Assembly (NCBI GenBank): GCA_018402235.1
Contig: JAGYJJ010000002.1
Span: 185,251-249,250 of the forward strand
Direction of reading: 5' to 3'
DNA length: 64,000 nt
From: Candidatus Nanopelagicales bacterium
GTDB taxonomy: Bacteria > Actinomycetota > Actinomycetes > S36-B12
Of this stretch, positions 1 to 64,000 are shown in pieces (the stretch's first letter is position 1; each line of letters starts with the position of its first letter). Both the position numbers and the translations under genes were made by a program. The notes under the pieces are model-generated. The model was not told the DNA's origin, made no database searches, and saw only the letters and a program-made list of their open reading frames with translations.

Positions 1-273
1 TTGTTCGCTTCGGTCTCGGCATTCGGTGGTTCGATGAGTATCGCCTTGGTGGCGGTCGTCTATCTGGCCGGAGCAACGATCGGCCAAGCTGCACCGACCC
101 CAGGCGGTCTGGGCGCGGTGGAAGCCGCACTCGTCGCCGGGCTCACCGCCGGCGGACTCGATGCCGGAACCGCGGTGTCCGCTGTTTTGCTCTACCGGCT
201 CATCACGTTCTGGTTGCCCACCGTGCCCGGGTACTGGGCCTTCACCCGACTCACCCGACAAGGACTCCTCTAG
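1..273 (+). CDS. C-terminal fragment of a flippase-like / lysylphosphatidylglycerol-synthase TM-domain (UPF0104-type) membrane protein; 5' end lies outside the window
   Basis: The ORF runs from the window edge. The hydrophobic Gly/Ala-rich sequence with GGLGAVEAALVAGL resembles the C-terminal region of this family. Confidence 0.45.
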   Translation: MFASVSAFGGSMSIALVAVVYLAGATIGQAAPTPGGLGAVEAALVAGLTAGGLDAGTAVSAVLLYRLITFWLPTVPGYWAFTRLTRQGLL

Positions 274-318
274 CCGGGCGAACGCGCGCTTCACTTACCC
301 GCCTGCCATGCTGCGCCT

Positions 319-510
319 ATGAGCGAAGACAAAGTAGTCATCACCCCCCTGACCGACGGTCCCAACCAGGTTGCTGGTGGCGTGGTAGTCAAGGACGCCG
401 ACGGCACTGTGATCAAGGAGGCCGAAACCGTGTACCTGTGCCGTTGCGGCTTCAGCGAGGACAAGCCGTTCTGCGACGGAGCACATAAGAAACATAACTG
501 GAAGTCCTGA
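319..510 (+). CDS. CDGSH iron-sulfur domain-containing protein
   Basis: The 63-aa ORF contains CRCGFSEDKPFCDGAHK, i.e. the C-x-C-x2-(S/T)-x3-P-x-C-D-G-(S/A)-H signature of the zf-CDGSH 2Fe-2S fold. Confidence 0.85.
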   Translation: MSEDKVVITPLTDGPNQVAGGVVVKDADGTVIKEAETVYLCRCGFSEDKPFCDGAHKKHNWKS

Positions 511-533
511 CCTCCGTGGTCTAGATTCCGTTC

Positions 534-725
534 ATGGCCCTTTACACCTGTGCAGCATGCGGAATGTCGGTTAACACCACCTGCGGAGCATGTGACGCCG
601 TTCTGGTCGACGACATCCTGGTGAAAGACGACGGTACGCGCGTCGAAATCTCCGCATGCCCGAATGGACACGGCAAGATTAAGTCGCCCTTGTGCTGCGG
701 CACGGACATGACCTGCAGCGTCTGA
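534..725 (+). CDS. small cysteine-rich hypothetical protein (9 Cys in 63 aa; two CxxC pairs)
   Basis: The ORF lies 24 nt after the CDGSH gene on the same strand. It has CAAC-x7-CGAC, then C...CC...C, a zinc-ribbon-like spacing. No family was recognised. Confidence 0.5.
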   Translation: MALYTCAACGMSVNTTCGACDAVLVDDILVKDDGTRVEISACPNGHGKIKSPLCCGTDMTCSV

Positions 726-736
726 CCGACACCGCT

Positions 737-1093
737 ATGCGCTCCCCACAGCGCACCACAGTCGCCACCGTCGCAGTTGCGGTCGTCGCGGCCTGGTGGT
801 TCTTTCTGGGTTCGGCAACAGTGTCGGCCCAGGTACAGGCAGGGACTTTGTCCCCTTCGGCGCTGGCCGCCCTCGGTGTGCTCACTGCAATCAACTTCGG
901 CGCATTAATCATCAGCGCGCTCGCCGTTCGCCTCGATAGGCCGATCGCGAAGGTTTTCGTGGTGGTGGTTGTTGCGATAAACGTGCCCCTAGCGTTCTGG
1001 AACCTGGTGGGACCGCTGGACATTGCCTACGGGGTAGCAGCGCTGATTGCCCTCGCGTTGGTGCTGTGGTCGTGGCGGCGATATTCCCGCTAG
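737..1093 (+). CDS. hypothetical membrane protein (about 3 TM helices)
   Basis: In-frame ATG at 737 of ORF 692..1093. It has hydrophobic segments and follows the Cys-rich ORF on the same strand. Confidence 0.4.
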   Translation: MRSPQRTTVATVAVAVVAAWWFFLGSATVSAQVQAGTLSPSALAALGVLTAINFGALIISALAVRLDRPIAKVFVVVVVAINVPLAFWNLVGPLDIAYGVAALIALALVLWSWRRYSR

Positions 1094-1647
1094 ACCACTT
1101 CGTGAAGTACGCGCACCGTGGAATCGGAGTGAGCGATCCGGAACGGCTCGAGTTCGTCGTCCCAGGGTGTCCCGATGAGTCGGTCGATCTCTTCGACCAA
1201 CTCAGCTGCCTGATCTGGGCCAGCCGCACGAGCACCGACGAGCAGGCTGCGCAGCCGATCCTCGTGTACAAGCACATCCCCGTGCATACCGATCGTGGCG
1301 CGAAAAAGTCCCAGGTTGGGAGTCACGGCGTACCGCTCCCCTTCGGCGCCTTCGCTGGGATCCTCGGTCACCTCAAAACGGATCGTCGAGAAGGCGACCA
1401 GAGAGCTGGCGATCTTCGAGGAAGTTCCGCGCGGTCCGTGCCAGATGACCTCAGCTCGAACGCAACCGGGAGCAATCGGTTGGGCAGCCCAATCCACATC
1501 GACCGTGGTACCGAAAACCCGGGCCAACGCCCACTCCAGGTGCGGCGCCACGGCCGAGGAACACGAGTGCACGAACAGGACCCCGCGCGCGTGCGCGAGG
1601 CCTTGGTCACGCCCGGCACTTGTCCGAACGTCGACTACGACCGTCAT
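1090..1647 (-). CDS. DUF3145 domain-containing protein (conserved actinobacterial)
   Basis: 185-aa ORF. The overall sequence (VLFVHSCSSAVAPHLEWAL...VIWHGPRGT) is recognised as DUF3145-like from memory. Confidence 0.65.
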   Translation of the reverse strand: MTVVVDVRTSAGRDQGLAHARGVLFVHSCSSAVAPHLEWALARVFGTTVDVDWAAQPIAPGCVRAEVIWHGPRGTSSKIASSLVAFSTIRFEVTEDPSEGAEGERYAVTPNLGLFRATIGMHGDVLVHEDRLRSLLVGARAAGPDQAAELVEEIDRLIGTPWDDELEPFRIAHSDSTVRVLHEVV

Positions 1648-1786
1648 ATCGCCTCCCGAAGTCGAGGGTCGCCTTCCCCTGCGTCCTCACCTCGGGCGTG
1701 CCTGATAAGGATAACCCCGAGACGCCAGCGATATGGTGCGCACCTGCCGTGTGTTGACGCGGCCCGGATTAGGAGGAGTGCCGTCC

Positions 1787-2371
1787 ATGGCCGTCATTAC
1801 CCCTGCCCCCCGAGTACTGGCCGACGTCGTGGCTCGCAGTTGGGTGGCCAATCTCGTCTTGGTCCTTGGCGGCTCGGCCTTCGTAGGCATCAGCGCCCAG
1901 GTGGTGATCCCGCTTCCTTTCACCCCCGTGCCGCTCACCTTGCAGACCTTCGCGGTCCTCCTGGTGGGCGCGGCACTGGGAACCTGGCGGGGTGTTGCCT
2001 CGATGGTCGTCTACGCCGCCGCCGGAACCGCGGGCATGCCCTGGTTCTCCGCCGGCTCTTCAGGCTGGGGCGGAGCGAGTTACGGCTACATCCTGGGATT
2101 CATCATCGCCGCCGGCGTGGTCGGCCGGTTGGCCGAGCGCGGCGCCACCTTGACGCCACTGCGCACCGCCGGGCTGATGGTTGTTGGAAACGTCGTCATC
2201 TACACCATCGGCGTCACCTATTTGAAGTTCGCCATCGATGCCAGTTGGGCGACAGCCCTCGCCCTCGGCGTTGTTCCGTTCCTGGTGGGTGATGCACTCA
2301 AGATCGCGCTTGCAGCTGGATTGCTACCGGGAACCTGGCGCCTGTTGTCGCGTGCCGGAATCAAGCGCTGA
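1787..2371 (+). CDS. bioY: biotin transporter BioY
   Basis: ATG at 1787 is preceded by AGGAGG. The sequence VPLTLQTFAVLLVGAALG...GYILGFIIAA...GDALKI is typical of the BioY S-component. Confidence 0.85.
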   Translation: MAVITPAPRVLADVVARSWVANLVLVLGGSAFVGISAQVVIPLPFTPVPLTLQTFAVLLVGAALGTWRGVASMVVYAAAGTAGMPWFSAGSSGWGGASYGYILGFIIAAGVVGRLAERGATLTPLRTAGLMVVGNVVIYTIGVTYLKFAIDASWATALALGVVPFLVGDALKIALAAGLLPGTWRLLSRAGIKR

Positions 2372-3785
2372 TCGCGCTAGCGAGCGAATCAAGTACTTCG
2401 TCGACGATCTGCGTCGAGGTGGCCGGGTGCAAGAAGGCCAGCCTGCCAATCGGCTCTCCGTACCACGAACTCGATGTAACGAAGGCTGTCTGACGATTCA
2501 GCAATCTTTGTGACCAACGCTCATAGTCGGCCAACGTCCAACCGTGTCGACGAAACAACACGATGCTCAACTCCGGATGACGCACCAGATCAAGGTGCTC
2601 ACTGGCGTCGATGCGTTCTGCCGCGTATTGCGCCAATCGCACACCCGCATCCACTGCGTCTCGATACGCATCTAGACCATTCACCGCCATCGAGAACCAC
2701 AGAGCCATCCCACGAGCACGGCGGGTCAGATGGAAGGCGAGGTCGCTTGGATTCAAATCATCGCCCCCGTGGATCACATCGAGGTAGGACGCATCCTGCG
2801 TGTGTACCTCTCGAGCCAGGTAGGGGTCCTTGTAGATGAGGGCTGCTGAGTCAAAGGGAGCAAACCACCATTTGTGTGGGTCCATAACGAGGGAATCGGC
2901 CTGCTCGATTCCGTTGTACAGCGGGCGCAATCGCGGGACCAACATGCCGGCACCGCCATAGGCACCATCCACGTGCAGCCACAGGTTTCGCTCCTGTGCT
3001 ATCTGTGCCGCGGCACTGATGTCGTCCACGATGCCGGCGTTGGTGGTTCCAGCAGTGGCAACGACGGCCACCAGATTAGAAGCATCGTCTGCGTTATCCA
3101 CTAGAGCCCGCTCGATCGCTTCACGGGTCAGGCGACCGTCCCTTGTGGCGGCGATCAACGGGCGCATGCCGGTGATGCGCAGGGCATTCGCGATCGATGA
3201 GTGGCTTTGGTCGCTCACCAACACGTGGGGAATCTGAGGAGTCAAACCGCGTTGCATAGCGGTGTCGCGTGCCACAACGAGCGCGGACAAGTTACCGGCC
3301 GAACCACCGGACACGAATGTGCCACCAGCAGATTTCGGAAGTAAGGCGGCATCGGCCATCACACGCAACGCTGCGTTCTCCGCCATTACGGCCCCAGCGG
3401 CCTCCAGCCAGGAGCACCCCTGCAATGACGCCGCCGAGACGACCATGTCGAATAACAGCGACGCTTTAGTTGGGGCAGCAGGAATGAATGCGAAGAACCG
3501 AGGGCTATCAGCTGACAGCACCGTGTCGGCGAGATAGTCGACGTAGACATCGAGCACATCTTTCGCATCCCGCGGGCCGTCACCGATGAGTCCAGACATG
3601 GCTTGTTGCATTGCGGCTCGATCACCAAGCCCGTCGACCGGAGCCTCGGCCAGTTCTAAGCGTTCGGTTACGTAACCCAAAATAAGTTCGAGCATCGCGG
3701 GGTCAAGTCGGTGCATGCGCGCCGGATCATGGTTCAACGACGATGCCGAAGGGTGGTGCTCGGGAATGGATGACTGCGCCGACAT
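2361..3785 (-). CDS. pyridoxal-dependent decarboxylase (group II, aromatic-amino-acid/glutamate decarboxylase-like)
   Basis: 474-aa ORF with the PLP-lysine region LVMDPHKWWFAPFDSAAL and GTTNAGIVDD. Confidence 0.85.
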   Translation of the reverse strand: MSAQSSIPEHHPSASSLNHDPARMHRLDPAMLELILGYVTERLELAEAPVDGLGDRAAMQQAMSGLIGDGPRDAKDVLDVYVDYLADTVLSADSPRFFAFIPAAPTKASLLFDMVVSAASLQGCSWLEAAGAVMAENAALRVMADAALLPKSAGGTFVSGGSAGNLSALVVARDTAMQRGLTPQIPHVLVSDQSHSSIANALRITGMRPLIAATRDGRLTREAIERALVDNADDASNLVAVVATAGTTNAGIVDDISAAAQIAQERNLWLHVDGAYGGAGMLVPRLRPLYNGIEQADSLVMDPHKWWFAPFDSAALIYKDPYLAREVHTQDASYLDVIHGGDDLNPSDLAFHLTRRARGMALWFSMAVNGLDAYRDAVDAGVRLAQYAAERIDASEHLDLVRHPELSIVLFRRHGWTLADYERWSQRLLNRQTAFVTSSSWYGEPIGRLAFLHPATSTQIVDEVLDSLASAISA

Positions 3786-3906
3786 GGCTGCGGATCTCCT
3801 TGAGTGACCAGCGCGCCGACAGACTTCCTGCCAGCAGGCGCTTATTCGATGCTATGCCAACTGCTCGTTGCGAGTAACTGCGGGCCTTGGGCAGCGGCTT
3901 GACCCT

Positions 3907-3996
3907 GACATTGGTACCCGAGACATTGGTACCCGAGACATTGGTACCCGAGACATTGGTACCCGAGACATTGGTACCCGAGACATTGGTACCCGA
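3907..3996. repeat. perfect tandem repeat, 6 x 15 bp (GACATTGGTACCCGA), each unit carrying the palindrome GGTACC
   Basis: Read directly from the sequence: six identical contiguous units. The repeat is intergenic, between the decarboxylase start (3785) and the ClC gene. Confidence 0.97.
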
Positions 3997-4062
3997 AAGT
4001 GGTTAGGTGTGCCCGTGACCTCGCCAGACACTTCAACACCCACCCGCCGTCCACTACCCGCC

Positions 4063-5154
4063 ATGCTCGTCGCCGGGCTGATAGGCCTCGCGCTCGGCTA
4101 CGTCGTGCTGGAGATAGTCAACGCGGGTATCGCCTTCATCTGGGAGCAGGTGCCGAGCACGTGGGACACAACCCCGGCCTGGTACGTGATCGGCATTGTG
4201 TTGATCGCTGCCGTTCTGGTCTACGTGATCAGGCGTTACGTCGGAGACACAGGTCACTCCCCGATGGGTGGCATCAAGATCAGTCCCCTAACACCCAAGG
4301 AATACGTTGGCGCGATCCTGGCGATCCTTGCTTCGCTGTGGGGCGGCATCGTTTTGGGGCCGGAGGTTGCGCTAGTTGCGACCGGCTCGGTGGTGGGCGG
4401 TCTTGCCGCCAAGGTCATGGGTGTACGGGATGCCGCGGGCACGAAGAAAGTGGTCGGCTTTGGAGCGCTCGGTGCAATCCTTGCGTTGTTCGTGGGCCCG
4501 ATCCTGTCCGGCAGCATGACGCTTGGCGGCGCACCCACAGCGATTGAGGTAGATCAACTGGCGTGGGCGATCCTTGTGGCACTGATTGCAACGGTGGCGG
4601 TGACGCTAGCCCGCCTGGTGGCATCGCTCATTGCCCGTGCTGCCGGTGAGGGCCCACACCTGATCATCCTGATCGCCTCTGCTGTGGTGGTTGGCGTGGC
4701 CGCACTTCTCATGAGCGCCTGGACCGGCCTGCCCGTCATCTATGTAACGACGTCGGGCGAAGAACTCATCACTGATCTGCCGAAGCTGACCTCTATCTCG
4801 TCTGTGGTCGCGATCATCGCGCTCAAGTCAATCGCGTACGCGGTGTCTCTCGGCTCTGGCTTCCGCGGTGGTCCGTTCTTTCCAGCGATGTTCATCGGCG
4901 CTGCGTCAGGACTACTCGTCGCGCTGCTGCTTCCCGATGGTCCGTCGGTAGCGGCAGCGATCGTGGTTGGTGTGGTGGCATCGGTTATCGCCACGGCGCC
5001 CATGAAGTGGCCCATCGCCATTGGCCTGGGAATTGTCCTTGGTTTTCTCATCGGTACCTGGACACTCGTGCCGGCAGCTCTCGTTGGTGCGATCGTTGCC
5101 CGCGCCATTCCTCGGCTGGGTGATCGGATCACGATCTCCGCGCACGCAGGCTAG
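4063..5154 (+). CDS. ClC-family voltage-gated chloride channel/antiporter-like protein
   Basis: Carries ClC motifs GPEVALVATGS and GFRGGPFFPAMFIGA and about 10 TM helices. The start is uncertain: ATG 4063 is chosen and GTG 4009 is possible. The track ORF from 3868 reads through the tandem repeat and is probably an artefact. Confidence 0.75.
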   Translation: MLVAGLIGLALGYVVLEIVNAGIAFIWEQVPSTWDTTPAWYVIGIVLIAAVLVYVIRRYVGDTGHSPMGGIKISPLTPKEYVGAILAILASLWGGIVLGPEVALVATGSVVGGLAAKVMGVRDAAGTKKVVGFGALGAILALFVGPILSGSMTLGGAPTAIEVDQLAWAILVALIATVAVTLARLVASLIARAAGEGPHLIILIASAVVVGVAALLMSAWTGLPVIYVTTSGEELITDLPKLTSISSVVAIIALKSIAYAVSLGSGFRGGPFFPAMFIGAASGLLVALLLPDGPSVAAAIVVGVVASVIATAPMKWPIAIGLGIVLGFLIGTWTLVPAALVGAIVARAIPRLGDRITISAHAG

Positions 5155-5173
5155 GGCTTACCGCCTTCGCAGG

Positions 5174-6211
5174 CTAACTTTGCAGCAAGCGAATCGTTCT
5201 CGTCGCGACCAACAACCACACTACGACGGTGATCACCGCGCCAATGACGGAGACAGTGATGACCGGTGTCGAGGACACCGCTTGACCCACCGCAGCCATT
5301 GACAAGGACATCGCGGCAAGCGGAAACACGAACCCCCACCAACCCGGGTGGAAGGGAATGCCCTCACGGCGTGCTCGAAGGAGATCGAGGGAGGCGAATA
5401 CCGCCCACCACAATCCAAAGCCGAGTCCGGCGGCCGACACCACGATTCCCAGGGCGATCACTTGCTCTGGTAGAACTCCGGTTTCACCACTCACCTGGAG
5501 CACTCGAAGCAAAGCAAGCCCGAGGATGCCCGCCGGTGCAAGTGGAATCCATAAGGACGGCGCCATAGGTGCTGGGATCGGAGTCCGAAACGCCAAGCGC
5601 GCTACGAGCACCGCGAGCAGCGCCAGGAACAACACGGCGCCCACACCCCAAAAGCCCAGGGCCAGCACGACCAACCACGGAGCCTGATCGGGAAGTGCCT
5701 CGATGATCGGCACCAAACCGAGCGGCACGATCAAGTTCATTACCGGCGGGATCAGCCAGCCGCCGTTTACACCTTCGAGACCAACACCCGAACGTCCGAT
5801 GGACGTCGCCCACCACGCCGACAACACCAGCGCGATCACCGCACCGATCGAGACCAAGATCGCATCGACGATCAGCGCAGCAGTGTCGCCGATCAGTACC
5901 GGACCAACCCGGCCCCAGCCGACAGCGAGCACCAGCAGCCCTGCCGGGAAGGTGGCGAGCATTGCTCCGTGCGCCGGATCGGCGAGCTCAGCTGCTAGGG
6001 CTCCACGGTCGGTGAGCCGGCGCAGATAACGCGGCCACAGCAGCAAGGCGGCAAGGGATGCAGCAGCGAGCACGACGGCCGCCGCCACGTCCAGGAATGG
6101 AATCGACCAGGCGTCGGCCTGCGAGGCGAGGACCAAGGCAACCGCCCCAGTTCCCATAACTACCCCGAACCACGCCGGGTGGTGGTGAACGCCATGCCCT
6201 GCGGATGCCAT
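5174..6211 (-). CDS. TDT-family (TehA/Mae1/Ssu1-type) anion transporter
   Basis: In-frame ATG at 6211 (MASAGHGVHHHPAWFGVVMGTGAVAL). The 10-TM architecture and N-terminal motif are typical of C4-dicarboxylate/tellurite-resistance/sulfite-efflux family proteins. Confidence 0.7.
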   Translation of the reverse strand: MASAGHGVHHHPAWFGVVMGTGAVALVLASQADAWSIPFLDVAAAVVLAAASLAALLLWPRYLRRLTDRGALAAELADPAHGAMLATFPAGLLVLAVGWGRVGPVLIGDTAALIVDAILVSIGAVIALVLSAWWATSIGRSGVGLEGVNGGWLIPPVMNLIVPLGLVPIIEALPDQAPWLVVLALGFWGVGAVLFLALLAVLVARLAFRTPIPAPMAPSLWIPLAPAGILGLALLRVLQVSGETGVLPEQVIALGIVVSAAGLGFGLWWAVFASLDLLRARREGIPFHPGWWGFVFPLAAMSLSMAAVGQAVSSTPVITVSVIGAVITVVVWLLVATRTIRLLQS

Positions 6212-6238
6212 GACCTGCTCCTCCATACTCGACAGCAG

Positions 6239-6254
6239 ATACCCCGTGGGGTAT
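6239..6254. promoter_or_regulatory. 7-2-7 perfect inverted repeat ATACCCC-GT-GGGGTAT, a CsoR/RcnR-family-like operator
   Basis: Seen in the 52-nt divergent intergenic region. It sits 28 nt from the TDT ATG and 10 nt from the ATG at 6264. Confidence 0.5.
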
Positions 6255-6263
6255 GTTACCCCG

Positions 6264-6740
6264 ATGTCGAGCATCGATGCGCTCCGTATGTGGACACCCC
6301 GCCGGTGGGGAATTGCCCTGGTCTCGGGGATCGCCGTTGCGGCCTTAGTGGCGTTGCCCACCGCGGTCATCCCCAACCCGATCTTCGGCCGAGCCATTGA
6401 GACCACCTGGTGGTCCTACCCCGTGGTGATCTTGAGCGGGATCTTCGGCGGGTTACTACTCGCCACCTACATCCGTGAGCCCGGGGAAGAACACCTCGAC
6501 AAGGCCGCCAAGGTCGGCACCGTCGGTGGATTCCTTGCCTTCTTCGCGGTTGGCTGCCCGGTCTGCAACAAACTGGTGCTGCTGGCTTTGGGTGCATCCG
6601 GGGCCATGACCTGGTTCGCGCCCGTGCAGCCGTTCTTGGCGGTCGCATCCGTGGTGGTCATGGCGTGGGCGGTACGCATTCGCCTTCGCGGCATGACCTC
6701 GTGCGAGATGCCGAAGGCTGCCGCAGACTCGACTGTGTAA
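6264..6740 (+). CDS. hypothetical 4-TM membrane protein with an intramembrane CPVC motif
   Basis: ATG at 6264 of ORF 6210..6740. The motif FAVGCPVCNKLVLLALG lies in a predicted TM helix. Confidence 0.55.
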   Translation: MSSIDALRMWTPRRWGIALVSGIAVAALVALPTAVIPNPIFGRAIETTWWSYPVVILSGIFGGLLLATYIREPGEEHLDKAAKVGTVGGFLAFFAVGCPVCNKLVLLALGASGAMTWFAPVQPFLAVASVVVMAWAVRIRLRGMTSCEMPKAAADSTV

Positions 6741-6765
6741 AGGTTCCCTGTGTGAGCGTACGCAC

Positions 6766-7488
6766 ATGAACCATCGGTGGATCGTCGCCAGTAGCGGCGG
6801 CTTCGTAGGCACGGGGCTGTGGGGCGTTATGCGCCCCGGCCGGATTTTCCAGCGAGCGCTTGAACTTTCCGCCAAGGACCGTCCTCGGGTGCTGTTCATC
6901 CTCACAGCTTCCGGCGACGACCCCCAGTACCTCGCTGCGATGTACTCAGCGCTTTCTGAGACCCCGTGCGATGTCGACCACTTAGCTTTGTTCCCCCAAC
7001 CCAACCGCCCCGTCGCTGAAGCGATCGCCGATGCAGATGTGGTCTGGGTGGGTGGTGGATCGGTGGCGAACCTACTTGCGCTGTGGCGCCTTCATGGCGT
7101 AGATACCGCCCTGCGGACCGCGTGGGAATCGGGCACGGTTCTTGGGGGCGTGAGTGCCGGATCCATTTGTTGGCACGTGGGCGGACCCACGGACTCTTTC
7201 GGCAAGCAGTTGCAGCCCGTCACCGATGCTTTGGCGTTTCTTCCGTATGGCAATGGCGTGCACTACGACAGCGAAGAACAACGACGTCCCTTACTGCACG
7301 AACTTGTAAGTACCGGGGTGCTACCCGTGTCCTATGCCACCGACGATCGCGTAGCCATCGTCTACCGCGGAACCGAACCGGTGGAAGTGATCAGCGATGT
7401 ACCTGATTCACCAGCGGCTGCCTACCGGGTGAGCTTCGAAGCAAGCACCGTGGTGGAAGAGCGGCTCGCCCCGGGGCCGATCACGTAA
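6766..7488 (+). CDS. peptidase E / S51-family dipeptidase (type 1 glutamine amidotransferase-like fold)
   Basis: Contains VWVGGGSVANLL and the nucleophile region GGVSAGSICW. Confidence 0.8.
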   Translation: MNHRWIVASSGGFVGTGLWGVMRPGRIFQRALELSAKDRPRVLFILTASGDDPQYLAAMYSALSETPCDVDHLALFPQPNRPVAEAIADADVVWVGGGSVANLLALWRLHGVDTALRTAWESGTVLGGVSAGSICWHVGGPTDSFGKQLQPVTDALAFLPYGNGVHYDSEEQRRPLLHELVSTGVLPVSYATDDRVAIVYRGTEPVEVISDVPDSPAAAYRVSFEASTVVEERLAPGPIT

Positions 7489-7503
7489 CCCGCTAGCCCC
7501 CAG

Positions 7504-7553
7504 ACCTGCACTTTGCGTCAAAATTCGGCCGGAATTTAACGCAAAGTGCAGGT
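7504..7553. terminator. long hairpin between convergent genes (15-bp perfect outer stem ACCTGCACTTTGCGT / ACGCAAAGTGCAGGT)
   Basis: Read directly from the sequence. The inner part, AAAATTCGGCC-GGAATTT, is also nearly self-complementary. There is no clear U-tract. Confidence 0.55.
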
Positions 7554-7582
7554 TTCGGTGCAGTTAGCGGCGCGGCGTGAAT

Positions 7583-7933
7583 TCATACGCGGCAGCGCCG
7601 GAGATCACTGCGGCGATGAACGTCGGCCGGCCATGGAGTTGTGATCAACGCCAGTGGATGCGACAGCGCGAATGCCAGGCCATAGACAATTCCCGCACCC
7701 AGGATCCGCCAGGGACCTGCAGTTCGGCCCATCACGGGAATAGTCGCAAGACCGAAACCAACGACAATGACGCCGCCAATCACCATCGACGCCCCGGCGA
7801 AAACCACACCAAAGCCCAGGATCAAGCCGAGCGCGGGGAGCACCCCGGCAAGCCACCGTCTGCGGTTCCGCGGATCGCTGTTCTCACCGAGCGCCTCGCG
7901 CATACTGCCGCGGAAGTCGAAACGATGGGCCAT
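7583..7933 (-). CDS. hypothetical membrane protein
   Basis: ATG at 7933 lies 1 nt after the stop of the upstream dehydrogenase. It has two or three hydrophobic helices. No family was recognised. Confidence 0.4.
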   Translation of the reverse strand: MAHRFDFRGSMREALGENSDPRNRRRWLAGVLPALGLILGFGVVFAGASMVIGGVIVVGFGLATIPVMGRTAGPWRILGAGIVYGLAFALSHPLALITTPWPADVHRRSDLRRCRV

Positions 7934-7934
7934 G

Positions 7935-8936
7935 TCAGCCCTGGTCCACACTCACCGGCAGCCCGGTGCGTACCGATTCCCAGGCCGCCAACCCGATCGC
8001 CACCGGTGCTCGACCATCCGCGCCGCTGACCGGGGAAGGACCACCGTCGGTTACATAGGAGACGAAAGCAGCCCACTCGCGCCGGTAACTATCCATGTAA
8101 CGATCGAGGAAGAAGTACGGCAGATTCGCACCGTGTCGCTGATCGGCAGTGAAGACCATCGCGGTGGTTTTGTTCGGGTTCTCCGACAGCGCCATGCCCG
8201 CGGAACCGAAGACCTCCAAACGCTGGTCGTAGCCGTAGACAGCTTGGCGGGAGTTGTCGATCGTGGTGATGACACCGTTGGCATGTGTCAAGGTCACAAC
8301 CGCGGTATCAAGGTCGCCGGCCTCGCCGATAGCCGGATCCACCCGGACAGCTCCGATCGCATACACCTGCAGCACCGGTGAACCAACAACGAAGCGAGCC
8401 ATATCGAAGTCGTGGATCATCATGTCCACGAAAATGCCACCGCTCACCTTGATGTACTCAACCGGTGGGGGCGCCGGGTCGCGGCTGGAAATTCGTGCCA
8501 GGTGCGGCTCTCCCACGTCTCCTGCGGCCACAACCTGCTGCACCGCGGCGTGAGAAGGGTCGAACCGGCGATTGAAGCCGACCATGAATGGCACACCAGC
8601 TGCCTGCACCGCCGCTAAAGCCCTATCCACCTCAGCCAAATCCAAACTGACCGGCTTCTCGCAGAAGATCGCCTTACCGGCTGCCGCAGCACGCTCAATG
8701 AGGTCTACGTGCGTGTCGGTGCTGCTACAAACAGCAATGGCATCCACATCCGGGGAAGCCAGCATCTCCTCGTAACTCATCGCCGGCACCTGGAACTCAG
8801 ACGCCACCTCGGCGGCGCCCGTTGCATAGACATCGAAGACTCCGGCAAGACTCGCTCCGGGGGTTTCGCGCGCGATGATCCCAGCGTGCATCCGACCGAT
8901 TCGCCCAACACCGGCAACACCGATACGCACCGTCAT
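7935..8936 (-). CDS. iolG: inositol 2-dehydrogenase-like Gfo/Idh/MocA oxidoreductase
   Basis: ATG at 8936 is preceded by AAAGGAGAG. It has GVAGVGRIGRMH (Rossmann), FCEKP and GFNRRFDP, and lies in an iol context. Confidence 0.7.
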   Translation of the reverse strand: MTVRIGVAGVGRIGRMHAGIIARETPGASLAGVFDVYATGAAEVASEFQVPAMSYEEMLASPDVDAIAVCSSTDTHVDLIERAAAAGKAIFCEKPVSLDLAEVDRALAAVQAAGVPFMVGFNRRFDPSHAAVQQVVAAGDVGEPHLARISSRDPAPPPVEYIKVSGGIFVDMMIHDFDMARFVVGSPVLQVYAIGAVRVDPAIGEAGDLDTAVVTLTHANGVITTIDNSRQAVYGYDQRLEVFGSAGMALSENPNKTTAMVFTADQRHGANLPYFFLDRYMDSYRREWAAFVSYVTDGGPSPVSGADGRAPVAIGLAAWESVRTGLPVSVDQG

Positions 8937-8971
8937 TCGACTCTCCTTTGAGTAACTCACTTGAACCCTGA

Positions 8972-8997
8972 ACGACGAAACGGGGCCGAAGCCCCGT
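8972..8997 (-). terminator. intrinsic-terminator-like hairpin after the ABC ATPase gene
   Basis: The minus strand reads ACGGGGC-TTCG-GCCCCGT followed by TTTCGTCGTT. Confidence 0.5.
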
Positions 8998-9020
8998 CTC
9001 ATCTTGCCGCATTGCGGCCC

Positions 9021-9803
9021 TTACATGTTCTCCAACTCATGCGCCAGCGCCTCAAGCTCCGCGCCACCGGCCATCGCCTGGACCAATTCATCCCGGGAGA
9101 CTTCCGAGCGCGCGTATTCAGCCATCATTTGTCCGCGATTGAGCAGGTAGAAGCGATCTCCTACTAGATAGGCGTGGTGCGGGTTATGCGTGATGAACAC
9201 CACGGCAACTCCGCGCTCCTTGGCTTGCAGGATGTACTTCAAAACCACGCCAGACTGCTTGACACCCAGCGCACTGGTGGGTTCGTCGAGGATGAGCACA
9301 TTCGCTCCGAAGTGCACCGCACGGGCAATCGCCACGGCCTGGCGCTCGCCACCTGACAGGGTTCCTACCGGTTGCTCCGGGTCACGGATGTCGATGCCCA
9401 TGTCCAGTAGTTCGGCCTTACAGATGGACTTCGCCTTCTTGGCGTTGAGGCGACGAAAGGGCCAAGGCCACTCGGTGGGTTCATTGCCCAGGAAGAAGTT
9501 TCGCCACACCGACATAAGCGGCACAGTGGCAAGGTCCTGGAACACCGTGGCAATGCCCTCGACAAGCGCGTCACGTGGCGACGTGAACCTCTTGGGCTCC
9601 CCCTTAACCAGGAGTTGGCCCTCGGTCGGCTCGTAGACACCACTGAGGATCTTGATCAGCGTCGACTTTCCTGCACCGTTGTCGCCCAAGACGCACGTGA
9701 CGCTTCCGTTATCGACATGCATGGACACGTTGCGCAGGGCAATCACACTGCCAAAACTCATGGAGACATCGACCAATTGAAGGGCGGGGGTCGCGTCGGT
9801 CAT
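9021..9803 (-). CDS. sugar ABC transporter ATP-binding protein
   Basis: Walker [10 protein letters not shown], signature [14 protein letters not shown], Walker [12 protein letters not shown]. Confidence 0.9.
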
Positions 9804-10849
9804 TTTCGAACTCCCTGGAATCTGCGGCTGATGAGCGAGTTAACCAACACGGCGGCGAACAAGATCAACCCGAGGAACAGCCAGGACCAGTCGGTGTTCC
9901 AGCGAGCGTAGGCGATACCGATGAAAGCCATACCGATGATGGCAGAACCGATCGCACCACCGATGGCCGATCCGTATCCACCGGTGAGCAAACATCCACC
10001 CACAACCGCGGCGATGATGAAGACGAACTCCTCGCCCACGCCTTGACCTGCCTGCATGGACCGCAGGCGAAGCAAACTGATGATGCCCACGAGTGCGGCG
10101 GACATGGAGGTCAACATGAACAAAGTGATCTTGGTTCGCCTCACCGGAACTCCGGTGTTACGAGCGGCGTTCTTGTCACCACCCACTGCAAAAATCCAGT
10201 TGCCAAACTTGGTGCGCGTTAACACCCATGTGGCGATCGCCACTAGCACGAACCACCACACGACAGCAATCTTGAAGTTATAGGGCGCAATGATTTCCGA
10301 GGCAAACACCAATCGTGCGCTATCGAATCCGACCCCTTCATCCACGCCCGCTACGCGAACGGTATCCGTGATTGCTTTCGTCACGCCGAGGTTGACGCCG
10401 CGCAGCGAGAAGAACATTGCCAGAGTCACAATGAAGGACGGGAGTCCGGTGGTCATGACGAGCCAGCCGTTAGTGAAACCGATGCCGGCAGCGAAAACGA
10501 AGGTAAGGGCTATGGCGAGCCACACGCCCATGTTGTATTCGGTGATGAGCAAACCCGCGAACAGACCAGACGTACCAATCATCACACCGGCCGACAAATC
10601 GAATTCCCCACCGATCATCAGCAGGGATACCGCCACGACCACAATGCCGGTGGTTGCCGCAACGTCGGTCCAGCGAGCGGCACCGGTGAGGCCGGAGAAC
10701 GTGCCGGTCTGGTCGACAACGGAGAAGAAGATGTACACAACGATCAGGCCCATCAGGGCACCGATCTCGGGCCGGCGCATCAGGCGCGTGATGACACTGG
10801 TCTTTGCCACCCGCTCGTCGGCGGAAACGGTGGTAGTCGACATGACCAA
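9800..10849 (-). CDS. sugar ABC transporter permease (ribose/xylose-type, BPD_transp_2)
   Basis: 349-aa polytopic ORF with a 4-nt overlap with the ATPase gene. Confidence 0.88.
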
Positions 10850-10873
10850 CTCCCAAAACTTCGGGCCGCTAGA

Positions 10874-10906
10874 CCGTGGGCGAGGCGCATTGCGCCTCGC
10901 CCACGG
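10874..10906 (-). other. intercistronic stem-loop (15-bp perfect stem, 3-nt loop) between the binding-protein and permease genes
   Basis: CCGTGGGCGAGGCGC-ATT-GCGCCTCGCCCACGG, read directly from the sequence. Confidence 0.6.
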
Positions 10907-10926
10907 AACCTAGCAACGGATCCGAT

Positions 10927-11931
10927 CTAGCGGGTGCCGTTTGCAGCCAGTTCCTGCACCAACTCCGCGTTGTCCTGAACCACGAAGCCTGGGCCGGTGT
11001 ACATCGGCTGTCCACCGCCGAGCTCGTGTCCGTTGAGCAGGTTCAGGTAGAGCAGAACCACGGACATGTAGCCCTGGGCGTACTGCTGCTGGTCAATCGC
11101 GAAGGCGAGGTCGCCGTCCGCGATGGCCTGAACTGCATCACCCGACAGGTCGACTGTGCCAATCGTGATGTCACGACCAACTGCCTGGGCAGCCGGCAGA
11201 GCAGCAGCGGTGGCGATGTCGGCGTTCAACGCGAAAACACCGTCGATCGAGGGATCTGCCTCGAGCACGGCCTGGATCTCCGCCTGGCTCTGGGCGAGGT
11301 CGCCAAGGCCGGCGCTCAGCTGCAGGTTCTCAACGTTGCCGAAGGTGTCAGCAGCACCATCGCACCGCTCCTGGAGACCGATGTTGTTCTGCTCTTGGAT
11401 CGGGCAGAGAACCTTGGTCACGCCGGCTTCCTGGAACTTCAGGCCAGCCTCTTGACCGGCGATGAACTCGTCTTGGCCCACGTGGGTAAAGGCACCGAGG
11501 TCCTTGAACACCGCGCTTCCGGAGTTCATGGTCACGATCGACACACCTGCAGCCTCAGCAGCGGCGAGTGCGTCCTTCAGCGCATCCGGGTTCGGAGCCG
11601 AAACGGCGATGCCTTCGCAACCGGCGGAAACGTCGGCCTCAATCAGCTGTGCCTGAAGTTCGGCATCGTTGGTGGTCTCCTGGTAGCTGAAGTCGACACC
11701 GAGGTCAGCCGCAGCGCGGTCAGCACCAGCCTTGGCAACCGACCAGAAGCCGCCGCCATCACCGTGGGTGACCATGCAGATCTTGTACTCAGAGTTGTCT
11801 GGTCCCGAGGAACCAGAACCCTCGGCGGCGGTATCACCGTCAGCCGCGCTATCGCTGCTGTCAGAACTACACCCCGCCAATACCAAGGCCGACGCCGCAA
11901 CGGCGGCGATGGCAAGTTTGCCTACCTTCAT
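10927..11931 (-). CDS. sugar ABC transporter substrate-binding lipoprotein
   Basis: Signal peptide plus lipobox (LVLAGCSS) and a periplasmic-binding-protein type I fold pattern. Confidence 0.85.
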   Translation of the reverse strand: MKVGKLAIAAVAASALVLAGCSSDSSDSAADGDTAAEGSGSSGPDNSEYKICMVTHGDGGGFWSVAKAGADRAAADLGVDFSYQETTNDAELQAQLIEADVSAGCEGIAVSAPNPDALKDALAAAEAAGVSIVTMNSGSAVFKDLGAFTHVGQDEFIAGQEAGLKFQEAGVTKVLCPIQEQNNIGLQERCDGAADTFGNVENLQLSAGLGDLAQSQAEIQAVLEADPSIDGVFALNADIATAAALPAAQAVGRDITIGTVDLSGDAVQAIADGDLAFAIDQQQYAQGYMSVVLLYLNLLNGHELGGGQPMYTGPGFVVQDNAELVQELAANGTR

Positions 11932-12014
11932 GAATGACCTCCTTGGCGCCCGATGGACGCATCGTCACTACGTTGCGCTCGCAGACTCCCGGGATTCCCC
12001 CGTTACTAGAGACT

Positions 12015-12028
12015 TTGGAACGCTCCAA
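12015..12028. promoter_or_regulatory. LacI-family-like operator TTGGAACGCTCCAA (6 of 7 palindromic pairs, central CG)
   Basis: About 85 nt upstream of the binding-protein start. A near-identical copy occurs at 16152-16165. Confidence 0.5.
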
Positions 12029-12114
12029 TACCCGTAGTGTTGTGTGTCGTACGACGGATGGGAAGTGCTCTCGGCCATCAGTTACCAAGTCGTTACCGCC
12101 GACTGCCTCGCCTT

Positions 12115-12179
12115 ACGGGGCGAAGTTACGGGGCGAAGTCACGGGGCGAAGTCACGGGGCGAAGTTACGGGGCGAGGTC
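12115..12179. repeat. tandem repeat, 5 x 13 bp (ACGGGGCGAAGTY; the last unit is degenerate)
   Basis: Read directly from the sequence. The final units overlap the last codons and TAA stop of the minus-strand oxidoreductase gene (stop at 12165-12167). Confidence 0.95.
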
Positions 12180-13334
12180 GACCACGGGCTCCCAGCGCCG
12201 AGATGTCCACGAATCGATAAGTGCCTGCTGGACGCTGACGACGTCCACGGCCTCCCGGAAACTTGGGCTGAAACGGTCTCCCCCAGCCAGCGATTCCAAG
12301 AAAACATGGTCTTCGATGGTCACGAGGTCCTCGAAGCCGATCGCGTTCGCCTGACCGGGCACGAAGGCTCCGTGGAACGGGAATCGATCGCCGCCGTAGA
12401 TCGTGGTGTAACCGGAACTCAGGTCGTCGGTGAGCCGGTAGTAGCGCAACTCGTTCAGTGTCTCAAGATTCCACGCCAACGCCCCCTTGGTTCCGTAGAC
12501 CTCGAAGGTGTTTTGGCTTTCTGGACCCACCATGGTTCGGCTGGCTTCGAATGTCCCGGTGGCGCCACCAGCGAATGTGCACAACATCGAGGCGAAGTCC
12601 TCGTTTTCCACCGCGCCCTTGGGGTCTTCGGGTTTGCCGCGTCCATAGTGACCCGCCGAACCCTGAGCCACAGGCCGGTGCGTGATGGTGGTGTTCTTCA
12701 TTCCAATCACTTCGGTGATCGGACCTACGAGGAACTGTGCCATCGATACCGAGTGACTCAAGATGTCGCTGGTCACTCCGTATCCGGCCTGATCCAAAAA
12801 GAAGCGCCAGGTGAGTAGTCCGAGTTCGTCGCTGCCGTACATAGACAGGAAATGACCACGGTAGTGCGTGATCTCTCCGAGCTGGCCTGATTCGATGATG
12901 GACTTGGCGTGGATAACGAGCGGAGCCCACAGATAGTTGTAACCGACACCCGTCGCAACGTTTGCCGCACTTGCGGCTTGATAGGCCGCAACAGCTTGCT
13001 CCGGCTTGCCGCCGATCGGCTTCTCGCTGAACACGGACTTTCCGGCAGCCGTTGCCGCTTCGATCATGGGCACATGCAACATGTTCGGCGCCGTAACCCA
13101 CACTGCATCGACGTCGTCGGCGTTAACGGCCTCGCGCCAGTCCTCGACCGATCGCTCGAATCCGAAATCCTCAACCGCCCGCGTGCGCCGCGATTCCTCG
13201 GTATCTGCGCACACGACTAGCCGAGGTGTGACATCCCTGTCGGGAAACAGCGAAGGGATGCGCAGCATCGAGCGACTGTGCGCCTGCCCCATCCAGCCCA
13301 GACCCAAAACAGCCACACCGATCGTCTTCTTCAT
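12165..13334 (-). CDS. Gfo/Idh/MocA family oxidoreductase
   Basis: Contains GVAVLGLGWMGQAHS (Rossmann) and FSEKP; 389 aa. Confidence 0.85.
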   Translation of the reverse strand: MKKTIGVAVLGLGWMGQAHSRSMLRIPSLFPDRDVTPRLVVCADTEESRRTRAVEDFGFERSVEDWREAVNADDVDAVWVTAPNMLHVPMIEAATAAGKSVFSEKPIGGKPEQAVAAYQAASAANVATGVGYNYLWAPLVIHAKSIIESGQLGEITHYRGHFLSMYGSDELGLLTWRFFLDQAGYGVTSDILSHSVSMAQFLVGPITEVIGMKNTTITHRPVAQGSAGHYGRGKPEDPKGAVENEDFASMLCTFAGGATGTFEASRTMVGPESQNTFEVYGTKGALAWNLETLNELRYYRLTDDLSSGYTTIYGGDRFPFHGAFVPGQANAIGFEDLVTIEDHVFLESLAGGDRFSPSFREAVDVVSVQQALIDSWTSRRWEPVVDLAP

Positions 13335-13341
13335 CTTTGAC

Positions 13342-14241
13342 CTACTTCACTCGTCCGGCAGCCGAGGTCATCGGCAGCCGCGGATCTTGTTCTTGATTAG
13401 CCCAGGACTCGCGAATCCAATGCTGCGAGGGGTCGTCGCAAAAAGCCATGGTCCGATCTTCGCCCGGCCCGGCCAGAACGTTGAGGAAGTACATCGGGTA
13501 CTCCGGGTTAGCAACGGTAGGGCCGTGAAAACCCTCCGGAACAAGATACGTGTCCTGATCGACAACGCTGAGCGTTTCGTCATGGCTGCCATCAACTGTG
13601 TACAGCCGGAACAAGCCCGAGCCCGTGGGATCCCCGTGTGGACCGTCTTGTCGACCGATCCGGAAGTAGTAAATCTCTTCGTTCATCGTGACGCAATCGC
13701 CGATTCCATCGTGGCGGTGCGGTGGCCACGAGGACCAGTTCCCTCCGGGGGTGATGACCTCGCACACATTGATCTTGTGTGCACCAGCAAAGGAATCGGG
13801 CGTGGCGTAATTCGTCACCTGTCGGGTTGACCGCCCCGCGCCGCGAACCTCAACCGGGACTGATTCCGCTGATCCGTAGTGGACCGGGAAGGTCTGCGAG
13901 GCTCGCGCGGTGACGATCGCTACCTCACCACTTTCGCCGGCGATGGCAACCTGTGAGCCCACCGGCACGTAGATCCAGTCCGAGACTGCGGCGAAAACGC
14001 CTTCGCGCCCGCGCATCGGAAACTCTTGCCCGTCGACCGTGACAACGAAATCACGCGCGGACAGCGAAACCAACACACCTTCTTCGCCGTCCAGCGTGAA
14101 TGCCACTGGGTCCCCCGGACGCAACCTGTACACGTGCATACCGCAATAGGTCCACCCAGCAGACTCCGGTGTGATGCGTAGATCGGCACGCCCCTGCGCC
14201 GCGCTGCCAGCCGGGATCAACCATCGGCGTTCTTCACTCAC
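13342..14241 (-). CDS. iolB: 5-deoxy-glucuronate isomerase
   Basis: Carries the GGNWSSWPPHRHD motif and shows overall similarity to IolB. Confidence 0.85.
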   Translation of the reverse strand: MSEERRWLIPAGSAAQGRADLRITPESAGWTYCGMHVYRLRPGDPVAFTLDGEEGVLVSLSARDFVVTVDGQEFPMRGREGVFAAVSDWIYVPVGSQVAIAGESGEVAIVTARASQTFPVHYGSAESVPVEVRGAGRSTRQVTNYATPDSFAGAHKINVCEVITPGGNWSSWPPHRHDGIGDCVTMNEEIYYFRIGRQDGPHGDPTGSGLFRLYTVDGSHDETLSVVDQDTYLVPEGFHGPTVANPEYPMYFLNVLAGPGEDRTMAFCDDPSQHWIRESWANQEQDPRLPMTSAAGRVK

Positions 14242-14262
14242 AACCGGACTCCTTCGTGTCGA

Positions 14263-15168
14263 CTAAGGGTTCTTAAGTGACGGGTGCACAATCTGCGCAG
14301 CGGCGGCTACCGCGCCCTCAACGTCGCCGTCTTCGGGATACACCAGCGCGCGACCAGCTACCAGACCGCGAACATTCGGCTCAGCCATCGCAGCCTGCCA
14401 TCCGGCGAACGTTTGATCTGAATTCGCTCCCGGATCGCCACCGAGCATCACGATCGGCATCGTGGTGGTTGCAGCGACTTTTGCCATGTCCGGCGACGCC
14501 GGCAGTTTCAGCCACGTGTATGCCGACGACGATCCCAAACCGGAGGCGATTGCCACCACCTTGATGAGGCGCTCGGTCGAGGTATCCAACCGCGCTCTCC
14601 CGTTCTCATCGATCAGGTACGGCAGCGGCTCGATCATGTTCATGAGTTTGCGATCAGCCAGTTCCGTCGAGATCGCCGCCACCATCTCCAAAGTTCGCGC
14701 CACCCCGGGATCGGTGTCCTCGATGCGCAGGAGCGTTTTGCCCCCATCCAGGCCGTAGTCAGCAATGTGATCGGCGTCGTAAGCAGTCAATCGATCATCG
14801 AGTTCCCACCTGGCCCCGATGATGCCGCCGCGATTCATCGTGCCGATCGCCACCACGCCCTCAAGCGCGCCCAGCCAGGCCAACTCCTCGAAAATGTCGG
14901 CACTGGCCATCACACCGTCCACTCCGGGAACGGCCAGGGCTCGAATCACCCGATCCAAGAGCGTGTATCGATCAGCGACCGCGAGCGGGTCGGACCCCGC
15001 AGCGAGCATTCCTCGCGCCGTGTGATCTACGGCAATGATCAGCAAATTGCCATCGGGGCCAACTAAGTCACGACGCTTACGCTGTTGCAGGGCACGCTGC
15101 AGTGACTCCGGTCGACGAATCCGGGCTTCGATGAGAGCCGAGTAATCCGCACGTTCCAAGCGATTCAC
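14263..15168 (-). CDS. IolJ-like aldolase / Cgl0159-family (beta/alpha)8 protein (probable 5-dehydro-2-deoxyphosphogluconate aldolase role)
   Basis: GTG at 15168 overlaps the iolC stop (GTGA). The family assignment rests on position after iolC and recalled similarity; the longer track ORF is an upstream extension. Confidence 0.6.
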   Translation of the reverse strand: MNRLERADYSALIEARIRRPESLQRALQQRKRRDLVGPDGNLLIIAVDHTARGMLAAGSDPLAVADRYTLLDRVIRALAVPGVDGVMASADIFEELAWLGALEGVVAIGTMNRGGIIGARWELDDRLTAYDADHIADYGLDGGKTLLRIEDTDPGVARTLEMVAAISTELADRKLMNMIEPLPYLIDENGRARLDTSTERLIKVVAIASGLGSSSAYTWLKLPASPDMAKVAATTTMPIVMLGGDPGANSDQTFAGWQAAMAEPNVRGLVAGRALVYPEDGDVEGAVAAAAQIVHPSLKNP

Positions 15169-16142
15169 GCAGTGCCGCCCTTCGTTCCGCCTCCACTGAT
15201 GATCGTTTCCACCGTCTCCGCGGTGGGCATGGCATCTGCACAGGTCAATTGTGTTGCCACGTAAGCGCCGGCCCCATTCGCGAATGCGCCGATCCGCTCG
15301 AGGTCCCACCCCGAGAGCAGGCCGTGGACTAGTGCTCCGCCAAAAGCATCGCCAGCTCCGAGGCCACACAGCACATCGATGGCCAGGGGTTGTACCCGCA
15401 CCCGCGATTGCGCGTCGGCGAGGAGTACTCCGCCGCCCCCAAGTTTCACAATCGCTGTCCGCACGCCGCGAGCAAGTAGTTCATCGGCCACAGCGTCGGG
15501 GTCATCGACACCGAGCGCCATGTCGCACTCGACACGGTTACCGACAACAACGCTGCTTTGTGCGATAGCGCGCTGTGCTGCTTCACGTGCAACCTCAACA
15601 CTCGACCATAACGAAGGGCGATAGTCCAGATCAAGAACAGTGTCCTTGTCTGGGCGCCTGCCTCGTGCTTCCAACCAGGCAAATGATGCGTCGGCCGTGC
15701 TGCCCTGGGCGAGTGCACCGACGCTCATCCAAAAAACCCGACAATCGCGGATGTCAGACTCAGGAACGTCGTCCACGGTCACGGTGGTATCCGGGGCCGC
15801 CGGTCCGCGGTAGAAGATAATCTGCGGATCCTCCGGCGGCGCCAATGCTGCAAGGACTACCGGAGTCAAAGCCGATTCGTCGCGGCCAACAAAGCGCGTA
15901 TCAACGCCCCACTCCCTTAGCCGCGCCACTACGTAGTCGCCCAGTGCGTCCGCCCCCACCTTGGTAACGATGGCTGCCGAGTGCCCATAGCGAGCAACAG
16001 CAACCGCGACGTTGGTGGGGCTCCCACCCACCGATTTGCGGAAGGTTTGCGGATCGGTGAACGCAGCATCGACCTCCTGGGCATAGAGGTCCACGCTGAC
16101 CCGCCCGACGGTGATCACCTCGGGTGCGCCTGCTGCGCTCAC
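15165..16142 (-). CDS. iolC: 5-dehydro-2-deoxygluconokinase (PfkB family)
   Basis: PfkB motifs GGSPTNVAV and GAGDAFGGAL. GTG at 16142 lies 5 nt after AAGGAG; ATG at 16205 is an alternative start. Confidence 0.85.
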   Translation of the reverse strand: MSAAGAPEVITVGRVSVDLYAQEVDAAFTDPQTFRKSVGGSPTNVAVAVARYGHSAAIVTKVGADALGDYVVARLREWGVDTRFVGRDESALTPVVLAALAPPEDPQIIFYRGPAAPDTTVTVDDVPESDIRDCRVFWMSVGALAQGSTADASFAWLEARGRRPDKDTVLDLDYRPSLWSSVEVAREAAQRAIAQSSVVVGNRVECDMALGVDDPDAVADELLARGVRTAIVKLGGGGVLLADAQSRVRVQPLAIDVLCGLGAGDAFGGALVHGLLSGWDLERIGAFANGAGAYVATQLTCADAMPTAETVETIISGGGTKGGTA

Positions 16143-16151
16143 ATTGACTCC

Positions 16152-16165
16152 TTGGAACGGTCCAA
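16152..16165. promoter_or_regulatory. LacI-family-like operator TTGGAACGGTCCAA
   Basis: Lies in the divergent iolC/oxidoreductase intergenic region and overlaps the iolC ribosome-binding site. It is the same motif as at 12015-12028. Confidence 0.5.
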
Positions 16166-16227
16166 AATGCTCGGCGATCGTGTCACACTTGGTGCTCCTG
16201 GGCAAGGCTCACGCGATCGGAGGGTAC

Positions 16228-17226
16228 GTGCGGATTCTCGTAATAGGCGCCGGACGAATGGGCGAGATCCGGGCCACCGACCTATCCGCCGATTCCCGGG
16301 TCGACGAGGTACTCATCACCAATCGCACCGCACCGCGCGCCGAGCACCTGGCCGATCGCCTCGGGGCCATTACCGTCGCGTGGGACCAAGCGGCAACCAC
16401 CGAAGCGGATGCCTATGTGATGGCTCTCGCGACGGATGCGCACGGCCACCTACTCGAAGCGCTGCTTCGCCACGGAAAACCCATTTTGTGTGAGAAGCCG
16501 ATAGCACTCACGATCGCCGATACCGAGCAAATTTGCGCCCGAGTTGAGGAAACCAAAACGCAGATGCAGATCGGCTTCCAACGTCGATTTGACGACGGCA
16601 TCGGGCGCGTCCATCGTGCGATCGGCGACGGGGAACTCGGACATCTCTATGACCTCGTGCTCGCATCGCGCGACCACACACCACCGTCACAGGAGTTCCT
16701 GCCCGGAAGCGGCGGAATCTTCCGTGACCTGCACGTTCACGACCTCGATCTCGTGGCGTGGCTCGCTGGATCCCCGATCGCAACTGTTCAGGCCACACGC
16801 GCGATTCGCGGTGAGGGTCACTACGCGGATTTCAACGACGCCGACATCACGCGGATAATCGCTGTGACGGAGTCCGGTGTTCCTGCATCCGTTTCCGGTG
16901 CCCGACACAACGCCCGAGGCCACGATGTCCGCCTGGAAGCGTTCGGCTCGAAAGACTCCCTGAGCGCTGGAATAACCGCGCGAACTCCCCTGCACACGGT
17001 AGATGGGCCAGAAGTGGGGATCGACCATGATCCTTACACCGGATTCATCGACCGTTTTCGCGAAGCATTCCGCGCAGAAACCGCAGCCTTCGTGGACCTG
17101 GTACTCGGTGGCGCGAATCCCTGTCCACCCCAGGCCGCCCTCGATGCCATGCGCGCCGCGGTGGCGTGTGAGGTTTCGGTACGCACTGGTCGCACGGTGC
17201 ATGTGAAGGACATCGCCGATGAGTGA
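16228..17226 (+). CDS. Gfo/Idh/MocA family oxidoreductase
   Basis: GTG at 16228 follows GGAGGG. It has ILVIGAGRMG, LCEKP and GFQRRFD. Confidence 0.8.
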   Translation: MRILVIGAGRMGEIRATDLSADSRVDEVLITNRTAPRAEHLADRLGAITVAWDQAATTEADAYVMALATDAHGHLLEALLRHGKPILCEKPIALTIADTEQICARVEETKTQMQIGFQRRFDDGIGRVHRAIGDGELGHLYDLVLASRDHTPPSQEFLPGSGGIFRDLHVHDLDLVAWLAGSPIATVQATRAIRGEGHYADFNDADITRIIAVTESGVPASVSGARHNARGHDVRLEAFGSKDSLSAGITARTPLHTVDGPEVGIDHDPYTGFIDRFREAFRAETAAFVDLVLGGANPCPPQAALDAMRAAVACEVSVRTGRTVHVKDIADE

Positions 17227-18241
17227 GAAACCCAGCGACAAGCGACCCACGATCCACGATGTCGCTGCCCGGGCCGGTGTGTCGAAATCCCTCGTCTCTT
17301 TGGCGCTGCGCGGGTCTTCCAAGGTCAGCGATGCCAGTCGCGACGCCATCGAGAAGGCCGCAGCCGAGTTGGGATATCGAGCAAACGCGCAGGCACGAAG
17401 CCTGGCCGACCGACGCAGCCGCACCATCGGTATCAACATGGCCGAGCTCGACAATCCCATCTTCCCGCAGATGCTCAGCGGTGCCCACAGCGTGATTCGT
17501 GAGCGCGGATACAACACAATGCTCGTCTCTGGCGAACGCGATCCCGAGCTCGAGAGCGCCGAGTTGGCGAAGCTGCTGGAGTTTCAGGTCGAGGGCTTGA
17601 TGCTCATCTCGCACCGCCTCCCCGCTACCACGGTGCGCTCACTGGCAGCCGACGTTCCCACGGTTGTACTGACATTGCGGGGAATTACCGGTCCAGGAAT
17701 CGACACCGTCACAAGCAACGACGAAGCAGGTGCGCGCATAGCGATGCAGCATCTTTTCGATCGTGGACACACCAAGATTGCGCACATTTCCGGGGGAACA
17801 CTTGAACCGGCGGTTGTGCGTGAGCGCGTCTATCGCGAACAGATGGAGGCCGCTGGGTTGGCCCAACTAATTCGAGTTGCAACCGGCGACCTCACCAATC
17901 AAGGCGGCCTCGAAGCCGCACGACTCATGCTGACCGACAGTGAGCCACCCACAGCAATTTTTGCAAGTAATGACATCTCGGCTATCGGCGCTATGGCGGC
18001 CTGCCAAGAGCACGGACTTCGGGTACCTGACGACATCTCGATCATTGGATACGACGGCGTAGCTCTCGGCGCCTTACGAACCTTGAGCCTGACCACGATC
18101 GCCCAACCACTGACGGAGATGGGCCGCCTGGGGGCCGAGCGCTTATTCGATCGTCTCGAGGGCCGAAAGGTCAAGGATCGATCGATCGTCTTGGAACCGG
18201 AGTTGCTCGCACGCGGCACTACGTCCGAGCCCCGCACTTAA
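17219..18241 (+). CDS. LacI family transcriptional regulator
   Basis: HTH region TIHDVAARAGVSKSLVSLALRG plus a periplasmic-binding-like effector domain. It overlaps the upstream gene by 8 nt. Confidence 0.9.
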   Translation: MSEKPSDKRPTIHDVAARAGVSKSLVSLALRGSSKVSDASRDAIEKAAAELGYRANAQARSLADRRSRTIGINMAELDNPIFPQMLSGAHSVIRERGYNTMLVSGERDPELESAELAKLLEFQVEGLMLISHRLPATTVRSLAADVPTVVLTLRGITGPGIDTVTSNDEAGARIAMQHLFDRGHTKIAHISGGTLEPAVVRERVYREQMEAAGLAQLIRVATGDLTNQGGLEAARLMLTDSEPPTAIFASNDISAIGAMAACQEHGLRVPDDISIIGYDGVALGALRTLSLTTIAQPLTEMGRLGAERLFDRLEGRKVKDRSIVLEPELLARGTTSEPRT

Positions 18242-20124
18242 CGAAACGACGCTGCCCACTGCTTGAAAGGGTCCAGTGAATGCGAGTTGGCCAGACCGGA
18301 GGTATTGCGGATCAGATCACCGTTCACGATGTCGGTCACGGCGAGTTCGGCGAGTTTTCCGGTAACTGTGCGCGGAACAACGGGGACCGCAACGACACGC
18401 GCCGGTACATGCCGCGGGCTTGTCCGCTGACGGATCTGCGCACAGATGCGGGACTGGAGTTCCTCGTTGAGTTCAGCCCCAGGCGCAGGCACAACGAACA
18501 GCACTATCTGGGTGTCGAACCCCACGCGCTGAGCCACCACGATCGATTCGACGATCTCATCCATGGCATCGACTACCCGGTAAATCTCGGCGGTACCGAT
18601 TCGAATCCCGCCGGAGTTCAAGGTCGCATCGGAACGACCATGAATGACGAATCCGCCGGTGTCCGTGCGCGAAATGAAATCCCCGTGTGCCCACACACCT
18701 GGAAAACGCTCGAAATAGGAGGAGTGAAATTTAGATCCATCAACGTCACCCCAGTAGCCGATAGGTCTCGAGGGGAACGGAGTCGCGCACACCAATTCCC
18801 CACGCTCGTTCGGGGCAACAACTTCGCCACTCTCGTCAACAACGCGAATATCGAGTCCCAAAGCCGACCCTTGGATCTCTCCGCGCCTGACCGGAAGGAT
18901 TGGCACACCAAGAACGAAACAACCACAGATATCCGTTCCGCCAGAGATTGATGCAAGGTGCACGTGCGAAGAGATGTGTTCATAGACGTAGTCGAAGAGT
19001 TCCGGTGCCAATGGCGAGCCGGTACTGGCCACGGTTCGAAGCTCGGGTAGCGCATCGATATGCACGGACTTTTCACGCAAGGACTCGATGTACTTTGCAG
19101 AAACACCCAGAAACGTCAATCGCTCGTCTGCAGCAAGAGTCAGCAAACGGTCAGGAGTCGGATACATCGGTTGTCCGTCGTAGAGCACAACCGTTGCTCC
19201 GGTGCCCAATGCCATCACGAGCCAGTTCCACATCATCCAGCCGCACGTGGTGTAGTAACTCACGCGATCACCAGGCGCGATGTCCAGATGCACTCGTTGT
19301 TCCACGAGGTCCTTGAGCATCACTCCGGCTGCACTGTGCACGATGCACTTGGGCGCACCCGTGGTGCCGCTGGAGAACAGAATGAAGCCGGGGTGATCGA
19401 AGGGCAAAGGTTCCGCATGGAAGTCCTTCTGCCGGTTCACCCATGACGACCACGGCTGCGAAGAGTCGTCGTTGGCCTCGCCGATAACGACAACGCCCTG
19501 CACGCTGGGTAGTCCAGCGAGGACCTCGGGGATACCGGTGCGCATATCGAATTCGCGCCCGCCGTAGGTGTAGGTGGACCCAACAAGGAGCAGGCGGGGC
19601 TCTACCTGACCGAATCGGTCAAGTACTCCCGCAGGCGCGAAGTCGGGGGAAGCCGTGCTCACGACTGCCCCGATGGATAGCGCAGCAAGGGCCCAGATCA
19701 CCACCTCGGGAACATTCGGTGCCCACGCGGCAACGCGGTCTCCAGGAACGATGCCGGCATCACGCATCGCTGCGGCAACGCTTGCCACCTCAGAACGCAG
19801 TTGCCCCCTTGTCCAGGTTCGACGCTCACCCGACTCATCAAGTCCGACGAGAACTTCTGCGTAGCTGTCGCCGGCTAGAAGGGTGTCCACGATGTTGAGT
19901 CGGGCGTTCGGGAAGAACTGGGCACTGAGGATGTCCCCGCCGTCGTACGCTGTATCCCCTTTATGGCCGACAACGCCGCATTCGTCCCACGCCCATGACC
20001 AGAAGGCATTGAGGTCGCGGATGCTCACTGCATGCGCCGAGGCGTAGTCGCTGGTTCCGCTCGCGGTGAGCCACCGCTTCATCGCCGCGCCGCAAGACGC
20101 CGACGGGTGCCACAGTTCGCTCAC
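18238..20124 (-). CDS. acetoacetate-CoA ligase (acetoacetyl-CoA synthetase)
   Basis: AMP-binding motif FSSGTTGAPKCIVH; 628 aa with an N-terminal region typical of AACS. Confidence 0.8.
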   Translation of the reverse strand: MSELWHPSASCGAAMKRWLTASGTSDYASAHAVSIRDLNAFWSWAWDECGVVGHKGDTAYDGGDILSAQFFPNARLNIVDTLLAGDSYAEVLVGLDESGERRTWTRGQLRSEVASVAAAMRDAGIVPGDRVAAWAPNVPEVVIWALAALSIGAVVSTASPDFAPAGVLDRFGQVEPRLLLVGSTYTYGGREFDMRTGIPEVLAGLPSVQGVVVIGEANDDSSQPWSSWVNRQKDFHAEPLPFDHPGFILFSSGTTGAPKCIVHSAAGVMLKDLVEQRVHLDIAPGDRVSYYTTCGWMMWNWLVMALGTGATVVLYDGQPMYPTPDRLLTLAADERLTFLGVSAKYIESLREKSVHIDALPELRTVASTGSPLAPELFDYVYEHISSHVHLASISGGTDICGCFVLGVPILPVRRGEIQGSALGLDIRVVDESGEVVAPNERGELVCATPFPSRPIGYWGDVDGSKFHSSYFERFPGVWAHGDFISRTDTGGFVIHGRSDATLNSGGIRIGTAEIYRVVDAMDEIVESIVVAQRVGFDTQIVLFVVPAPGAELNEELQSRICAQIRQRTSPRHVPARVVAVPVVPRTVTGKLAELAVTDIVNGDLIRNTSGLANSHSLDPFKQWAASFR

Positions 20125-20141
20125 CCGCGCAGCCTGCCAAA

Positions 20142-20210
20142 CCCCGATGCGGTGTCAGTTGTCGGGCCGAAATTTGAAAATTCGGCCCGACAACTGACAC
20201 CGCATCGGGG
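20142..20210. terminator. very long perfect hairpin (30-bp stem, 9-nt loop) after the molybdoenzyme gene
   Basis: CCCCGATGCGGTGTCAGTTGTCGGGCCGAA / TTCGGCCCGACAACTGACACCGCATCGGGG, read directly from the sequence. Confidence 0.7.
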
Positions 20211-20220
20211 TGAAAGTGGG

Positions 20221-23109
20221 TTAGGCGCGGTCGTCGGTGTAGAACGCGCGCACCTGCGGCATAACCGGACGCATCATGAACAGCGGACGACGCAGGCCCT
20301 CGGCATTCGGCCCTGGACGGGTCTTGGCCATCCACTCCCGGTACACCTCACGCGAACGTTCGGTATCGACCACAACGTCGCCGTACTTGTCCTCGTCGTG
20401 GGCCCGCTCGATGCGCACCTTCTGATGCCAGCAGTGCATGCCGGACCAGGTATCCGGGTGAACCGCGAAGGCGAGGTTTTGATGAACGCCCGGGTCTTCC
20501 CACGTGATGCGCGCGGAATCGGGATCGTCGCTTACGAACGGCTTAATGCCTTCCTTATAGCGCAGGCGCCAACGACCATCCTCAAGCTTGCCCACATCAA
20601 CCTTGCCTGTCACCCATCGGCTGCCGGCATCGTCAGTGGTGCGCCAGCGCCCCATGTGGTGGGACAACGCGGATACACCTGGCCGAATACCTTCAGTAGC
20701 CCAGATTCGCGGCACGAAGTAACCGATCTCGGTCGTGACTCGCACCATGTCGCCGGTCTGCAGACCCATGCGCTTGGCATCAATCGGGTTCATCCACAAC
20801 GGATGCTTGTTACTGATCTCGTTCAGGTACTTCGCGTTGCCCGAACGGGTGTGAATCAACGTAGGCAATCGGAAGGTGGGAACCAGGACCATCTCGCCGG
20901 ACTCTTCGTCGAGTTCGTGATGGGAGACGTGCGAGGTGATGTAGCACGGGGTTGCGTACTCCCGCCAACCGAAATCGGCCATGGACGGTGAGAAGAGCTC
21001 GAGTTTGCGCGAGGGGGTCAGCCAACCGGCCACCTGCGAGCCATCCTCAAGTTGCACGCCCACAGCGCCGGGCTCACCCACCAGCGGCTTTTGCGTTTCC
21101 GGGGTGATCGGCTTGCGCAGCACGCCGTTCTCGTCCGCTACCGCACCATCGAGTTCGGCTTCGGTGAGCGGGCGCTCGTCCTGGCGATACAGATCGGTAG
21201 CAATCTCCACCGCACCGTACTTACGCATGTATTCCAGCGGAGTCAGGCCGAGCTTCTCGGCTTTCTCCGGGAGGCCGGGAACCTGATTGTCGAAGATCCA
21301 GCCGTAGTAGTCGTCCACGGTGACCTTCTCCCCCGGTCGCCCGGGTGCTTCGAAGTGCTGACGAATGCCGAGTTCACCGGTGGGGTCGATGCGCCAGGAA
21401 AGTTCGATCCAAAATTCGGTCTCTTCCCACACCTCGCCGGGATTAGCGTCGCGGGTATCGCCGATCTTCTCGCCCATTTTCTCCAAAGCGACGCGACGAA
21501 CCGGCTGCCGGAAGCCAAGCCACTTTCCCGCGTATTGCTCGTAGGACTGGGTGTCGTGGCGCTCGGTGCTGTGACCGAAGGGCAGGACGTAGTCGGCCCA
21601 TACGGCGGTCTCGTTCCACGTGGGCGTCATGGCAATGTGGCAGCCCACGAGATCCTCATCTGACAGCGCCTCAATCCAGCTGAAGCCGTCGGGGTTCGTC
21701 CACACCGGGTTGTACACGCGTGAGAAGTAGGTATCGATCTTGCCGCGTCCGTCGAGCAGGAAGTGCGGCAGCAGGATCGAAAGCTCGTTCGTGGACATCG
21801 GAAACTCTGCCGGCCACAGCATCTCGTTCCACGAGTTGTGACCACCGGGCATAGACGGGCCATGCGGAATGAACTTGTTCCAGCCGTTCGGGCTGGTGCC
21901 ACCCTTTTGCCCAACGCTTCCGGTCAAGACGGTCAGGAAGAACAGCGCACGAGCAACCGTCCAGCCACCGAGGTTTCCAGCCGAGGCTGCGCGCCAGGTG
22001 TGCGCCGCCAATCTGCCGTTCGAGGTAGCGATGACCTTTGCCACACTCTCCACCTGCTCCACCGGGATTCGGCATTCTTGCGCGGCGAATTCGAACGTGT
22101 ACTTTGAGTAATCCTCGGTCAGAGCCTTTTTGAAGACCTCGAAGTCGTTTGCCGGCATATCTGGATGGATCTCGGTCATATACGTGGACCAGTTGACCCA
22201 CCGATGCATGTAGGCCCAATCGACTTGATCCGTGCGCATCAAGTACGACGCCGTTGCGAGTAGCAGAGCTGCTTCGGTTCCCGGCCATGCGGAGACCCAT
22301 TCATCGGCGTGCGATGCCGTGTTCGAGAGTCGTGGGTCCATCACGATGAGCTTGGCATTACCGTGCACCTTCGCATCCATGATGCGTTGGGCGTGCGGGT
22401 TGAAGTAGTGGCCCGACTCCAGGTGTGCCGAGATCAGCAAGATCACGTTCGCGTTCTGGTGATCCGGCGATGGCCGGTCGTAGCCACCCCACATCGAATA
22501 GCCGAAGCGCGCACCTGCCGAGCAGATGTTGGTGTGGGTGTTGTTGCCATCGACACCCCAGGTAAGCAATACCCGCTCGATGAATCCGTCCTCGCCGTGG
22601 CGACCTACGTGGTACATAATTTCATTGCGACGCTCTTCTTGGATCGCCTTGCGGATGCGACCTGCGATGTCGTCCAGGACGTCGTCCCACGAGACCCGCT
22701 CGAACTTCGCCTCGCCGCGCTTTCCGGAGCGCTTGAGCGGGTACAGGATGCGTTCGGGATCACTGGTCTGGTTGATCGTGGCCGGGCCCTTGGCGCAGTT
22801 GCGTCCACGCGATCCTGGATGCGCGGGATTGCCTTCGATCTTGACGACTTCCTTGGTTTCCTTGTCGATGAATGCCAGCAATCCGCATGCGGACTCGCAG
22901 TTGAAGCATGTGGTGGGCACCAGCATGTAGTGCTTTTCCACTTTGCGCGGGTGCGCCTTGGCGTCGTACATGACGACGTCGTCCCACTGATCTACTGGCG
23001 GATAGTTCGAGACGGTCTCTCGAACGCGCAACCCGAAGTGCTCAGGGCTGTCCGGTCCGACCGGTGAAGCAGCTGGCCGATGCCTGGTCTCCGGATCGCG
23101 TGGCGTCAT
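20221..23109 (-). CDS. bis-MGD molybdopterin oxidoreductase catalytic subunit with no Tat signal (SoeA-like by architecture)
   Basis: 962 aa. The N-terminal FS0 motif is CFNCESACGLL...NCAKG. The first ~60 residues have no RRxFLK motif or hydrophobic h-region. It sits next to FeS/NrfD, TusA and DsrE genes. Confidence 0.8.
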   Translation of the reverse strand: MTPRDPETRHRPAASPVGPDSPEHFGLRVRETVSNYPPVDQWDDVVMYDAKAHPRKVEKHYMLVPTTCFNCESACGLLAFIDKETKEVVKIEGNPAHPGSRGRNCAKGPATINQTSDPERILYPLKRSGKRGEAKFERVSWDDVLDDIAGRIRKAIQEERRNEIMYHVGRHGEDGFIERVLLTWGVDGNNTHTNICSAGARFGYSMWGGYDRPSPDHQNANVILLISAHLESGHYFNPHAQRIMDAKVHGNAKLIVMDPRLSNTASHADEWVSAWPGTEAALLLATASYLMRTDQVDWAYMHRWVNWSTYMTEIHPDMPANDFEVFKKALTEDYSKYTFEFAAQECRIPVEQVESVAKVIATSNGRLAAHTWRAASAGNLGGWTVARALFFLTVLTGSVGQKGGTSPNGWNKFIPHGPSMPGGHNSWNEMLWPAEFPMSTNELSILLPHFLLDGRGKIDTYFSRVYNPVWTNPDGFSWIEALSDEDLVGCHIAMTPTWNETAVWADYVLPFGHSTERHDTQSYEQYAGKWLGFRQPVRRVALEKMGEKIGDTRDANPGEVWEETEFWIELSWRIDPTGELGIRQHFEAPGRPGEKVTVDDYYGWIFDNQVPGLPEKAEKLGLTPLEYMRKYGAVEIATDLYRQDERPLTEAELDGAVADENGVLRKPITPETQKPLVGEPGAVGVQLEDGSQVAGWLTPSRKLELFSPSMADFGWREYATPCYITSHVSHHELDEESGEMVLVPTFRLPTLIHTRSGNAKYLNEISNKHPLWMNPIDAKRMGLQTGDMVRVTTEIGYFVPRIWATEGIRPGVSALSHHMGRWRTTDDAGSRWVTGKVDVGKLEDGRWRLRYKEGIKPFVSDDPDSARITWEDPGVHQNLAFAVHPDTWSGMHCWHQKVRIERAHDEDKYGDVVVDTERSREVYREWMAKTRPGPNAEGLRRPLFMMRPVMPQVRAFYTDDRA

Positions 23110-23148
23110 TTCTACCTCTCGACTGTCTGCTCGGTACTACAACAACTG

Positions 23149-24690
23149 TTAGGAAAGCGGCGGGTCCTGCGCAGCCATCACGAACACCCGCTCGTGCAAA
23201 ACGAGAGCGGGCTGCACGATCAGACCGGCGAGGGCTGCCAGTGCAACTGTGCCACCAAGTGCGGTGGGTAGCGCGATGAGACCACCGACGATCGTCAGCA
23301 GTATCGAACCACCCCAGAACTGAAGGCGGTAGCGCCCGTGGGTGATCGCATGCGCGGCTATCTGAGCGTTACGGGTTGAGTGGTTGCCCCCGAACTCCAC
23401 AGCAGTGATGAGTAGATGGGCGATCACGCCGGCGATGAGGGCCCAGGCGAGCCACTGCATGGTTGCCGCATCGGTACCGATGACCGCACCGACAACGAGG
23501 AGTGAACCCGCACCCACCATCGCGGCCTGCGCCAGCAGATGCCAGAACAACACAGGGGACTGCCACAGGTCGCGTCCCTCGGCTTGTCCGAACAAGAAGG
23601 CTGTATAGCCCGCGACCATCGCTCCGACCGGAATCGCCGGCCAGGCGAGGACGGTCAACCAACTGGTGTAGTCGGCCAGGTTCAACAGATCCGCCGCACC
23701 GATCAAGAACCACACGCCGGCAACCGCAGATCCAAGACCCAAGAAGATGCCACCGATGGCAAGCCACGACCTGCGATTGATTTTGCGCGGGTCAAGGAGG
23801 TAGATGAAGCGCTTGGGTTGCTTGAGGTCCCAGATGAGTAGAGCAGCAGTGACGACCAAGAAGCCCAGCGTCAAGAATGGCGCGACAGTGCTCACCAGGG
23901 CACCGGTATCGCCAAGCAGCAGCACCATCAAGCCAGCGAGCATGAGGGCTCCGGCCGCGATGGACTTCGTCCACAGATACGTCCAGACCTTCCAGCCCCA
24001 CGGGCGCGGATGCGCGGTGTTCAGCGTCAAGCGCGCGTTGGTAAGCGGATCGCCGGGCAGTTCGGCAGCCGTCTCTAACCGAAGCGGATCGGCATTGGCC
24101 CACAGGTAATTGCCATCCACAGGTGCGGCCAGCGGATCAAGCACCGTCTGGTCGGCACCCACGTAGTAGACGTTCGGTCGGGTGCCCTGCTCGGGCGTGC
24201 GGACGTTGATCGGCTCGATGCTCAAGAACTTGCTGATACCGCTGGTGGGATCGTCGATATCTCCCATCCAAATCGACTCAGTGGGACATACCTGGACGCA
24301 GGCCGGCTCCAGACCCTGGTCGATTCGGTGGGCACAAAAGTTGCACTTCGCAGCAGTGTTGGTGTTTGCATCGATGTAAATGGCGTCGTACGGGCACGCC
24401 TGCATGCACATCTTGCAACCGATGCACAGTTCGTTGTCGAAGTCGACGATGCCATCGTCACGAATGAACAACGCATTCGTGGGGCACCCCGTAACGCAAG
24501 GAGCATTGGTGCAGTGATTGCACCGCATAACGCCCATTTCACGCGTTGTGGTGGGGTATTCCCCCTTGTCTACGTACTTCACCCAGGTACGGAACTGACC
24601 AACCGGGATGTCGTGCTCTGTCTTGCATGCAACCGTGCAGGCGTGGCAGCCGATACAGGTGCGTTGGTCAATAGCGAAGCCGTAGCGCAC
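23149..24690 (-). CDS. fusion protein: 4x[4Fe-4S] ferredoxin (DmsB/PsrB-type) domain plus NrfD/PsrC-type 8-TM membrane anchor
   Basis: GTG start. Four cluster motifs are present (CIGCHACTVAC, CNHCTNAPCVTGCP, CIGCKMCMQACP, CNFC...CVQVCP), followed by about 8 hydrophobic helices. Confidence 0.85.
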   Translation of the reverse strand: MRYGFAIDQRTCIGCHACTVACKTEHDIPVGQFRTWVKYVDKGEYPTTTREMGVMRCNHCTNAPCVTGCPTNALFIRDDGIVDFDNELCIGCKMCMQACPYDAIYIDANTNTAAKCNFCAHRIDQGLEPACVQVCPTESIWMGDIDDPTSGISKFLSIEPINVRTPEQGTRPNVYYVGADQTVLDPLAAPVDGNYLWANADPLRLETAAELPGDPLTNARLTLNTAHPRPWGWKVWTYLWTKSIAAGALMLAGLMVLLLGDTGALVSTVAPFLTLGFLVVTAALLIWDLKQPKRFIYLLDPRKINRRSWLAIGGIFLGLGSAVAGVWFLIGAADLLNLADYTSWLTVLAWPAIPVGAMVAGYTAFLFGQAEGRDLWQSPVLFWHLLAQAAMVGAGSLLVVGAVIGTDAATMQWLAWALIAGVIAHLLITAVEFGGNHSTRNAQIAAHAITHGRYRLQFWGGSILLTIVGGLIALPTALGGTVALAALAGLIVQPALVLHERVFVMAAQDPPLS

Positions 24691-24695
24691 TCAGG

Positions 24696-24926
24696 TCACT
24701 TCTTTCGCACGAGGAAGCGCATCACGCCGCCGTCTTCGCTCGACTCAACGAGCTCGTTTCCGGTCTGCTCAACCCAAGCCGGGATGTCCGAACGAGCGCC
24801 ATTATCGGTGGCCTCGATCAGCATGGTCTCCCCTGACGCGAGTTCCTTGGCGGCCTTCGCAGTCATGAGAACCGGCATCGGGCACGTCTGGCCCTTGGCG
24901 TCGACAGTGGTTTTTGGATCTGACAT
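24696..24926 (-). CDS. tusA: TusA-like sulfurtransferase
   Basis: GQTCPMPVL (the CPxP active-site motif); about 76 aa. Either ATG 24926 or GTG 24929 could be the start. Confidence 0.85.
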   Translation of the reverse strand: MSDPKTTVDAKGQTCPMPVLMTAKAAKELASGETMLIEATDNGARSDIPAWVEQTGNELVESSEDGGVMRFLVRKK

Positions 24927-24957
24927 CACATATGCCTTTCGCTAGATGAACAAGCCG

Positions 24958-25458
24958 TTAGATGAACAAACTGATGTTGGAGTTAGCCATCTTCTTCAAA
25001 GCTGTAGCTGCGCCTACCGGTTCACCGAGACCATCAACCATCTGATCGGGCTCAATACCAAGGAGGTCCATGGTCATCTGGCACGGCCACATGTGCACGC
25101 CCATGTCCTTGGCCATCTCAAACAAGTCCTCCGGCGGCATCAGGTTGTTCTTCTTGGCAACCTTGCGCATCATCCAGTGACCCATTCCGCCCATTTCCAT
25201 CTTGGACAACTTCGCCTTCTTCATTCCCGGCGCATTCATGCCCGCCAGCATCTTGGTCATGGCGTCGTAACCTGTGATGCGGACGTCGTCCTTGACCAAG
25301 GGGAACAGTCCCCAGAAGGTGTAGAACACGGTTACGTCCATACCGTTCGCAGCAGCGGTTGAACTCAAGATCATGGTTGGCCAAAGCTTGTCGAGATCAC
25401 CGCTGAACGCGATGATGGTCATGGACTCCGGCTCGGTGTTGACAGGGTTGTCGGTCAT
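24958..25458 (-). CDS. DsrE/DsrF-like sulfur-relay family protein
   Basis: 166 aa with a strong RBS (GAGGAGGG) and a conserved Cys in WPCQMTMD. It has the classic DsrE3-TusA-type adjacency. Confidence 0.75.
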   Translation of the reverse strand: MTDNPVNTEPESMTIIAFSGDLDKLWPTMILSSTAAANGMDVTVFYTFWGLFPLVKDDVRITGYDAMTKMLAGMNAPGMKKAKLSKMEMGGMGHWMMRKVAKKNNLMPPEDLFEMAKDMGVHMWPCQMTMDLLGIEPDQMVDGLGEPVGAATALKKMANSNISLFI

Positions 25459-25585
25459 GGGCCCTCCTCAGGACACTGCCGACGTTAGATGTCCCGGCAG
25501 CCGTAAGCAAGGGCTTCTGGTCATTTCCCGAAAAATTGAGGGAATTGACACACAGACGCGCCATTGCGTATTAGCGTCTGCGCAT

Positions 25586-25617
25586 ATGGCTAGGTGACTG
25601 CACATGGCCAGGTGACT
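25586..25617. promoter_or_regulatory. direct repeat ATGGCTAGGTGACT - 4 nt - ATGGCCAGGTGACT in the divergent control region
   Basis: Read directly from the sequence, 60-90 nt upstream of the PDO start. Function is unknown. Confidence 0.3.
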
Positions 25618-25676
25618 ATGGGTGCCTGCGCCCACGGTCGAGTACAGGCGAACACAGGCGAGCACTGGAGGAATGC

Positions 25677-26807
25677 ATGCCCGGAACCATCACCCCCCGC
25701 GAGCTCTACGACGAGATCTCCCACCAGGAAGTGCCCTTCATCTTGGATATTCGAAACCAAGATGAGTTCGCCACCTGGCAGGTCGAGGGCACCAAGCCGG
25801 TGCCGACCAAGAACATGCCGATCTGGATGGCTGTCGAAGGTGTCGAGGACCTCGCCAAGGAAGTGCCTGCAGGGTCCGTGGTGGTCTGCGCCCACGGCAA
25901 CGGCAGCGACCTGCTACTTGACCTGCTCGCCGAAGCAGGCGTCGAGGCCCGCAGTCTGGTGGGCGGGACCGCAGCTTGGGCAGAACTCCTCGTCCCCGAG
26001 CCACTGGCCTGCTTGCCCGAAGGGGTTATCGGTTGGCAGATCCTCCGCCCCGCCAAGGCCTGCTTGTCCTACATGATCGGTGTTCGGGGTAAGGACGCCA
26101 TCGTGGTCGACCCGGCGCGCTTCTTGGACTTCTACATCGACCTGGCCGCAAGCGAGGGCATGACGATCACCCATGTCATCGACACACATGTCCACGCTGA
26201 CCACATCAGCGGCGGTCCTGATCTCGCCGAGAGGGTAGGTGGGACGTACCACCTTCCCCTCGAGGACACCGGTGGCTCCGTGCCGTTCCCGAATGAGCCG
26301 TTGGAAGACGGCACCGAGATCGATCTCGGTGGTCACACGGTCGCCACATTTGCGATCAAGATGCCCGGTCATACCCCCGGCACCACCTGCGTGCATATCC
26401 CCGGTCACCTGCTCCTGACCGGCGACACCGTGTTCGTTCGCGGCGTGGGGCGCCCGGACCTCACCGGCAAGGCCGACGAACTCGCCCGCGAGTTGTACTT
26501 CACAGTCAACGACAAGCTGCGCCCTCTTGATCCGCAGACAACGGTGCTCCCTGCCCATTGGTCCACCGCAGAGGAAATGGGTGCCGATGGCATGGTGAAG
26601 ACCACCCTTAGCCAGGTCTTTGAGTCGACGCTCCTGAATGAAGAGGATCTTGTGAAGTTCGTTGAAGAGATCGTCGGCACGTTGCCGAGCGCGCCGGACT
26701 TCTACGACACCATTCGCGAAGTGAACGCTGGCAAAAAGGTCTCCGCCGAGGAAATTGAGACTCTCGAGATCGGCAAGAACCAGTGCGCTGCCTCCACAAC
26801 GGTGTAA
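25677..26807 (+). CDS. rhodanese-domain / MBL-fold persulfide dioxygenase fusion (Blh/CstB-like)
   Basis: N-terminal rhodanese loop VVVCAHGNGS, MBL motifs IDTHVHADHISGG and MPGHTPGT. Confidence 0.8.
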   Translation: MPGTITPRELYDEISHQEVPFILDIRNQDEFATWQVEGTKPVPTKNMPIWMAVEGVEDLAKEVPAGSVVVCAHGNGSDLLLDLLAEAGVEARSLVGGTAAWAELLVPEPLACLPEGVIGWQILRPAKACLSYMIGVRGKDAIVVDPARFLDFYIDLAASEGMTITHVIDTHVHADHISGGPDLAERVGGTYHLPLEDTGGSVPFPNEPLEDGTEIDLGGHTVATFAIKMPGHTPGTTCVHIPGHLLLTGDTVFVRGVGRPDLTGKADELARELYFTVNDKLRPLDPQTTVLPAHWSTAEEMGADGMVKTTLSQVFESTLLNEEDLVKFVEEIVGTLPSAPDFYDTIREVNAGKKVSAEEIETLEIGKNQCAASTTV

Positions 26808-26852
26808 TACCAACCTGACAAGCATGTCCCCAAACAAGTAGGGTCTTCGGCT

Positions 26853-27206
26853 ATGGACAAGCAGACGGAGATGGAAATTCATGATCTGCATGCCCGAATT
26901 TGTAAAGCCATCGCTGATCCCAAGCGGTTGCTGATCATTAACGAATTGCGTAATGGTCCGATGACCGTCAACGAGATCGCCGACGCACTGGAGTTGTCGC
27001 AAAGCAACACCAGCCAGCACCTAGCCGTTCTTCGAGATCGCAACGTGCTTCAGGCTGACCGTGAGGGAGCGAACGTCTACTACTCACTTCGCAGCAAAAA
27101 GGTCGTCAAGGCAATCGACTTGTTGCGCGAGTTCATGGCTGAGGAACTGACCGGTGCCACTAAATTGCACAAGGCAGCCGGCCGTCTTGCTGCAGCGCGC
27201 CGATAG
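26853..27206 (+). CDS. ArsR/SmtB family transcriptional regulator
   Basis: Winged HTH region ICKAIADPKRLLIINELRNGPMTVNEIADALELSQSNTSQHLAVLRD. Confidence 0.9.
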   Translation: MDKQTEMEIHDLHARICKAIADPKRLLIINELRNGPMTVNEIADALELSQSNTSQHLAVLRDRNVLQADREGANVYYSLRSKKVVKAIDLLREFMAEELTGATKLHKAAGRLAAARR

Positions 27207-27227
27207 CCCTTGTGGGCGTGCCGAACG

Positions 27228-28405
27228 TTAGGGGCGCGTGACCCAGGGAAGCGGGATCCACGGCACAACCTGACCTGCAGCCACGCCATTTGAGGGGACC
27301 ACCGCCCAACCATCGGCATGCGCAATGCCGCGCAGCATCGCTGAAGACACATGGGTTACCTCTCGAAAACCCCCAAGTTCGCGCCTGCCCACCATCAAAC
27401 GAGTCAGATCCTTTCGCGCGGGCGCAATGGCCTGAGCCATCTGAATCCTCGGTAATTCACGATCGCCCCGCCCCAGCCAGGTGTCGAGCAATGGCGCCGC
27501 CAACGTGACCACGGCCACCAATGCGCTCAGGGGATTGCCGGGCAACCCAACAACGGGCGTGCCCCCGCAGCGCGCAAGCATCATCGGATGACCGGGACGA
27601 ACCGCAACGCCATCAACGAGGAACTCACATCCCGATTCCTGTAGGGCCGAGCGCAGGAAATCTCTGTGCCCGCGAGCAGTCCCACCCGTTGCAATGACTA
27701 CGTCGGCATTCTGAACTGCTGCCTGCAGCGATGAAACGAGGGCTTCGTGATCGTCCGCGACGTTTCGCACTTCGGTTATGACGCCGCCTAGAGCCTGGAT
27801 CCATCCGGGCAACTGAACGCCAAGTGCATCGCGCACCTGACCTGGACCTGGGAGCCCTTCAGTTACCACCTCATCCCCCAACACCAGGACAGCAATGGAG
27901 GGCGGAACGAAAACGTCGACCTCATCCACCCCGACTGATGCCAGGAGTCCGATCAGCGCAGGGTTGAGGACATCACCGCGTATGGCCAGTTGATCCCCAC
28001 GCGCACACTCTTCGCCCTGTGGACGAATGTGCACTTTGTCTGGGATATCAGCCACAACAGTGCTTGCGGCAACCACGCTCGAGACTTCCCACGGGATAAC
28101 GGCCGACGCACCCTCGGGAATCAAGCCCACCGGTTGCGATGCGCATCGCCTGTCCGGCCTGGAGCCCAGAACTCATCGGCGGGAATGCCCGTGTCGATAG
28201 TTCCCACAATCGTCCACGGGCCATCGCCAGCAACTACCCAACCGTCCATGGCAGCGGTTGGGAAACCAGGTAGGTCAACGTGGGCGACTACCTCAGCTGC
28301 AAGCGTTCGACCGACTGCCATCGCGAGAGGCACCTGCTGTGCACGTCCGACTGCCACCGCGCCCAGTGCAATGTCACGCGCGGACCACCAACTGCTTTCA
28401 CCCAT
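27228..28405 (-). pseudogene. moeA: molybdopterin molybdotransferase MoeA, disrupted by two single-nucleotide frameshifts
   Basis: The protein is spread over three frames: ...FPTAAMDGWVVAGDGPWTIVGTIDTGIPADEF | GLQAGQAMRIATGGL | IPEGASAVIPWE...GGTARG...GLPGNPLSA. The junctions are near 28165-28172 and 28120-28125. Confidence 0.7.
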
Positions 28406-28410
28406 CGAAC

Positions 28411-28641
28411 TCACGGGCAAGCCGGGCAAGCAACACTGGCGGTGGTCAACGGATCCGCGCCCAGGGCAACCGCGTAGCCGAGCAGGTAGGTGGAGATGGG
28501 TGCTGCCGGCCGCTCGACTAGGTGGGCGGCATCCTTGGCTACATCCAAGATGACATCGGTATTCGTCGGCGCTGGTACTCCCAGTTCAGCGGTCAGTTGC
28601 CTGATCCATGTCGCCAATCGCTGTGCCTGTTGCTCGTCCAT
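28411..28641 (-). CDS. DUF6457-like small protein commonly found between mobA and moeA in actinobacteria
   Basis: 76-aa ORF in the tightly packed mobA-x-moeA arrangement. The family is recalled, not searched. Confidence 0.5.
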   Translation of the reverse strand: MDEQQAQRLATWIRQLTAELGVPAPTNTDVILDVAKDAAHLVERPAAPISTYLLGYAVALGADPLTTASVACPACP

Positions 28642-28653
28642 GCAACTCCCCGG

Positions 28654-29205
28654 TCATGTCCCGAGTTCCTGTGCCGCGTTGAGAGCGCGCTGGAAGTCAC
28701 CGGGAGTATCGATGTCCAGAAGGCTAACGCCCGATCGAAAATGCACGACGGACGACGCCAGATTTCCAACTAAAGCGTGAAAGGCAATGCCGTTCCAATC
28801 ACTGCGCTCCTCGGCGACCCGCACCAACGCCGTACGCCGATAGACCGCGCACAACCACTGCTGCTTGCCGCTGGGGTCCTCCGGTAACCAGGCTTCGATG
28901 AGGTGATCAGAGGCCTGCGTCTGCCACACATCGAGAACCCGATTCAGGGCGCGCTGAGCGAGCGGCATGTCCACAGCGAGCACGCCTACGAAATCAGCGT
29001 CGATCTCAGGCAGCGTCGAAACAACCGCCGCCGCCGGTCCACCACCCCGCTCGGGTCCCACTGGCGTCACCGGTGCGCCACCATCAACGGCATTCACCGA
29101 CTCCACCGCTCGCTCCACAAGCGATCGACCGTGAAACTCAGTTGACGCTTTGTCTTTGCCGAAGCGCGACGACGCGCCTCCGGTCAAGACGAGCCAGTGG
29201 ATCAC
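28654..29205 (-). CDS. mobA: molybdenum cofactor guanylyltransferase MobA
   Basis: GTG at 29205 overlaps the upstream stop (GTGA). The N-terminal motif LVLTGGASSRFGKDK is present. Confidence 0.8.
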   Translation of the reverse strand: MIHWLVLTGGASSRFGKDKASTEFHGRSLVERAVESVNAVDGGAPVTPVGPERGGGPAAAVVSTLPEIDADFVGVLAVDMPLAQRALNRVLDVWQTQASDHLIEAWLPEDPSGKQQWLCAVYRRTALVRVAEERSDWNGIAFHALVGNLASSVVHFRSGVSLLDIDTPGDFQRALNAAQELGT

Positions 29206-29714
29206 CCGGCTCGTTGAGCGGAGTTCGCCGCGTGTGTCTCGGCCTCTTGGACGATCTGTTGCAGTTGGGTGACTGTTGCGGTGAGCCGACCGTCCCATTC
29301 CCCGGCACGCACATGCCACATCACCGTATCCACGCCTTCTTCCACCGCACTGCGTTGGGATTTCGGACCGTTGGGCCCTAGACGATCCAGGACGCGATCA
29401 GCAGCCGCAAGCCAGTTCTCCGCGATCTGGAGGTGCCCAACTTCCTTGGTGAGTTCGCGCAGTTCAGCACCCGGGTGGGACCGCGTGGGCGTGACCTCGT
29501 TGATCCGAGATTCGGCCTCTGCGACGGCCGCCTGAAGTTCCTTGCGTACCGCCTCGTGGATATGTGATCGCTGGATCCGCGAGCGAAGGTCCTCACATGC
29601 GTGCTTGGCATCGTGCTTTGCCTTGTAGAAGCGGTCTTCGGTGCGATGCGGCTTGTGCTTGGCAGCATCCCGCTCTGCTCGTGTCTTGTCGCGGCCATTC
29701 TCCCGTGGAGGCAT
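29202..29714 (-). CDS. hypothetical basic, helix-rich protein translationally coupled to mobA
   Basis: In-frame ATG at 29714 (MPPRENGRDKTRAERDAAKHKPHR...). No family was recognised. Confidence 0.4.
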   Translation of the reverse strand: MPPRENGRDKTRAERDAAKHKPHRTEDRFYKAKHDAKHACEDLRSRIQRSHIHEAVRKELQAAVAEAESRINEVTPTRSHPGAELRELTKEVGHLQIAENWLAAADRVLDRLGPNGPKSQRSAVEEGVDTVMWHVRAGEWDGRLTATVTQLQQIVQEAETHAANSAQRAG

Positions 29715-29841
29715 CGGGCAACTCCCTTCCCGTGTGCAGCTCACGCCGGCTGACGCAGCTGGGGCGTACGTCCATCCTGGCCTACCTATGCCCCGTCGCG
29801 GAAGGGCTTTGGGCCCAAATCTAGGGACCGACGACCGCGCC

Positions 29842-30753
29842 TTAGGACTTCTCTGGCAACTGAGTACCGATGACATCCATCATGCGCAAGGTGGCCACCA
29901 CTCGCGGAACCTCGTGAACCCGCATAATGCCTACTCCGCCGAGTTTGCCCAGGACTGCAAACACTCCCTCGGCGGTACGGAATTCCTCCTGGAATACATC
30001 GAATGCATGAGGCATGATCTGGCACACCGGGACTCCCAAGGATCGCAGTCGGAAGGAGTGCAGCAGAACCTGCGCCTGATGCTGGGTTTTGCGGATCGGA
30101 TCGACCGTGGATCGGTAGAAGAAGCCCAGCCCTGGATCTACGGCCAAACTGTCCACACCCAGAGAGTGAGCGCGTTCGATGCGCGGCGCGAAATGTTCGA
30201 GCAGCGGTGGAATCGGGTCTGCGTGGATCCGCACCTCGAGGTCATCGCGCACCGTCTGCCCCGGCGTGAAGCACATGACCAGCGATGCCTGGTGCTCAGC
30301 AACTACCCGATAGATCGCTTCTTCGTCTTTGGTGCCCGTCAGGTTCACTACCGAGGCTCCGGCCTGAAGTGCCGCACGCACCACATCGAGTTCATATGAC
30401 TCAACCGATACCGGCACACCGTGCTCGACTAGGGCGACTATGACAGGAACGAGTTGCTCAATCTGCCGGTCGATTCCAGCGCGCGCGGCATCCGCGCGGC
30501 TGGATTCGGCGCCCACATCGATCACATTCGCACCTTGAGCCTGCATGATGAGGGCTCGACGCAATGCGTCGTCGAACGTCGGGGCGATGCTTTCTCGGTA
30601 CGTGGAATCGCGCGAGAGGTTCACCACCCCCATGACCACAGGTTCGAGATCGGTGTCGAAATTCCGATCCGCGATTCGAAACGAGGCGACGGAAGCATCG
30701 AGATCCGATCGATGTTCCTGCGCAAGTTGCATCAGGTCGAGAAGAGTAAGCAC
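29842..30753 (-). CDS. folP: dihydropteroate synthase-family (pterin-binding) protein
   Basis: Contains VMGVVNLSRDS and GANVIDVGAESSR (DHPS signatures). Confidence 0.8.
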   Translation of the reverse strand: MLTLLDLMQLAQEHRSDLDASVASFRIADRNFDTDLEPVVMGVVNLSRDSTYRESIAPTFDDALRRALIMQAQGANVIDVGAESSRADAARAGIDRQIEQLVPVIVALVEHGVPVSVESYELDVVRAALQAGASVVNLTGTKDEEAIYRVVAEHQASLVMCFTPGQTVRDDLEVRIHADPIPPLLEHFAPRIERAHSLGVDSLAVDPGLGFFYRSTVDPIRKTQHQAQVLLHSFRLRSLGVPVCQIMPHAFDVFQEEFRTAEGVFAVLGKLGGVGIMRVHEVPRVVATLRMMDVIGTQLPEKS

Positions 30754-30766
30754 GTTTCGACCCTAA

Positions 30767-31457
30767 CTACCGGACAAATCGGCAGAACACGAAGCCCTCG
30801 TCCACGAACTGATGTGCCAAGGAGAAGCGGGGGTGGGGAGAAGCGATCTCACGCTCGGGGTCTCGAAGGTAACCCGAACCCGCTAACACAGGTGAGATGG
30901 TCACATCCATCTCGTTCACGAGATCGTTGCGCACCATGACATCAAGCAGCGCCTCACCGCCTTCGCAGTTGATGTGATGCTGACCACGCCCGTGCAACCA
31001 CTGCACTAATGCACGCATGTCAACACTGTCATCTCCGAAATGCACGACCTCCGCATGACCGGCGGGCTTCCGCCACTTTTGCTGGATCAACCTCGGTCCC
31101 GGTCGCAACGATCACGGGCAGCGCTGACTCTGAAAACAGCGGTTCCTCCCACGGCAGATCCAATCGCCCGCTCACAATCACCACTTGCGGTGCCGGCGCC
31201 AACCCGGCGGCAAGGCGAGCCTCAAGCCAGGTCGACTTGGTCACCATCGGCTTGTATCTCTCGGCACGGATCGTTCCGGCACCCACCAACACCACGTCAG
31301 CGAGTCGACGTGCTTCCATGAAAACTCGCTTGTCCGCTGCACCAGAGATCGACCCGCTTAGCCCATCGGCCCCGACTGTTGCTCCGTCGAGTGTCATCAC
31401 CATCATCGTGCGCAACCAAGGACCTTCGGGCCATCGATACAAAGAAGCGAGGTCCAC
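30767..31457 (-). pseudogene. RibD C-terminal-domain / pyrimidine reductase-like protein, frameshifted
   Basis: Two ORFs in different frames continue one family: ...VLVGAGTIRAERY...VIVATGTEVDPAKVAEA | AGHAEVVHFGDD...INCEGGEALL. The junction is near 31060-31075. Confidence 0.6.
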
Positions 31458-31489
31458 ATTGGGACCCTAGTCGCGATTACCTACAGCCA

Positions 31490-32191
31490 CTAAACATGGG
31501 CGACGTCTCGGTGCGGGGCTATGCGGCCCGCAGTTCCCAGAACCTGCCATCCATTCCGTAGTGCGATCTGGCGCAGCCTGCGGTTAGCGTTCACGACCGT
31601 TGGGCGCCCCACCAAAACAAGAAGCGGTAGATCGTTGATTGAGTCCGAGAAGGCCGCGCATCGACTCAGGTCGAGATCCTCAACGGCTGCAAGCGCCGAC
31701 ACCGCATCGGCCTTGTTGCGCCCGTGCAAGATGGGACCAGCGAGTTTTCCGGAGTAGACGCCGGCAACCCGCTCTGCTTGAGTGCCCATGGCGCCTGTCA
31801 TGTCAAGTTCCTGGGCGATCCGTTCAGCCAACTCACTCGGGCTAGCTGTCACCAGCCACGTTTGGTGCCCTTCGCGCTGATGCCGTCGAATCTCCGCTGC
31901 TACTACCGGGTTCAAACGTCGGCGCACGATGCCGGGCACTATCTCTTCGCACAGACCCAGCACGTCCGTGATGTTTTGGCCAGCCGCTAACGCCAGGGCC
32001 CTTTGCATCACGTAGTCGCGCCCAGAAACGGACTCGGTTCTAGTTTTCACAAACCGGGCGTTCATTGACGCAAATCGGAACATCTCACTCGAGCTCACTC
32101 GTCCGGTACGCACTAGCCGCCAAGCGAAGGGCAACAAAGACGATCCGCGCACAACGGTGTTGTCGAGGTCGAAGAACGCAGCGATTGCCAT
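31490..32191 (-). CDS. HAD-IB family hydrolase (SerB-like)
   Basis: Contains AAFFDLDNTV (DxDxT) and FSDSINDLPLL. Confidence 0.8.
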   Translation of the reverse strand: MAIAAFFDLDNTVVRGSSLLPFAWRLVRTGRVSSSEMFRFASMNARFVKTRTESVSGRDYVMQRALALAAGQNITDVLGLCEEIVPGIVRRRLNPVVAAEIRRHQREGHQTWLVTASPSELAERIAQELDMTGAMGTQAERVAGVYSGKLAGPILHGRNKADAVSALAAVEDLDLSRCAAFSDSINDLPLLVLVGRPTVVNANRRLRQIALRNGWQVLGTAGRIAPHRDVAHV

Positions 32192-32309
32192 GTATCCGAA
32201 AGTAGATCGATGACGTCGCGCAACTGTCTACGACATCCTCAATCACCGATTGTTCACCTTGGAGTCGAGGACATGTCATGCAGCAGTTGCCTTGATACGA
32301 CCACGCCTG

Positions 32310-33452
32310 GTGAGGCTTGTGGCCGTGCGCGTTGTAATCGTCGCCGAGTCGTTCCTTCCGCGCGTCAATGGCGTGAGTGGGTCGGTTTTGCGCGCATCGC
32401 GCCACTTACTCAGCCAAGGGCATGAAGTGGAGATCATTGCTCCAGCCCCAAGCCCCCACGAAACTCCTGAGGGTGTTCGTGTGCATTCGGTTCGATCGTT
32501 CACCGTTCCAGGCATGGGAATCGACGTGGGTTATGCGTGGACTTCAACAATTCGGGATGTCTTGCGGCATGTGAGGCCCGACATAGTGCACCTCGCATCG
32601 CCACTTGTGCTGGGATACCAGGCGCTGCGCGCAGCAGCAATGGAAGGTATTCCAACCGTAGCGGTCTTCCAAACCGATATTTCCGGATTCGCCCGTCACT
32701 ATCGACTGACAGGCATGGGCGGCCTCAGCGATGCGGTTCTACGGCGCATCCACGCCGATGCCGACCTCACTTTGGTGCCCTCAACAGCATCTAAGGAGTA
32801 CCTCCAAACACTGGGCATCGCTCGCTTGGCTATGTGGGGCCGAGGAGTGGACGCCGAGCAGTTCGATCCACGCCACCGCTCACCTCAGTTACGAACGCGC
32901 TGGCTGTCGCCAAACCCCGATCGCGTGCTCGTCGGATACGTGGGCCGCCTCGCACCCGAGAAACGAGTGGAAGCCCTGCGCGTCATCCAATCCGACCCAC
33001 GAATCCAACTCGTCGTGATCGGCGATGGACCCCAGCGCACCGAGTTGGAGTCACTTCTGCCGCACGCCCACTTCACCGGAATGCTGCGTGGAGCCGAACT
33101 CGGCACCGCCATGGCATCACTGGACATCCTGGTAGCCCCGGGCGAGCGTGAGACGTTCTGTCAGGTAATTCAAGAGGGCATGGCCTCTGGGCTTGCAGTT
33201 GTTGCACCGGACATCGGGGGTCCGCGCGATCTCGTGATCCATGGCGAAGTCGGCTTGCGCTACGCGCCGGGCGACGACGAGCAGTTGCGCAATTGCGTCG
33301 ACGCCTTAGTGCAAAGCCCTGCGGCCCGGGCAGTCATGGGCGCCACCGCCCGAACGATGATTCGAGATCGGACCTGGACCCAGATCGGTGACGATCTGGT
33401 GCACCACTACCGGTCCGTTCTAGGTAACGAGAAGACCCGATTGGCAGCTTGA
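32310..33452 (+). CDS. glycosyltransferase family 4
   Basis: VVIVAESFLPRVNGV at the N-terminus and the E-x7-E region ETFCQVIQEGMASG. The start is uncertain (GTG at 32310, 32319 or 32325). Confidence 0.8.
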   Translation: MRLVAVRVVIVAESFLPRVNGVSGSVLRASRHLLSQGHEVEIIAPAPSPHETPEGVRVHSVRSFTVPGMGIDVGYAWTSTIRDVLRHVRPDIVHLASPLVLGYQALRAAAMEGIPTVAVFQTDISGFARHYRLTGMGGLSDAVLRRIHADADLTLVPSTASKEYLQTLGIARLAMWGRGVDAEQFDPRHRSPQLRTRWLSPNPDRVLVGYVGRLAPEKRVEALRVIQSDPRIQLVVIGDGPQRTELESLLPHAHFTGMLRGAELGTAMASLDILVAPGERETFCQVIQEGMASGLAVVAPDIGGPRDLVIHGEVGLRYAPGDDEQLRNCVDALVQSPAARAVMGATARTMIRDRTWTQIGDDLVHHYRSVLGNEKTRLAA

Positions 33453-34588
33453 TGGCCCGGATCGTGCACCTCGCCAACTTCTTCGGCCCTCGTAGTGGTG
33501 GCTTACGGACGACGATGGTGCGACTCGCAGAGGGATACACCGCCGCTGGTCATGACGTACACCTCGTGGTGCCACATCAGCCCTGTGACTGGCGACCTCA
33601 AACACGTGCACGTGTCCATTCGCTTGCGAGTATCCCGATTCCTCGAAGCGGGGGCTACCGCATCATGCTTTCAACTCGAGATATCAAAAGAACCCTGAAC
33701 GACATTAAGCCCGATGTCATCGAGTTGTCCGATCGATTGACCTTAGTCAGCGCCGCCAAGTGGGCGCGTCAACGCCGTATACCCTGCACGCTGTTCGCCC
33801 ATGAGCGAATTGATGGAGTGTTGTCTGAATATGCGGCGCCTGTACCCGGGCGGCACATCGCCGATCGAATGAACGCGCGCATCGCGAGCGAGGTTGACCA
33901 GATCGTCACCACCACCCGATACGCGGCGGTTGAGTTCGATCGGCTCTCCGTCCCCACCTACTACGTGCCGCTCGGTGTGGACACCGATCACTTTCGACCA
34001 CTCACGCTGATTCCCGAAGCCGACGACACGATCGAGCTCGTTCTGTGCTCACGGCTTTCCCAGGAAAAGCACCCGGAGAAGGCGATTCAGGTGTTGGCGG
34101 CAGGCCACCGGATGGGTCGCAAGTGGCACTTGACAGTGGTAGGAGACGGACCAAAGATGCGCGATCTACGGAAAATGGCACATGGCCTGCCCGTCACCTT
34201 CACCGGCTTCGTCTCGTCGCCTCACCAGGTGGCTGCAATCCTTCAAAGATCCCACGTGGCCCTCGCGCCGGGCCCCATCGAAACGTTCGGGCTAGCGGCA
34301 CTCGAAGCTCTGTCTTGCGGCACACCAGTGGTCTGTAGCAACCGCTCTGCGTTGCCCGAGGTAATCGGGTCAGCAGGCGTTGCCGTTCCAGGCGATGTCG
34401 AAGCGTGGCTGCGAGCCATCGATAGCCTCGCCCACCCCAGTCGACTGTTCGTTCGCAGACTCGCCCGCGAACAGGCCCTTACGATGCCCTGGCAAAGATC
34501 CATCGATCGAATGCTCGCAATCCACGGCTTGAAGTCCTCAACTCATCCTGCCGAGCAGCACCGCAGTTTCGAGCACCAGGCAGCCTGA
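33452..34588 (+). CDS. glycosyltransferase family 4
   Basis: MARIVHLANFFGPRSGG and ETFGLAALEALSCG. The ATG overlaps the upstream TGA. Confidence 0.8.
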   Translation: MARIVHLANFFGPRSGGLRTTMVRLAEGYTAAGHDVHLVVPHQPCDWRPQTRARVHSLASIPIPRSGGYRIMLSTRDIKRTLNDIKPDVIELSDRLTLVSAAKWARQRRIPCTLFAHERIDGVLSEYAAPVPGRHIADRMNARIASEVDQIVTTTRYAAVEFDRLSVPTYYVPLGVDTDHFRPLTLIPEADDTIELVLCSRLSQEKHPEKAIQVLAAGHRMGRKWHLTVVGDGPKMRDLRKMAHGLPVTFTGFVSSPHQVAAILQRSHVALAPGPIETFGLAALEALSCGTPVVCSNRSALPEVIGSAGVAVPGDVEAWLRAIDSLAHPSRLFVRRLAREQALTMPWQRSIDRMLAIHGLKSSTHPAEQHRSFEHQAA

Positions 34589-34589
34589 C

Positions 34590-35492
34590 ATGAGGGATGC
34601 ACTCACCGTTGTAGGACTTGGCGATTCCATCGGATACGGAATCGGCGATTGTGGCCACGACTGGACAGGCCCATCATGGGTAGGCCGATTCGCACACAAC
34701 GTTGGGGCCGGCCGGGTTGTTCACTTGGCCACGCCTGGACAGAGAGCGGCAGACGTACTGAGCGTCCAGGTGCCGGCTGCGCTGACCGCGCGTCCCTCAG
34801 TAGTCCTGATGAGCGTCGGGGGTAACGACCTGCTGAGAGCGGACTTCAATCCCGCCGCGATTTGGCTCCACACAGCGGAAGCCATCACGCGTCTAGTTGA
34901 GGTCGGTGCCACCGTGATCGTTGTGGGCCTTCCCCAGGTGTCCCTTCACGATTTCCTGCCGACCGTGGTGCGAAAGACCATCAACGAACGTGCAGCCTTA
35001 GTGAACAGGGCGCTCTCACGAGCAGTACTCCCGCATGCAAGGTCAGGCATCCGGGGTAGGGCTCACTTCATTGACCTGTGGAGCGATTCCCGCGCATCGC
35101 AGGCAGATCTGTGGCACATCGATCGAATGCATCCCAGTCCACGTGGACATGAGTTCTTGGCGCAACTCGCCCGACGCGCGAGCCGATTGCAACAACGACG
35201 CGCGAGTTTGCCTGTCCGCATAGAGGATCGCTCGAGCTCCAAACTTGTGTGGCTTGTTCGTAACGGAATCCCGTGGCTGCTTCGTCGGTCCGTTGATCTC
35301 ATTCCACAAGCAGCCGTGACCATGGCATTTCATCGCCGACGCATGAGGGGACTCGCGCAGCAACTGGAAGACGCGCTTGGCAATCGCGTTCTGCCGCTGC
35401 GTCACGGCATTGCAGTGAGTCCACCGTCGACGATCAGTTCCTGCCCCGTCATGAAAGACGACGCGTCGCTGGCAAGAAACAGTGCCGCTTGA
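34590..35492 (+). CDS. SGNH/GDSL hydrolase family protein
   Basis: Blocks GLGDSIGYG, SVGGNDL and DRMHPS. The 3' end overlaps the convergent SDR gene by 91 nt, so the C-terminus is questionable. Confidence 0.7.
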   Translation: MRDALTVVGLGDSIGYGIGDCGHDWTGPSWVGRFAHNVGAGRVVHLATPGQRAADVLSVQVPAALTARPSVVLMSVGGNDLLRADFNPAAIWLHTAEAITRLVEVGATVIVVGLPQVSLHDFLPTVVRKTINERAALVNRALSRAVLPHARSGIRGRAHFIDLWSDSRASQADLWHIDRMHPSPRGHEFLAQLARRASRLQQRRASLPVRIEDRSSSKLVWLVRNGIPWLLRRSVDLIPQAAVTMAFHRRRMRGLAQQLEDALGNRVLPLRHGIAVSPPSTISSCPVMKDDASLARNSAA

Positions 35493-36166
35493 GCGATCTC
35501 CTCGCTCTTGCCCCAGCGCGCCATGGGCACACGAGATAAGACTGATGCCTCCGTGTTCTCATCACCGCGCAGGAAATCGGTGAGGTCCGTCTCGATCCAC
35601 CCAGGTACCAGAGCATTCACCCGAACTCCCTGATGGGCAACCTCCACTGCAAGGCTGCGGGTCAGGGACGCGAGTGCTGCTTTCGCTGCTCCGTAGTGGG
35701 ACATCATTGGCGCACCGCGCAGACCAGCCACTGATCCCACGTTGATGATCGCGCCGTGGTCGGACGCAGCCAGGTGCGGAAGGCCCTGCTGGATCAGGCG
35801 CACAGTGGCATCGACATTGAGTGCCATGGTCTTGCCCCAGCCCGATAAACGCATCGATGCCACAGGCACCGAGAAACTGTTACCACCTGCGTTGTTCACC
35901 AATATGTCAAGCCGCCCAAGGGCAGCAACGGTCTCACTCACGAGTCGCTCCGCCGTGGACTCATCGGTAACATCGGCAGCGAAAGCGATCGCCCGACCGC
36001 CATTTGCATTGATGGAGTCGGCAACTTGCTGGATGGCATCCGGAGTTCGGGCGGCAAGTGCGACCGAGCAACCATGGGACGCAAGCTCCTCGGCGATGGC
36101 CCGACCTATGCCTCGCGAAGCCCCGGTGATCAGGGCAACACGCCCCGTCAGATCCTGTCTGTCCAC
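35402..36166 (-). CDS. SDR family oxidoreductase (FabG-like)
   Basis: Contains TGASRGIGRAIA, NNAG and YGAAKAAL. Confidence 0.9.
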   Translation of the reverse strand: MDRQDLTGRVALITGASRGIGRAIAEELASHGCSVALAARTPDAIQQVADSINANGGRAIAFAADVTDESTAERLVSETVAALGRLDILVNNAGGNSFSVPVASMRLSGWGKTMALNVDATVRLIQQGLPHLAASDHGAIINVGSVAGLRGAPMMSHYGAAKAALASLTRSLAVEVAHQGVRVNALVPGWIETDLTDFLRGDENTEASVLSRVPMARWGKSEEIAQAALFLASDASSFMTGQELIVDGGLTAMP

Positions 36167-36238
36167 TCCGACCCCTCACATAGATTGCCGTTGAGACGCT
36201 CAGCATGCCGGATGCATGCAGACCCGCGCAGAGAAATC

Positions 36239-37179
36239 TCAGTTCACTCGAGCCAACGAAAGAGCGAAATCATTGTTGTGGAACTGATGCTCAACGTGCA
36301 GACCCGCAGCGGAGAACTCCCCACGCACTTGCTCCAAAGTGAACTTAGTAGAGATCTCAATTCTGATCTCTTCACCGGCAGCTAGGCGAATCCGGCGATC
36401 ACCAATGTAGAAATCCTGTTCACAACGCGAACGCAGCCGCAAGTCCATCCGGTTCTCCAAGGCATCCCACAACGGCACGTATTCGAAATCAGCTCTTGTC
36501 AGAGTTCGGTTTTGCACTCGGCATTGATGACATCCACAACGTTCAGCAAAAATGCCTCGGTCACTCCAGCGGAATCGTCGTAAGCACGCAAAATCCGCTC
36601 GATATCTTTCAGCAGATCCGTGCCCACCAGGACGAACCCATCGACACCGGTCATCTCCGTCATGCGCGCAAGAAAATCAATGCGCTCGGCACGTTGCAGA
36701 TTCCCGATCGTGCCGCCAAGGAAGCAGGTGAGGCGTGGGTGTGGACTGTCTGGCAGTGCGATGCGGGACATGAAGTCGCCCACAACGGGCTGGACGTCAA
36801 GTGCGGGATACGACTCGTGCATGATTTCAGCCGACTGCAGTAGCACCTGCGCACTGATGTCGATGGGTTGATAGCAACTAAGTGAGCCGTGCGCCGATCC
36901 TGCTTCAATAAGTAACCGGGTTTTATCTTGCACCCCGGCGCCGAACTCCACGAGTGTTCGAGCGCTGGACATCGAGAAGATGCGGCCGGCGGACTCCGTG
37001 AGCAGGCTTCGCTCCGCCTCCGTGGGGTAATACTCGGGAAGGCGCGTGATTTGCTCGAAAATCTGTGAGCCTGTCTCGTCGTAGAGAACGCGTGCTGGTA
37101 ACTCCTTGAATGGTCGAGACAGTCCATCAACAATCACACCGAGCAATGCAGGACTAGATAGGTCCACCGGAGATGGCAT
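36239..37179 (-). pseudogene. egtD: L-histidine N-alpha-methyltransferase EgtD, frameshifted
   Basis: ORF 36499..37179 (LPEYYPTEAERSLL, EFGAG, GGTIGN) continues in another frame as ...ADFEYVPLWDALENRMDLRLRS...ISTKFT. The junction is near 36500-36510. Confidence 0.75.
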
Positions 37180-37200
37180 AACAAATGATCAGTGCTGTGA

Positions 37201-38655
37201 CTAAGCGAGCGAGTCGGCTAGACGCACACCTGTGAACGGCCAGCGCGCATGCGGCGGAAAGAAGTTGCGGTACGTCAGTCGAGCATGACCTGTGGGCGTA
37301 ATGCAAGCACCCCCACGCAACACCATCTGGCCGGACATGAACTTGCCGTTGTACTCGCCGATCGCCCCAACCGGAGCCTTAAAACCCGGGTACGGCAAAT
37401 ATGCCGACGACGTCCACTGCCATGCCGTGTCAAAAACTTGGCGCAAGCCGCCACCACCTGAGTCCGGGGTCGGATGGAAACCGGTGATATCGCCGTTAGG
37501 CCGGGCTGGGTGAGCGCCACTCTCCCGAACCGCGTGCTCCCATTCGAACTCCGTCGGCAACCGCTTTCCCACCCAGGTCGCGTAAGCGTCGGCCTCGTAG
37601 TGGCTCACGTGCACCACGGGCTCCTCCGGTCGGACCGGGCGCGTTCCGTGCAATGTGTGCTCGAGCCACTGCAAGCCGTCCCATTGCCAGTACAAGGGTG
37701 AATCCCATCGCTCGGCATTCACTCGAGCCCAGCCATCCGATAACCACAGTTCGTGACGCTGGTAGCCACCATCGGCTATGAAGTTCATCCATTCACCGTT
37801 CGTCACGAGTCTGTCTGCCAGTGCAAACGGTTGAACCAGCACAGGGTGCGACGGCAGCTCGTTGTCGAAGTGGAACGCCGCATGAGCGCTGCCGTCGAGC
37901 CAACCGACATCAACGACGCCACCGCGGAAGTTCACCCATTGCGCTTCCTCAACGCGAGTTGGGGTCACCTTCGAGCCGGGATAGGCAACCGGCTGCAGCG
38001 GATTCTTGGACAGCACGTGCTTGATGTCCATAAGGAGCAGTTCTTGATGCTGGTGCTCGTGGTGAAAACCAAGATTCATCAACGAGGTGAGCGTCTCGTC
38101 ATTGCCTTCTTTGGTTGCCACCGAAAGTGATGCCAGAAGATCGAGCATTCGATCATCGACATGAGCGCGGTAATCGCCCACTTCGTAGGCACCCGGACGC
38201 GAGATGAACCCACGCTCCGGTCGGGGGTAACGCGGCCCCACAGTCTCGTAGTAACTATTGAACAACGTCCAATACGTGTCTTGGTACGCCGCAAATCCAG
38301 GTTGGTGCTCGGCGAGTACGAATGCCTCGAAAAACCAGGTCACGTGGGCTCGATGCCATTTGGTGGGGCTGACGTCGGGCATCGTCTGCACCGTTTGGTC
38401 TTCCGGGCTCAGCGGGGCTGCCAGTTCCTCAGTGAGCCCGCGCACCACTGAGTACGCCTGAGCAAAATCACGATCGTTCCCTTCACCCGGATGGTCGCCC
38501 TGTTGGTCGCCCTGTTGGTCGCCCTGTTGGTCGCCCTGTTGGTCGCCCTGATGGTCGCCCTGATAGTGACGCGCAAAGTCGGGGTGGTTCCCGAGCGTGC
38601 GGGCGAGATCGGCAACGGGAGGGCTGGGGTTGGTATCCGTCGTGGGTGCTGACAT
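37201..38655 (-). CDS. egtB: ergothioneine biosynthesis sulfoxide synthase EgtB
   Basis: DinB-like region (HHEHQHQELLLMD) plus an FGE-sulfatase-like C-terminal domain (RGGACITP). The N-terminus carries a GDQQ repeat. Confidence 0.85.
   Translation of the reverse strand: MSAPTTDTNPSPPVADLARTLGNHPDFARHYQGDHQGDQQGDQQGDQQGDQQGDHPGEGNDRDFAQAYSVVRGLTEELAAPLSPEDQTVQTMPDVSPTKWHRAHVTWFFEAFVLAEHQPGFAAYQDTYWTLFNSYYETVGPRYPRPERGFISRPGAYEVGDYRAHVDDRMLDLLASLSVATKEGNDETLTSLMNLGFHHEHQHQELLLMDIKHVLSKNPLQPVAYPGSKVTPTRVEEAQWVNFRGGVVDVGWLDGSAHAAFHFDNELPSHPVLVQPFALADRLVTNGEWMNFIADGGYQRHELWLSDGWARVNAERWDSPLYWQWDGLQWLEHTLHGTRPVRPEEPVVHVSHYEADAYATWVGKRLPTEFEWEHAVRESGAHPARPNGDITGFHPTPDSGGGGLRQVFDTAWQWTSSAYLPYPGFKAPVGAIGEYNGKFMSGQMVLRGGACITPTGHARLTYRNFFPPHARWPFTGVRLADSLA
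38493..38564. repeat. in-frame tandem repeat, 6 x 12 bp (GGTCGCCCTGWT), inside egtB
   Basis: Read directly from the sequence. It encodes (GD[HQ]Q)n near the EgtB N-terminus. Confidence 0.95.
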
Positions 38656-38796
38656 CGTCCCTCGTCTGGCGGCTTCGTTTCCCTCGCAGCGACGTGGAAC
38701 GTGGTCCAGGCGCCGGCCGGTCGTCAGGCTGGTCTTTCAGACTTTATCCTCAGATAACCACTCGGCGCATCCGGGTTGGACCACTAATCTGCGGCC

Positions 38797-40899
38797 ATGG
38801 TTGAAGACACGTCGCTCACAGGTGGGCTAACCGAACTCGCCCGCCTGTCGACCCCCCAGGGCCGGGCAATGGACCACCCGGCCCGAACCGGACTCATCGG
38901 GGCCGGCCTAACGCTTGGGCGCAGTTTCCAGCCGAATCTGCTTACCCGCGGCACCACCGATCAGGCTTTAATCAGCGGGGTCACCACGGCATTGGCCTAC
39001 GGCCTGTTCTCCACTGGCGATGCATTCGTGGACTCCCTAGCGGCGCGCATAGCCGGTGGCCCTGACCCTGGGCCGGGCCCTCGGCTCGCGGTTGCCGCGG
39101 GAATTGGAGCACTGGGTCTTGCCACCTTCGTCGGTTTTCACTGGAAAGAGCACGAGTCACGGCCGCGCGCCATGATTCGCCTTGGCGGCCGCATGACACT
39201 AACGGGGGCTCTCGCCAGTGCGGCGTCGTCGCTCACCAGCAGCCGTAGCCCGGGTCGACGTCTCGGCGTCGCCGTTGCCGCAGGGGCCGCGGCCCTTTCC
39301 TGGGCGAGCACCAAACCGTGGGGAGCAGCGCCCGGCTCATTGATCCACCAACAAAACCCCGAGGGCACCACCCCAGGCCAAGATCAGTTCTTCGAGGACT
39401 CGGTGCGCGAGGTGGCCCCGCTGAAGATGGCGGCGATCGGCACCGGAGTTGCCATGGCTACCTACGGGTTGGCCCGCGGGGAATCGATGCTCACCGGAGC
39501 GATGTCGCGAGTGGCCAGCGCAACCTTGGGCGGACAGCCGCAAGACCACCGGACCCTCGGGCGCATCACCGCATTCGGGATCAGCGCAGGAGTCGCCTAC
39601 ATCGCTTTGAATCGAGCCACTGCGATGCTGACGAAGGGTGGCGGCGCGGTTGAACCTGGGATGGAGATTCCGCCATCGATTCCCGAAATCACTGGATCGC
39701 CGGAATCCGGTCTGGACTGGATGAAACAAACTCGCGAAGGGGCACGTTGGCTGTCGGGGACGGTGGAGCCGGCAACCATCAACGCCGTGATGGGAACGAA
39801 CGACGCTCAGCAACCCATCCGCGTCTACAGCAGCTCGGATATCGCCGAGGATCCGCACGATCGCGCAGCTGTGCTGCTCAGCGAGATCGATCGCACTAAA
39901 GCGCTCGAACGCGAACACTTCGCGCTTTTCTCTCCCACCGGATCTGGATACGTCAACTACGTAGCCACCGAGACATTTGAATTCCTCACCGGTGGTAACT
40001 GCGCGTCTGCTGCAATCCAATACTCGGTCCTTCCCTCGAGTTTCTCCCTGGGCGACGTCTCCAAAGGGGTGGACCAAACCCGCATGGTGATCGATGGGAT
40101 AACAGCGCGCCTGCTCGCTATGAACCCCAAAAAGCGCCCGCGCTTCTACTTGTTCGGTGAATCGCTCGGCTCGCAGGTGAGCGAAGGAATGTTCGAAGGG
40201 ACCTGGACCTATGGACTCCCCGGTGCCAAGGTCGACTACGCCGTATGGATCGGCACCCCCTCGGCCACCACGTGGCGCAAGCAGCTGTGGGGCGATCGCA
40301 CTATCACCCAGGCACCCGACGTTGGGCCCGACGGTGTTTATCTTCCGCGCAGCATCCGTGATTGGAAGCAACTTCCAACAGCGCAGCGCGAATCGATCCG
40401 CTACCTGCTGCTGCAAAACGGCGACGACCCCATCCCAAAGTTCGGCAGCCAGGTGTTGTGGCGCAAGCCCGATTGGCTCGGGCCTGATCGACCCATTGGC
40501 GCTCCGCAAGGAACGGCCTGGGTGCCCGGCGCAACCTTCCTCATGACGTTCGTCGACATGCTCAACGCCCTCACACCCACGCCGGGTGTCTTCGCCCAAG
40601 GCGGCCACGACTATCGCGAAGTCCTCCCCGAAGCCATCAGCGAAACCTGGCGTCTTCCGGCCACAGAAGAGCAGATGGCCACCATGAACCGGGTGCTCCG
40701 TGAACGCGAATTGGCATGGGAGTTGTTCCGCGACTGGGCTGCAGCCCTTTCCAAGCCGGTTGACAAGCGCGCGGACGAGAAGAAAAAAGTTCTCAAGAAA
40801 GCATCGGAGTACGTCGGCTCTTCGGTCGATGAAGCAACACTGGTGGATTTGGTCCGCCGGGCCCTACCCGTCCGCGCTGAGATGCTCACAGACAACTAA
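38797..40899 (+). CDS. membrane-anchored alpha/beta-hydrolase family protein (Abhydrolase_9-like)
   Basis: N-terminal polytopic region followed by a catalytic domain with LFGESLGS (GxSxG). Confidence 0.7.
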   Translation: MVEDTSLTGGLTELARLSTPQGRAMDHPARTGLIGAGLTLGRSFQPNLLTRGTTDQALISGVTTALAYGLFSTGDAFVDSLAARIAGGPDPGPGPRLAVAAGIGALGLATFVGFHWKEHESRPRAMIRLGGRMTLTGALASAASSLTSSRSPGRRLGVAVAAGAAALSWASTKPWGAAPGSLIHQQNPEGTTPGQDQFFEDSVREVAPLKMAAIGTGVAMATYGLARGESMLTGAMSRVASATLGGQPQDHRTLGRITAFGISAGVAYIALNRATAMLTKGGGAVEPGMEIPPSIPEITGSPESGLDWMKQTREGARWLSGTVEPATINAVMGTNDAQQPIRVYSSSDIAEDPHDRAAVLLSEIDRTKALEREHFALFSPTGSGYVNYVATETFEFLTGGNCASAAIQYSVLPSSFSLGDVSKGVDQTRMVIDGITARLLAMNPKKRPRFYLFGESLGSQVSEGMFEGTWTYGLPGAKVDYAVWIGTPSATTWRKQLWGDRTITQAPDVGPDGVYLPRSIRDWKQLPTAQRESIRYLLLQNGDDPIPKFGSQVLWRKPDWLGPDRPIGAPQGTAWVPGATFLMTFVDMLNALTPTPGVFAQGGHDYREVLPEAISETWRLPATEEQMATMNRVLRERELAWELFRDWAAALSKPVDKRADEKKKVLKKASEYVGSSVDEATLVDLVRRALPVRAEMLTDN

Positions 40900-42930
40900 C
40901 GCATCGACGGCTACCGCACCGTTCGGTCCCAGGATCAACGGATTGATGTCGGCTTCCACGATGCTCGGGTGATCAACCGCGAGCCGGGACAACACCAGCG
41001 CCGTGTAGACGATGGCATCAAAGGTCTCCTCGTTCGCGAGCTTGGCCAGACCAGGAGCCTTACCCACCAGGCGGACCGCCTGATCGTGGGTGATGGGTGC
41101 TAGCGACGTAGCGGTCAATGACAACGCTTCGGCGTAGCGACCTCCGATACCCACCGCGATTACCGGGCCGTAGTGCGGGTCACGCGTCATGCCGCAGATC
41201 ACTTCTGGACCAGCGGCAATCTCCTGCGCAACGAGCACCGAGCCACCGAAGGCCTGGGTGGCAACCGAGACTTCCTCCGCTGAATTCAAGCCCAGGGCAA
41301 CGCCACCGACGCTCGCCTTATGCGCCGGACCGTTCATTTTCACCACAACCGGGAAACCGAGTTCCTGCGCTGCTTTGATCGCTTCGTCGGGCCCTTCGGC
41401 AAGACGTCGGTCGGCCATTGGAATCCCGTAGCGTTCCATGATCTCCGCGGATAGGTGTTCACTCAGCGCACCCGGGTGGAGTAGATCGGAAAGGTCGATC
41501 GCCTCGTGCGGGTCGAGGTCTTTGTTGCCGAACGGGTGCCACATCGAGACAGCGGCCAAAGCCTCGACCGAGGCACGTGTTCCGCGCAGCAGGGCTACCC
41601 CGTTGGCTGCGGCGTAGTTAGCGATGCGACGTGGTGGGTCGGTGACGTGCACCGTCGTCACGGCAGGGAAGATTCGCCGGTCCTTGGTCGCCTCTACCAG
41701 ACCGCGCACGATGGCCAAGCGACCAGTCGTTCTCCGCGTCGCCGCGATATTGGGTGATGTCGACCTGTGCGAGAAGGATGTCAAACTCCCCGGAGTGAGC
41801 CATCAGTTCCAGCGATTCGGGGAAGACGATCTCGGTCTCGTCGACCATCCAGGCATCCAAGGGATTTTGCGGATTCAAGAAGTTGGGGAAGCGTTCTTGT
41901 AAGGAGGCCACCAACTCGTAGGGCATGGGCGGGAACTCCAAGCCCGTCGGTTCGGCAGCATCGGCCAACATGCCGCACTCACCACCAGATTCCGAGATCG
42001 CTCCCAGACGCACACCCGACGGCCACTTTGATTGGCCGAGGATCTCCAGTGCCTCCATAAACGTCGACGTATCAGTTACCTCGATGCCACCGTGGTGGTG
42101 CACGAAGTTGGTGAATGCCTTGCTCGATCCGACCATGGCGCCGGTGTGTGCGAGGGCTGCTTGCGCGGCAACCCGCGAGCGCCCCACCTTCATGCACACC
42201 ACCGGCTTGCCGGCTTCGCACATGCCCGCAGACCGTCGGCGAAGGCTTCCGGTCGGCGGACCGTCTCAACGAACAGCCCGATCGCTTTCGTCTGCGAATC
42301 CTCGGCCAACCCCATCAGCAGATCGGCGGCGTCGCGGTTGCCCTCCGACCCGGTGGAGAAGACCGCGCGGAAGCCGATCCGAGGTCCGCAGTTGAGCATG
42401 GCATCGGCGATGGACCCGGACTGGGCAATGACCGAGACGTGCCCGCGGCGGAAGGACTTGGGCACATTCGCGACCCACATAGACCCACTGTGCGGCACTG
42501 CCATGCCCATGCAGTTGGGGCCCAAAATGGCCGCGTCGTACGCATCGGCGATTTCGAGGAGTTCAGGCAGGATCTCCCCCGAGCGGGCTCCGGCCTCGGC
42601 GCCCAGGCCGGGGATCACGAACGCGCGGATACCGAAAGCCAGAGCCTCGCGCATCACGTCGAGGATCGCCTCGTGTCCAACGAGCATGAACGCGCAATCG
42701 GGTTTCTCGGGTAACTCAGCGATCGAGGTGTAAACATCTTCACCGAGAATCGATTCACCGGATGGATGCACGAGGAATGCGCGGCTGCGGCCGGCGATGG
42801 CCTCGGCAACAATCGAAGACCGACGGGCACTAGCACCCACCACCACGATCGAATCCGGGTCGATGAGCCCCTTCACGCTGCGGTGCGCAGCGCGCTCGGG
42901 CACCGGGAGCAAACTCTCAACAGTGCTCAC
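40864..42930 (-). pseudogene. ADP-forming acetate/acyl-CoA ligase family protein (CoA-binding plus ATP-grasp), two frameshifts
   Basis: Three consecutive ORFs in different frames read through: ...FADGLRAC | EAGKPVVCMKVGRS...ITQYRGDAENDW | LAIVRGLVEA...ATP-grasp. The junctions are near 42205-42220 and 41710-41735. GTG start at 42930. Confidence 0.7.
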
Positions 42931-43111
42931 AAATCCCCCTGGGCGCCGACGACTAAAACACTTGAACACACATGGCGTTCGCTCACACGTACTTGGCAAG
43001 GCACCGGCGAAAGAGGAGGTAGGGGCGACGCTGCAGGGCACAAACCGGCAACGCGAGGCTAGTGCCCACTCCCCGCGCGCACAAGAGCAACGGTCTACTA
43101 ACGTTCCCTTC

Positions 43112-44074
43112 ATGCACGCCATCTATGCAGCCGGCATCAACCACGACGATCCACTCTCGGTCCTCGCCATTGGAGAAGTGGACCCCAAACCCACCCCAGA
43201 TGACTGGGTGGATGTCGATGTCAAGGCGATGAGTCTGAACCACCACGATGTCTGGGCGCTGAAGGGTCAAGCCCTCCGTGAGGAACAGGTGCCGATGATC
43301 TTGGGCACAGATGCCGCGGGCATCGGCCCAGATGGAACCCCCGTGGTCGTCCACGCGGTGATCAGCTCGCCGGTGCGCGGCGACGAGACGCTGGATCCGA
43401 AACGCTCTTTGCTCAGCGAGGTGTATCCGGGCACGTTCGCCGAACGCGTTCGCGTCCCGGCTCACAATCTGATCGCGTTGCCAGAGGGCTTGGGATTCGA
43501 GGAGGCCTCGTGCCTACCCACTGCGTACCTGACTGCATACCGGATGCTGGCCACCAAGTCCGGCGTCCAGGCAGGCGACACCGTGCTCATCCAAGGCGCA
43601 GGTGGCGGTGTTGCTACTGCAGCGATCGTGCTCGGCAAGGCGTTGGGCTTACGAGTGTGGGTAACCTCACGCGATCCCGCCAAAGGTGAGTGGGCCACCA
43701 CCATTGGGGCCGACGAGGCCTTCGAGGTGGGGGCACGGCTACCCGACAAGGTCGATGCCGTTATCGAGACCGTGGGAGAGGCCACCTGGGATCACTCGCT
43801 GAAATCCCTACGCCCCGGGGGGACGATCGTCGTTTCCGGCGCCACCTCAGGTGCCATGCCGCCTTCCCAACTCAATCGGGTCTTCTTCCTGCAGTTGCGC
43901 ATTGTCGGATCCACGATGGGGACGGCCGAGGAGTTCCACCGGCTGCTCGCGCTGCTTGCCGAATCCGGTGTCCTTCCGATCATCGATCGCGTACTGCCGA
44001 TGGACAATGCACGCGAAGGCTTCGCCGCGATGATCGACGGCTCGGTGCGCGGCAAGATCGTGATGACCCGCTAG
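43112..44074 (+). CDS. zinc-type/MDR family NAD(P)H quinone oxidoreductase-like protein
   Basis: ATG at 43112. It contains GAGGGVATAAIVLGKALG and the N-terminal MDR pattern. Confidence 0.8.
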   Translation: MHAIYAAGINHDDPLSVLAIGEVDPKPTPDDWVDVDVKAMSLNHHDVWALKGQALREEQVPMILGTDAAGIGPDGTPVVVHAVISSPVRGDETLDPKRSLLSEVYPGTFAERVRVPAHNLIALPEGLGFEEASCLPTAYLTAYRMLATKSGVQAGDTVLIQGAGGGVATAAIVLGKALGLRVWVTSRDPAKGEWATTIGADEAFEVGARLPDKVDAVIETVGEATWDHSLKSLRPGGTIVVSGATSGAMPPSQLNRVFFLQLRIVGSTMGTAEEFHRLLALLAESGVLPIIDRVLPMDNAREGFAAMIDGSVRGKIVMTR

Positions 44075-44076
44075 CC

Positions 44077-44466
44077 ATGCACGTCGGCCAATACCGGGTT
44101 CGTTATCGCGACGTTTACTCAGCCGGAATCGTGCTGAACTCACGCTTTTTGGATATGTGCGACGAAGCCTTTACCGAGTTTTTTCGGTTATTGGGCCTCG
44201 CTCCGCAGGATCTCTACTCGGTCCCTTATAACGGGGCCTTAGCCCATATGGATGCCACCTTCCATGCCAGTGCGGCTATCGACGACGTCTTGGACTTCGA
44301 TGTGCGATGCGATCAGATCGGCAACTCCAGCGTGGTCTTGACCTACTCGATTACCCGCTCCGGGAAACCGGTATTTACCGGCACCGCTCGTTACGTCAAC
44401 GTCGACAACACTGGCGTGCCGATCCCGGTGCCCGATGCCATCCGCTCGGTTCTTACAACGCCTTAG
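44077..44466 (+). CDS. hotdog-fold acyl-CoA thioesterase (4HBT/YbgC-like)
   Basis: 129 aa. The assignment rests on size and a weak sequence pattern, so confidence is moderate. Confidence 0.55.
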   Translation: MHVGQYRVRYRDVYSAGIVLNSRFLDMCDEAFTEFFRLLGLAPQDLYSVPYNGALAHMDATFHASAAIDDVLDFDVRCDQIGNSSVVLTYSITRSGKPVFTGTARYVNVDNTGVPIPVPDAIRSVLTTP

Positions 44467-45419
44467 CGCCGAACCACGATCTCCCCGCCAAGTTCCTCGG
44501 GCTCCTCGTCAACCATTTCTGGAGGGAAACCGGGGGCGAGCACCTCAATGCCGTACTCGTCCTCCAATCGTCGGATGATGTTGGGAGACCACTCGCGCGG
44601 CCCATACCGATCGATGCCGTCATCGAAGACCCCCGCAACCAACGACGCCAGCTCCAATTCCATACCGGCTTCCTGCGCCATCGCGATGAACAGTCCAACG
44701 TCCTTCTTCACCAGGTCCATTGTGAAGTTGATATCGCGCGAGCCGTTCAAAATGACCTGGCTCTCGGTTTCATGGACGAATGACGTCCCCGATGACGCCG
44801 CAATCGCCTCATAGGCAATACCGAGGTCGAGTCCGACCTTCGCGCACGAAGCGAGCGCCTCCGTGACTGCCAATAAGTTCGCCGTGGCCAGATAGTTGGT
44901 CACGACCTTCAACTTCGATGCACTGCCAAGTTCCCCGGTGTGCAAAACGCGTCGCCCCAAGATTGCCAGCAGCGGCAGCAGTTGCTCGAACGTTGACCGA
45001 TCGCACCCGGCGAAGATCGAGATGTTGCCGGTAGCCGCGCGATGACAGCCACCTGAGACCGGGCAGTCGGCTGCCGCGGCACCGCGTTCGGCCACCAATG
45101 CGCCCAGCCGAAGCACTTCACCGGCGTCGGTGGTGCTCATTTCTACCCAGATGTCGCCGGCACCCAGACCAGCGAGCACCCCCTCGTGCGATTCCATCAC
45201 CTCAGCCACGACGGCTGGTGAAGGCAAGCAGGTGATGACTACATCGCATGCTCGCGCTAGTTCCACCGGAGAGTCCACAGCACTCGCCCCGGCTGCCACG
45301 AGCGGGGTCATCGCACCCGGGTTGCGATCCAGCACAACCGTGGGGGTTCCGCTGCGTACCAGCGTGCCCGCGAGCTTGGAACCGACATTGCCCAAACCAA
45401 TGAAGCCGACCGTCGCCAT
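44463..45419 (-). CDS. NAD(P)-dependent oxidoreductase, 3-hydroxyisobutyrate dehydrogenase family
   Basis: ATG at 45419; VGFIGLGNVGSKLA Rossmann motif. Confidence 0.8.
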   Translation of the reverse strand: MATVGFIGLGNVGSKLAGTLVRSGTPTVVLDRNPGAMTPLVAAGASAVDSPVELARACDVVITCLPSPAVVAEVMESHEGVLAGLGAGDIWVEMSTTDAGEVLRLGALVAERGAAAADCPVSGGCHRAATGNISIFAGCDRSTFEQLLPLLAILGRRVLHTGELGSASKLKVVTNYLATANLLAVTEALASCAKVGLDLGIAYEAIAASSGTSFVHETESQVILNGSRDINFTMDLVKKDVGLFIAMAQEAGMELELASLVAGVFDDGIDRYGPREWSPNIIRRLEDEYGIEVLAPGFPPEMVDEEPEELGGEIVVRR

Positions 45420-45508
45420 GAGCCCTCCCGAAACTGCGCCACCGGCTCCGGTGGCTCCCGAGCGGGAGTCTGGCACCCGCGCCTCTCCAAGGCTTTCCCG
45501 ACGCAGCG

Positions 45509-45540
45509 ATTGACTAGGTAGAAGATTGACTAGGTAGAAG
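45509..45540. repeat. tandem duplication, 2 x 16 bp (ATTGACTAGGTAGAAG)
   Basis: Read directly from the sequence, within the 366-nt intergenic region. Confidence 0.9.
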
Positions 45541-45585
45541 ATGGGCAGGAAGAAGAGCGTGAAGTAATGCCCGATAGCCAGGAAC

Positions 45586-45605
45586 CATGTGACTACATGT
45601 GACTA
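45586..45605. repeat. tandem duplication, 2 x 10 bp (CATGTGACTA)
   Basis: Read directly from the sequence. Confidence 0.9.
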
Positions 45606-45758
45606 AAGGCATGCCGCGCTTCCAATCGGTTTGTGCGTTGGGGGTGGTGACTCGACTAAGCCGGGAAGTGCGCACATTGGTGCGAGCACAGACGCCAGGC
45701 AAGGGATCGATTACGGGAAACGCCGGTATTGGCTGCCGGCTATTTCAGACTTGATTTA

Positions 45759-45783
45759 GTCCAGATTTGGACCTAGTCTGGAC
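45759..45783. promoter_or_regulatory. nested inverted repeats GTCCAGA-N11-TCTGGAC (inner TCCA-GATT-TGGA) abutting the fur-family start; candidate FurA box
   Basis: Read directly from the sequence. It ends 3 nt before the GTG at 45786. Confidence 0.4.
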
Positions 45784-45785
45784 CC

Positions 45786-46232
45786 GTGTCGGTAACTGGA
45801 GCCCCCATCGTGAGCGCCACCACTTTGCGCGAGCTCGGTCTCCACGTGACGCCCCAGCGCCTAGCGGTTCTCGAGGCGGTCGCTTCCCACCAGCACTCCA
45901 CGGCCGACCGAGTCCTCGAACTCGTCCGAGCAAACATCGGGACCATCTCTCGGCAAGCCGTTTACGACTCCCTCTCCGCACTCGTGGACGCAGGAATCCT
46001 TCGCCGGATCGAACCCGCGGGTTCACCTGCTCGCTACGAAACTCGGGTAGGAGATAACCACCACCACGTGGTCTGCCGAACTTGCGGAAGCCTTGCCGAC
46101 GTCGATTGCGCCGTCGGAGATGCCCCGTGCTTGACCGCAGCAAGCGATCAAGGTTTCATCATCGATGAGGCCGAGGTCGTGTACTGGGGCACCTGCCCGC
46201 AGTGCGCCGGACAACTTCAAACAACCGCGTAA
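45786..46232 (+). CDS. furA: Fur family transcriptional regulator (FurA/PerR-like, upstream of katG)
   Basis: HTH region [14 protein letters not shown] and metal sites [10 protein letters not shown]...CPQC. A GTG at 45810 is an alternative start. Confidence 0.85.
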
Positions 46233-48474
<2,242 letters not shown>

Positions 48475-48493
48475 ACACGCACACAACACCCAC

Positions 48494-48527
48494 AATGGGG
48501 CGTCGGCCATTCGGTCGGCGCCCCATT
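48494..48527. terminator. hairpin between convergent katG and ABC-2 permease genes
   Basis: AATGGGGCG ... CGCCCCATT (9-bp stem, 16-nt interior). Confidence 0.45.
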
Positions 48528-48558
48528 CATGTGTGAACGCGTCCGTTGTGTGACCTGA

Positions 48559-49390
48559 CTAATTGCGCTTGGTCCACCGGAAGGTGAGTGCCGCCCCGAT
48601 CGTGCCGACCACAAACCAGACAACCAGCACTAGCGCCACCGCACCCAGATTCCACTCGCCACCGGTTTCGGCACCTTGGTAAGCATCTGGCAAGAAGACA
48701 TAACGCATGCCCTGCGCTATCCACTTCAGCGGAAAGATCGACGCAACGTTCTGCAGCCACTCAGGTAGCTGCGAGAACTGCAGGTATACGCCGGAGATGA
48801 ACTGCAAAATCAATATGGGTGGCACGATCACACTCGTTGCACTCTTGGCGCTACGAGGCAGCGCACTGATGGTGATACCAATCACCGCAGACGCCATGAT
48901 GCCGAGAAAGAAGATCCAGGCGAGGGTCAGCCATCTATCCACACTTGTTGGGAGCCCCGCACCCAAGATCACACCACCCACGATGAGCAAGATGACGAGC
49001 TGCGCGAGGCCGGTAACCAAGACTTGGCCGAACTTCCCGATGAAGTAGGAGACGGGTGCGATCGGACTCCCAGCAAGGCGCTTGAGAGTGCCATCGTTTC
49101 TTTCGATCGCAATATCGATTCCCAAGTTCTGCGCGCCGGAGATGAAGATGCCCATCGCAACCATGGCCGGCAGGAAGTACTGAGCCGAGGTCACTTCGAT
49201 ACCCAACTCCGGGATTCCGAAATCGGTTGCCGCTGAAAGCGATGCTGAAGACCAACAGCATCATCAAGGGGAACGAGAAGTTGAAGAACATCGAGTCCGG
49301 CGTGCGCAGATAGGTCTTGAGTTCATACCCGATACGTGCGAAGCCGACCGAAATAATGCCGGGCATCTTTGCTTGAGTGAACGTACTCAT
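48559..49390 (-). pseudogene. ABC-2 type transporter permease, frameshifted
   Basis: The N-terminal ORF (48935..49390: ...LLVFSIAFS) and the C-terminal ORF (48559..49206: GIEVTSAQYFLPAMVAMG...) are in different frames. The junction is near 49230-49260. Confidence 0.65.
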
Positions 49391-50238
49391 TTTGTACTTC
49401 TACCGTCGAGCATCGCCAGATACACATCCTCTAGCGTGGGCGTGCGCACGTTCAGCCGCTCAGGCTCTTGTCCAAGACGCTCGACAAGTGACGCAACGAA
49501 CGCAGCCGGCTGCGGGGTCCGCTCACTACGCTCCTCGCCACCTTCGATCCAGCGCACCACGGGGACTCTCATGTCGGCACCACCGATGCTGTGCACCCGA
49601 TCGATTGCCACAAGATGGCCCGCGAGGATAACCGCGGCCCGATCCCCCAAAGCCTCTGCCTCATCGAGGTAATGCGTGGTGAGCATGATCGTCGTGCCTT
49701 CAGCTTGCAATCCTGCGATGACTTCCCAGAACTGCCGACGCACTTCAGGATCAAATCCGGTTGTCGGTTCGTCAAGAAACAACAATTCGGGGTTTCCGAT
49801 CATGCCTAGTGCAACGTCCACTCGGTGTTGCTGACCGCCAGAGAGTTTGCGAATGGCGATATCCGCCTTCTGTTCCAGATCGACCGCGTAAATGACTTCG
49901 TCGACGCTGCGGGGATTCGGGTACAACGACGCAAAATGAGTCAAGGTTTGACGCACGGTGAGTCGACCCAGGTCCCCGGCCTGTTGCAAGACGATCCCGA
50001 CCCGCGCCTTGAATCCTCGATCAGCCTTTGCCGGGTCCGTTCCCAGCACACGGACGTCTCCCGATGTTCGGTGACGAAAACCCTCGAGGATCTCGATCGT
50101 GACCGACTTCCCCGCACCATTGGGTCCGAGCAGGACGAACGTCTCGCCCCGATCGATGGTGAAGGAAATGTCGTTCACCGCAACGAGGTCGCCGTACTCC
50201 TTGGTCAACCCTTCAACACGAACGGCTGGTTCCCTCAT
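49387..50238 (-). CDS. ABC transporter ATP-binding protein (DrrA-like exporter)
   Basis: ATG at 50238. Walker A GPNGAGKS, signature LSGGQQHRV, Walker B LLFLDEPTTGFD. Confidence 0.9.
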   Translation of the reverse strand: MREPAVRVEGLTKEYGDLVAVNDISFTIDRGETFVLLGPNGAGKSVTIEILEGFRHRTSGDVRVLGTDPAKADRGFKARVGIVLQQAGDLGRLTVRQTLTHFASLYPNPRSVDEVIYAVDLEQKADIAIRKLSGGQQHRVDVALGMIGNPELLFLDEPTTGFDPEVRRQFWEVIAGLQAEGTTIMLTTHYLDEAEALGDRAAVILAGHLVAIDRVHSIGGADMRVPVVRWIEGGEERSERTPQPAAFVASLVERLGQEPERLNVRTPTLEDVYLAMLDGRSTK

Positions 50239-50280
50239 TTTGCCCACTCGAAAGCCACAACGTGACTCTAATCTGAGCGC

Positions 50281-51072
50281 ATGAGCACACCGCAGAGCAC
50301 ACCGCAGAGCACACCGCAGAGCACACCATCGCCGCCCCTCACCCCGCAGCAAAACCGCCGTGAGGAATGGCTCGCGGTGTACATGAAACGCGTGTCTCCG
50401 CTGCTTTCGATCCTGGCCTTGGTCTATCTAGCGACCTTCTCCATCCAGGCCATCTGGTACTACCCGGATGCAACCTGGTTCCAATATATGAACAGTTTTG
50501 GGAACCTGCTGTGGCTGCTCTTCGTTATCGACCTTGTCTTTCGTTTCGTCGTTACCCCGGTTAAGCGCGGATTCTTTAAGAACAACCTCATCGACACGAT
50601 CACAGTGGTTGTCCCGCAGTTCCGGGCCATCCGGGCGCTCCGCACTCTCAGCGGCAGTAGCTTCATTTCCAAGAAAACTGGTCTGATCAGTGGAGGCGGG
50701 CTCACCTCGGCGCTTATCGCAGCACTCATTGTTGTATGGGTGGGCAGCTTGATGGTGCTCAACGCCGAGCGTTCGGCGAGCAATGCGCAGATCAAGACCG
50801 CAGGGGAAGCAGTGTGGTGGGCTTTCGAGACAGTAACTACCGTTGGATACGGCGATTTCGTTCCGGTCACGTGGAATGGTCGTGCGCTGGCCGTGCTTGT
50901 CATGCTCGTCGGCATCAGCGTCTTGGGTGTGGTTACGGCATCACTGTCCGCGGCACTCGTCAAGAGCGCTCACAAGTCGACCGACCGGGTGGATGAAGTT
51001 CTGCAGGAACTTGCGCAACTCAAGGAGATGGTGGCCAAACTCGAGGCAGGGCAGTCAGGGAAGTCGGGCTAG
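50281..51072 (+). CDS. potassium channel family protein (2TM/6TM pore domain)
   Basis: Selectivity filter TTVGYGD. The N-terminus carries an STPQ repeat. Confidence 0.8.
   Translation: MSTPQSTPQSTPQSTPSPPLTPQQNRREEWLAVYMKRVSPLLSILALVYLATFSIQAIWYYPDATWFQYMNSFGNLLWLLFVIDLVFRFVVTPVKRGFFKNNLIDTITVVVPQFRAIRALRTLSGSSFISKKTGLISGGGLTSALIAALIVVWVGSLMVLNAERSASNAQIKTAGEAVWWAFETVTTVGYGDFVPVTWNGRALAVLVMLVGISVLGVVTASLSAALVKSAHKSTDRVDEVLQELAQLKEMVAKLEAGQSGKSG
50284..50327. repeat. in-frame tandem repeat, about 3.7 x 12 bp (AGCACACCGCAG)
   Basis: Read directly from the sequence. It encodes (STPQ)3 at residues 2-15 of the channel. Confidence 0.95.
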
Positions 51073-51614
51073 CTAGTCGAGACAGCAGCCACCAAATCTC
51101 GAAGCAAATCACCATCGACATCCCAGTCGACCGGAACCTTGATTGTCTTCTTGTTCATCGAGTAGCCAGAAAGGCGATCACGGAAGTGCTCCAGTACCGC
51201 AGGGTCGTACGGGGCAATGAGAATGTGCTGCGCGAATACACCTAGTCCGAACACGTATTTGCCCGACAACTTCACCATTGGCTGGTTCCACGCGATCACC
51301 ACTTCAGCATCCGGGTACGCATCGGTAATGGTGGACAGGATCGAGCGCACCGTTTGCTGCTTTACAGCATCGTGTTCAGCGAGGTAGTCGTCCACGGTCT
51401 CGTATCGTCGGGAACTCGTCGAACCGCGCGAGTACTGCACCAGCGCGTTCGCATGGGCGCGACTGAAGCCGTGCTCATCTTGCAAAAAGGCCATCTGCTC
51501 CGGATAGCGCTTGCCCGCGACCTTCTTCATCTCCCGATGCCAAAAGGACATCGGTTTGCCGTAACGCTTCTCGATCGCAGGGAAGATCGCTGTTCGATCG
51601 TGGGATCCGTCCAC
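51069..51614 (-). CDS. DUF4287 plus DUF1801 (YdhG-like) domain protein
   Basis: The N-terminal sequence FPAIEKRYGKPMSFW and the C-terminal YdhG-like region are recalled family patterns. Confidence 0.6.
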   Translation of the reverse strand: MDGSHDRTAIFPAIEKRYGKPMSFWHREMKKVAGKRYPEQMAFLQDEHGFSRAHANALVQYSRGSTSSRRYETVDDYLAEHDAVKQQTVRSILSTITDAYPDAEVVIAWNQPMVKLSGKYVFGLGVFAQHILIAPYDPAVLEHFRDRLSGYSMNKKTIKVPVDWDVDGDLLRDLVAAVSTS

Positions 51615-51630
51615 GACAGGATCGTAGATC

Positions 51631-52422
51631 GTGTGGGTGCATACTCAAGTCGTGGCCGAAGACCGAAGCGTGCTTCACCGCCCTGGCCCCAGGCCCGATG
51701 AGACACTTGCTTACGGCGCACACGAAGACCAAGTGATAGATGTCTATGTGCCACCCAGCACTACGAGACACAAGCCAAGAGTCGTGGTCTTCATCCACGG
51801 TGGCTATTGGCGACCTGACTACGACCGCATGCACGCGCGGAGCGCTGCGGGAGCACTGGCGCAGGCCGGTTGGGTGACGGCACTACCGGAGTACCGTCGA
51901 TTTCCTGGAGATCCCGATGCTTCAGTGATCGATGTCATCGAAGCTGTGCGCTACTTCGCGAGCGCGCCGGGCAACTCCTCCGTGCTACTCATGGGACATT
52001 CCGCCGGTGGTCATCTTGCCCTCATTGCCGCCTCACACCCTGAGTTACCGATCCATGGGACCGTCGTGCTGGCACCTGTGAGCGATCTCCAACTTGCTGA
52101 AGACTTGGACTTGGACGATGGCGCGGTCCGGTCATACCTTGGATGTGCCGCGCGCGAAAGACGCGACTTGGATCCCCTCCAGTTACCCGCACCACTTTCG
52201 TCCTTGAGCATCATTCACGGCCTGGAGGACTCGATCGTTCCTCCTCACATGTCTGAGACCTACGGTCGGCATATCGGCGTGGATGTCGTGGCCCTTCCCA
52301 AAACAGGCCATTACGAACCGATAGATCCGCTCAGTGAAACCTGGGATGTTGTGTTGCAGCATGTAGGCGTGATCGACTCGCGGTGTCGCGAAATCCGATC
52401 CGATGCGCAACGCGATGTCTAG
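51631..52422 (+). CDS. alpha/beta hydrolase (arylformamidase-like; candidate kynurenine formamidase)
   Basis: IHGGYW oxyanion motif and GHSAGGHLA nucleophile elbow. The function is inferred from the nearby kynU/kynA genes. Confidence 0.6.
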   Translation: MWVHTQVVAEDRSVLHRPGPRPDETLAYGAHEDQVIDVYVPPSTTRHKPRVVVFIHGGYWRPDYDRMHARSAAGALAQAGWVTALPEYRRFPGDPDASVIDVIEAVRYFASAPGNSSVLLMGHSAGGHLALIAASHPELPIHGTVVLAPVSDLQLAEDLDLDDGAVRSYLGCAARERRDLDPLQLPAPLSSLSIIHGLEDSIVPPHMSETYGRHIGVDVVALPKTGHYEPIDPLSETWDVVLQHVGVIDSRCREIRSDAQRDV

Positions 52423-52468
52423 AACCCTGGCTTCACGCGCCCTGCGAACAGGTCTTCATACTTAAGTC

Positions 52469-53333
52469 GTGAGTGCTTCCCGTCGTGACCCCGGTCCCAG
52501 CGCGGGGCGGCGGGCCGGTCAAGGACTGGCTGCCGTGGGCATCGCCTTCGTGGCAGCCAGCACGGTCGCCCTCTACCTCACCCAGCCCCCGACCGGGGCG
52601 ATTGCGGCCGCCGAGGAACCACGTGAGGTGACGCCGGTCCAATCCGCGGCACCGACGCTTGCTGCTACCCCTACTCCCTCACCAACCCCCACCTTTCCCC
52701 CGGATCAAATAGATAACTCGTGGCCCGACAACCCACCGTGGGATGCCTGCCCAGCGCCGATCTGGCCCGGCCAACCAAGTGAAGGCACTCCTGGAGACGG
52801 GCGCCGCGTGTTGATCATCGGCGACTCACTCACCCGCGACTCCCAAGAGTCCATGACGCAGTTCCTTGTCGATAGTGGATGGACACCCACATTCCGCTGC
52901 TGGGGATCGCGGCGTCTGGACTGGGGGCTGGATCAACTCAAGCGGGCCAAGGAACTTGACCAACTTCCCGAACACGTCATCGTGGCTCTCGGCACGAACG
53001 ACATTTCCTGGGAGCAGCCGGCCACCACCGAAAGTCGCGTCAACACGATGCTGGATCGACTCGGGCCGAACCGCCAGGTGCTGTGGGTCGACCTGGACAT
53101 CGCTTATAGCCAGTTCTCGATGCAACGTGCCGACTGGTTCAACGGCATGATTCGCACAGTCGCCAAAGATCGACCAAATGTGATGGTTGTGCCGTGGGAG
53201 AAAATCGCCCGCCAGGAGAAGGCTGCTGCGTTTCGATGGCATCCACTACGGACCCCAGGGTTATCGACTTCGCGCTCGCACGCTCACAGACGCTCTCAAT
53301 AGCCGCGCGCTGGAAGGTTCTGCGACTTCCTAG
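52469..53333 (+). pseudogene. secreted SGNH hydrolase, frameshifted near the C-terminus
   Basis: Contains IIGDSLTRD and ALGTNDI. The block V motif FDGIHYGPQGY is readable only in a different frame after about 53215-53232; in that frame the stop is at 53331-53333. Confidence 0.6.
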
Positions 53334-53349
53334 GCCGCGCAGGGTTTCG

Positions 53350-53757
53350 CTAGGGCACCACCAGAACGGGAACCTCCGAGCTCTCCACGATCTTGTGCGC
53401 CACAGTTCCAAACAACGCAGCTCGGATGCGACCTGACTGGCCGTAGCCAACGATCAGCATCCGCGGTTGCCGCTGCTCCATGACTGCCTCGAGCGCGCCT
53501 ACCGGATCATCGTCGACGAGCACTGCTTCCGCCTCCAGCCCGGCTGCCCGCGCTTGAACTACCGCCGCCTGTACTAGCGGCGTCAGTTCATCGACCACTG
53601 CCGCCTCCGTTGCCTGGTATTCCTCACCCACCCCACCTGATGGGGCCACGCCGCAAACGATGAGCAGGGCTTCTTCAAGGTCACGCGCCAGGTCGATCGC
53701 CACTACCAAGGCGTGCCGAGCACTCTCCCCGCCGTCATAAGCCACAGCCAGAGTCAT
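53350..53757 (-). CDS. universal stress protein
   Basis: C-terminal ATP-binding pattern VGYGQSGRIRAALFGTVAHKIVESSEVPVLVV. Confidence 0.85.
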   Translation of the reverse strand: MTLAVAYDGGESARHALVVAIDLARDLEEALLIVCGVAPSGGVGEEYQATEAAVVDELTPLVQAAVVQARAAGLEAEAVLVDDDPVGALEAVMEQRQPRMLIVGYGQSGRIRAALFGTVAHKIVESSEVPVLVVP

Positions 53758-55276
53758 CGCTGGTCACCACCTTCGGTCACGGGTACGAGGTCGGGATCTA
53801 CAGACGTTGGACGTTCCTGCCAGTACGGCGTTTGCTGCAGCCGAGACGCGATCATGAAGACGATTCCCAGCACAAAGAGAAACATGCCGATCACCAGCGG
53901 AGGTCCCAGGCCGAACCAGGACACCCCCCCGTACGAGTTCTCTGGATTCGACATCTCGATCACCGACAGCACCAACAACCAGATCAGTAGCAAAGACCCC
54001 ACCACGGGACCTAGCCCGATGAGCAGGAATCCACGAACACTCCGCATGAGCAGATGCCGGTAGTAGACGGCGCAGGCGATTCCCGTGAGTGAGTAGTAGA
54101 AGGCGATGAGCAGCGACAGTGCAGTCAACGAGTCGAAGAGTGCGTTCTCACTGATGAGCCGAACCACCACGTACCAGACGATTGCAATGATCGCGACCCA
54201 CCAGGTGGAAACTGCCGGGGTTCGATGCTTGGCCGAGATTTGGCCGAAGTACTTCGGGATGGCCGCACGCCGCGACATCGATAGGGCTGTTCGTGATGCC
54301 GGAATGATCGTGGTCTGCGTCGAAGCGATTGCCGACACCGACTACCGCGAGCAAAACGATCCAGCCGAAGCTTCCTAGGGCCTCTGGTGCGATGAGCGCG
54401 AAGACCATCTCCTCCTGGCCGGCCCGGTCCGCCAGGAAACCCGGACCCACGAGCATCAACACCGCGATCGCGGTGCCGAGGTACGTAGCCAGCAAGATCA
54501 GAGTCGACAAAATCGCGGCTTTTCCGGGAGTGCTGGAAGAGTCGGTTGTTTCCTCATTGAGATTGACGGCCGACTCCCAGCCCCAGTAGGCGAAGACACC
54601 CAAGAGCAAGCCTGCGCTCAATCCCGCAGCGCCTGCGGCGAAGGGGTTCAGCCATTCCCACGTTGGTGACTGTGCTCCTGGCAAGCCCTGGCCACTCGCT
54701 CCCTTGTAGATAGCAGCCGAGGCGAAGATCAAGATCGCAATGACCTGCGCGATGTTGAGCGCCGTCTGAACTCGGCCGGATAGTTCAGTCCCCACCACGC
54801 AGATCCACGTCATGAGCAGGATCAACCCGATTGCGATGATCATCACGAACAGATCGTCGGCCGCCAAACCGTCCAGACCGAACACCAAGAGCATGAAGCG
54901 CACTGCCACGTCCGCAAGTGAGCCGACCACCAGCACACCGGTCATGGCAATCGCCCAGCCGCCCATCCAGCCCAAACCATGGACCCATGGCGCGTGAGAC
55001 CCAGGAGAATGTGGTTCCGCAATCAGGATCCACCCGATTCATGAAGTAGAAGGCACTGGCGATCAGCAGCATGGGAACGAAAGACGCCAGCAGGATTCCA
55101 GGCGCCGCAACACCCACGAGCACCACGATCGGCCCCAGCACCGCCGCAAGCGAATACGCAGGTGAGGTGGCATTCAGCCCGATCGAGACCGCATCAAGAA
55201 ACCCGATGGCGTTGGCTTGCAGCCCCGGTTGAACTTTGGGCGTTTCCGTCGGATCCTTGGCCATAGACGTAGTCAA
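53754..55276 (-). pseudogene. APC-family amino acid permease, two frameshifts
   Basis: Three ORFs in three frames continue one polytopic protein: ...FSWVSRAMGPW | GWMGGWAIAMTG...GWIVLLAVVGVG | SAIASTQTTIIPASRTALSMSRR.... The junctions are near 54965-54985 and 54330-54345. Confidence 0.7.
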
Positions 55277-55376
55277 GTGGATCTACCTACTCCGATCACA
55301 GGTATCGGAAGAAGTCGTTCAGACAAACAGTTCGAACGGAGGCACCGTCAGCCCTAAACGAGCCTCCCACTTGCGA

Positions 55377-55583
55377 CTACTTTGCCTTTGACTTACCGAA
55401 CAGGCGTGCGAAGAAGCCTGGATGAGCGGCTTTGTAGGCGGCTTTATCGGCTGACGTGCACGAACACTGCTGTGACTTAGGCACGCCGCTCATCACCTGC
55501 TGCACGTGCTGGCCGCAGCCGGCCCAGGTCTTCTTCTGGCAGATCTTGCACGTCACTTGCTGGCACATGTGATGGGAATCCAA
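55377..55583 (-). CDS. small cysteine-rich hypothetical protein
   Basis: 68-aa ORF with C-x5-C-x2-C-x7-C-x-x-H and a second Cys pair. No family was recognised. Confidence 0.45.
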   Translation of the reverse strand: MDSHHMCQQVTCKICQKKTWAGCGQHVQQVMSGVPKSQQCSCTSADKAAYKAAHPGFFARLFGKSKAK

Positions 55584-55805
55584 TCTGATGTGTCGGGTGT
55601 GTGGACCACTCTAGATGCAGCGCACTAAGGGCCGGCCACACCATTGAACAGCAGACTGATCCCAAGCACCGCGAAGACTGCACTCATGACAGCAACGTTG
55701 TTGCGAATGATCCAAACCTTCACGTGCGTCAACGGACCAAGCACCCGCGCGCCAGCGGCAACATGGGGGGAGGAACTCGATCATCTCATTTCCAGAATAT
55801 GTGCC

Positions 55806-56213
55806 CTAGACGAAAAGTGCTGCACCGCAAGCGACAACCGCACCGATCAGTCGGATGGTGTCTGCGCGGCGAAGGCGGCGAATCAGTATCGGAGTTGGTC
55901 CACCCACCGACAACAGATGATGGATCGGTGCTGCCACAAAAGCCGTGGTCGCCCACACCATCAGTATTGCGCCGGTCGTGACGAATAGCGCCGGAGAGCA
56001 ACATGTGGTTGCAAGTGCCCAACCCAGGGCTATAACCACAGCGGCGTACACCGGAATAACGACGATGACCATGCGCCGGGTGTGAGCGGCGTGCCCGCGC
56101 TCCCAGTCATCCGGCGCAAGGTTCAGCAGTCCTGGGTAGACCACGATCGTGACAACGGCCTGGAAACCGAGGTGAACTCCCGTGGCAACCAGCAAGAACT
56201 GCTCAGCCGACAC
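55806..56213 (-). CDS. hypothetical 4-TM membrane protein (DUF1772-like)
   Basis: GTG at 56213 follows GGAGGA at short spacing. It has hydrophobic helices. The start is uncertain. Confidence 0.45.
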   Translation of the reverse strand: MSAEQFLLVATGVHLGFQAVVTIVVYPGLLNLAPDDWERGHAAHTRRMVIVVIPVYAAVVIALGWALATTCCSPALFVTTGAILMVWATTAFVAAPIHHLLSVGGPTPILIRRLRRADTIRLIGAVVACGAALFV

Positions 56214-56387
56214 ACGTCCTCCTTGCCTGGTACGCACCCTCGTCTGCTGCGCTGCTCCAAAGTAACAACACCGTGATGATGGATTCAGACGTGAAGACAC
56301 GTCGTGGTGGGGATCATCCCCACGCTCATCCTCAAGGGGCTGCTGCTCAAGCACTCGATAAGGGCCGATCAGGAATTCGACCTTCGT

Positions 56388-56461
56388 GGGGCGGGTCGGG
56401 CTCGAACCGACGACGACCAGATTATGAGTCCGGGGCTCTAACCAACTGAGCTACCGCCCCT
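56388..56461 (-). tRNA. tRNA-Met (anticodon CAT; an Ile2/lysidine identity is not excluded), CCA not encoded
   Basis: Manual cloverleaf fold: acceptor GGGGCGG/CCGCCCC, D stem GCTC/GAGC, anticodon stem CCGGA/TCTGG with loop CTCATAA, T stem GTCGG/CCGAC with loop TTCGAGC. Confidence 0.9.
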
Positions 56462-56561
56462 TGCGGCTTGCCGCAGGGATGATCGAGCCTATCCCCCACA
56501 AATCGAGGGGAAGAACCTCGTGGAGCGCTCTTCGTGAGGCGGCAGTTCCTACGATAGGCCG

Positions 56562-56854
56562 ATGCCTGAGTTCACGATCACTGTCCGAGCCAATCCCGGG
56601 GCCTCGCGGCCACGCATCGGCGGAGCCCACGGCGATCCCCTGAGCTGATCGTTGCGGTCCGCGAAACGGAGAAGTCAGGGCGAGCCAACGCCGCAATCGA
56701 GGCTGCGGTTGCTCAGGAGTTCGGTATTCCATCGTCGATGGTCGATGTGAGGTCTGGGCATGCGGCACGTAAGAAGGAACTGAGTCTGTTCGTCCCGGAC
56801 AAGGCAAAGGCAGAGGCGATACTCCAGCGCTTGCTGGCTGCTGGAGACGACTAA
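56562..56854 (+). pseudogene. DUF167 (YggU) family protein, frameshifted at a CCCC run
   Basis: My own translation gives MPEFTITVRANPGASRPRIGGAHGDP, then the frame changes to ELIVAVRETEKSGRANAAIEAAVAQEFGIPSSMVDVRSGHAARKKELSLF. This gene is not in the ORF track because both pieces lack length or a Met. Confidence 0.5.
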
Positions 56855-56887
56855 CCGTGGCATCTCGACCTCGAATACGCACGGTCC

Positions 56888-58129
56888 TTGGATCGCGCGG
56901 ATCCGCTCTCTAGTTTTCGCGAACAATTTGTTATCGCCGATCCGGATATGTGTTACCTCGACGGCAACTCACTTGGGCGGCTTCCGAAAGCCACCGCCGA
57001 GGCGATTCAAAAGATGACTCTCGAAGAGTGGGGCGGGGAACTCGTCACGGGCTGGAGCCATTGGATCGATATGGCCCAAAGCGTCGGTGATCAATTGGGG
57101 TCGGTTGTTCTCGGCGCGAAGCCTGGGCAAGTTCTCGCGACGGACACCACGTCGGTGAACTTGTATCGACTAGCACTCGCTGCGATCAAGGATCGACCAG
57201 GGCGTTCCACCATCGTGGTCGATGAGGCCAACTTCCCCACAGACCGCTACATCCTGCAGGGCATCGCAGCGGACCTTGGCATGAATCTCGTCACGATCCC
57301 GAACGAAGATCTTGCTGTTGCCGAGTTCGAGCGCATCACCCCGGATCTGTTGGCCAAGTACATGAACGACGACGTCGCCTTGGTGTGTTTGCAAATCATC
57401 AACTACCGATCGGGTGCTCGTCAGGATGTTCCGGCGCTCACCGAGGTGGCTGGCGCACGCGGTGCGTATGTGCTGTGGGACGCATCGCATGCGGTGGGGG
57501 CGCTGGATTTGCAACTCGATAAATGGGGCGTGGATCTAGCGATCGGTTGTACCTACAAGTACTGCAACGGTGGCCCTGGTGCTCCGGGTTGGCTGTATGT
57601 GAGCTCAGCCGTCAGCAACCAACTCCACGCGCCCGTTCAAGGCTGGTTCGCGCAGAAGAATCAATTCGCCATGGGCCCCGACTTTGAGCGAGCGCCAGGC
57701 ATCCTCGGTTATCAGATAGCCACTCCCTCGGTTATGGGGCTCACCAGCATTGCGTCGTCAATGTCCATCATCGAGCAAGCCGGCATGGCGTCGATCGAAG
57801 CCAAGGCTGCCCAAGGCACCGACTTCATGATCGAGTTGTTCGACGCATGGTTGGCGCCGCTGGGATTCGGACTTGAAACGCCGCGGGAAGCACGCCACCG
57901 AGGTGGCCATCTCTCCCTGACCCATGCCGAAGCAGACCGGATTTCCATAGCTCTACGGCAATTTGCGAACGTGATCCCCGACTACCGCAAGCCGAACACG
58001 ATCCGGGTGGCCGTTGCGCCGCTCTATAACTCGTACGAGGAGATCTTCACCGGCTTCGAACGCATGCGGGACTTGGTTTCCGACGGCAAACACCACGAAG
58101 TTTCCCTGACAGAAGGTGCAGTGACGTGA
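56888..58129 (+). CDS. kynU: kynureninase
   Basis: TTG start. PLP-lysine region CTYKYCNGGPGAPG and the N-terminal sequence FREQFVIAD...YLDGNSLG. Confidence 0.9.
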   Translation: MDRADPLSSFREQFVIADPDMCYLDGNSLGRLPKATAEAIQKMTLEEWGGELVTGWSHWIDMAQSVGDQLGSVVLGAKPGQVLATDTTSVNLYRLALAAIKDRPGRSTIVVDEANFPTDRYILQGIAADLGMNLVTIPNEDLAVAEFERITPDLLAKYMNDDVALVCLQIINYRSGARQDVPALTEVAGARGAYVLWDASHAVGALDLQLDKWGVDLAIGCTYKYCNGGPGAPGWLYVSSAVSNQLHAPVQGWFAQKNQFAMGPDFERAPGILGYQIATPSVMGLTSIASSMSIIEQAGMASIEAKAAQGTDFMIELFDAWLAPLGFGLETPREARHRGGHLSLTHAEADRISIALRQFANVIPDYRKPNTIRVAVAPLYNSYEEIFTGFERMRDLVSDGKHHEVSLTEGAVT

Positions 58130-58920
58130 GCGATCAATCGCACGCCCTCAACTACATGAACTACCTCGCAGTCGATGAGCTGCTGTCACTGCAGCGGCCG
58201 GTCTCCGAGGGACCCGAACACGACGAACTTCTGTTCATCACCATTCACCAGGTTTACGAACTGTGGTTCAAGCAATTGCTCCACGAACTCGAGCAGGCGC
58301 AGCGTCAGATGGCCGCAGGAGATACACAGCATGTGCTCGCCACCTTGAACCGCGTTAAGGCGATCTTGGCCGTGTGTATTCAGCAGATTGATGTACTGAT
58401 CACCATGACGCCCCTGCAGTTTGGCGCTTTTCGTGCGCGCCTGGAAAGCGCGAGTGGTTTCCAGTCCGCGCAGTTCCGTGAATTGGAGGCGCTCCTCGGG
58501 CGCCGAGACGGCCGCTTCGCATCCCACCTACTGGCCCAGCACCGCGAGAAGGTCGAAGCACGGATGCAGGCGCCTTCGCTATGGGACTCAGCACTTCGCT
58601 ACCTGAACGGCTGCGGCTTCACTATTCCTGCGGAAATCCTTGAACGCGACGTAACGGAACATTACGTCTCAGACGCACGCGTGCGCGAGGCCGTGCTGGA
58701 GGTGTACCGCAGCGGGCACCAGGCCGGGCTGGTGTGCGAGCAACTCGTGGACATCGAAGTGAGTTTGCGTGAGTGGCGCTTTAGGCACGTGATGATGGTG
58801 GAACGCACCATCGGCACCAAACAAGGTACGGGCGGCTCGAGCGGCGTGGGCTATTTGTCCTCGACGCTCCAGCATCCACACAGCTTTCCTGAGCTGTGGG
58901 AAGCCCGCGAGAATTTCTAG
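58126..58920 (+). CDS. kynA: tryptophan 2,3-dioxygenase
   Basis: Contains YELWFKQLLHEL, HVMMVERTIG and GTGGSSG. It overlaps kynU by 4 nt. Confidence 0.9.
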   Translation: MSDQSHALNYMNYLAVDELLSLQRPVSEGPEHDELLFITIHQVYELWFKQLLHELEQAQRQMAAGDTQHVLATLNRVKAILAVCIQQIDVLITMTPLQFGAFRARLESASGFQSAQFRELEALLGRRDGRFASHLLAQHREKVEARMQAPSLWDSALRYLNGCGFTIPAEILERDVTEHYVSDARVREAVLEVYRSGHQAGLVCEQLVDIEVSLREWRFRHVMMVERTIGTKQGTGGSSGVGYLSSTLQHPHSFPELWEARENF

Positions 58921-59566
58921 TGCCGCACGCAAACGTGCTCGCCCACAAGGATGTGGCGAATGAACTCGGCTTGATCGGCCAATGGCTCGATGAGCGTGGA
59001 TGGACCTACGAGCGCTACTGGCGCGAGGAGTTCCCGGTTATCCCCGATGCCGATGCGCTGATCGTTCTCGGCTCGCTCGACAGCGTCGCGAGCGGACACT
59101 GCGCGGCGTGGGCGCCGTCGGAGATGGACGTGATCCGCGAGTGGATCGACTCCGGGCGCTCATATCTTGGCGTGTGCTTCGGTGCCCAGATCCTGGCCAG
59201 CGTGCTCGGTGGAAAAGTGGAACGTCGTCCACGTTTCTATCGGAAGGTCGAGGAAGTGCCCTGGGCCGACGGAACGAGCAAGGGCCCGTGGGTGCTGTGG
59301 CACGAGGACATCATCACCTCGGCGGGTACCGGCGAAGTGCTCAGTCAGATGCCGCACGCGATCACGGCCCTACGCGCGGGCAACGCCTGGGGAATCCAGG
59401 CCCACATCGAGTTGGACTCCGCGGGTCTGGAGCGGCTTGGTCGAAACCTGGGGCACCCCCGGACGTGTGGTCACCCATCGCGAACGACATGTCCGGTATG
59501 GATACCCGAATACGGGCAGCGACCTTTGACTTCCTCGATCACGCCTTATCCAGTAATTCCACCTAG
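58920..59566 (+). pseudogene. class I glutamine amidotransferase-like protein, frameshifted near a CCCCC run
   Basis: GTG overlaps the kynA stop. It has GVCFGAQIL (nucleophile elbow) and IQAHIE. The C-terminus APPDVWSPIANDMSGMDTRIRAATFDFLDHAL is in another frame (stop at 59564-59566). Confidence 0.55.
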
Positions 59567-59577
59567 ACTGACTGATT

Positions 59578-60213
59578 ATGTTGAGAACTCCGAAGGCGAA
59601 GAAGGTCAGCAACCATCCCACGCGTCAGCGGCTCCTAACCGCGGTCGTGGACATGATGGACACCACGGCTCCCGAAGACATCCACTCCGAATACGTCCTG
59701 CAAGAAACTGGCATATCGCGCGGTTCGCTCTATCACCACTACGAGGACTTCACCGAACTCCTCGAAGACGCGATGCTCTACCGCTTCTCCGCCGGTGTCG
59801 AGGCATCGACGGGCGCGATTCAGAACATCGTTGCCAACAGCGGTAACCAAGAGGAGTTCCTGTCGCTGCTCGAAGGGGTCACGCGAGCCACGCAGAGTCG
59901 TGAACTTGCCGATTCCCGCTTCGACCGCGCACGCATGCTCGCGATGGCGCAGTACAACCTCCGCTTTCGTGCCAAGTTGGCCACGGTGCAAGATCGCCTC
60001 ACGGACGCGCTGACCGAGTGTTTCGCTCAAGCCCAAGCAAAGGGCTGGCTGAATAAGGATTTCCAGCCGCGAACGGGCGCGATCTTCATTCAGGCCTACA
60101 CCCTCGGCAAACTCGTCGACGACATCAGCGACAACCACATGGACAACTCCGACTGGGAGAACCTGATCACGCTGATCGCTGACCGGACACTGTCCGGCAA
60201 GTCGAACAACTGA
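59578..60213 (+). CDS. TetR/AcrR family transcriptional regulator
   Basis: HTH region VLQETGISRGSLYHHY. Confidence 0.9.
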   Translation: MLRTPKAKKVSNHPTRQRLLTAVVDMMDTTAPEDIHSEYVLQETGISRGSLYHHYEDFTELLEDAMLYRFSAGVEASTGAIQNIVANSGNQEEFLSLLEGVTRATQSRELADSRFDRARMLAMAQYNLRFRAKLATVQDRLTDALTECFAQAQAKGWLNKDFQPRTGAIFIQAYTLGKLVDDISDNHMDNSDWENLITLIADRTLSGKSNN

Positions 60214-60249
60214 CGCCGCCCCAGTGCCACACTGGCACGAGGGGGTGGC

Positions 60250-60873
60250 ATGTTCTCCACACGACAGCAGGCGGGCGCGGATCTTGCGCGTGCGCTGACC
60301 GGATTTGCTGATTCCACGCCCGTCGTCCTGGCACTGCCTCGAGGTGGCGTCCCTCTCGGGCGCGAGGTTGCGCGGGCCCTTGGTGCACCGCTCGATGTTC
60401 TGATCGTCCGCAAACTCGGTGCACCTCACAACCCTGAGTTCGCGATCGGAGCAGTGGGAGAAGGTGGCGCAGTGGTCCTCGATAAGACATCGATCGCCGC
60501 ACTCGGCCTCAGTGACGTGATCGTGGATCGGCTTATCACCGAGGCTCGAAGCGAAATCGATCGCCGCGTAGACACCTACCGCCACGGGAACGAACTGATC
60601 GATGCCGCGGATCGAGTGGTCATCATCGTCGACGACGGACTAGCGACCGGAGCCACGGCAAAGGCAGCCGTCGAAGTAGTCCGGCAACTCGGCGCTGCGC
60701 GCGTGGTTCTTGCTATCCCCACAGGATCGCATCAGGCAGTGGATCAACTCACTGCCATCTGCGATGAAGTGATCTGCTTGGAAATCCCCGAATGGTTTGG
60801 CAGCGTGGGTAGCCAATACGAGTCTTTCCCGCAGGTTTCCGACAATGAAGTAATCGGACTTCTTCGTGATTGA
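60250..60873 (+). CDS. phosphoribosyltransferase family protein
   Basis: PRPP-binding loop VIIVDDGLATGATA and the N-terminal sequence VVLALPRGGVPLG. Confidence 0.85.
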   Translation: MFSTRQQAGADLARALTGFADSTPVVLALPRGGVPLGREVARALGAPLDVLIVRKLGAPHNPEFAIGAVGEGGAVVLDKTSIAALGLSDVIVDRLITEARSEIDRRVDTYRHGNELIDAADRVVIIVDDGLATGATAKAAVEVVRQLGAARVVLAIPTGSHQAVDQLTAICDEVICLEIPEWFGSVGSQYESFPQVSDNEVIGLLRD

Positions 60874-60961
60874 CAGTCACAGATGACTCGGCAACTACAG
60901 ATCGCGGCTCCTCGCGGCGTGGGGCGGCACCCAGTGCTTCTCCTCTCTTTACGCTGAGCAC

Positions 60962-61360
60962 ATGGATCAGACTTTCAGCAAGTTATTCATCACCGGTGGC
61001 GTGGCAGGTGTCCTAGGCGGCGCCGTGTCGTTCCTTGTGTGGTGGATCGCCACCCTCGTCGGCATGTCTGACCAGGTCAACGTGATGGGCCAGGGCATGC
61101 AGGCGCTCGCGTGGTACCAGTTCATCGTGTTCGGCATGTTCTCTGGCTTCGGAGGTGGCGTAGTAGCCGGCCTCCTACGTTCTAGGGACAACGGACCACG
61201 AGTCTTCACGATCATCTCGGTGATCGTGTTGGTGCTCTCGTTTGCCACCCCACTGGTCGATCAAGCCGCTACCGAGTGGTTCACCAAGATCGTGCTGCTG
61301 GCCACGCACGTGATCGTGTTCTTAGCGGTGGTGCCCACCTTGCGCCAGCGGATGGCGTAG
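60962..61360 (+). CDS. hypothetical 4-TM membrane protein (DUF6069-like)
   Basis: 132-aa hydrophobic ORF. The family is recalled, not searched. Confidence 0.5.
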   Translation: MDQTFSKLFITGGVAGVLGGAVSFLVWWIATLVGMSDQVNVMGQGMQALAWYQFIVFGMFSGFGGGVVAGLLRSRDNGPRVFTIISVIVLVLSFATPLVDQAATEWFTKIVLLATHVIVFLAVVPTLRQRMA

Positions 61361-61395
61361 ACATAGCGAACAGGCGCACACCACACAAGCAAGAA

Positions 61396-61415
61396 GCCGG
61401 CCCTTACGGGCCGGC
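61396..61415. terminator. GC-rich hairpin GCCGGCCC-TTAC-GGGCCGGC between the membrane-protein gene and the tRNA-Asn 3' end
   Basis: Read directly from the sequence. It could serve both converging transcripts. Confidence 0.55.
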
Positions 61416-61418
61416 CTG

Positions 61419-61494
61419 TGGCTCCCCCACTTGGACTCGAACCAAGAACCCTTCGATTAACAGTCGAATGCTCTGCCAATTGAGCTATGGGGGA
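61419..61494 (-). tRNA. tRNA-Asn (anticodon GTT), CCA encoded
   Basis: Manual fold: acceptor TCCCCCA/TGGGGGA, D stem GCTC/GAGC, anticodon stem TTCGA/TCGAA with loop CTGTTAA, T stem CTTGG/CCAAG, 3' GCCA. Confidence 0.92.
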
Positions 61495-61555
61495 CCGAAT
61501 CGAAGAGAACCTTACCAAGGCAGATCATCACGCCTCCTGGCCCTGGCGCCAATTC

Positions 61556-62062
61556 CTAGACCCCCAAGGATCCTCGCAATTCGCCAAGAACCTCATCGGC
61601 CTTCGATCGAAGAAGGTGATCGCTCGGGTCTAATCCGGCGTCGAAGACCACAGCCCAGCGAATGCCCTCAAGGCCACCACCGGGTGCACGACGCGCCACG
61701 AAGTGGGCGCCCGCGCCTTCGGTAAGTTCACGGTATTCGGAGATCACCACAGTGTCGGTCACTCGATCACGCACAGCTGCGGGAAGATCGCGCGGCTCCT
61801 CGAGCCGAATGCGCAACCGGCGCGCACCGCTCTGACCTTGGTAGTCGATAACGAAGTCGGGTTGCTCCCAGGCTCCCTTGATGACGTCCTGCCAGGGAAT
61901 CCTGCTGTTCGATCGTTGCTCGTACAACGCCTGGTCGGTGGCTGCCACGAATGAGCCCGCCGGATCTTCACTATCGCCAGTCCCCCACGCGATCACGCGC
62001 TCGCCATCAAAGATTCCTACGCCCTCACGATCCTGGGGTGACAAGCGTGTGCGCTTGCTCAT
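61556..62062 (-). CDS. conserved hypothetical protein downstream of dnaG
   Basis: 168-aa ORF with a 4-nt overlap with the dnaG stop. No family was recognised. Confidence 0.55.
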   Translation of the reverse strand: MSKRTRLSPQDREGVGIFDGERVIAWGTGDSEDPAGSFVAATDQALYEQRSNSRIPWQDVIKGAWEQPDFVIDYQGQSGARRLRIRLEEPRDLPAAVRDRVTDTVVISEYRELTEGAGAHFVARRAPGGGLEGIRWAVVFDAGLDPSDHLLRSKADEVLGELRGSLGV

Positions 62063-63891
62063 GATTGACCAACCGCCTCGTTCAGCAAAGTGCGCCGGTA
62101 CTGCTGCAGTGCTTGCAGTTCCTGTCCGAGTTGCTCCTGTTCGCTTGTGTTCTCCGCCCGCTGAAGGCGACCCATTAAGTCATCGACGCGGCGACCAGCG
62201 TCGATTTCCAGCAAACGTGCGATCACTCCGATCGCATAACGCGAATCGTGACCGTCCATCGCCGGGAGCGGGTCCACCGCCAACTCGCGCACCAAGGATC
62301 GGACATCGTCGTCTGGGCACGCCTCGAGGACCGCATCCATCCAGGCCAGGCCGTCCTTATCTACCTGCGGTCCACCGGCCGCAACGATCGCCTCGTGCAC
62401 CCGGACAGCACTGGGGTGCGTGAATGCTGGAGTCTCCACACTCGCGTACCACTGCGACACCACTGCCGGGTGCTGCAGGGCGCACTTCAAAGCCTCACGC
62501 TCCACCACCAGCGCCGGATCCCCCGAACGCGGTGCACGCGAGTTCGACGACCCGCCGGTTGGTGCTGCTAAGGCACCTCCGCCCACCGCCTTCGACACTT
62601 CGGTCACGTCCAGGCCGAGCCACCCAGCCAGGCGGCGGGTGTATTCGGGGCGTAACGCCGAGTCTCGTATCTTCGAAACGATCGGTGCTGCATCTCGTAG
62701 GGCAGCAATGCGTCCCTCGGCCGAGTTGAGGTCGTATGCGGCGATCGTTGACTTGATCGCGAATTCAAACAGGGGAACCCGGTTCTCCACCAGATCTCGA
62801 ACAGCAGAGTCCCCTCGCTGCAAACGCAAATCGCACGGATCCAATCCGGAGGACTCAACGGCCACAAACGTTTGTGAGACGAACTTCTGGTCCTCGGAGA
62901 ACGCACGCATCGCGGCCTTTTGGCCTGCGGCATCGCCATCGAAGGTGAAGACGACCTGACCCTTCATCTGATCGTCGTCCATCAGAAGCCGGCGCAGCAC
63001 TTTGATGTGATCGGCACCGAAAGAGGTCCCACACGTTGCCACCGCTGTGGTGACGCCCGCGAGGTGGCAGGCCATCACATCGGTATATCCCTCGACGATC
63101 ACCGCCTGCTGATTCTTGGAAATTTCCTTGCGTGACAAGTCAATGCCGTACAACACCTGGCTCTTTTTGTAGAGCGGTGTTTCCGGGGTGTTCAAATACT
63201 TCGGGCCATCGTCGTCGTCGGTTAACTTGCGCGCCCCGAAGCCGATGACCTCCCCACCCAGATCACGGATCGGCCAGACCAACCGGCCACGGAAACGGTC
63301 ATATACCCCGCGGTTGCCCTGGCTGACCAAACCGCCCGCGAGTAACTCCTCATCGGTGAATCCCTTGCCGCGTAGGTGCGACGTAAGCGCATCCCACGAC
63401 TGCGGGGCGTAGCCAACACCAAAGTGCTCGGCGGTACTGGCATCGAATCCGCGGGAGGTAAGGAACTCGCGGCCAACCTGCGCTGCCGGGGTCACCAACT
63501 GCTCGACGTAGAACGCTGCGGCGAGCTTGTGGGCCTCAACCAACCGGGTGCGAACACCCTGCTGCTTGTTGATCGCCGCGCCGCCTTCAACGTAGCGAAG
63601 TTGCACACCCGCTTTGTCTGCGAGCTTCTCGATGGTCTCAGCGAAGGACAGGTGGTCGACCTTTTGCACGAAGTTGATGACATCGCCGCCTTCACCGCAG
63701 CCGAAGCAGTACCACATGCCGCGGCTGGGGGTCACGTGAAAACTCGGTGAGCGCTCATCGTGGAAGGGGCACAGGCCCTTCAAACTGCCACCACCTGCGG
63801 ACTTGAGCGTCACGTATTCGCGGACTACTTCATCGATCCGGGCCCGCTCGCGGACGAGGGCTACGTCCTCGTCACGAATGCGCCCGGCCAT
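62059..63891 (-). CDS. dnaG: DNA primase
   Basis: Zinc ribbon CPFHDERSPSFHVTPSRGMWYCFGCGEGGD, TOPRIM EGYTDVMA and a C-terminal helicase-interaction region. Confidence 0.93.
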   Translation of the reverse strand: MAGRIRDEDVALVRERARIDEVVREYVTLKSAGGGSLKGLCPFHDERSPSFHVTPSRGMWYCFGCGEGGDVINFVQKVDHLSFAETIEKLADKAGVQLRYVEGGAAINKQQGVRTRLVEAHKLAAAFYVEQLVTPAAQVGREFLTSRGFDASTAEHFGVGYAPQSWDALTSHLRGKGFTDEELLAGGLVSQGNRGVYDRFRGRLVWPIRDLGGEVIGFGARKLTDDDDGPKYLNTPETPLYKKSQVLYGIDLSRKEISKNQQAVIVEGYTDVMACHLAGVTTAVATCGTSFGADHIKVLRRLLMDDDQMKGQVVFTFDGDAAGQKAAMRAFSEDQKFVSQTFVAVESSGLDPCDLRLQRGDSAVRDLVENRVPLFEFAIKSTIAAYDLNSAEGRIAALRDAAPIVSKIRDSALRPEYTRRLAGWLGLDVTEVSKAVGGGALAAPTGGSSNSRAPRSGDPALVVEREALKCALQHPAVVSQWYASVETPAFTHPSAVRVHEAIVAAGGPQVDKDGLAWMDAVLEACPDDDVRSLVRELAVDPLPAMDGHDSRYAIGVIARLLEIDAGRRVDDLMGRLQRAENTSEQEQLGQELQALQQYRRTLLNEAVGQS

Positions 63892-63935
63892 GTCCGAATA
63901 CTAGGTTCGAGCCATGACGGTGCTTGATCTACCGC

Positions 63936-64000
63936 TCAGCGCACCAGGCGCTTATGCCAGTGGACCAGGCTCACGTCGGTCAGGCTGGCCACCTGGTCGA
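63936..64000 (-). CDS. dgt: 3' end of a dGTP triphosphohydrolase-like (dgt) gene; the remainder lies outside the window
   Basis: The minus-strand frame reads DQVASLTDVSLVHWHKRLVR-stop. Position upstream of dnaG is the conserved actinobacterial synteny. Confidence 0.5.
   Translation of the reverse strand, partial: DQVASLTDVSLVHWHKRLVR

What the first reader, a model, noticed from the sequence alone, without database searches (positions are those of the whole stretch)
20221..27206. Candidate cytoplasmic persulfide-to-sulfite-to-sulfate module: DsrE - TusA - fused FeS/NrfD - signal-less molybdoenzyme, divergent from rhodanese-PDO plus ArsR
Seen: four minus-strand genes are packed with 5-39 nt gaps. 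They are a DsrE/F-like protein (Cys in WPCQMTMD), a TusA-like protein (CPMP), a 513-aa four-cluster ferredoxin fused to about 8 NrfD-type TM helices, and a 962-aa bis-MGD oxidoreductase (FS0 motif CFNCESAC...C). The first 60 residues of that oxidoreductase contain no twin-arginine motif or hydrophobic signal core. Divergently transcribed are a rhodanese (CAHGNGS) - MBL (HVHADH) fusion and an ArsR repressor, and mobA and moeA (needed for bis-MGD) lie immediately downstream. Established: SoeABC of purple sulfur bacteria is a cytoplasm-facing Mo/FeS/NrfD sulfite:quinone oxidoreductase. Blh/CstB/ETHE1-type dioxygenases turn persulfides into sulfite. TusA and DsrE-type proteins relay sulfane sulfur. 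Inference: the locus would couple persulfide capture, dioxygenation to sulfite and quinone-linked sulfite oxidation. I do not know this combination as a described system in actinobacteria. The alternative is that the Mo enzyme acts on polysulfide, thiosulfate or tetrathionate.
Basis: partly seen in the sequence, partly recalled or inferred. Interest (0 to 1): 0.7.

Follow-up and report, generated by a model that had tools for sequence, protein, structure and literature searches.

The report
Cytoplasmic molybdoenzyme joined to persulfide-handling genes
A lake actinobacterium carries a conserved gene cluster that pairs persulfide-handling proteins with an uncharacterised, inward-facing membrane molybdenum enzyme, most likely a sulfite-to-sulfate oxidase of a lineage that standard annotation does not recognise.

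Summary
Window 20221-27206 holds DsrE2B-like, TusA, a four-cluster FeS/8-helix NrfD fusion and a 962-aa Cys-ligated Mo-bisPGD subunit. They lie on one strand with 5-39 nt gaps. A rhodanese-persulfide-dioxygenase fusion and a one-Cys ArsR regulator are transcribed divergently. Neither redox protein can carry a Tat signal, so the enzyme faces the cytoplasm.

The set is conserved in 44 of 48 informative Actinomycetota loci, including Rhodococcus jostii RHA1 plasmid pRHL3. The Mo/FeS-NrfD pair also occurs in Chloroflexota, Acidobacteriota, Planctomycetota and haloarchaea. There its only recurrent function-specific neighbours are a NarJ-type chaperone, rhodaneses, PDO-rhodanese fusions and SulP permeases.

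The catalytic subunit matches no curated family. It is 22-26% identical to TtrA, PhsA and a DmsA-like protein, and at most 20% identical to any solved structure. Its nearest relatives outside the family carry Tat signals. I could not obtain a labelled SoeA sequence. Indirect evidence suggests a lineage distinct from canonical SoeABC.

Best reading (about 0.5): a Soe-like sulfite:menaquinone oxidoreductase that completes a cst-like persulfide detoxification route. Function is inferred, not shown. This is a new variant of a known kind.

The parts
20221..23109 (-). Catalytic Mo-bisPGD subunit, 962 aa. It has an N-terminal FS0 [4Fe-4S] motif (C68/C71/C75/C105). The Mo-ligand Cys196 sits in the signature SHTNICSAGAR. 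There is no Tat signal.
   Evidence: Pfam domains. Cys196 aligns with PsrA Cys173 and the ArrA Cys. Upstream stops. Family-invariant residues. AF2 model pLDDT 84, with ArrA and PsrA as best folds.
23149..24690 (-). Fusion of a four-cluster ferredoxin (residues 1-~185) and an 8-helix NrfD-type quinone-binding membrane domain (residues 232-508). The N-terminus has no signal peptide, so the FeS domain is cytoplasmic.
   Evidence: (best NCBIfam match TtrB, 196 bits). The fusion is conserved across phyla.
24696..24929 (-). TusA-family sulfur carrier, 77 aa, with active Cys16 in CPMP.
   Evidence: Pfam TusA 81 bits (cut-off 28.6). Cys16 invariant in 47/47 homologues.
24958..25458 (-). DsrE2B-type (soluble) sulfurtransferase, 166 aa, with Cys126.
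   Evidence: Pfam DrsE_2 156 bits. Best PDB matches 2QS7 and 3PNX. Cys126 invariant in 47/47.
25568..25588 (-). Conserved box CATATGCGCAGACGCTAATAC, read on the minus strand, about 110 nt upstream of dsrE2. It has a palindromic core TATGCGCA(TA) followed by a -10-like TAATAC. It is a candidate promoter/operator.
   Evidence: A TATGCGCA-type box (one mismatch allowed) occurs in 38 of 45 actinobacterial dsrE2/rhd-PDO intergenic regions. Binding by ArsR is inferred.
25677..26807 (+). Fusion of a rhodanese (Cys71 in CAHGNGS) and a persulfide-dioxygenase-type MBL domain (THVHADH, PGHTPG, TGD), 376 aa, with invariant Cys129 and C-terminal Cys370.
   Evidence: Pfam. Best PDB matches 3TP9, 3R2U, 4YSB, ETHE1 4CHL and BpPRF. 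Cys conservation.
26853..27206 (+). ArsR/SmtB-family repressor, 117 aa, with a single invariant Cys17. It is the candidate sulfur-responsive regulator of the divergon.
   Evidence: NCBIfam HTH_metalloreg 88 bits; BigR model only 52.7 bits (cut-off 155). Cys17 invariant in 41/41. PDB relatives include HlyU, YgaV, a Rhodobacter-type ArsR regulator (6O8K-6O8O) and BigR.
27228..28429 (-). moeA (Mo insertion into molybdopterin), disrupted by two frame changes in this window. Accessory, not core.
   Evidence: Intact in L019, L001, L020 and L002. Adjacent to the locus only in the Nanopelagicales-type loci.
28654..29319 (-). MobA-like nucleotidyltransferase (GMP attachment for bis-MGD). Accessory.
   Evidence: Pfam NTP_transf_3 1.5e-16.

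Best explanation
The locus encodes a cytoplasmic route from sulfane sulfur to sulfate.

- Inferred: a rise in persulfides modifies the single Cys of the ArsR repressor. This de-represses both divergent transcription units.
- Inferred from family knowledge: TusA and DsrE2B capture and pass on persulfide sulfur. They play the part of the multidomain CstA of Staphylococcus.
- Inferred from sequence: the rhodanese-PDO fusion takes the persulfide and, with O2, converts it to sulfite.
- Orientation shown, substrate inferred: the membrane complex faces the cytoplasm. It consists of the 962-aa Mo-bisPGD subunit and the FeS/NrfD fusion. It oxidises sulfite to sulfate at the Cys-ligated Mo centre. Electrons pass through FS0 and the four clusters of the fused ferredoxin to menaquinone bound in the NrfD domain.

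The complex would thus do the job of SoeABC. It appears to be a separate lineage of complex iron-sulfur molybdoenzymes, with subunits B and C fused and gene order (BC)-A.
For: - Gene content, motifs and tight spacing.
- No Tat signal is possible on either redox protein, and the FeS domain is covalently N-terminal to TM1.
- The Mo ligand is Cys, as in the solved Psr and Arr enzymes. Wells et al. (PMC10100899) also list Cys for SoeA.
- The PDO domain is closest to CstB-type and ETHE1-type enzymes.
- All catalytic Cys are invariant.
- Six-gene synteny holds in 44/48 informative Actinomycetota loci, including the isolates Nocardioides taihuensis, Intrasporangium calvum and R. jostii RHA1 pRHL3.
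- Around the Mo/FeS-NrfD pair in 30 loci of other phyla, the only recurrent function-specific neighbours are a NarJ-type chaperone (10), rhodanese (6), MBL/PDO-rhodanese (4) and SulP sulfate-permease-family transporters (3; 5 loci in the wider ±6-kb clustering). In L051 a SulP-STAS-rhodanese gene lies directly after the Mo gene.
- In Thermomicrobium roseum a CsoR/CstR-family regulator directly precedes the pair. That organism also has a strongly expressed sHdr system (PMC6776052).
- Hosts are mostly aerobes, and PDO needs O2.
- KO-based surveys report PDO in many phyla, including Actinobacteriota, Chloroflexota and Planctomycetota, but find almost no direct sulfite dehydrogenase (PMC12345210).
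Against: - There is no experimental or transcript evidence. No RNA runs hold this sequence.
- No labelled SoeA could be compared.
- The family has no KO-type name in JGI records and reaches no NCBIfam cut-off.
- The FeS domain is closest to TtrB, and the gene order matches ttrBCA.
- The nearest relatives outside the family are Tat-exported proteins of unknown function.
- TusA and DsrE2 sit in the same transcription unit as the Mo enzyme, while PDO is divergent. This could mean that the substrate is carrier-bound sulfur rather than free sulfite.
- The moeA next to the locus is frame-shifted in this window.
Confidence: 0.5

Rival explanations
1. The complex is a menaquinol-dependent reductase working on the cytoplasmic side, in the manner of Psr, Phs or Ttr. 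It would reduce sulfane sulfur presented by TusA/DsrE2 to H2S, or reduce thiosulfate or tetrathionate. This would dispose of reactive sulfur when O2 is too low for the dioxygenase.
For: - Best partial HMM matches are PhsA, DmsA and TtrB.
- Best solved folds are ArrA and PsrA.
- Gene order is BCA, as in ttr.
- TusA and DsrE2 are in the same operon.
- KO-based studies have called ttrABC or phsA in soda-lake Actinobacteria (PMC6704655).
- Own knowledge: the Aquifex complex now called SoeABC also reduces sulfur compounds in vitro.
Against: - All characterised Psr, Phs and Ttr enzymes are Tat-exported. This one cannot be.
- Identity to labelled TtrA and PhsA is only 26% and 22%.
- Hosts are largely aerobic heterotrophs.
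- The conserved partner is an O2-dependent, sulfite-forming dioxygenase.
- SulP-family permease neighbours fit an oxyanion product better than H2S.
- Reduction back to sulfide would undo detoxification.
Confidence: 0.17
2. The Mo enzyme takes its substrate directly from TusA or DsrE2. It would oxidise the protein-bound persulfide (or thiosulfonate) to sulfite or sulfate with menaquinone as acceptor. This would be an O2-independent third cytoplasmic sulfane-sulfur-oxidising system beside rDsr and sHdr. PDO would be a parallel oxic route.
For: dsrE2 and tusA are immediately upstream of the FeS-NrfD and Mo genes on the same strand, with 5-28 nt gaps, in 44/48 loci. Their Cys are invariant. Own knowledge: SoxCD gives a precedent for a Mo enzyme oxidising carrier-bound sulfane sulfur.
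Against: In most non-actinobacterial loci the pair occurs without tusA or dsrE nearby. Only 2 of about 30 loci have them. This argues for a small diffusible substrate. No bis-PGD enzyme is known to act on a protein-bound persulfide.
Confidence: 0.1
3. The substrate is not a sulfur compound. One option is formate: a review tentatively calls an uncharacterised NrfD-containing complex of Actinobacteria, Chloroflexi and Chlorobi 'FqoABC'. Other options are arsenite, selenium or another oxyanion. The sulfur genes would then be neighbours only.
For: - Some UniRef names for family members read 'formate dehydrogenase'.
- The taxon distribution of 'FqoC' in PMC8076601 resembles that of this family.
- The best solved fold is ArrA.
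- The regulator belongs to the ArsR family.
Against: - The Mo-ligand Cys is followed by Ser in the invariant signature HTN(I/V)CS. Own knowledge: formate dehydrogenases have a Sec/Cys-His pair here.
- NCBIfam scores for Fdh, Arr, Nap and Nar models are 5-20 times below their cut-offs.
- No ars genes are adjacent.
- The rhodanese loop CAHGNGS lacks the CX5R of arsenate-reductase or phosphatase types.
- The sulfur-gene linkage is conserved over 63-96% Mo-subunit identity, with further sulfur neighbours in other phyla.
Confidence: 0.08

Closest known systems
SoeABC sulfite:quinone oxidoreductase (Allochromatium vinosum, Ruegeria pomeroyi, Aquifex aeolicus)
   Same: Both are three-module complex iron-sulfur molybdoenzymes: Mo-bisPGD with FS0, a four-cluster FeS module and an 8-helix NrfD module. 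Both lack Tat signals and face the cytoplasm. Wells et al. list Cys as the SoeA Mo ligand. My recollection is that the catalytic subunit is about 950-1000 aa. Both are linked genomically to cytoplasmic sulfite-forming systems and TusA (PMC8076601, PMC10100899, PMC11507549).
   Different: - The B and C modules are fused here.
- Gene order is (BC)-A.
- The partner is PDO rather than rDsr or sHdr.
- In the review table, SoeC occurs only in Proteobacteria, Clostridia and Aquificae.
- By eye, the NrfD domain has the common Tyr/Asp/Ser/Tyr-Thr quinone-site pattern, not the SoeC pattern (sequence).
- JGI gives no Soe-type KO name.
- Orthology is untested.
Staphylococcus aureus cst operon (CstR, CstA, CstB, SQR)
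   Same: Both have a persulfide-responsive divergon with TusA and DsrE sulfurtransferase modules and a PDO-rhodanese enzyme. The MBL domain of the window protein is closest to the S. aureus MBL protein 3R2U and to 3TP9; I take 3R2U to be CstB from my own knowledge. The domain composition of CstA is also own knowledge.
   Different: TusA and DsrE are separate proteins here. The rhodanese is N-terminal to the PDO domain. The regulator is ArsR-type rather than CsoR-type. No SQR or TauE lies in the locus. A membrane Mo enzyme is added, so the predicted end product is sulfate rather than thiosulfate.
BigR-Blh and SqrR systems (ArsR-family persulfide sensors with PDO-rhodanese)
   Same: An ArsR-family repressor sits next to a PDO/rhodanese fusion, and both are divergently organised.
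   Different: BigR and SqrR use two Cys. This regulator has one invariant Cys. It scores 52.7 bits on the BigR model (cut-off 155), and the Blh model scores E = 8e-4 only.
TtrABC, PsrABC and PhsABC periplasmic sulfur-compound reductases
   Same: They have the same three modules. The FeS domain is closest to TtrB (196 bits). Gene order is BCA, as in ttr. The Mo ligand is Cys. PsrA is among the best solved folds.
   Different: The known enzymes are Tat-exported and periplasmic. This one is cytoplasmic. Identity to labelled TtrA and PhsA is only 26% and 22%. All NCBIfam scores are far below their cut-offs.
Green-sulfur-bacterial PSRLC3 (CT0494-0496), called 'FqoABC' in PMC8076601
   Same: It is an uncharacterised CISM complex that includes an NrfD-type subunit. 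From my own knowledge of earlier literature, its Psr-like catalytic subunit lacks a signal peptide and sulfite oxidation was proposed for it. The phylum distribution reported for 'FqoC' (Actinobacteria, Chloroflexi, Deltaproteobacteria, Chlorobi, Crenarchaeota) overlaps with this family's.
   Different: From my own knowledge, the three Chlorobaculum subunits are separate genes. No Chlorobi sequence could be fetched, so membership of the same clade is unverified.

Membership tests
SoeABC | Mo-bisPGD subunit with FS0, a four-cluster FeS subunit and an NrfD membrane subunit | tested here: met
   All three modules are present. FeS and NrfD are one polypeptide here, which is a variant.
SoeABC | No Tat or Sec signal on SoeA or SoeB; catalytic side faces the cytoplasm | tested here: met
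   In-frame stops lie upstream of both starts. The first FeS Cys is at residue 12. There is no RR motif. Homologues in RHA1, T. roseum and Natrinema also lack one.
SoeABC | Catalytic subunit orthologous to Alvin_2491, SPO3559 or aq_1234 | not testable with these tools
   No labelled SoeA sequence could be retrieved. There is no NCBIfam model, no PDB entry, no plasmid copy and no named hit. Indirect evidence is negative. JGI names are COG-type only. No other Tat-less cluster of about 960 aa is among the top 150 representatives.
SoeABC | Gene order soeA-soeB-soeC | tested here: not met
   The order here is FeS/NrfD fusion, then Mo subunit. The same holds in all 80 related loci that contain both genes.
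SoeABC | Sulfite:quinone oxidoreductase activity | not testable with these tools
   Needs enzyme assay or genetics.
Ttr, Psr and Phs reductases | Twin-arginine signal on the catalytic subunit; periplasmic active site | tested here: not met
   Labelled TtrA, PhsA and the Azoarcus relative all start with RR signals.
Ttr, Psr and Phs reductases | Score above the curated equivalog cut-off | tested here: not met
   PhsA 173 bits against 694. TtrA 113 against 1750. TtrB 196 against 416.
Formate dehydrogenase ('Fqo') | Sec/Cys Mo ligand followed by the catalytic His | tested here: not met
   The ligand context is the invariant TN(I/V)CS(A/S)(G/A/S)xR, with Ser after Cys. Fdh models score far below cut-off. 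The motif definition is from own knowledge.
Persulfide dioxygenase (ETHE1/CstB type) | MBL fold with the His/His/Asp iron triad and closest similarity to proven PDOs | tested here: met
   The motifs THVHADH, PGHTPG and TGD are present. Best PDB hits are 3TP9, 3R2U, M. xanthus PDO 4YSB, ETHE1 4CHL and BpPRF 5VE3. Activity is untested. NCBIfam has only the Blh model, with E = 8e-4.
TusA | Pfam TusA above gathering score, with the conserved Cys in CPxP | tested here: met
   81 bits against 28.6. Cys16 invariant.
DsrE2 | DsrE2-type fold with a conserved active Cys | tested here: inconclusive
   Pfam DrsE_2 scores 156 bits against 25, but the NCBIfam DsrE2 equivalog scores 83.6 against 210. Best PDB hits are 2QS7 (called DsrE2B in PMC11094781) and 3PNX. 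Cys126 is invariant.
BigR/SqrR persulfide sensors | Two conserved Cys forming an intramolecular di- or tetrasulfide | tested here: not met
   There is only one Cys (C17), invariant in 41/41. The BigR model scores 52.7 bits against 155.

The most novel reading that the evidence does not exclude
The Mo/FeS-NrfD complex, fed by TusA and DsrE2B, directly oxidises carrier-bound sulfane sulfur to sulfite or sulfate with menaquinone as acceptor. It would then be a third, O2-independent cytoplasmic sulfur-oxidising machine beside rDsr and sHdr. It would be spread through Actinomycetota, Chloroflexota, Acidobacteriota and haloarchaea.
Probability: 0.1. Interest if true: 0.9.

Novelty: new variant of a known kind. 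Interest (0 to 1): 0.6.

Why it matters
Persulfide dioxygenases are common in heterotrophic bacteria. The fate of the sulfite they make is often unexplained, because SoeABC, SorAB and SUOX are rare or absent in KO-based surveys (PMC12345210).

This enzyme family is abundant. It is highly conserved, at about 57-62% identity to bacteria of other phyla and 48-54% to haloarchaea, and is annotated only as 'molybdopterin-dependent oxidoreductase'.

If it is a sulfite dehydrogenase, several things follow. Sulfur budgets inferred from metagenomes of lakes, soils and sediments would need revision. Aerobic actinobacteria would gain respiratory electrons from sulfane sulfur. SoeABC would no longer be the only cytoplasm-facing NrfD-type enzyme lineage.

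A genetically tractable host, R. jostii RHA1 (plasmid pRHL3), makes this directly testable.

Tried and rejected
1. Getting a labelled SoeA for a direct phylogenetic test failed by every route:
   - NCBIfam has no Soe model.
   - The PDB has none.
   - Cluster look-ups of ten representatives gave only a generic molybdopterin-oxidoreductase name, a Psr/Phs chain A name and an unnamed partial product, none of them SoeA.
   - A homologue search from the divergent relative P0124 returned only the same family.
   - tblastn against 72,556 plasmids found RHA1, T. roseum, haloarchaea, one Sulfurovum pseudogene and one Tat-type Azoarcus enzyme. Everything else was Dms, Phs, Fdh, Nap or Nas.
   - Candidate Roseobacter hits turned out to be other enzymes.
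   - Dahl et al. 2013 and Gregersen et al. 2011 are not held.
2. P0124 was suspected to be canonical SoeA. This was rejected. It lacks the Mo-ligand Cys and its neighbours are the same family.
3. RNA evidence: no RNA runs contain the window sequence. The RHA1 locus could not be submitted. The T. roseum transcriptome compares growth phases, not sulfur exposure, so I did not look up the fold change of the pair.
4. A positive-inside count supports an N-in topology. I do not rely on it, because the K/R-rich loop after TM2 is a conserved NrfD feature (own knowledge). The argument rests on the absent signal peptides.
5. AlphaFold gave low confidence for the FeS half of the fusion, so domain docking was not interpreted.
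6. The sigma-70 consensus scan found no promoter. The conserved box came from comparing loci instead.
7. A Pfam survey of actinobacterial flanks was dropped, because longest-ORF calling is unreliable at this G+C content. RHA1 annotation and tblastn were used instead.

Full report
**What is there**

- On the minus strand, separated by 28, 5 and 39 nt:
  - a DsrE-family protein (24958-25458, 166 aa);
  - TusA (24696-24929, 77 aa);
  - a 513-aa protein (23149-24690);
  - a 962-aa molybdopterin oxidoreductase (20221-23109).
- On the plus strand, transcribed divergently:
  - a rhodanese-MBL fusion (25677-26807, 376 aa);
  - an ArsR-family regulator (26853-27206, 117 aa).

Pfam and NCBIfam confirm every domain.

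The 513-aa protein carries 16 Cys in four cluster motifs within residues 12-135. AlphaFold models eight transmembrane helices (residues 232-508) with high confidence.

The 962-aa protein has the FS0 motif C68/C71/C75/C105. Its Cys196 aligns with the Mo-ligand Cys173 of Thermus PsrA and with the ligand Cys of ArrA.

**Orientation**

- The Mo-subunit ORF is closed by a stop nine codons upstream of its ATG.
- The FeS ORF is closed by a stop directly before its GTG.
- The first 60 residues of the Mo subunit hold no twin-arginine motif.
- The first FeS cysteine is residue 12.
- The FeS domain is covalently N-terminal to the first membrane helix and has no signal. It must therefore stay in the cytoplasm, and the Mo subunit with it.
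- Homologues from R. jostii RHA1, Thermomicrobium roseum and Natrinema also lack signals.

This step is shown by the sequence.

**Who else has it**

The window comes from a Nanopelagicales-type actinobacterium. The best genome match is 96% identical in the Mo subunit (L019). The DNA is found in salt-lake, soda-lake and lake-water metagenomes.

I scanned one genome per GTDB species. The results:

- 50 of the loci are from Actinomycetota.
- 44 of the 48 with enough flank carry dsrE2-tusA-(FeS/NrfD)-Mo in the same order.
- 43 of 47 informative loci carry the divergent rhodanese-MBL gene, and an ArsR gene lies nearby wherever the flank reaches far enough.
- Isolates include Nocardioides taihuensis, Intrasporangium calvum and R. 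jostii RHA1 (plasmid pRHL3).
- The RHA1 cluster also holds two DUF202 membrane proteins, an Mrp/NBP35 FeS-cluster carrier, a second PDO-size MBL protein, thioredoxin and an AhpD-like protein.

The Mo/FeS-NrfD pair, always fused in the same way, also occurs at about 57-62% identity to the window's Mo subunit in:

- Chloroflexus, Roseiflexus, Anaerolineales and T. roseum;
- Blastocatellia and Vicinamibacteria;
- Planctomycetota, Calditrichota and KSB1.

In haloarchaea (Natrinema, Halomarina) it occurs at 48-54%.

In 30 such loci, the only function-specific Pfam families that recur within 2.6 kb are:

- a NarJ/TorD-type chaperone (10 loci);
- rhodanese (6);
- MBL (4, as PDO-rhodanese fusions);
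- sulfate-permease family (3; 5 loci in the ±6-kb clustering).

One of these is a SulP-STAS-rhodanese gene directly after the Mo gene in L051.

In T. roseum a CsoR/CstR-family regulator directly precedes the pair. That family includes the staphylococcal persulfide sensor CstR (own knowledge).

**What the accessory proteins are**

- *MBL domain.* It is most similar to the MBL-rhodanese proteins 3TP9 and 3R2U. I take 3R2U to be the S. aureus CstB from my own knowledge. Next come Myxococcus PDO, human ETHE1 and the Burkholderia PDO-rhodanese fusion. It keeps the motifs THVHADH, PGHTPG and TGD.
- *DsrE protein.* It is closest to the Sulfolobus DsrE2B structure 2QS7 and to 3PNX.
- *Catalytic Cys.* All are invariant across 41-47 homologues: rhodanese C71, TusA C16 and DsrE2 C126. 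Two further Cys of the fusion are also invariant, C129 and the C-terminal C370.
- *Regulator.* It has a single Cys (C17), also invariant. It fails the BigR model, scoring 52.7 bits against a cut-off of 155. It is a candidate sulfur sensor but not a BigR/SqrR member.
- *Intergenic box.* A box CATATGCGCAGACGCTAATAC (window 25568-25588, read on the minus strand) has a palindromic core and a -10-like TAATAC. A TATGCGCA-type box occurs in 38 of 45 actinobacterial intergenic regions. It is a candidate promoter/operator.

**What the Mo enzyme is and is not**

- *No curated match.* It reaches no NCBIfam cut-off. The best partial scores are the DmsA/YnfE subfamily (195 bits against 778), PhsA (173 against 694) and TtrA (113 against 1750). 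The FeS domain is closest to TtrB (196 against 416).
- *Not a formate dehydrogenase.* The ligand Cys sits in the invariant signature SHTN(I/V)CS(A/S)(G/A/S)xR and is followed by Ser. Formate dehydrogenases have Sec/Cys-His at this point (own knowledge).
- *Tight family.* In an exhaustive search of 1.84 billion cluster representatives, the whole family collapses into one full-length 50% cluster (P0121, 56%).
- *Next relatives.* These are a degenerate offshoot without the ligand Cys (P0124, 41%) and Tat-signal proteins of 915-1123 aa of unknown function (P0125 44-48%, P0163, P0149). Periplasmic Psr/Phs-like proteins follow at about 30%.
- *Labelled enzymes.* E. coli TtrA, PhsA and a DmsA-like protein are 26%, 22% and 23% identical.
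- *Structure.* A confident AlphaFold model (pLDDT 84, pTM 0.87) is closest to ArrA (target-normalised TM-score 0.75, 18% identity) and PsrA (0.77, 20% identity). No closer structure exists.

**Relation to SoeABC**

The architecture and the cytoplasmic orientation are those that define SoeABC in the literature (PMC8076601; PMC10100899). I could not fetch a labelled SoeA, so orthology is untested. Indirect evidence points to a separate lineage:

- JGI names for about 60 family members, and for the fusion, are COG-type names. The same source names a Psr/Phs relative with what appears to be a KEGG orthology name.
- No Tat-less protein of about 960 aa from another cluster scores above 247 bits. This is informative only if SoeA is of that size, which I recall but did not check.
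- The gene order is (BC)-A, with B and C fused.
- The review of NrfD subunits finds SoeC only in Proteobacteria, Clostridia and Aquificae. It places an uncharacterised 'FqoC' group, typed by Chlorobaculum CT0494, in Actinobacteria, Chloroflexi, Deltaproteobacteria, Chlorobi and Crenarchaeota. CT0494 belongs to the PSRLC3 complex once proposed to oxidise sulfite in green sulfur bacteria (own knowledge).

This family may be that group, but I could not verify it.

**How it most likely works**

Shown:
- gene content, conservation and catalytic residues;
- cytoplasmic orientation;
- a Cys-ligated Mo site.

Inferred:
- Persulfide sulfur is caught and relayed by TusA and DsrE2B.
- The rhodanese-PDO fusion dioxygenates it to sulfite.
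- The Mo complex oxidises sulfite to sulfate and passes electrons to menaquinone.
- ArsR releases the conserved box when persulfides rise.

The parts list equals that of the staphylococcal cst operon (own knowledge), with a membrane Mo enzyme in place of an exporter. I give this reading 0.5.

Rivals:
- a cytoplasm-facing quinol-dependent reductase of sulfane sulfur, thiosulfate or tetrathionate (0.17);
- direct oxidation of TusA- or DsrE2-bound sulfur (0.10);
- a non-sulfur substrate (0.08).

**Novelty**

Ten full-text searches, which also returned reviews and metagenome surveys, turned up no description of this actinobacterial module or of the fused FeS-NrfD/Mo pair. I read sixteen of the papers they returned.

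KO-based studies either miss the family or may label it ttr or phs (PMC6704655). They also report a lack of direct sulfite dehydrogenases in PDO-bearing communities (PMC12345210).

I rate it a new variant of a known kind: a complex iron-sulfur molybdoenzyme that is functionally Soe-like. Interest is moderate to high, because the family is abundant, unannotated and testable in R. jostii RHA1.

Noticed in passing
window 27228-28429 (-): moeA is split over three reading frames by two single-base frame changes near 28130 and 28170. It is intact (393-431 aa) in the closest loci L019, L001, L020 and L002. This is either an assembly error or a pseudogene.
   Followed up: partly
window 5174-6406 (-): A 410-aa TDT/TehA-family transporter (TIGR00816, 2.6e-41, below cut-off). 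Own knowledge: the family includes the yeast sulfite efflux pump Ssu1. It lies 15 kb from the locus.
   Followed up: no
window 25586-25617: Two near-identical direct repeats, ATGGCTAGGTGACT and ATGGCCAGGTGACT, lie next to the conserved promoter/operator box. Their function is unknown.
   Followed up: no
window 7935-15369: A myo-inositol catabolism block (iolG, iolB, a levoglucosan-dehydrogenase-like gene and a sugar ABC transporter), unrelated to the finding.
   Followed up: partly
L081 (R. jostii RHA1 pRHL3, 213186-234053): A plasmid-borne 'sulfur island'. It holds the same six genes plus two DUF202 proteins, Mrp/NBP35, a 459-aa MBL, thioredoxin, an AhpD-like protein and a second ArsR-MBL-MFS unit. 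Mrp/NBP35 follows the Mo gene in 24 other actinobacterial loci and in Natrinema.
   Followed up: partly
L083 (T. roseum megaplasmid) 8084-12835: A CsoR/CstR-family 'metal-sensitive' regulator directly precedes the FeS-NrfD and Mo genes. This suggests persulfide-responsive control outside Actinomycetota.
   Followed up: no
P0124, P0126, P0149 (relatives of the Mo subunit): These relatives lack the Mo-ligand Cys. They may be cofactor-less derivatives, as in QrcB or ActB.
   Followed up: no
L001, L020: These GTDB MAGs are titled 'uncultured Rubrivirga sp.'. They carry the whole locus at 90-91% identity with actinobacterial synteny, so the title is probably a binning or taxonomy error.
   Followed up: no
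window 25677-26807, residue C370: An invariant Cys seven residues from the C-terminus of the rhodanese-PDO fusion (GKNQCAAS). It could be a swinging persulfide carrier.
   Followed up: no
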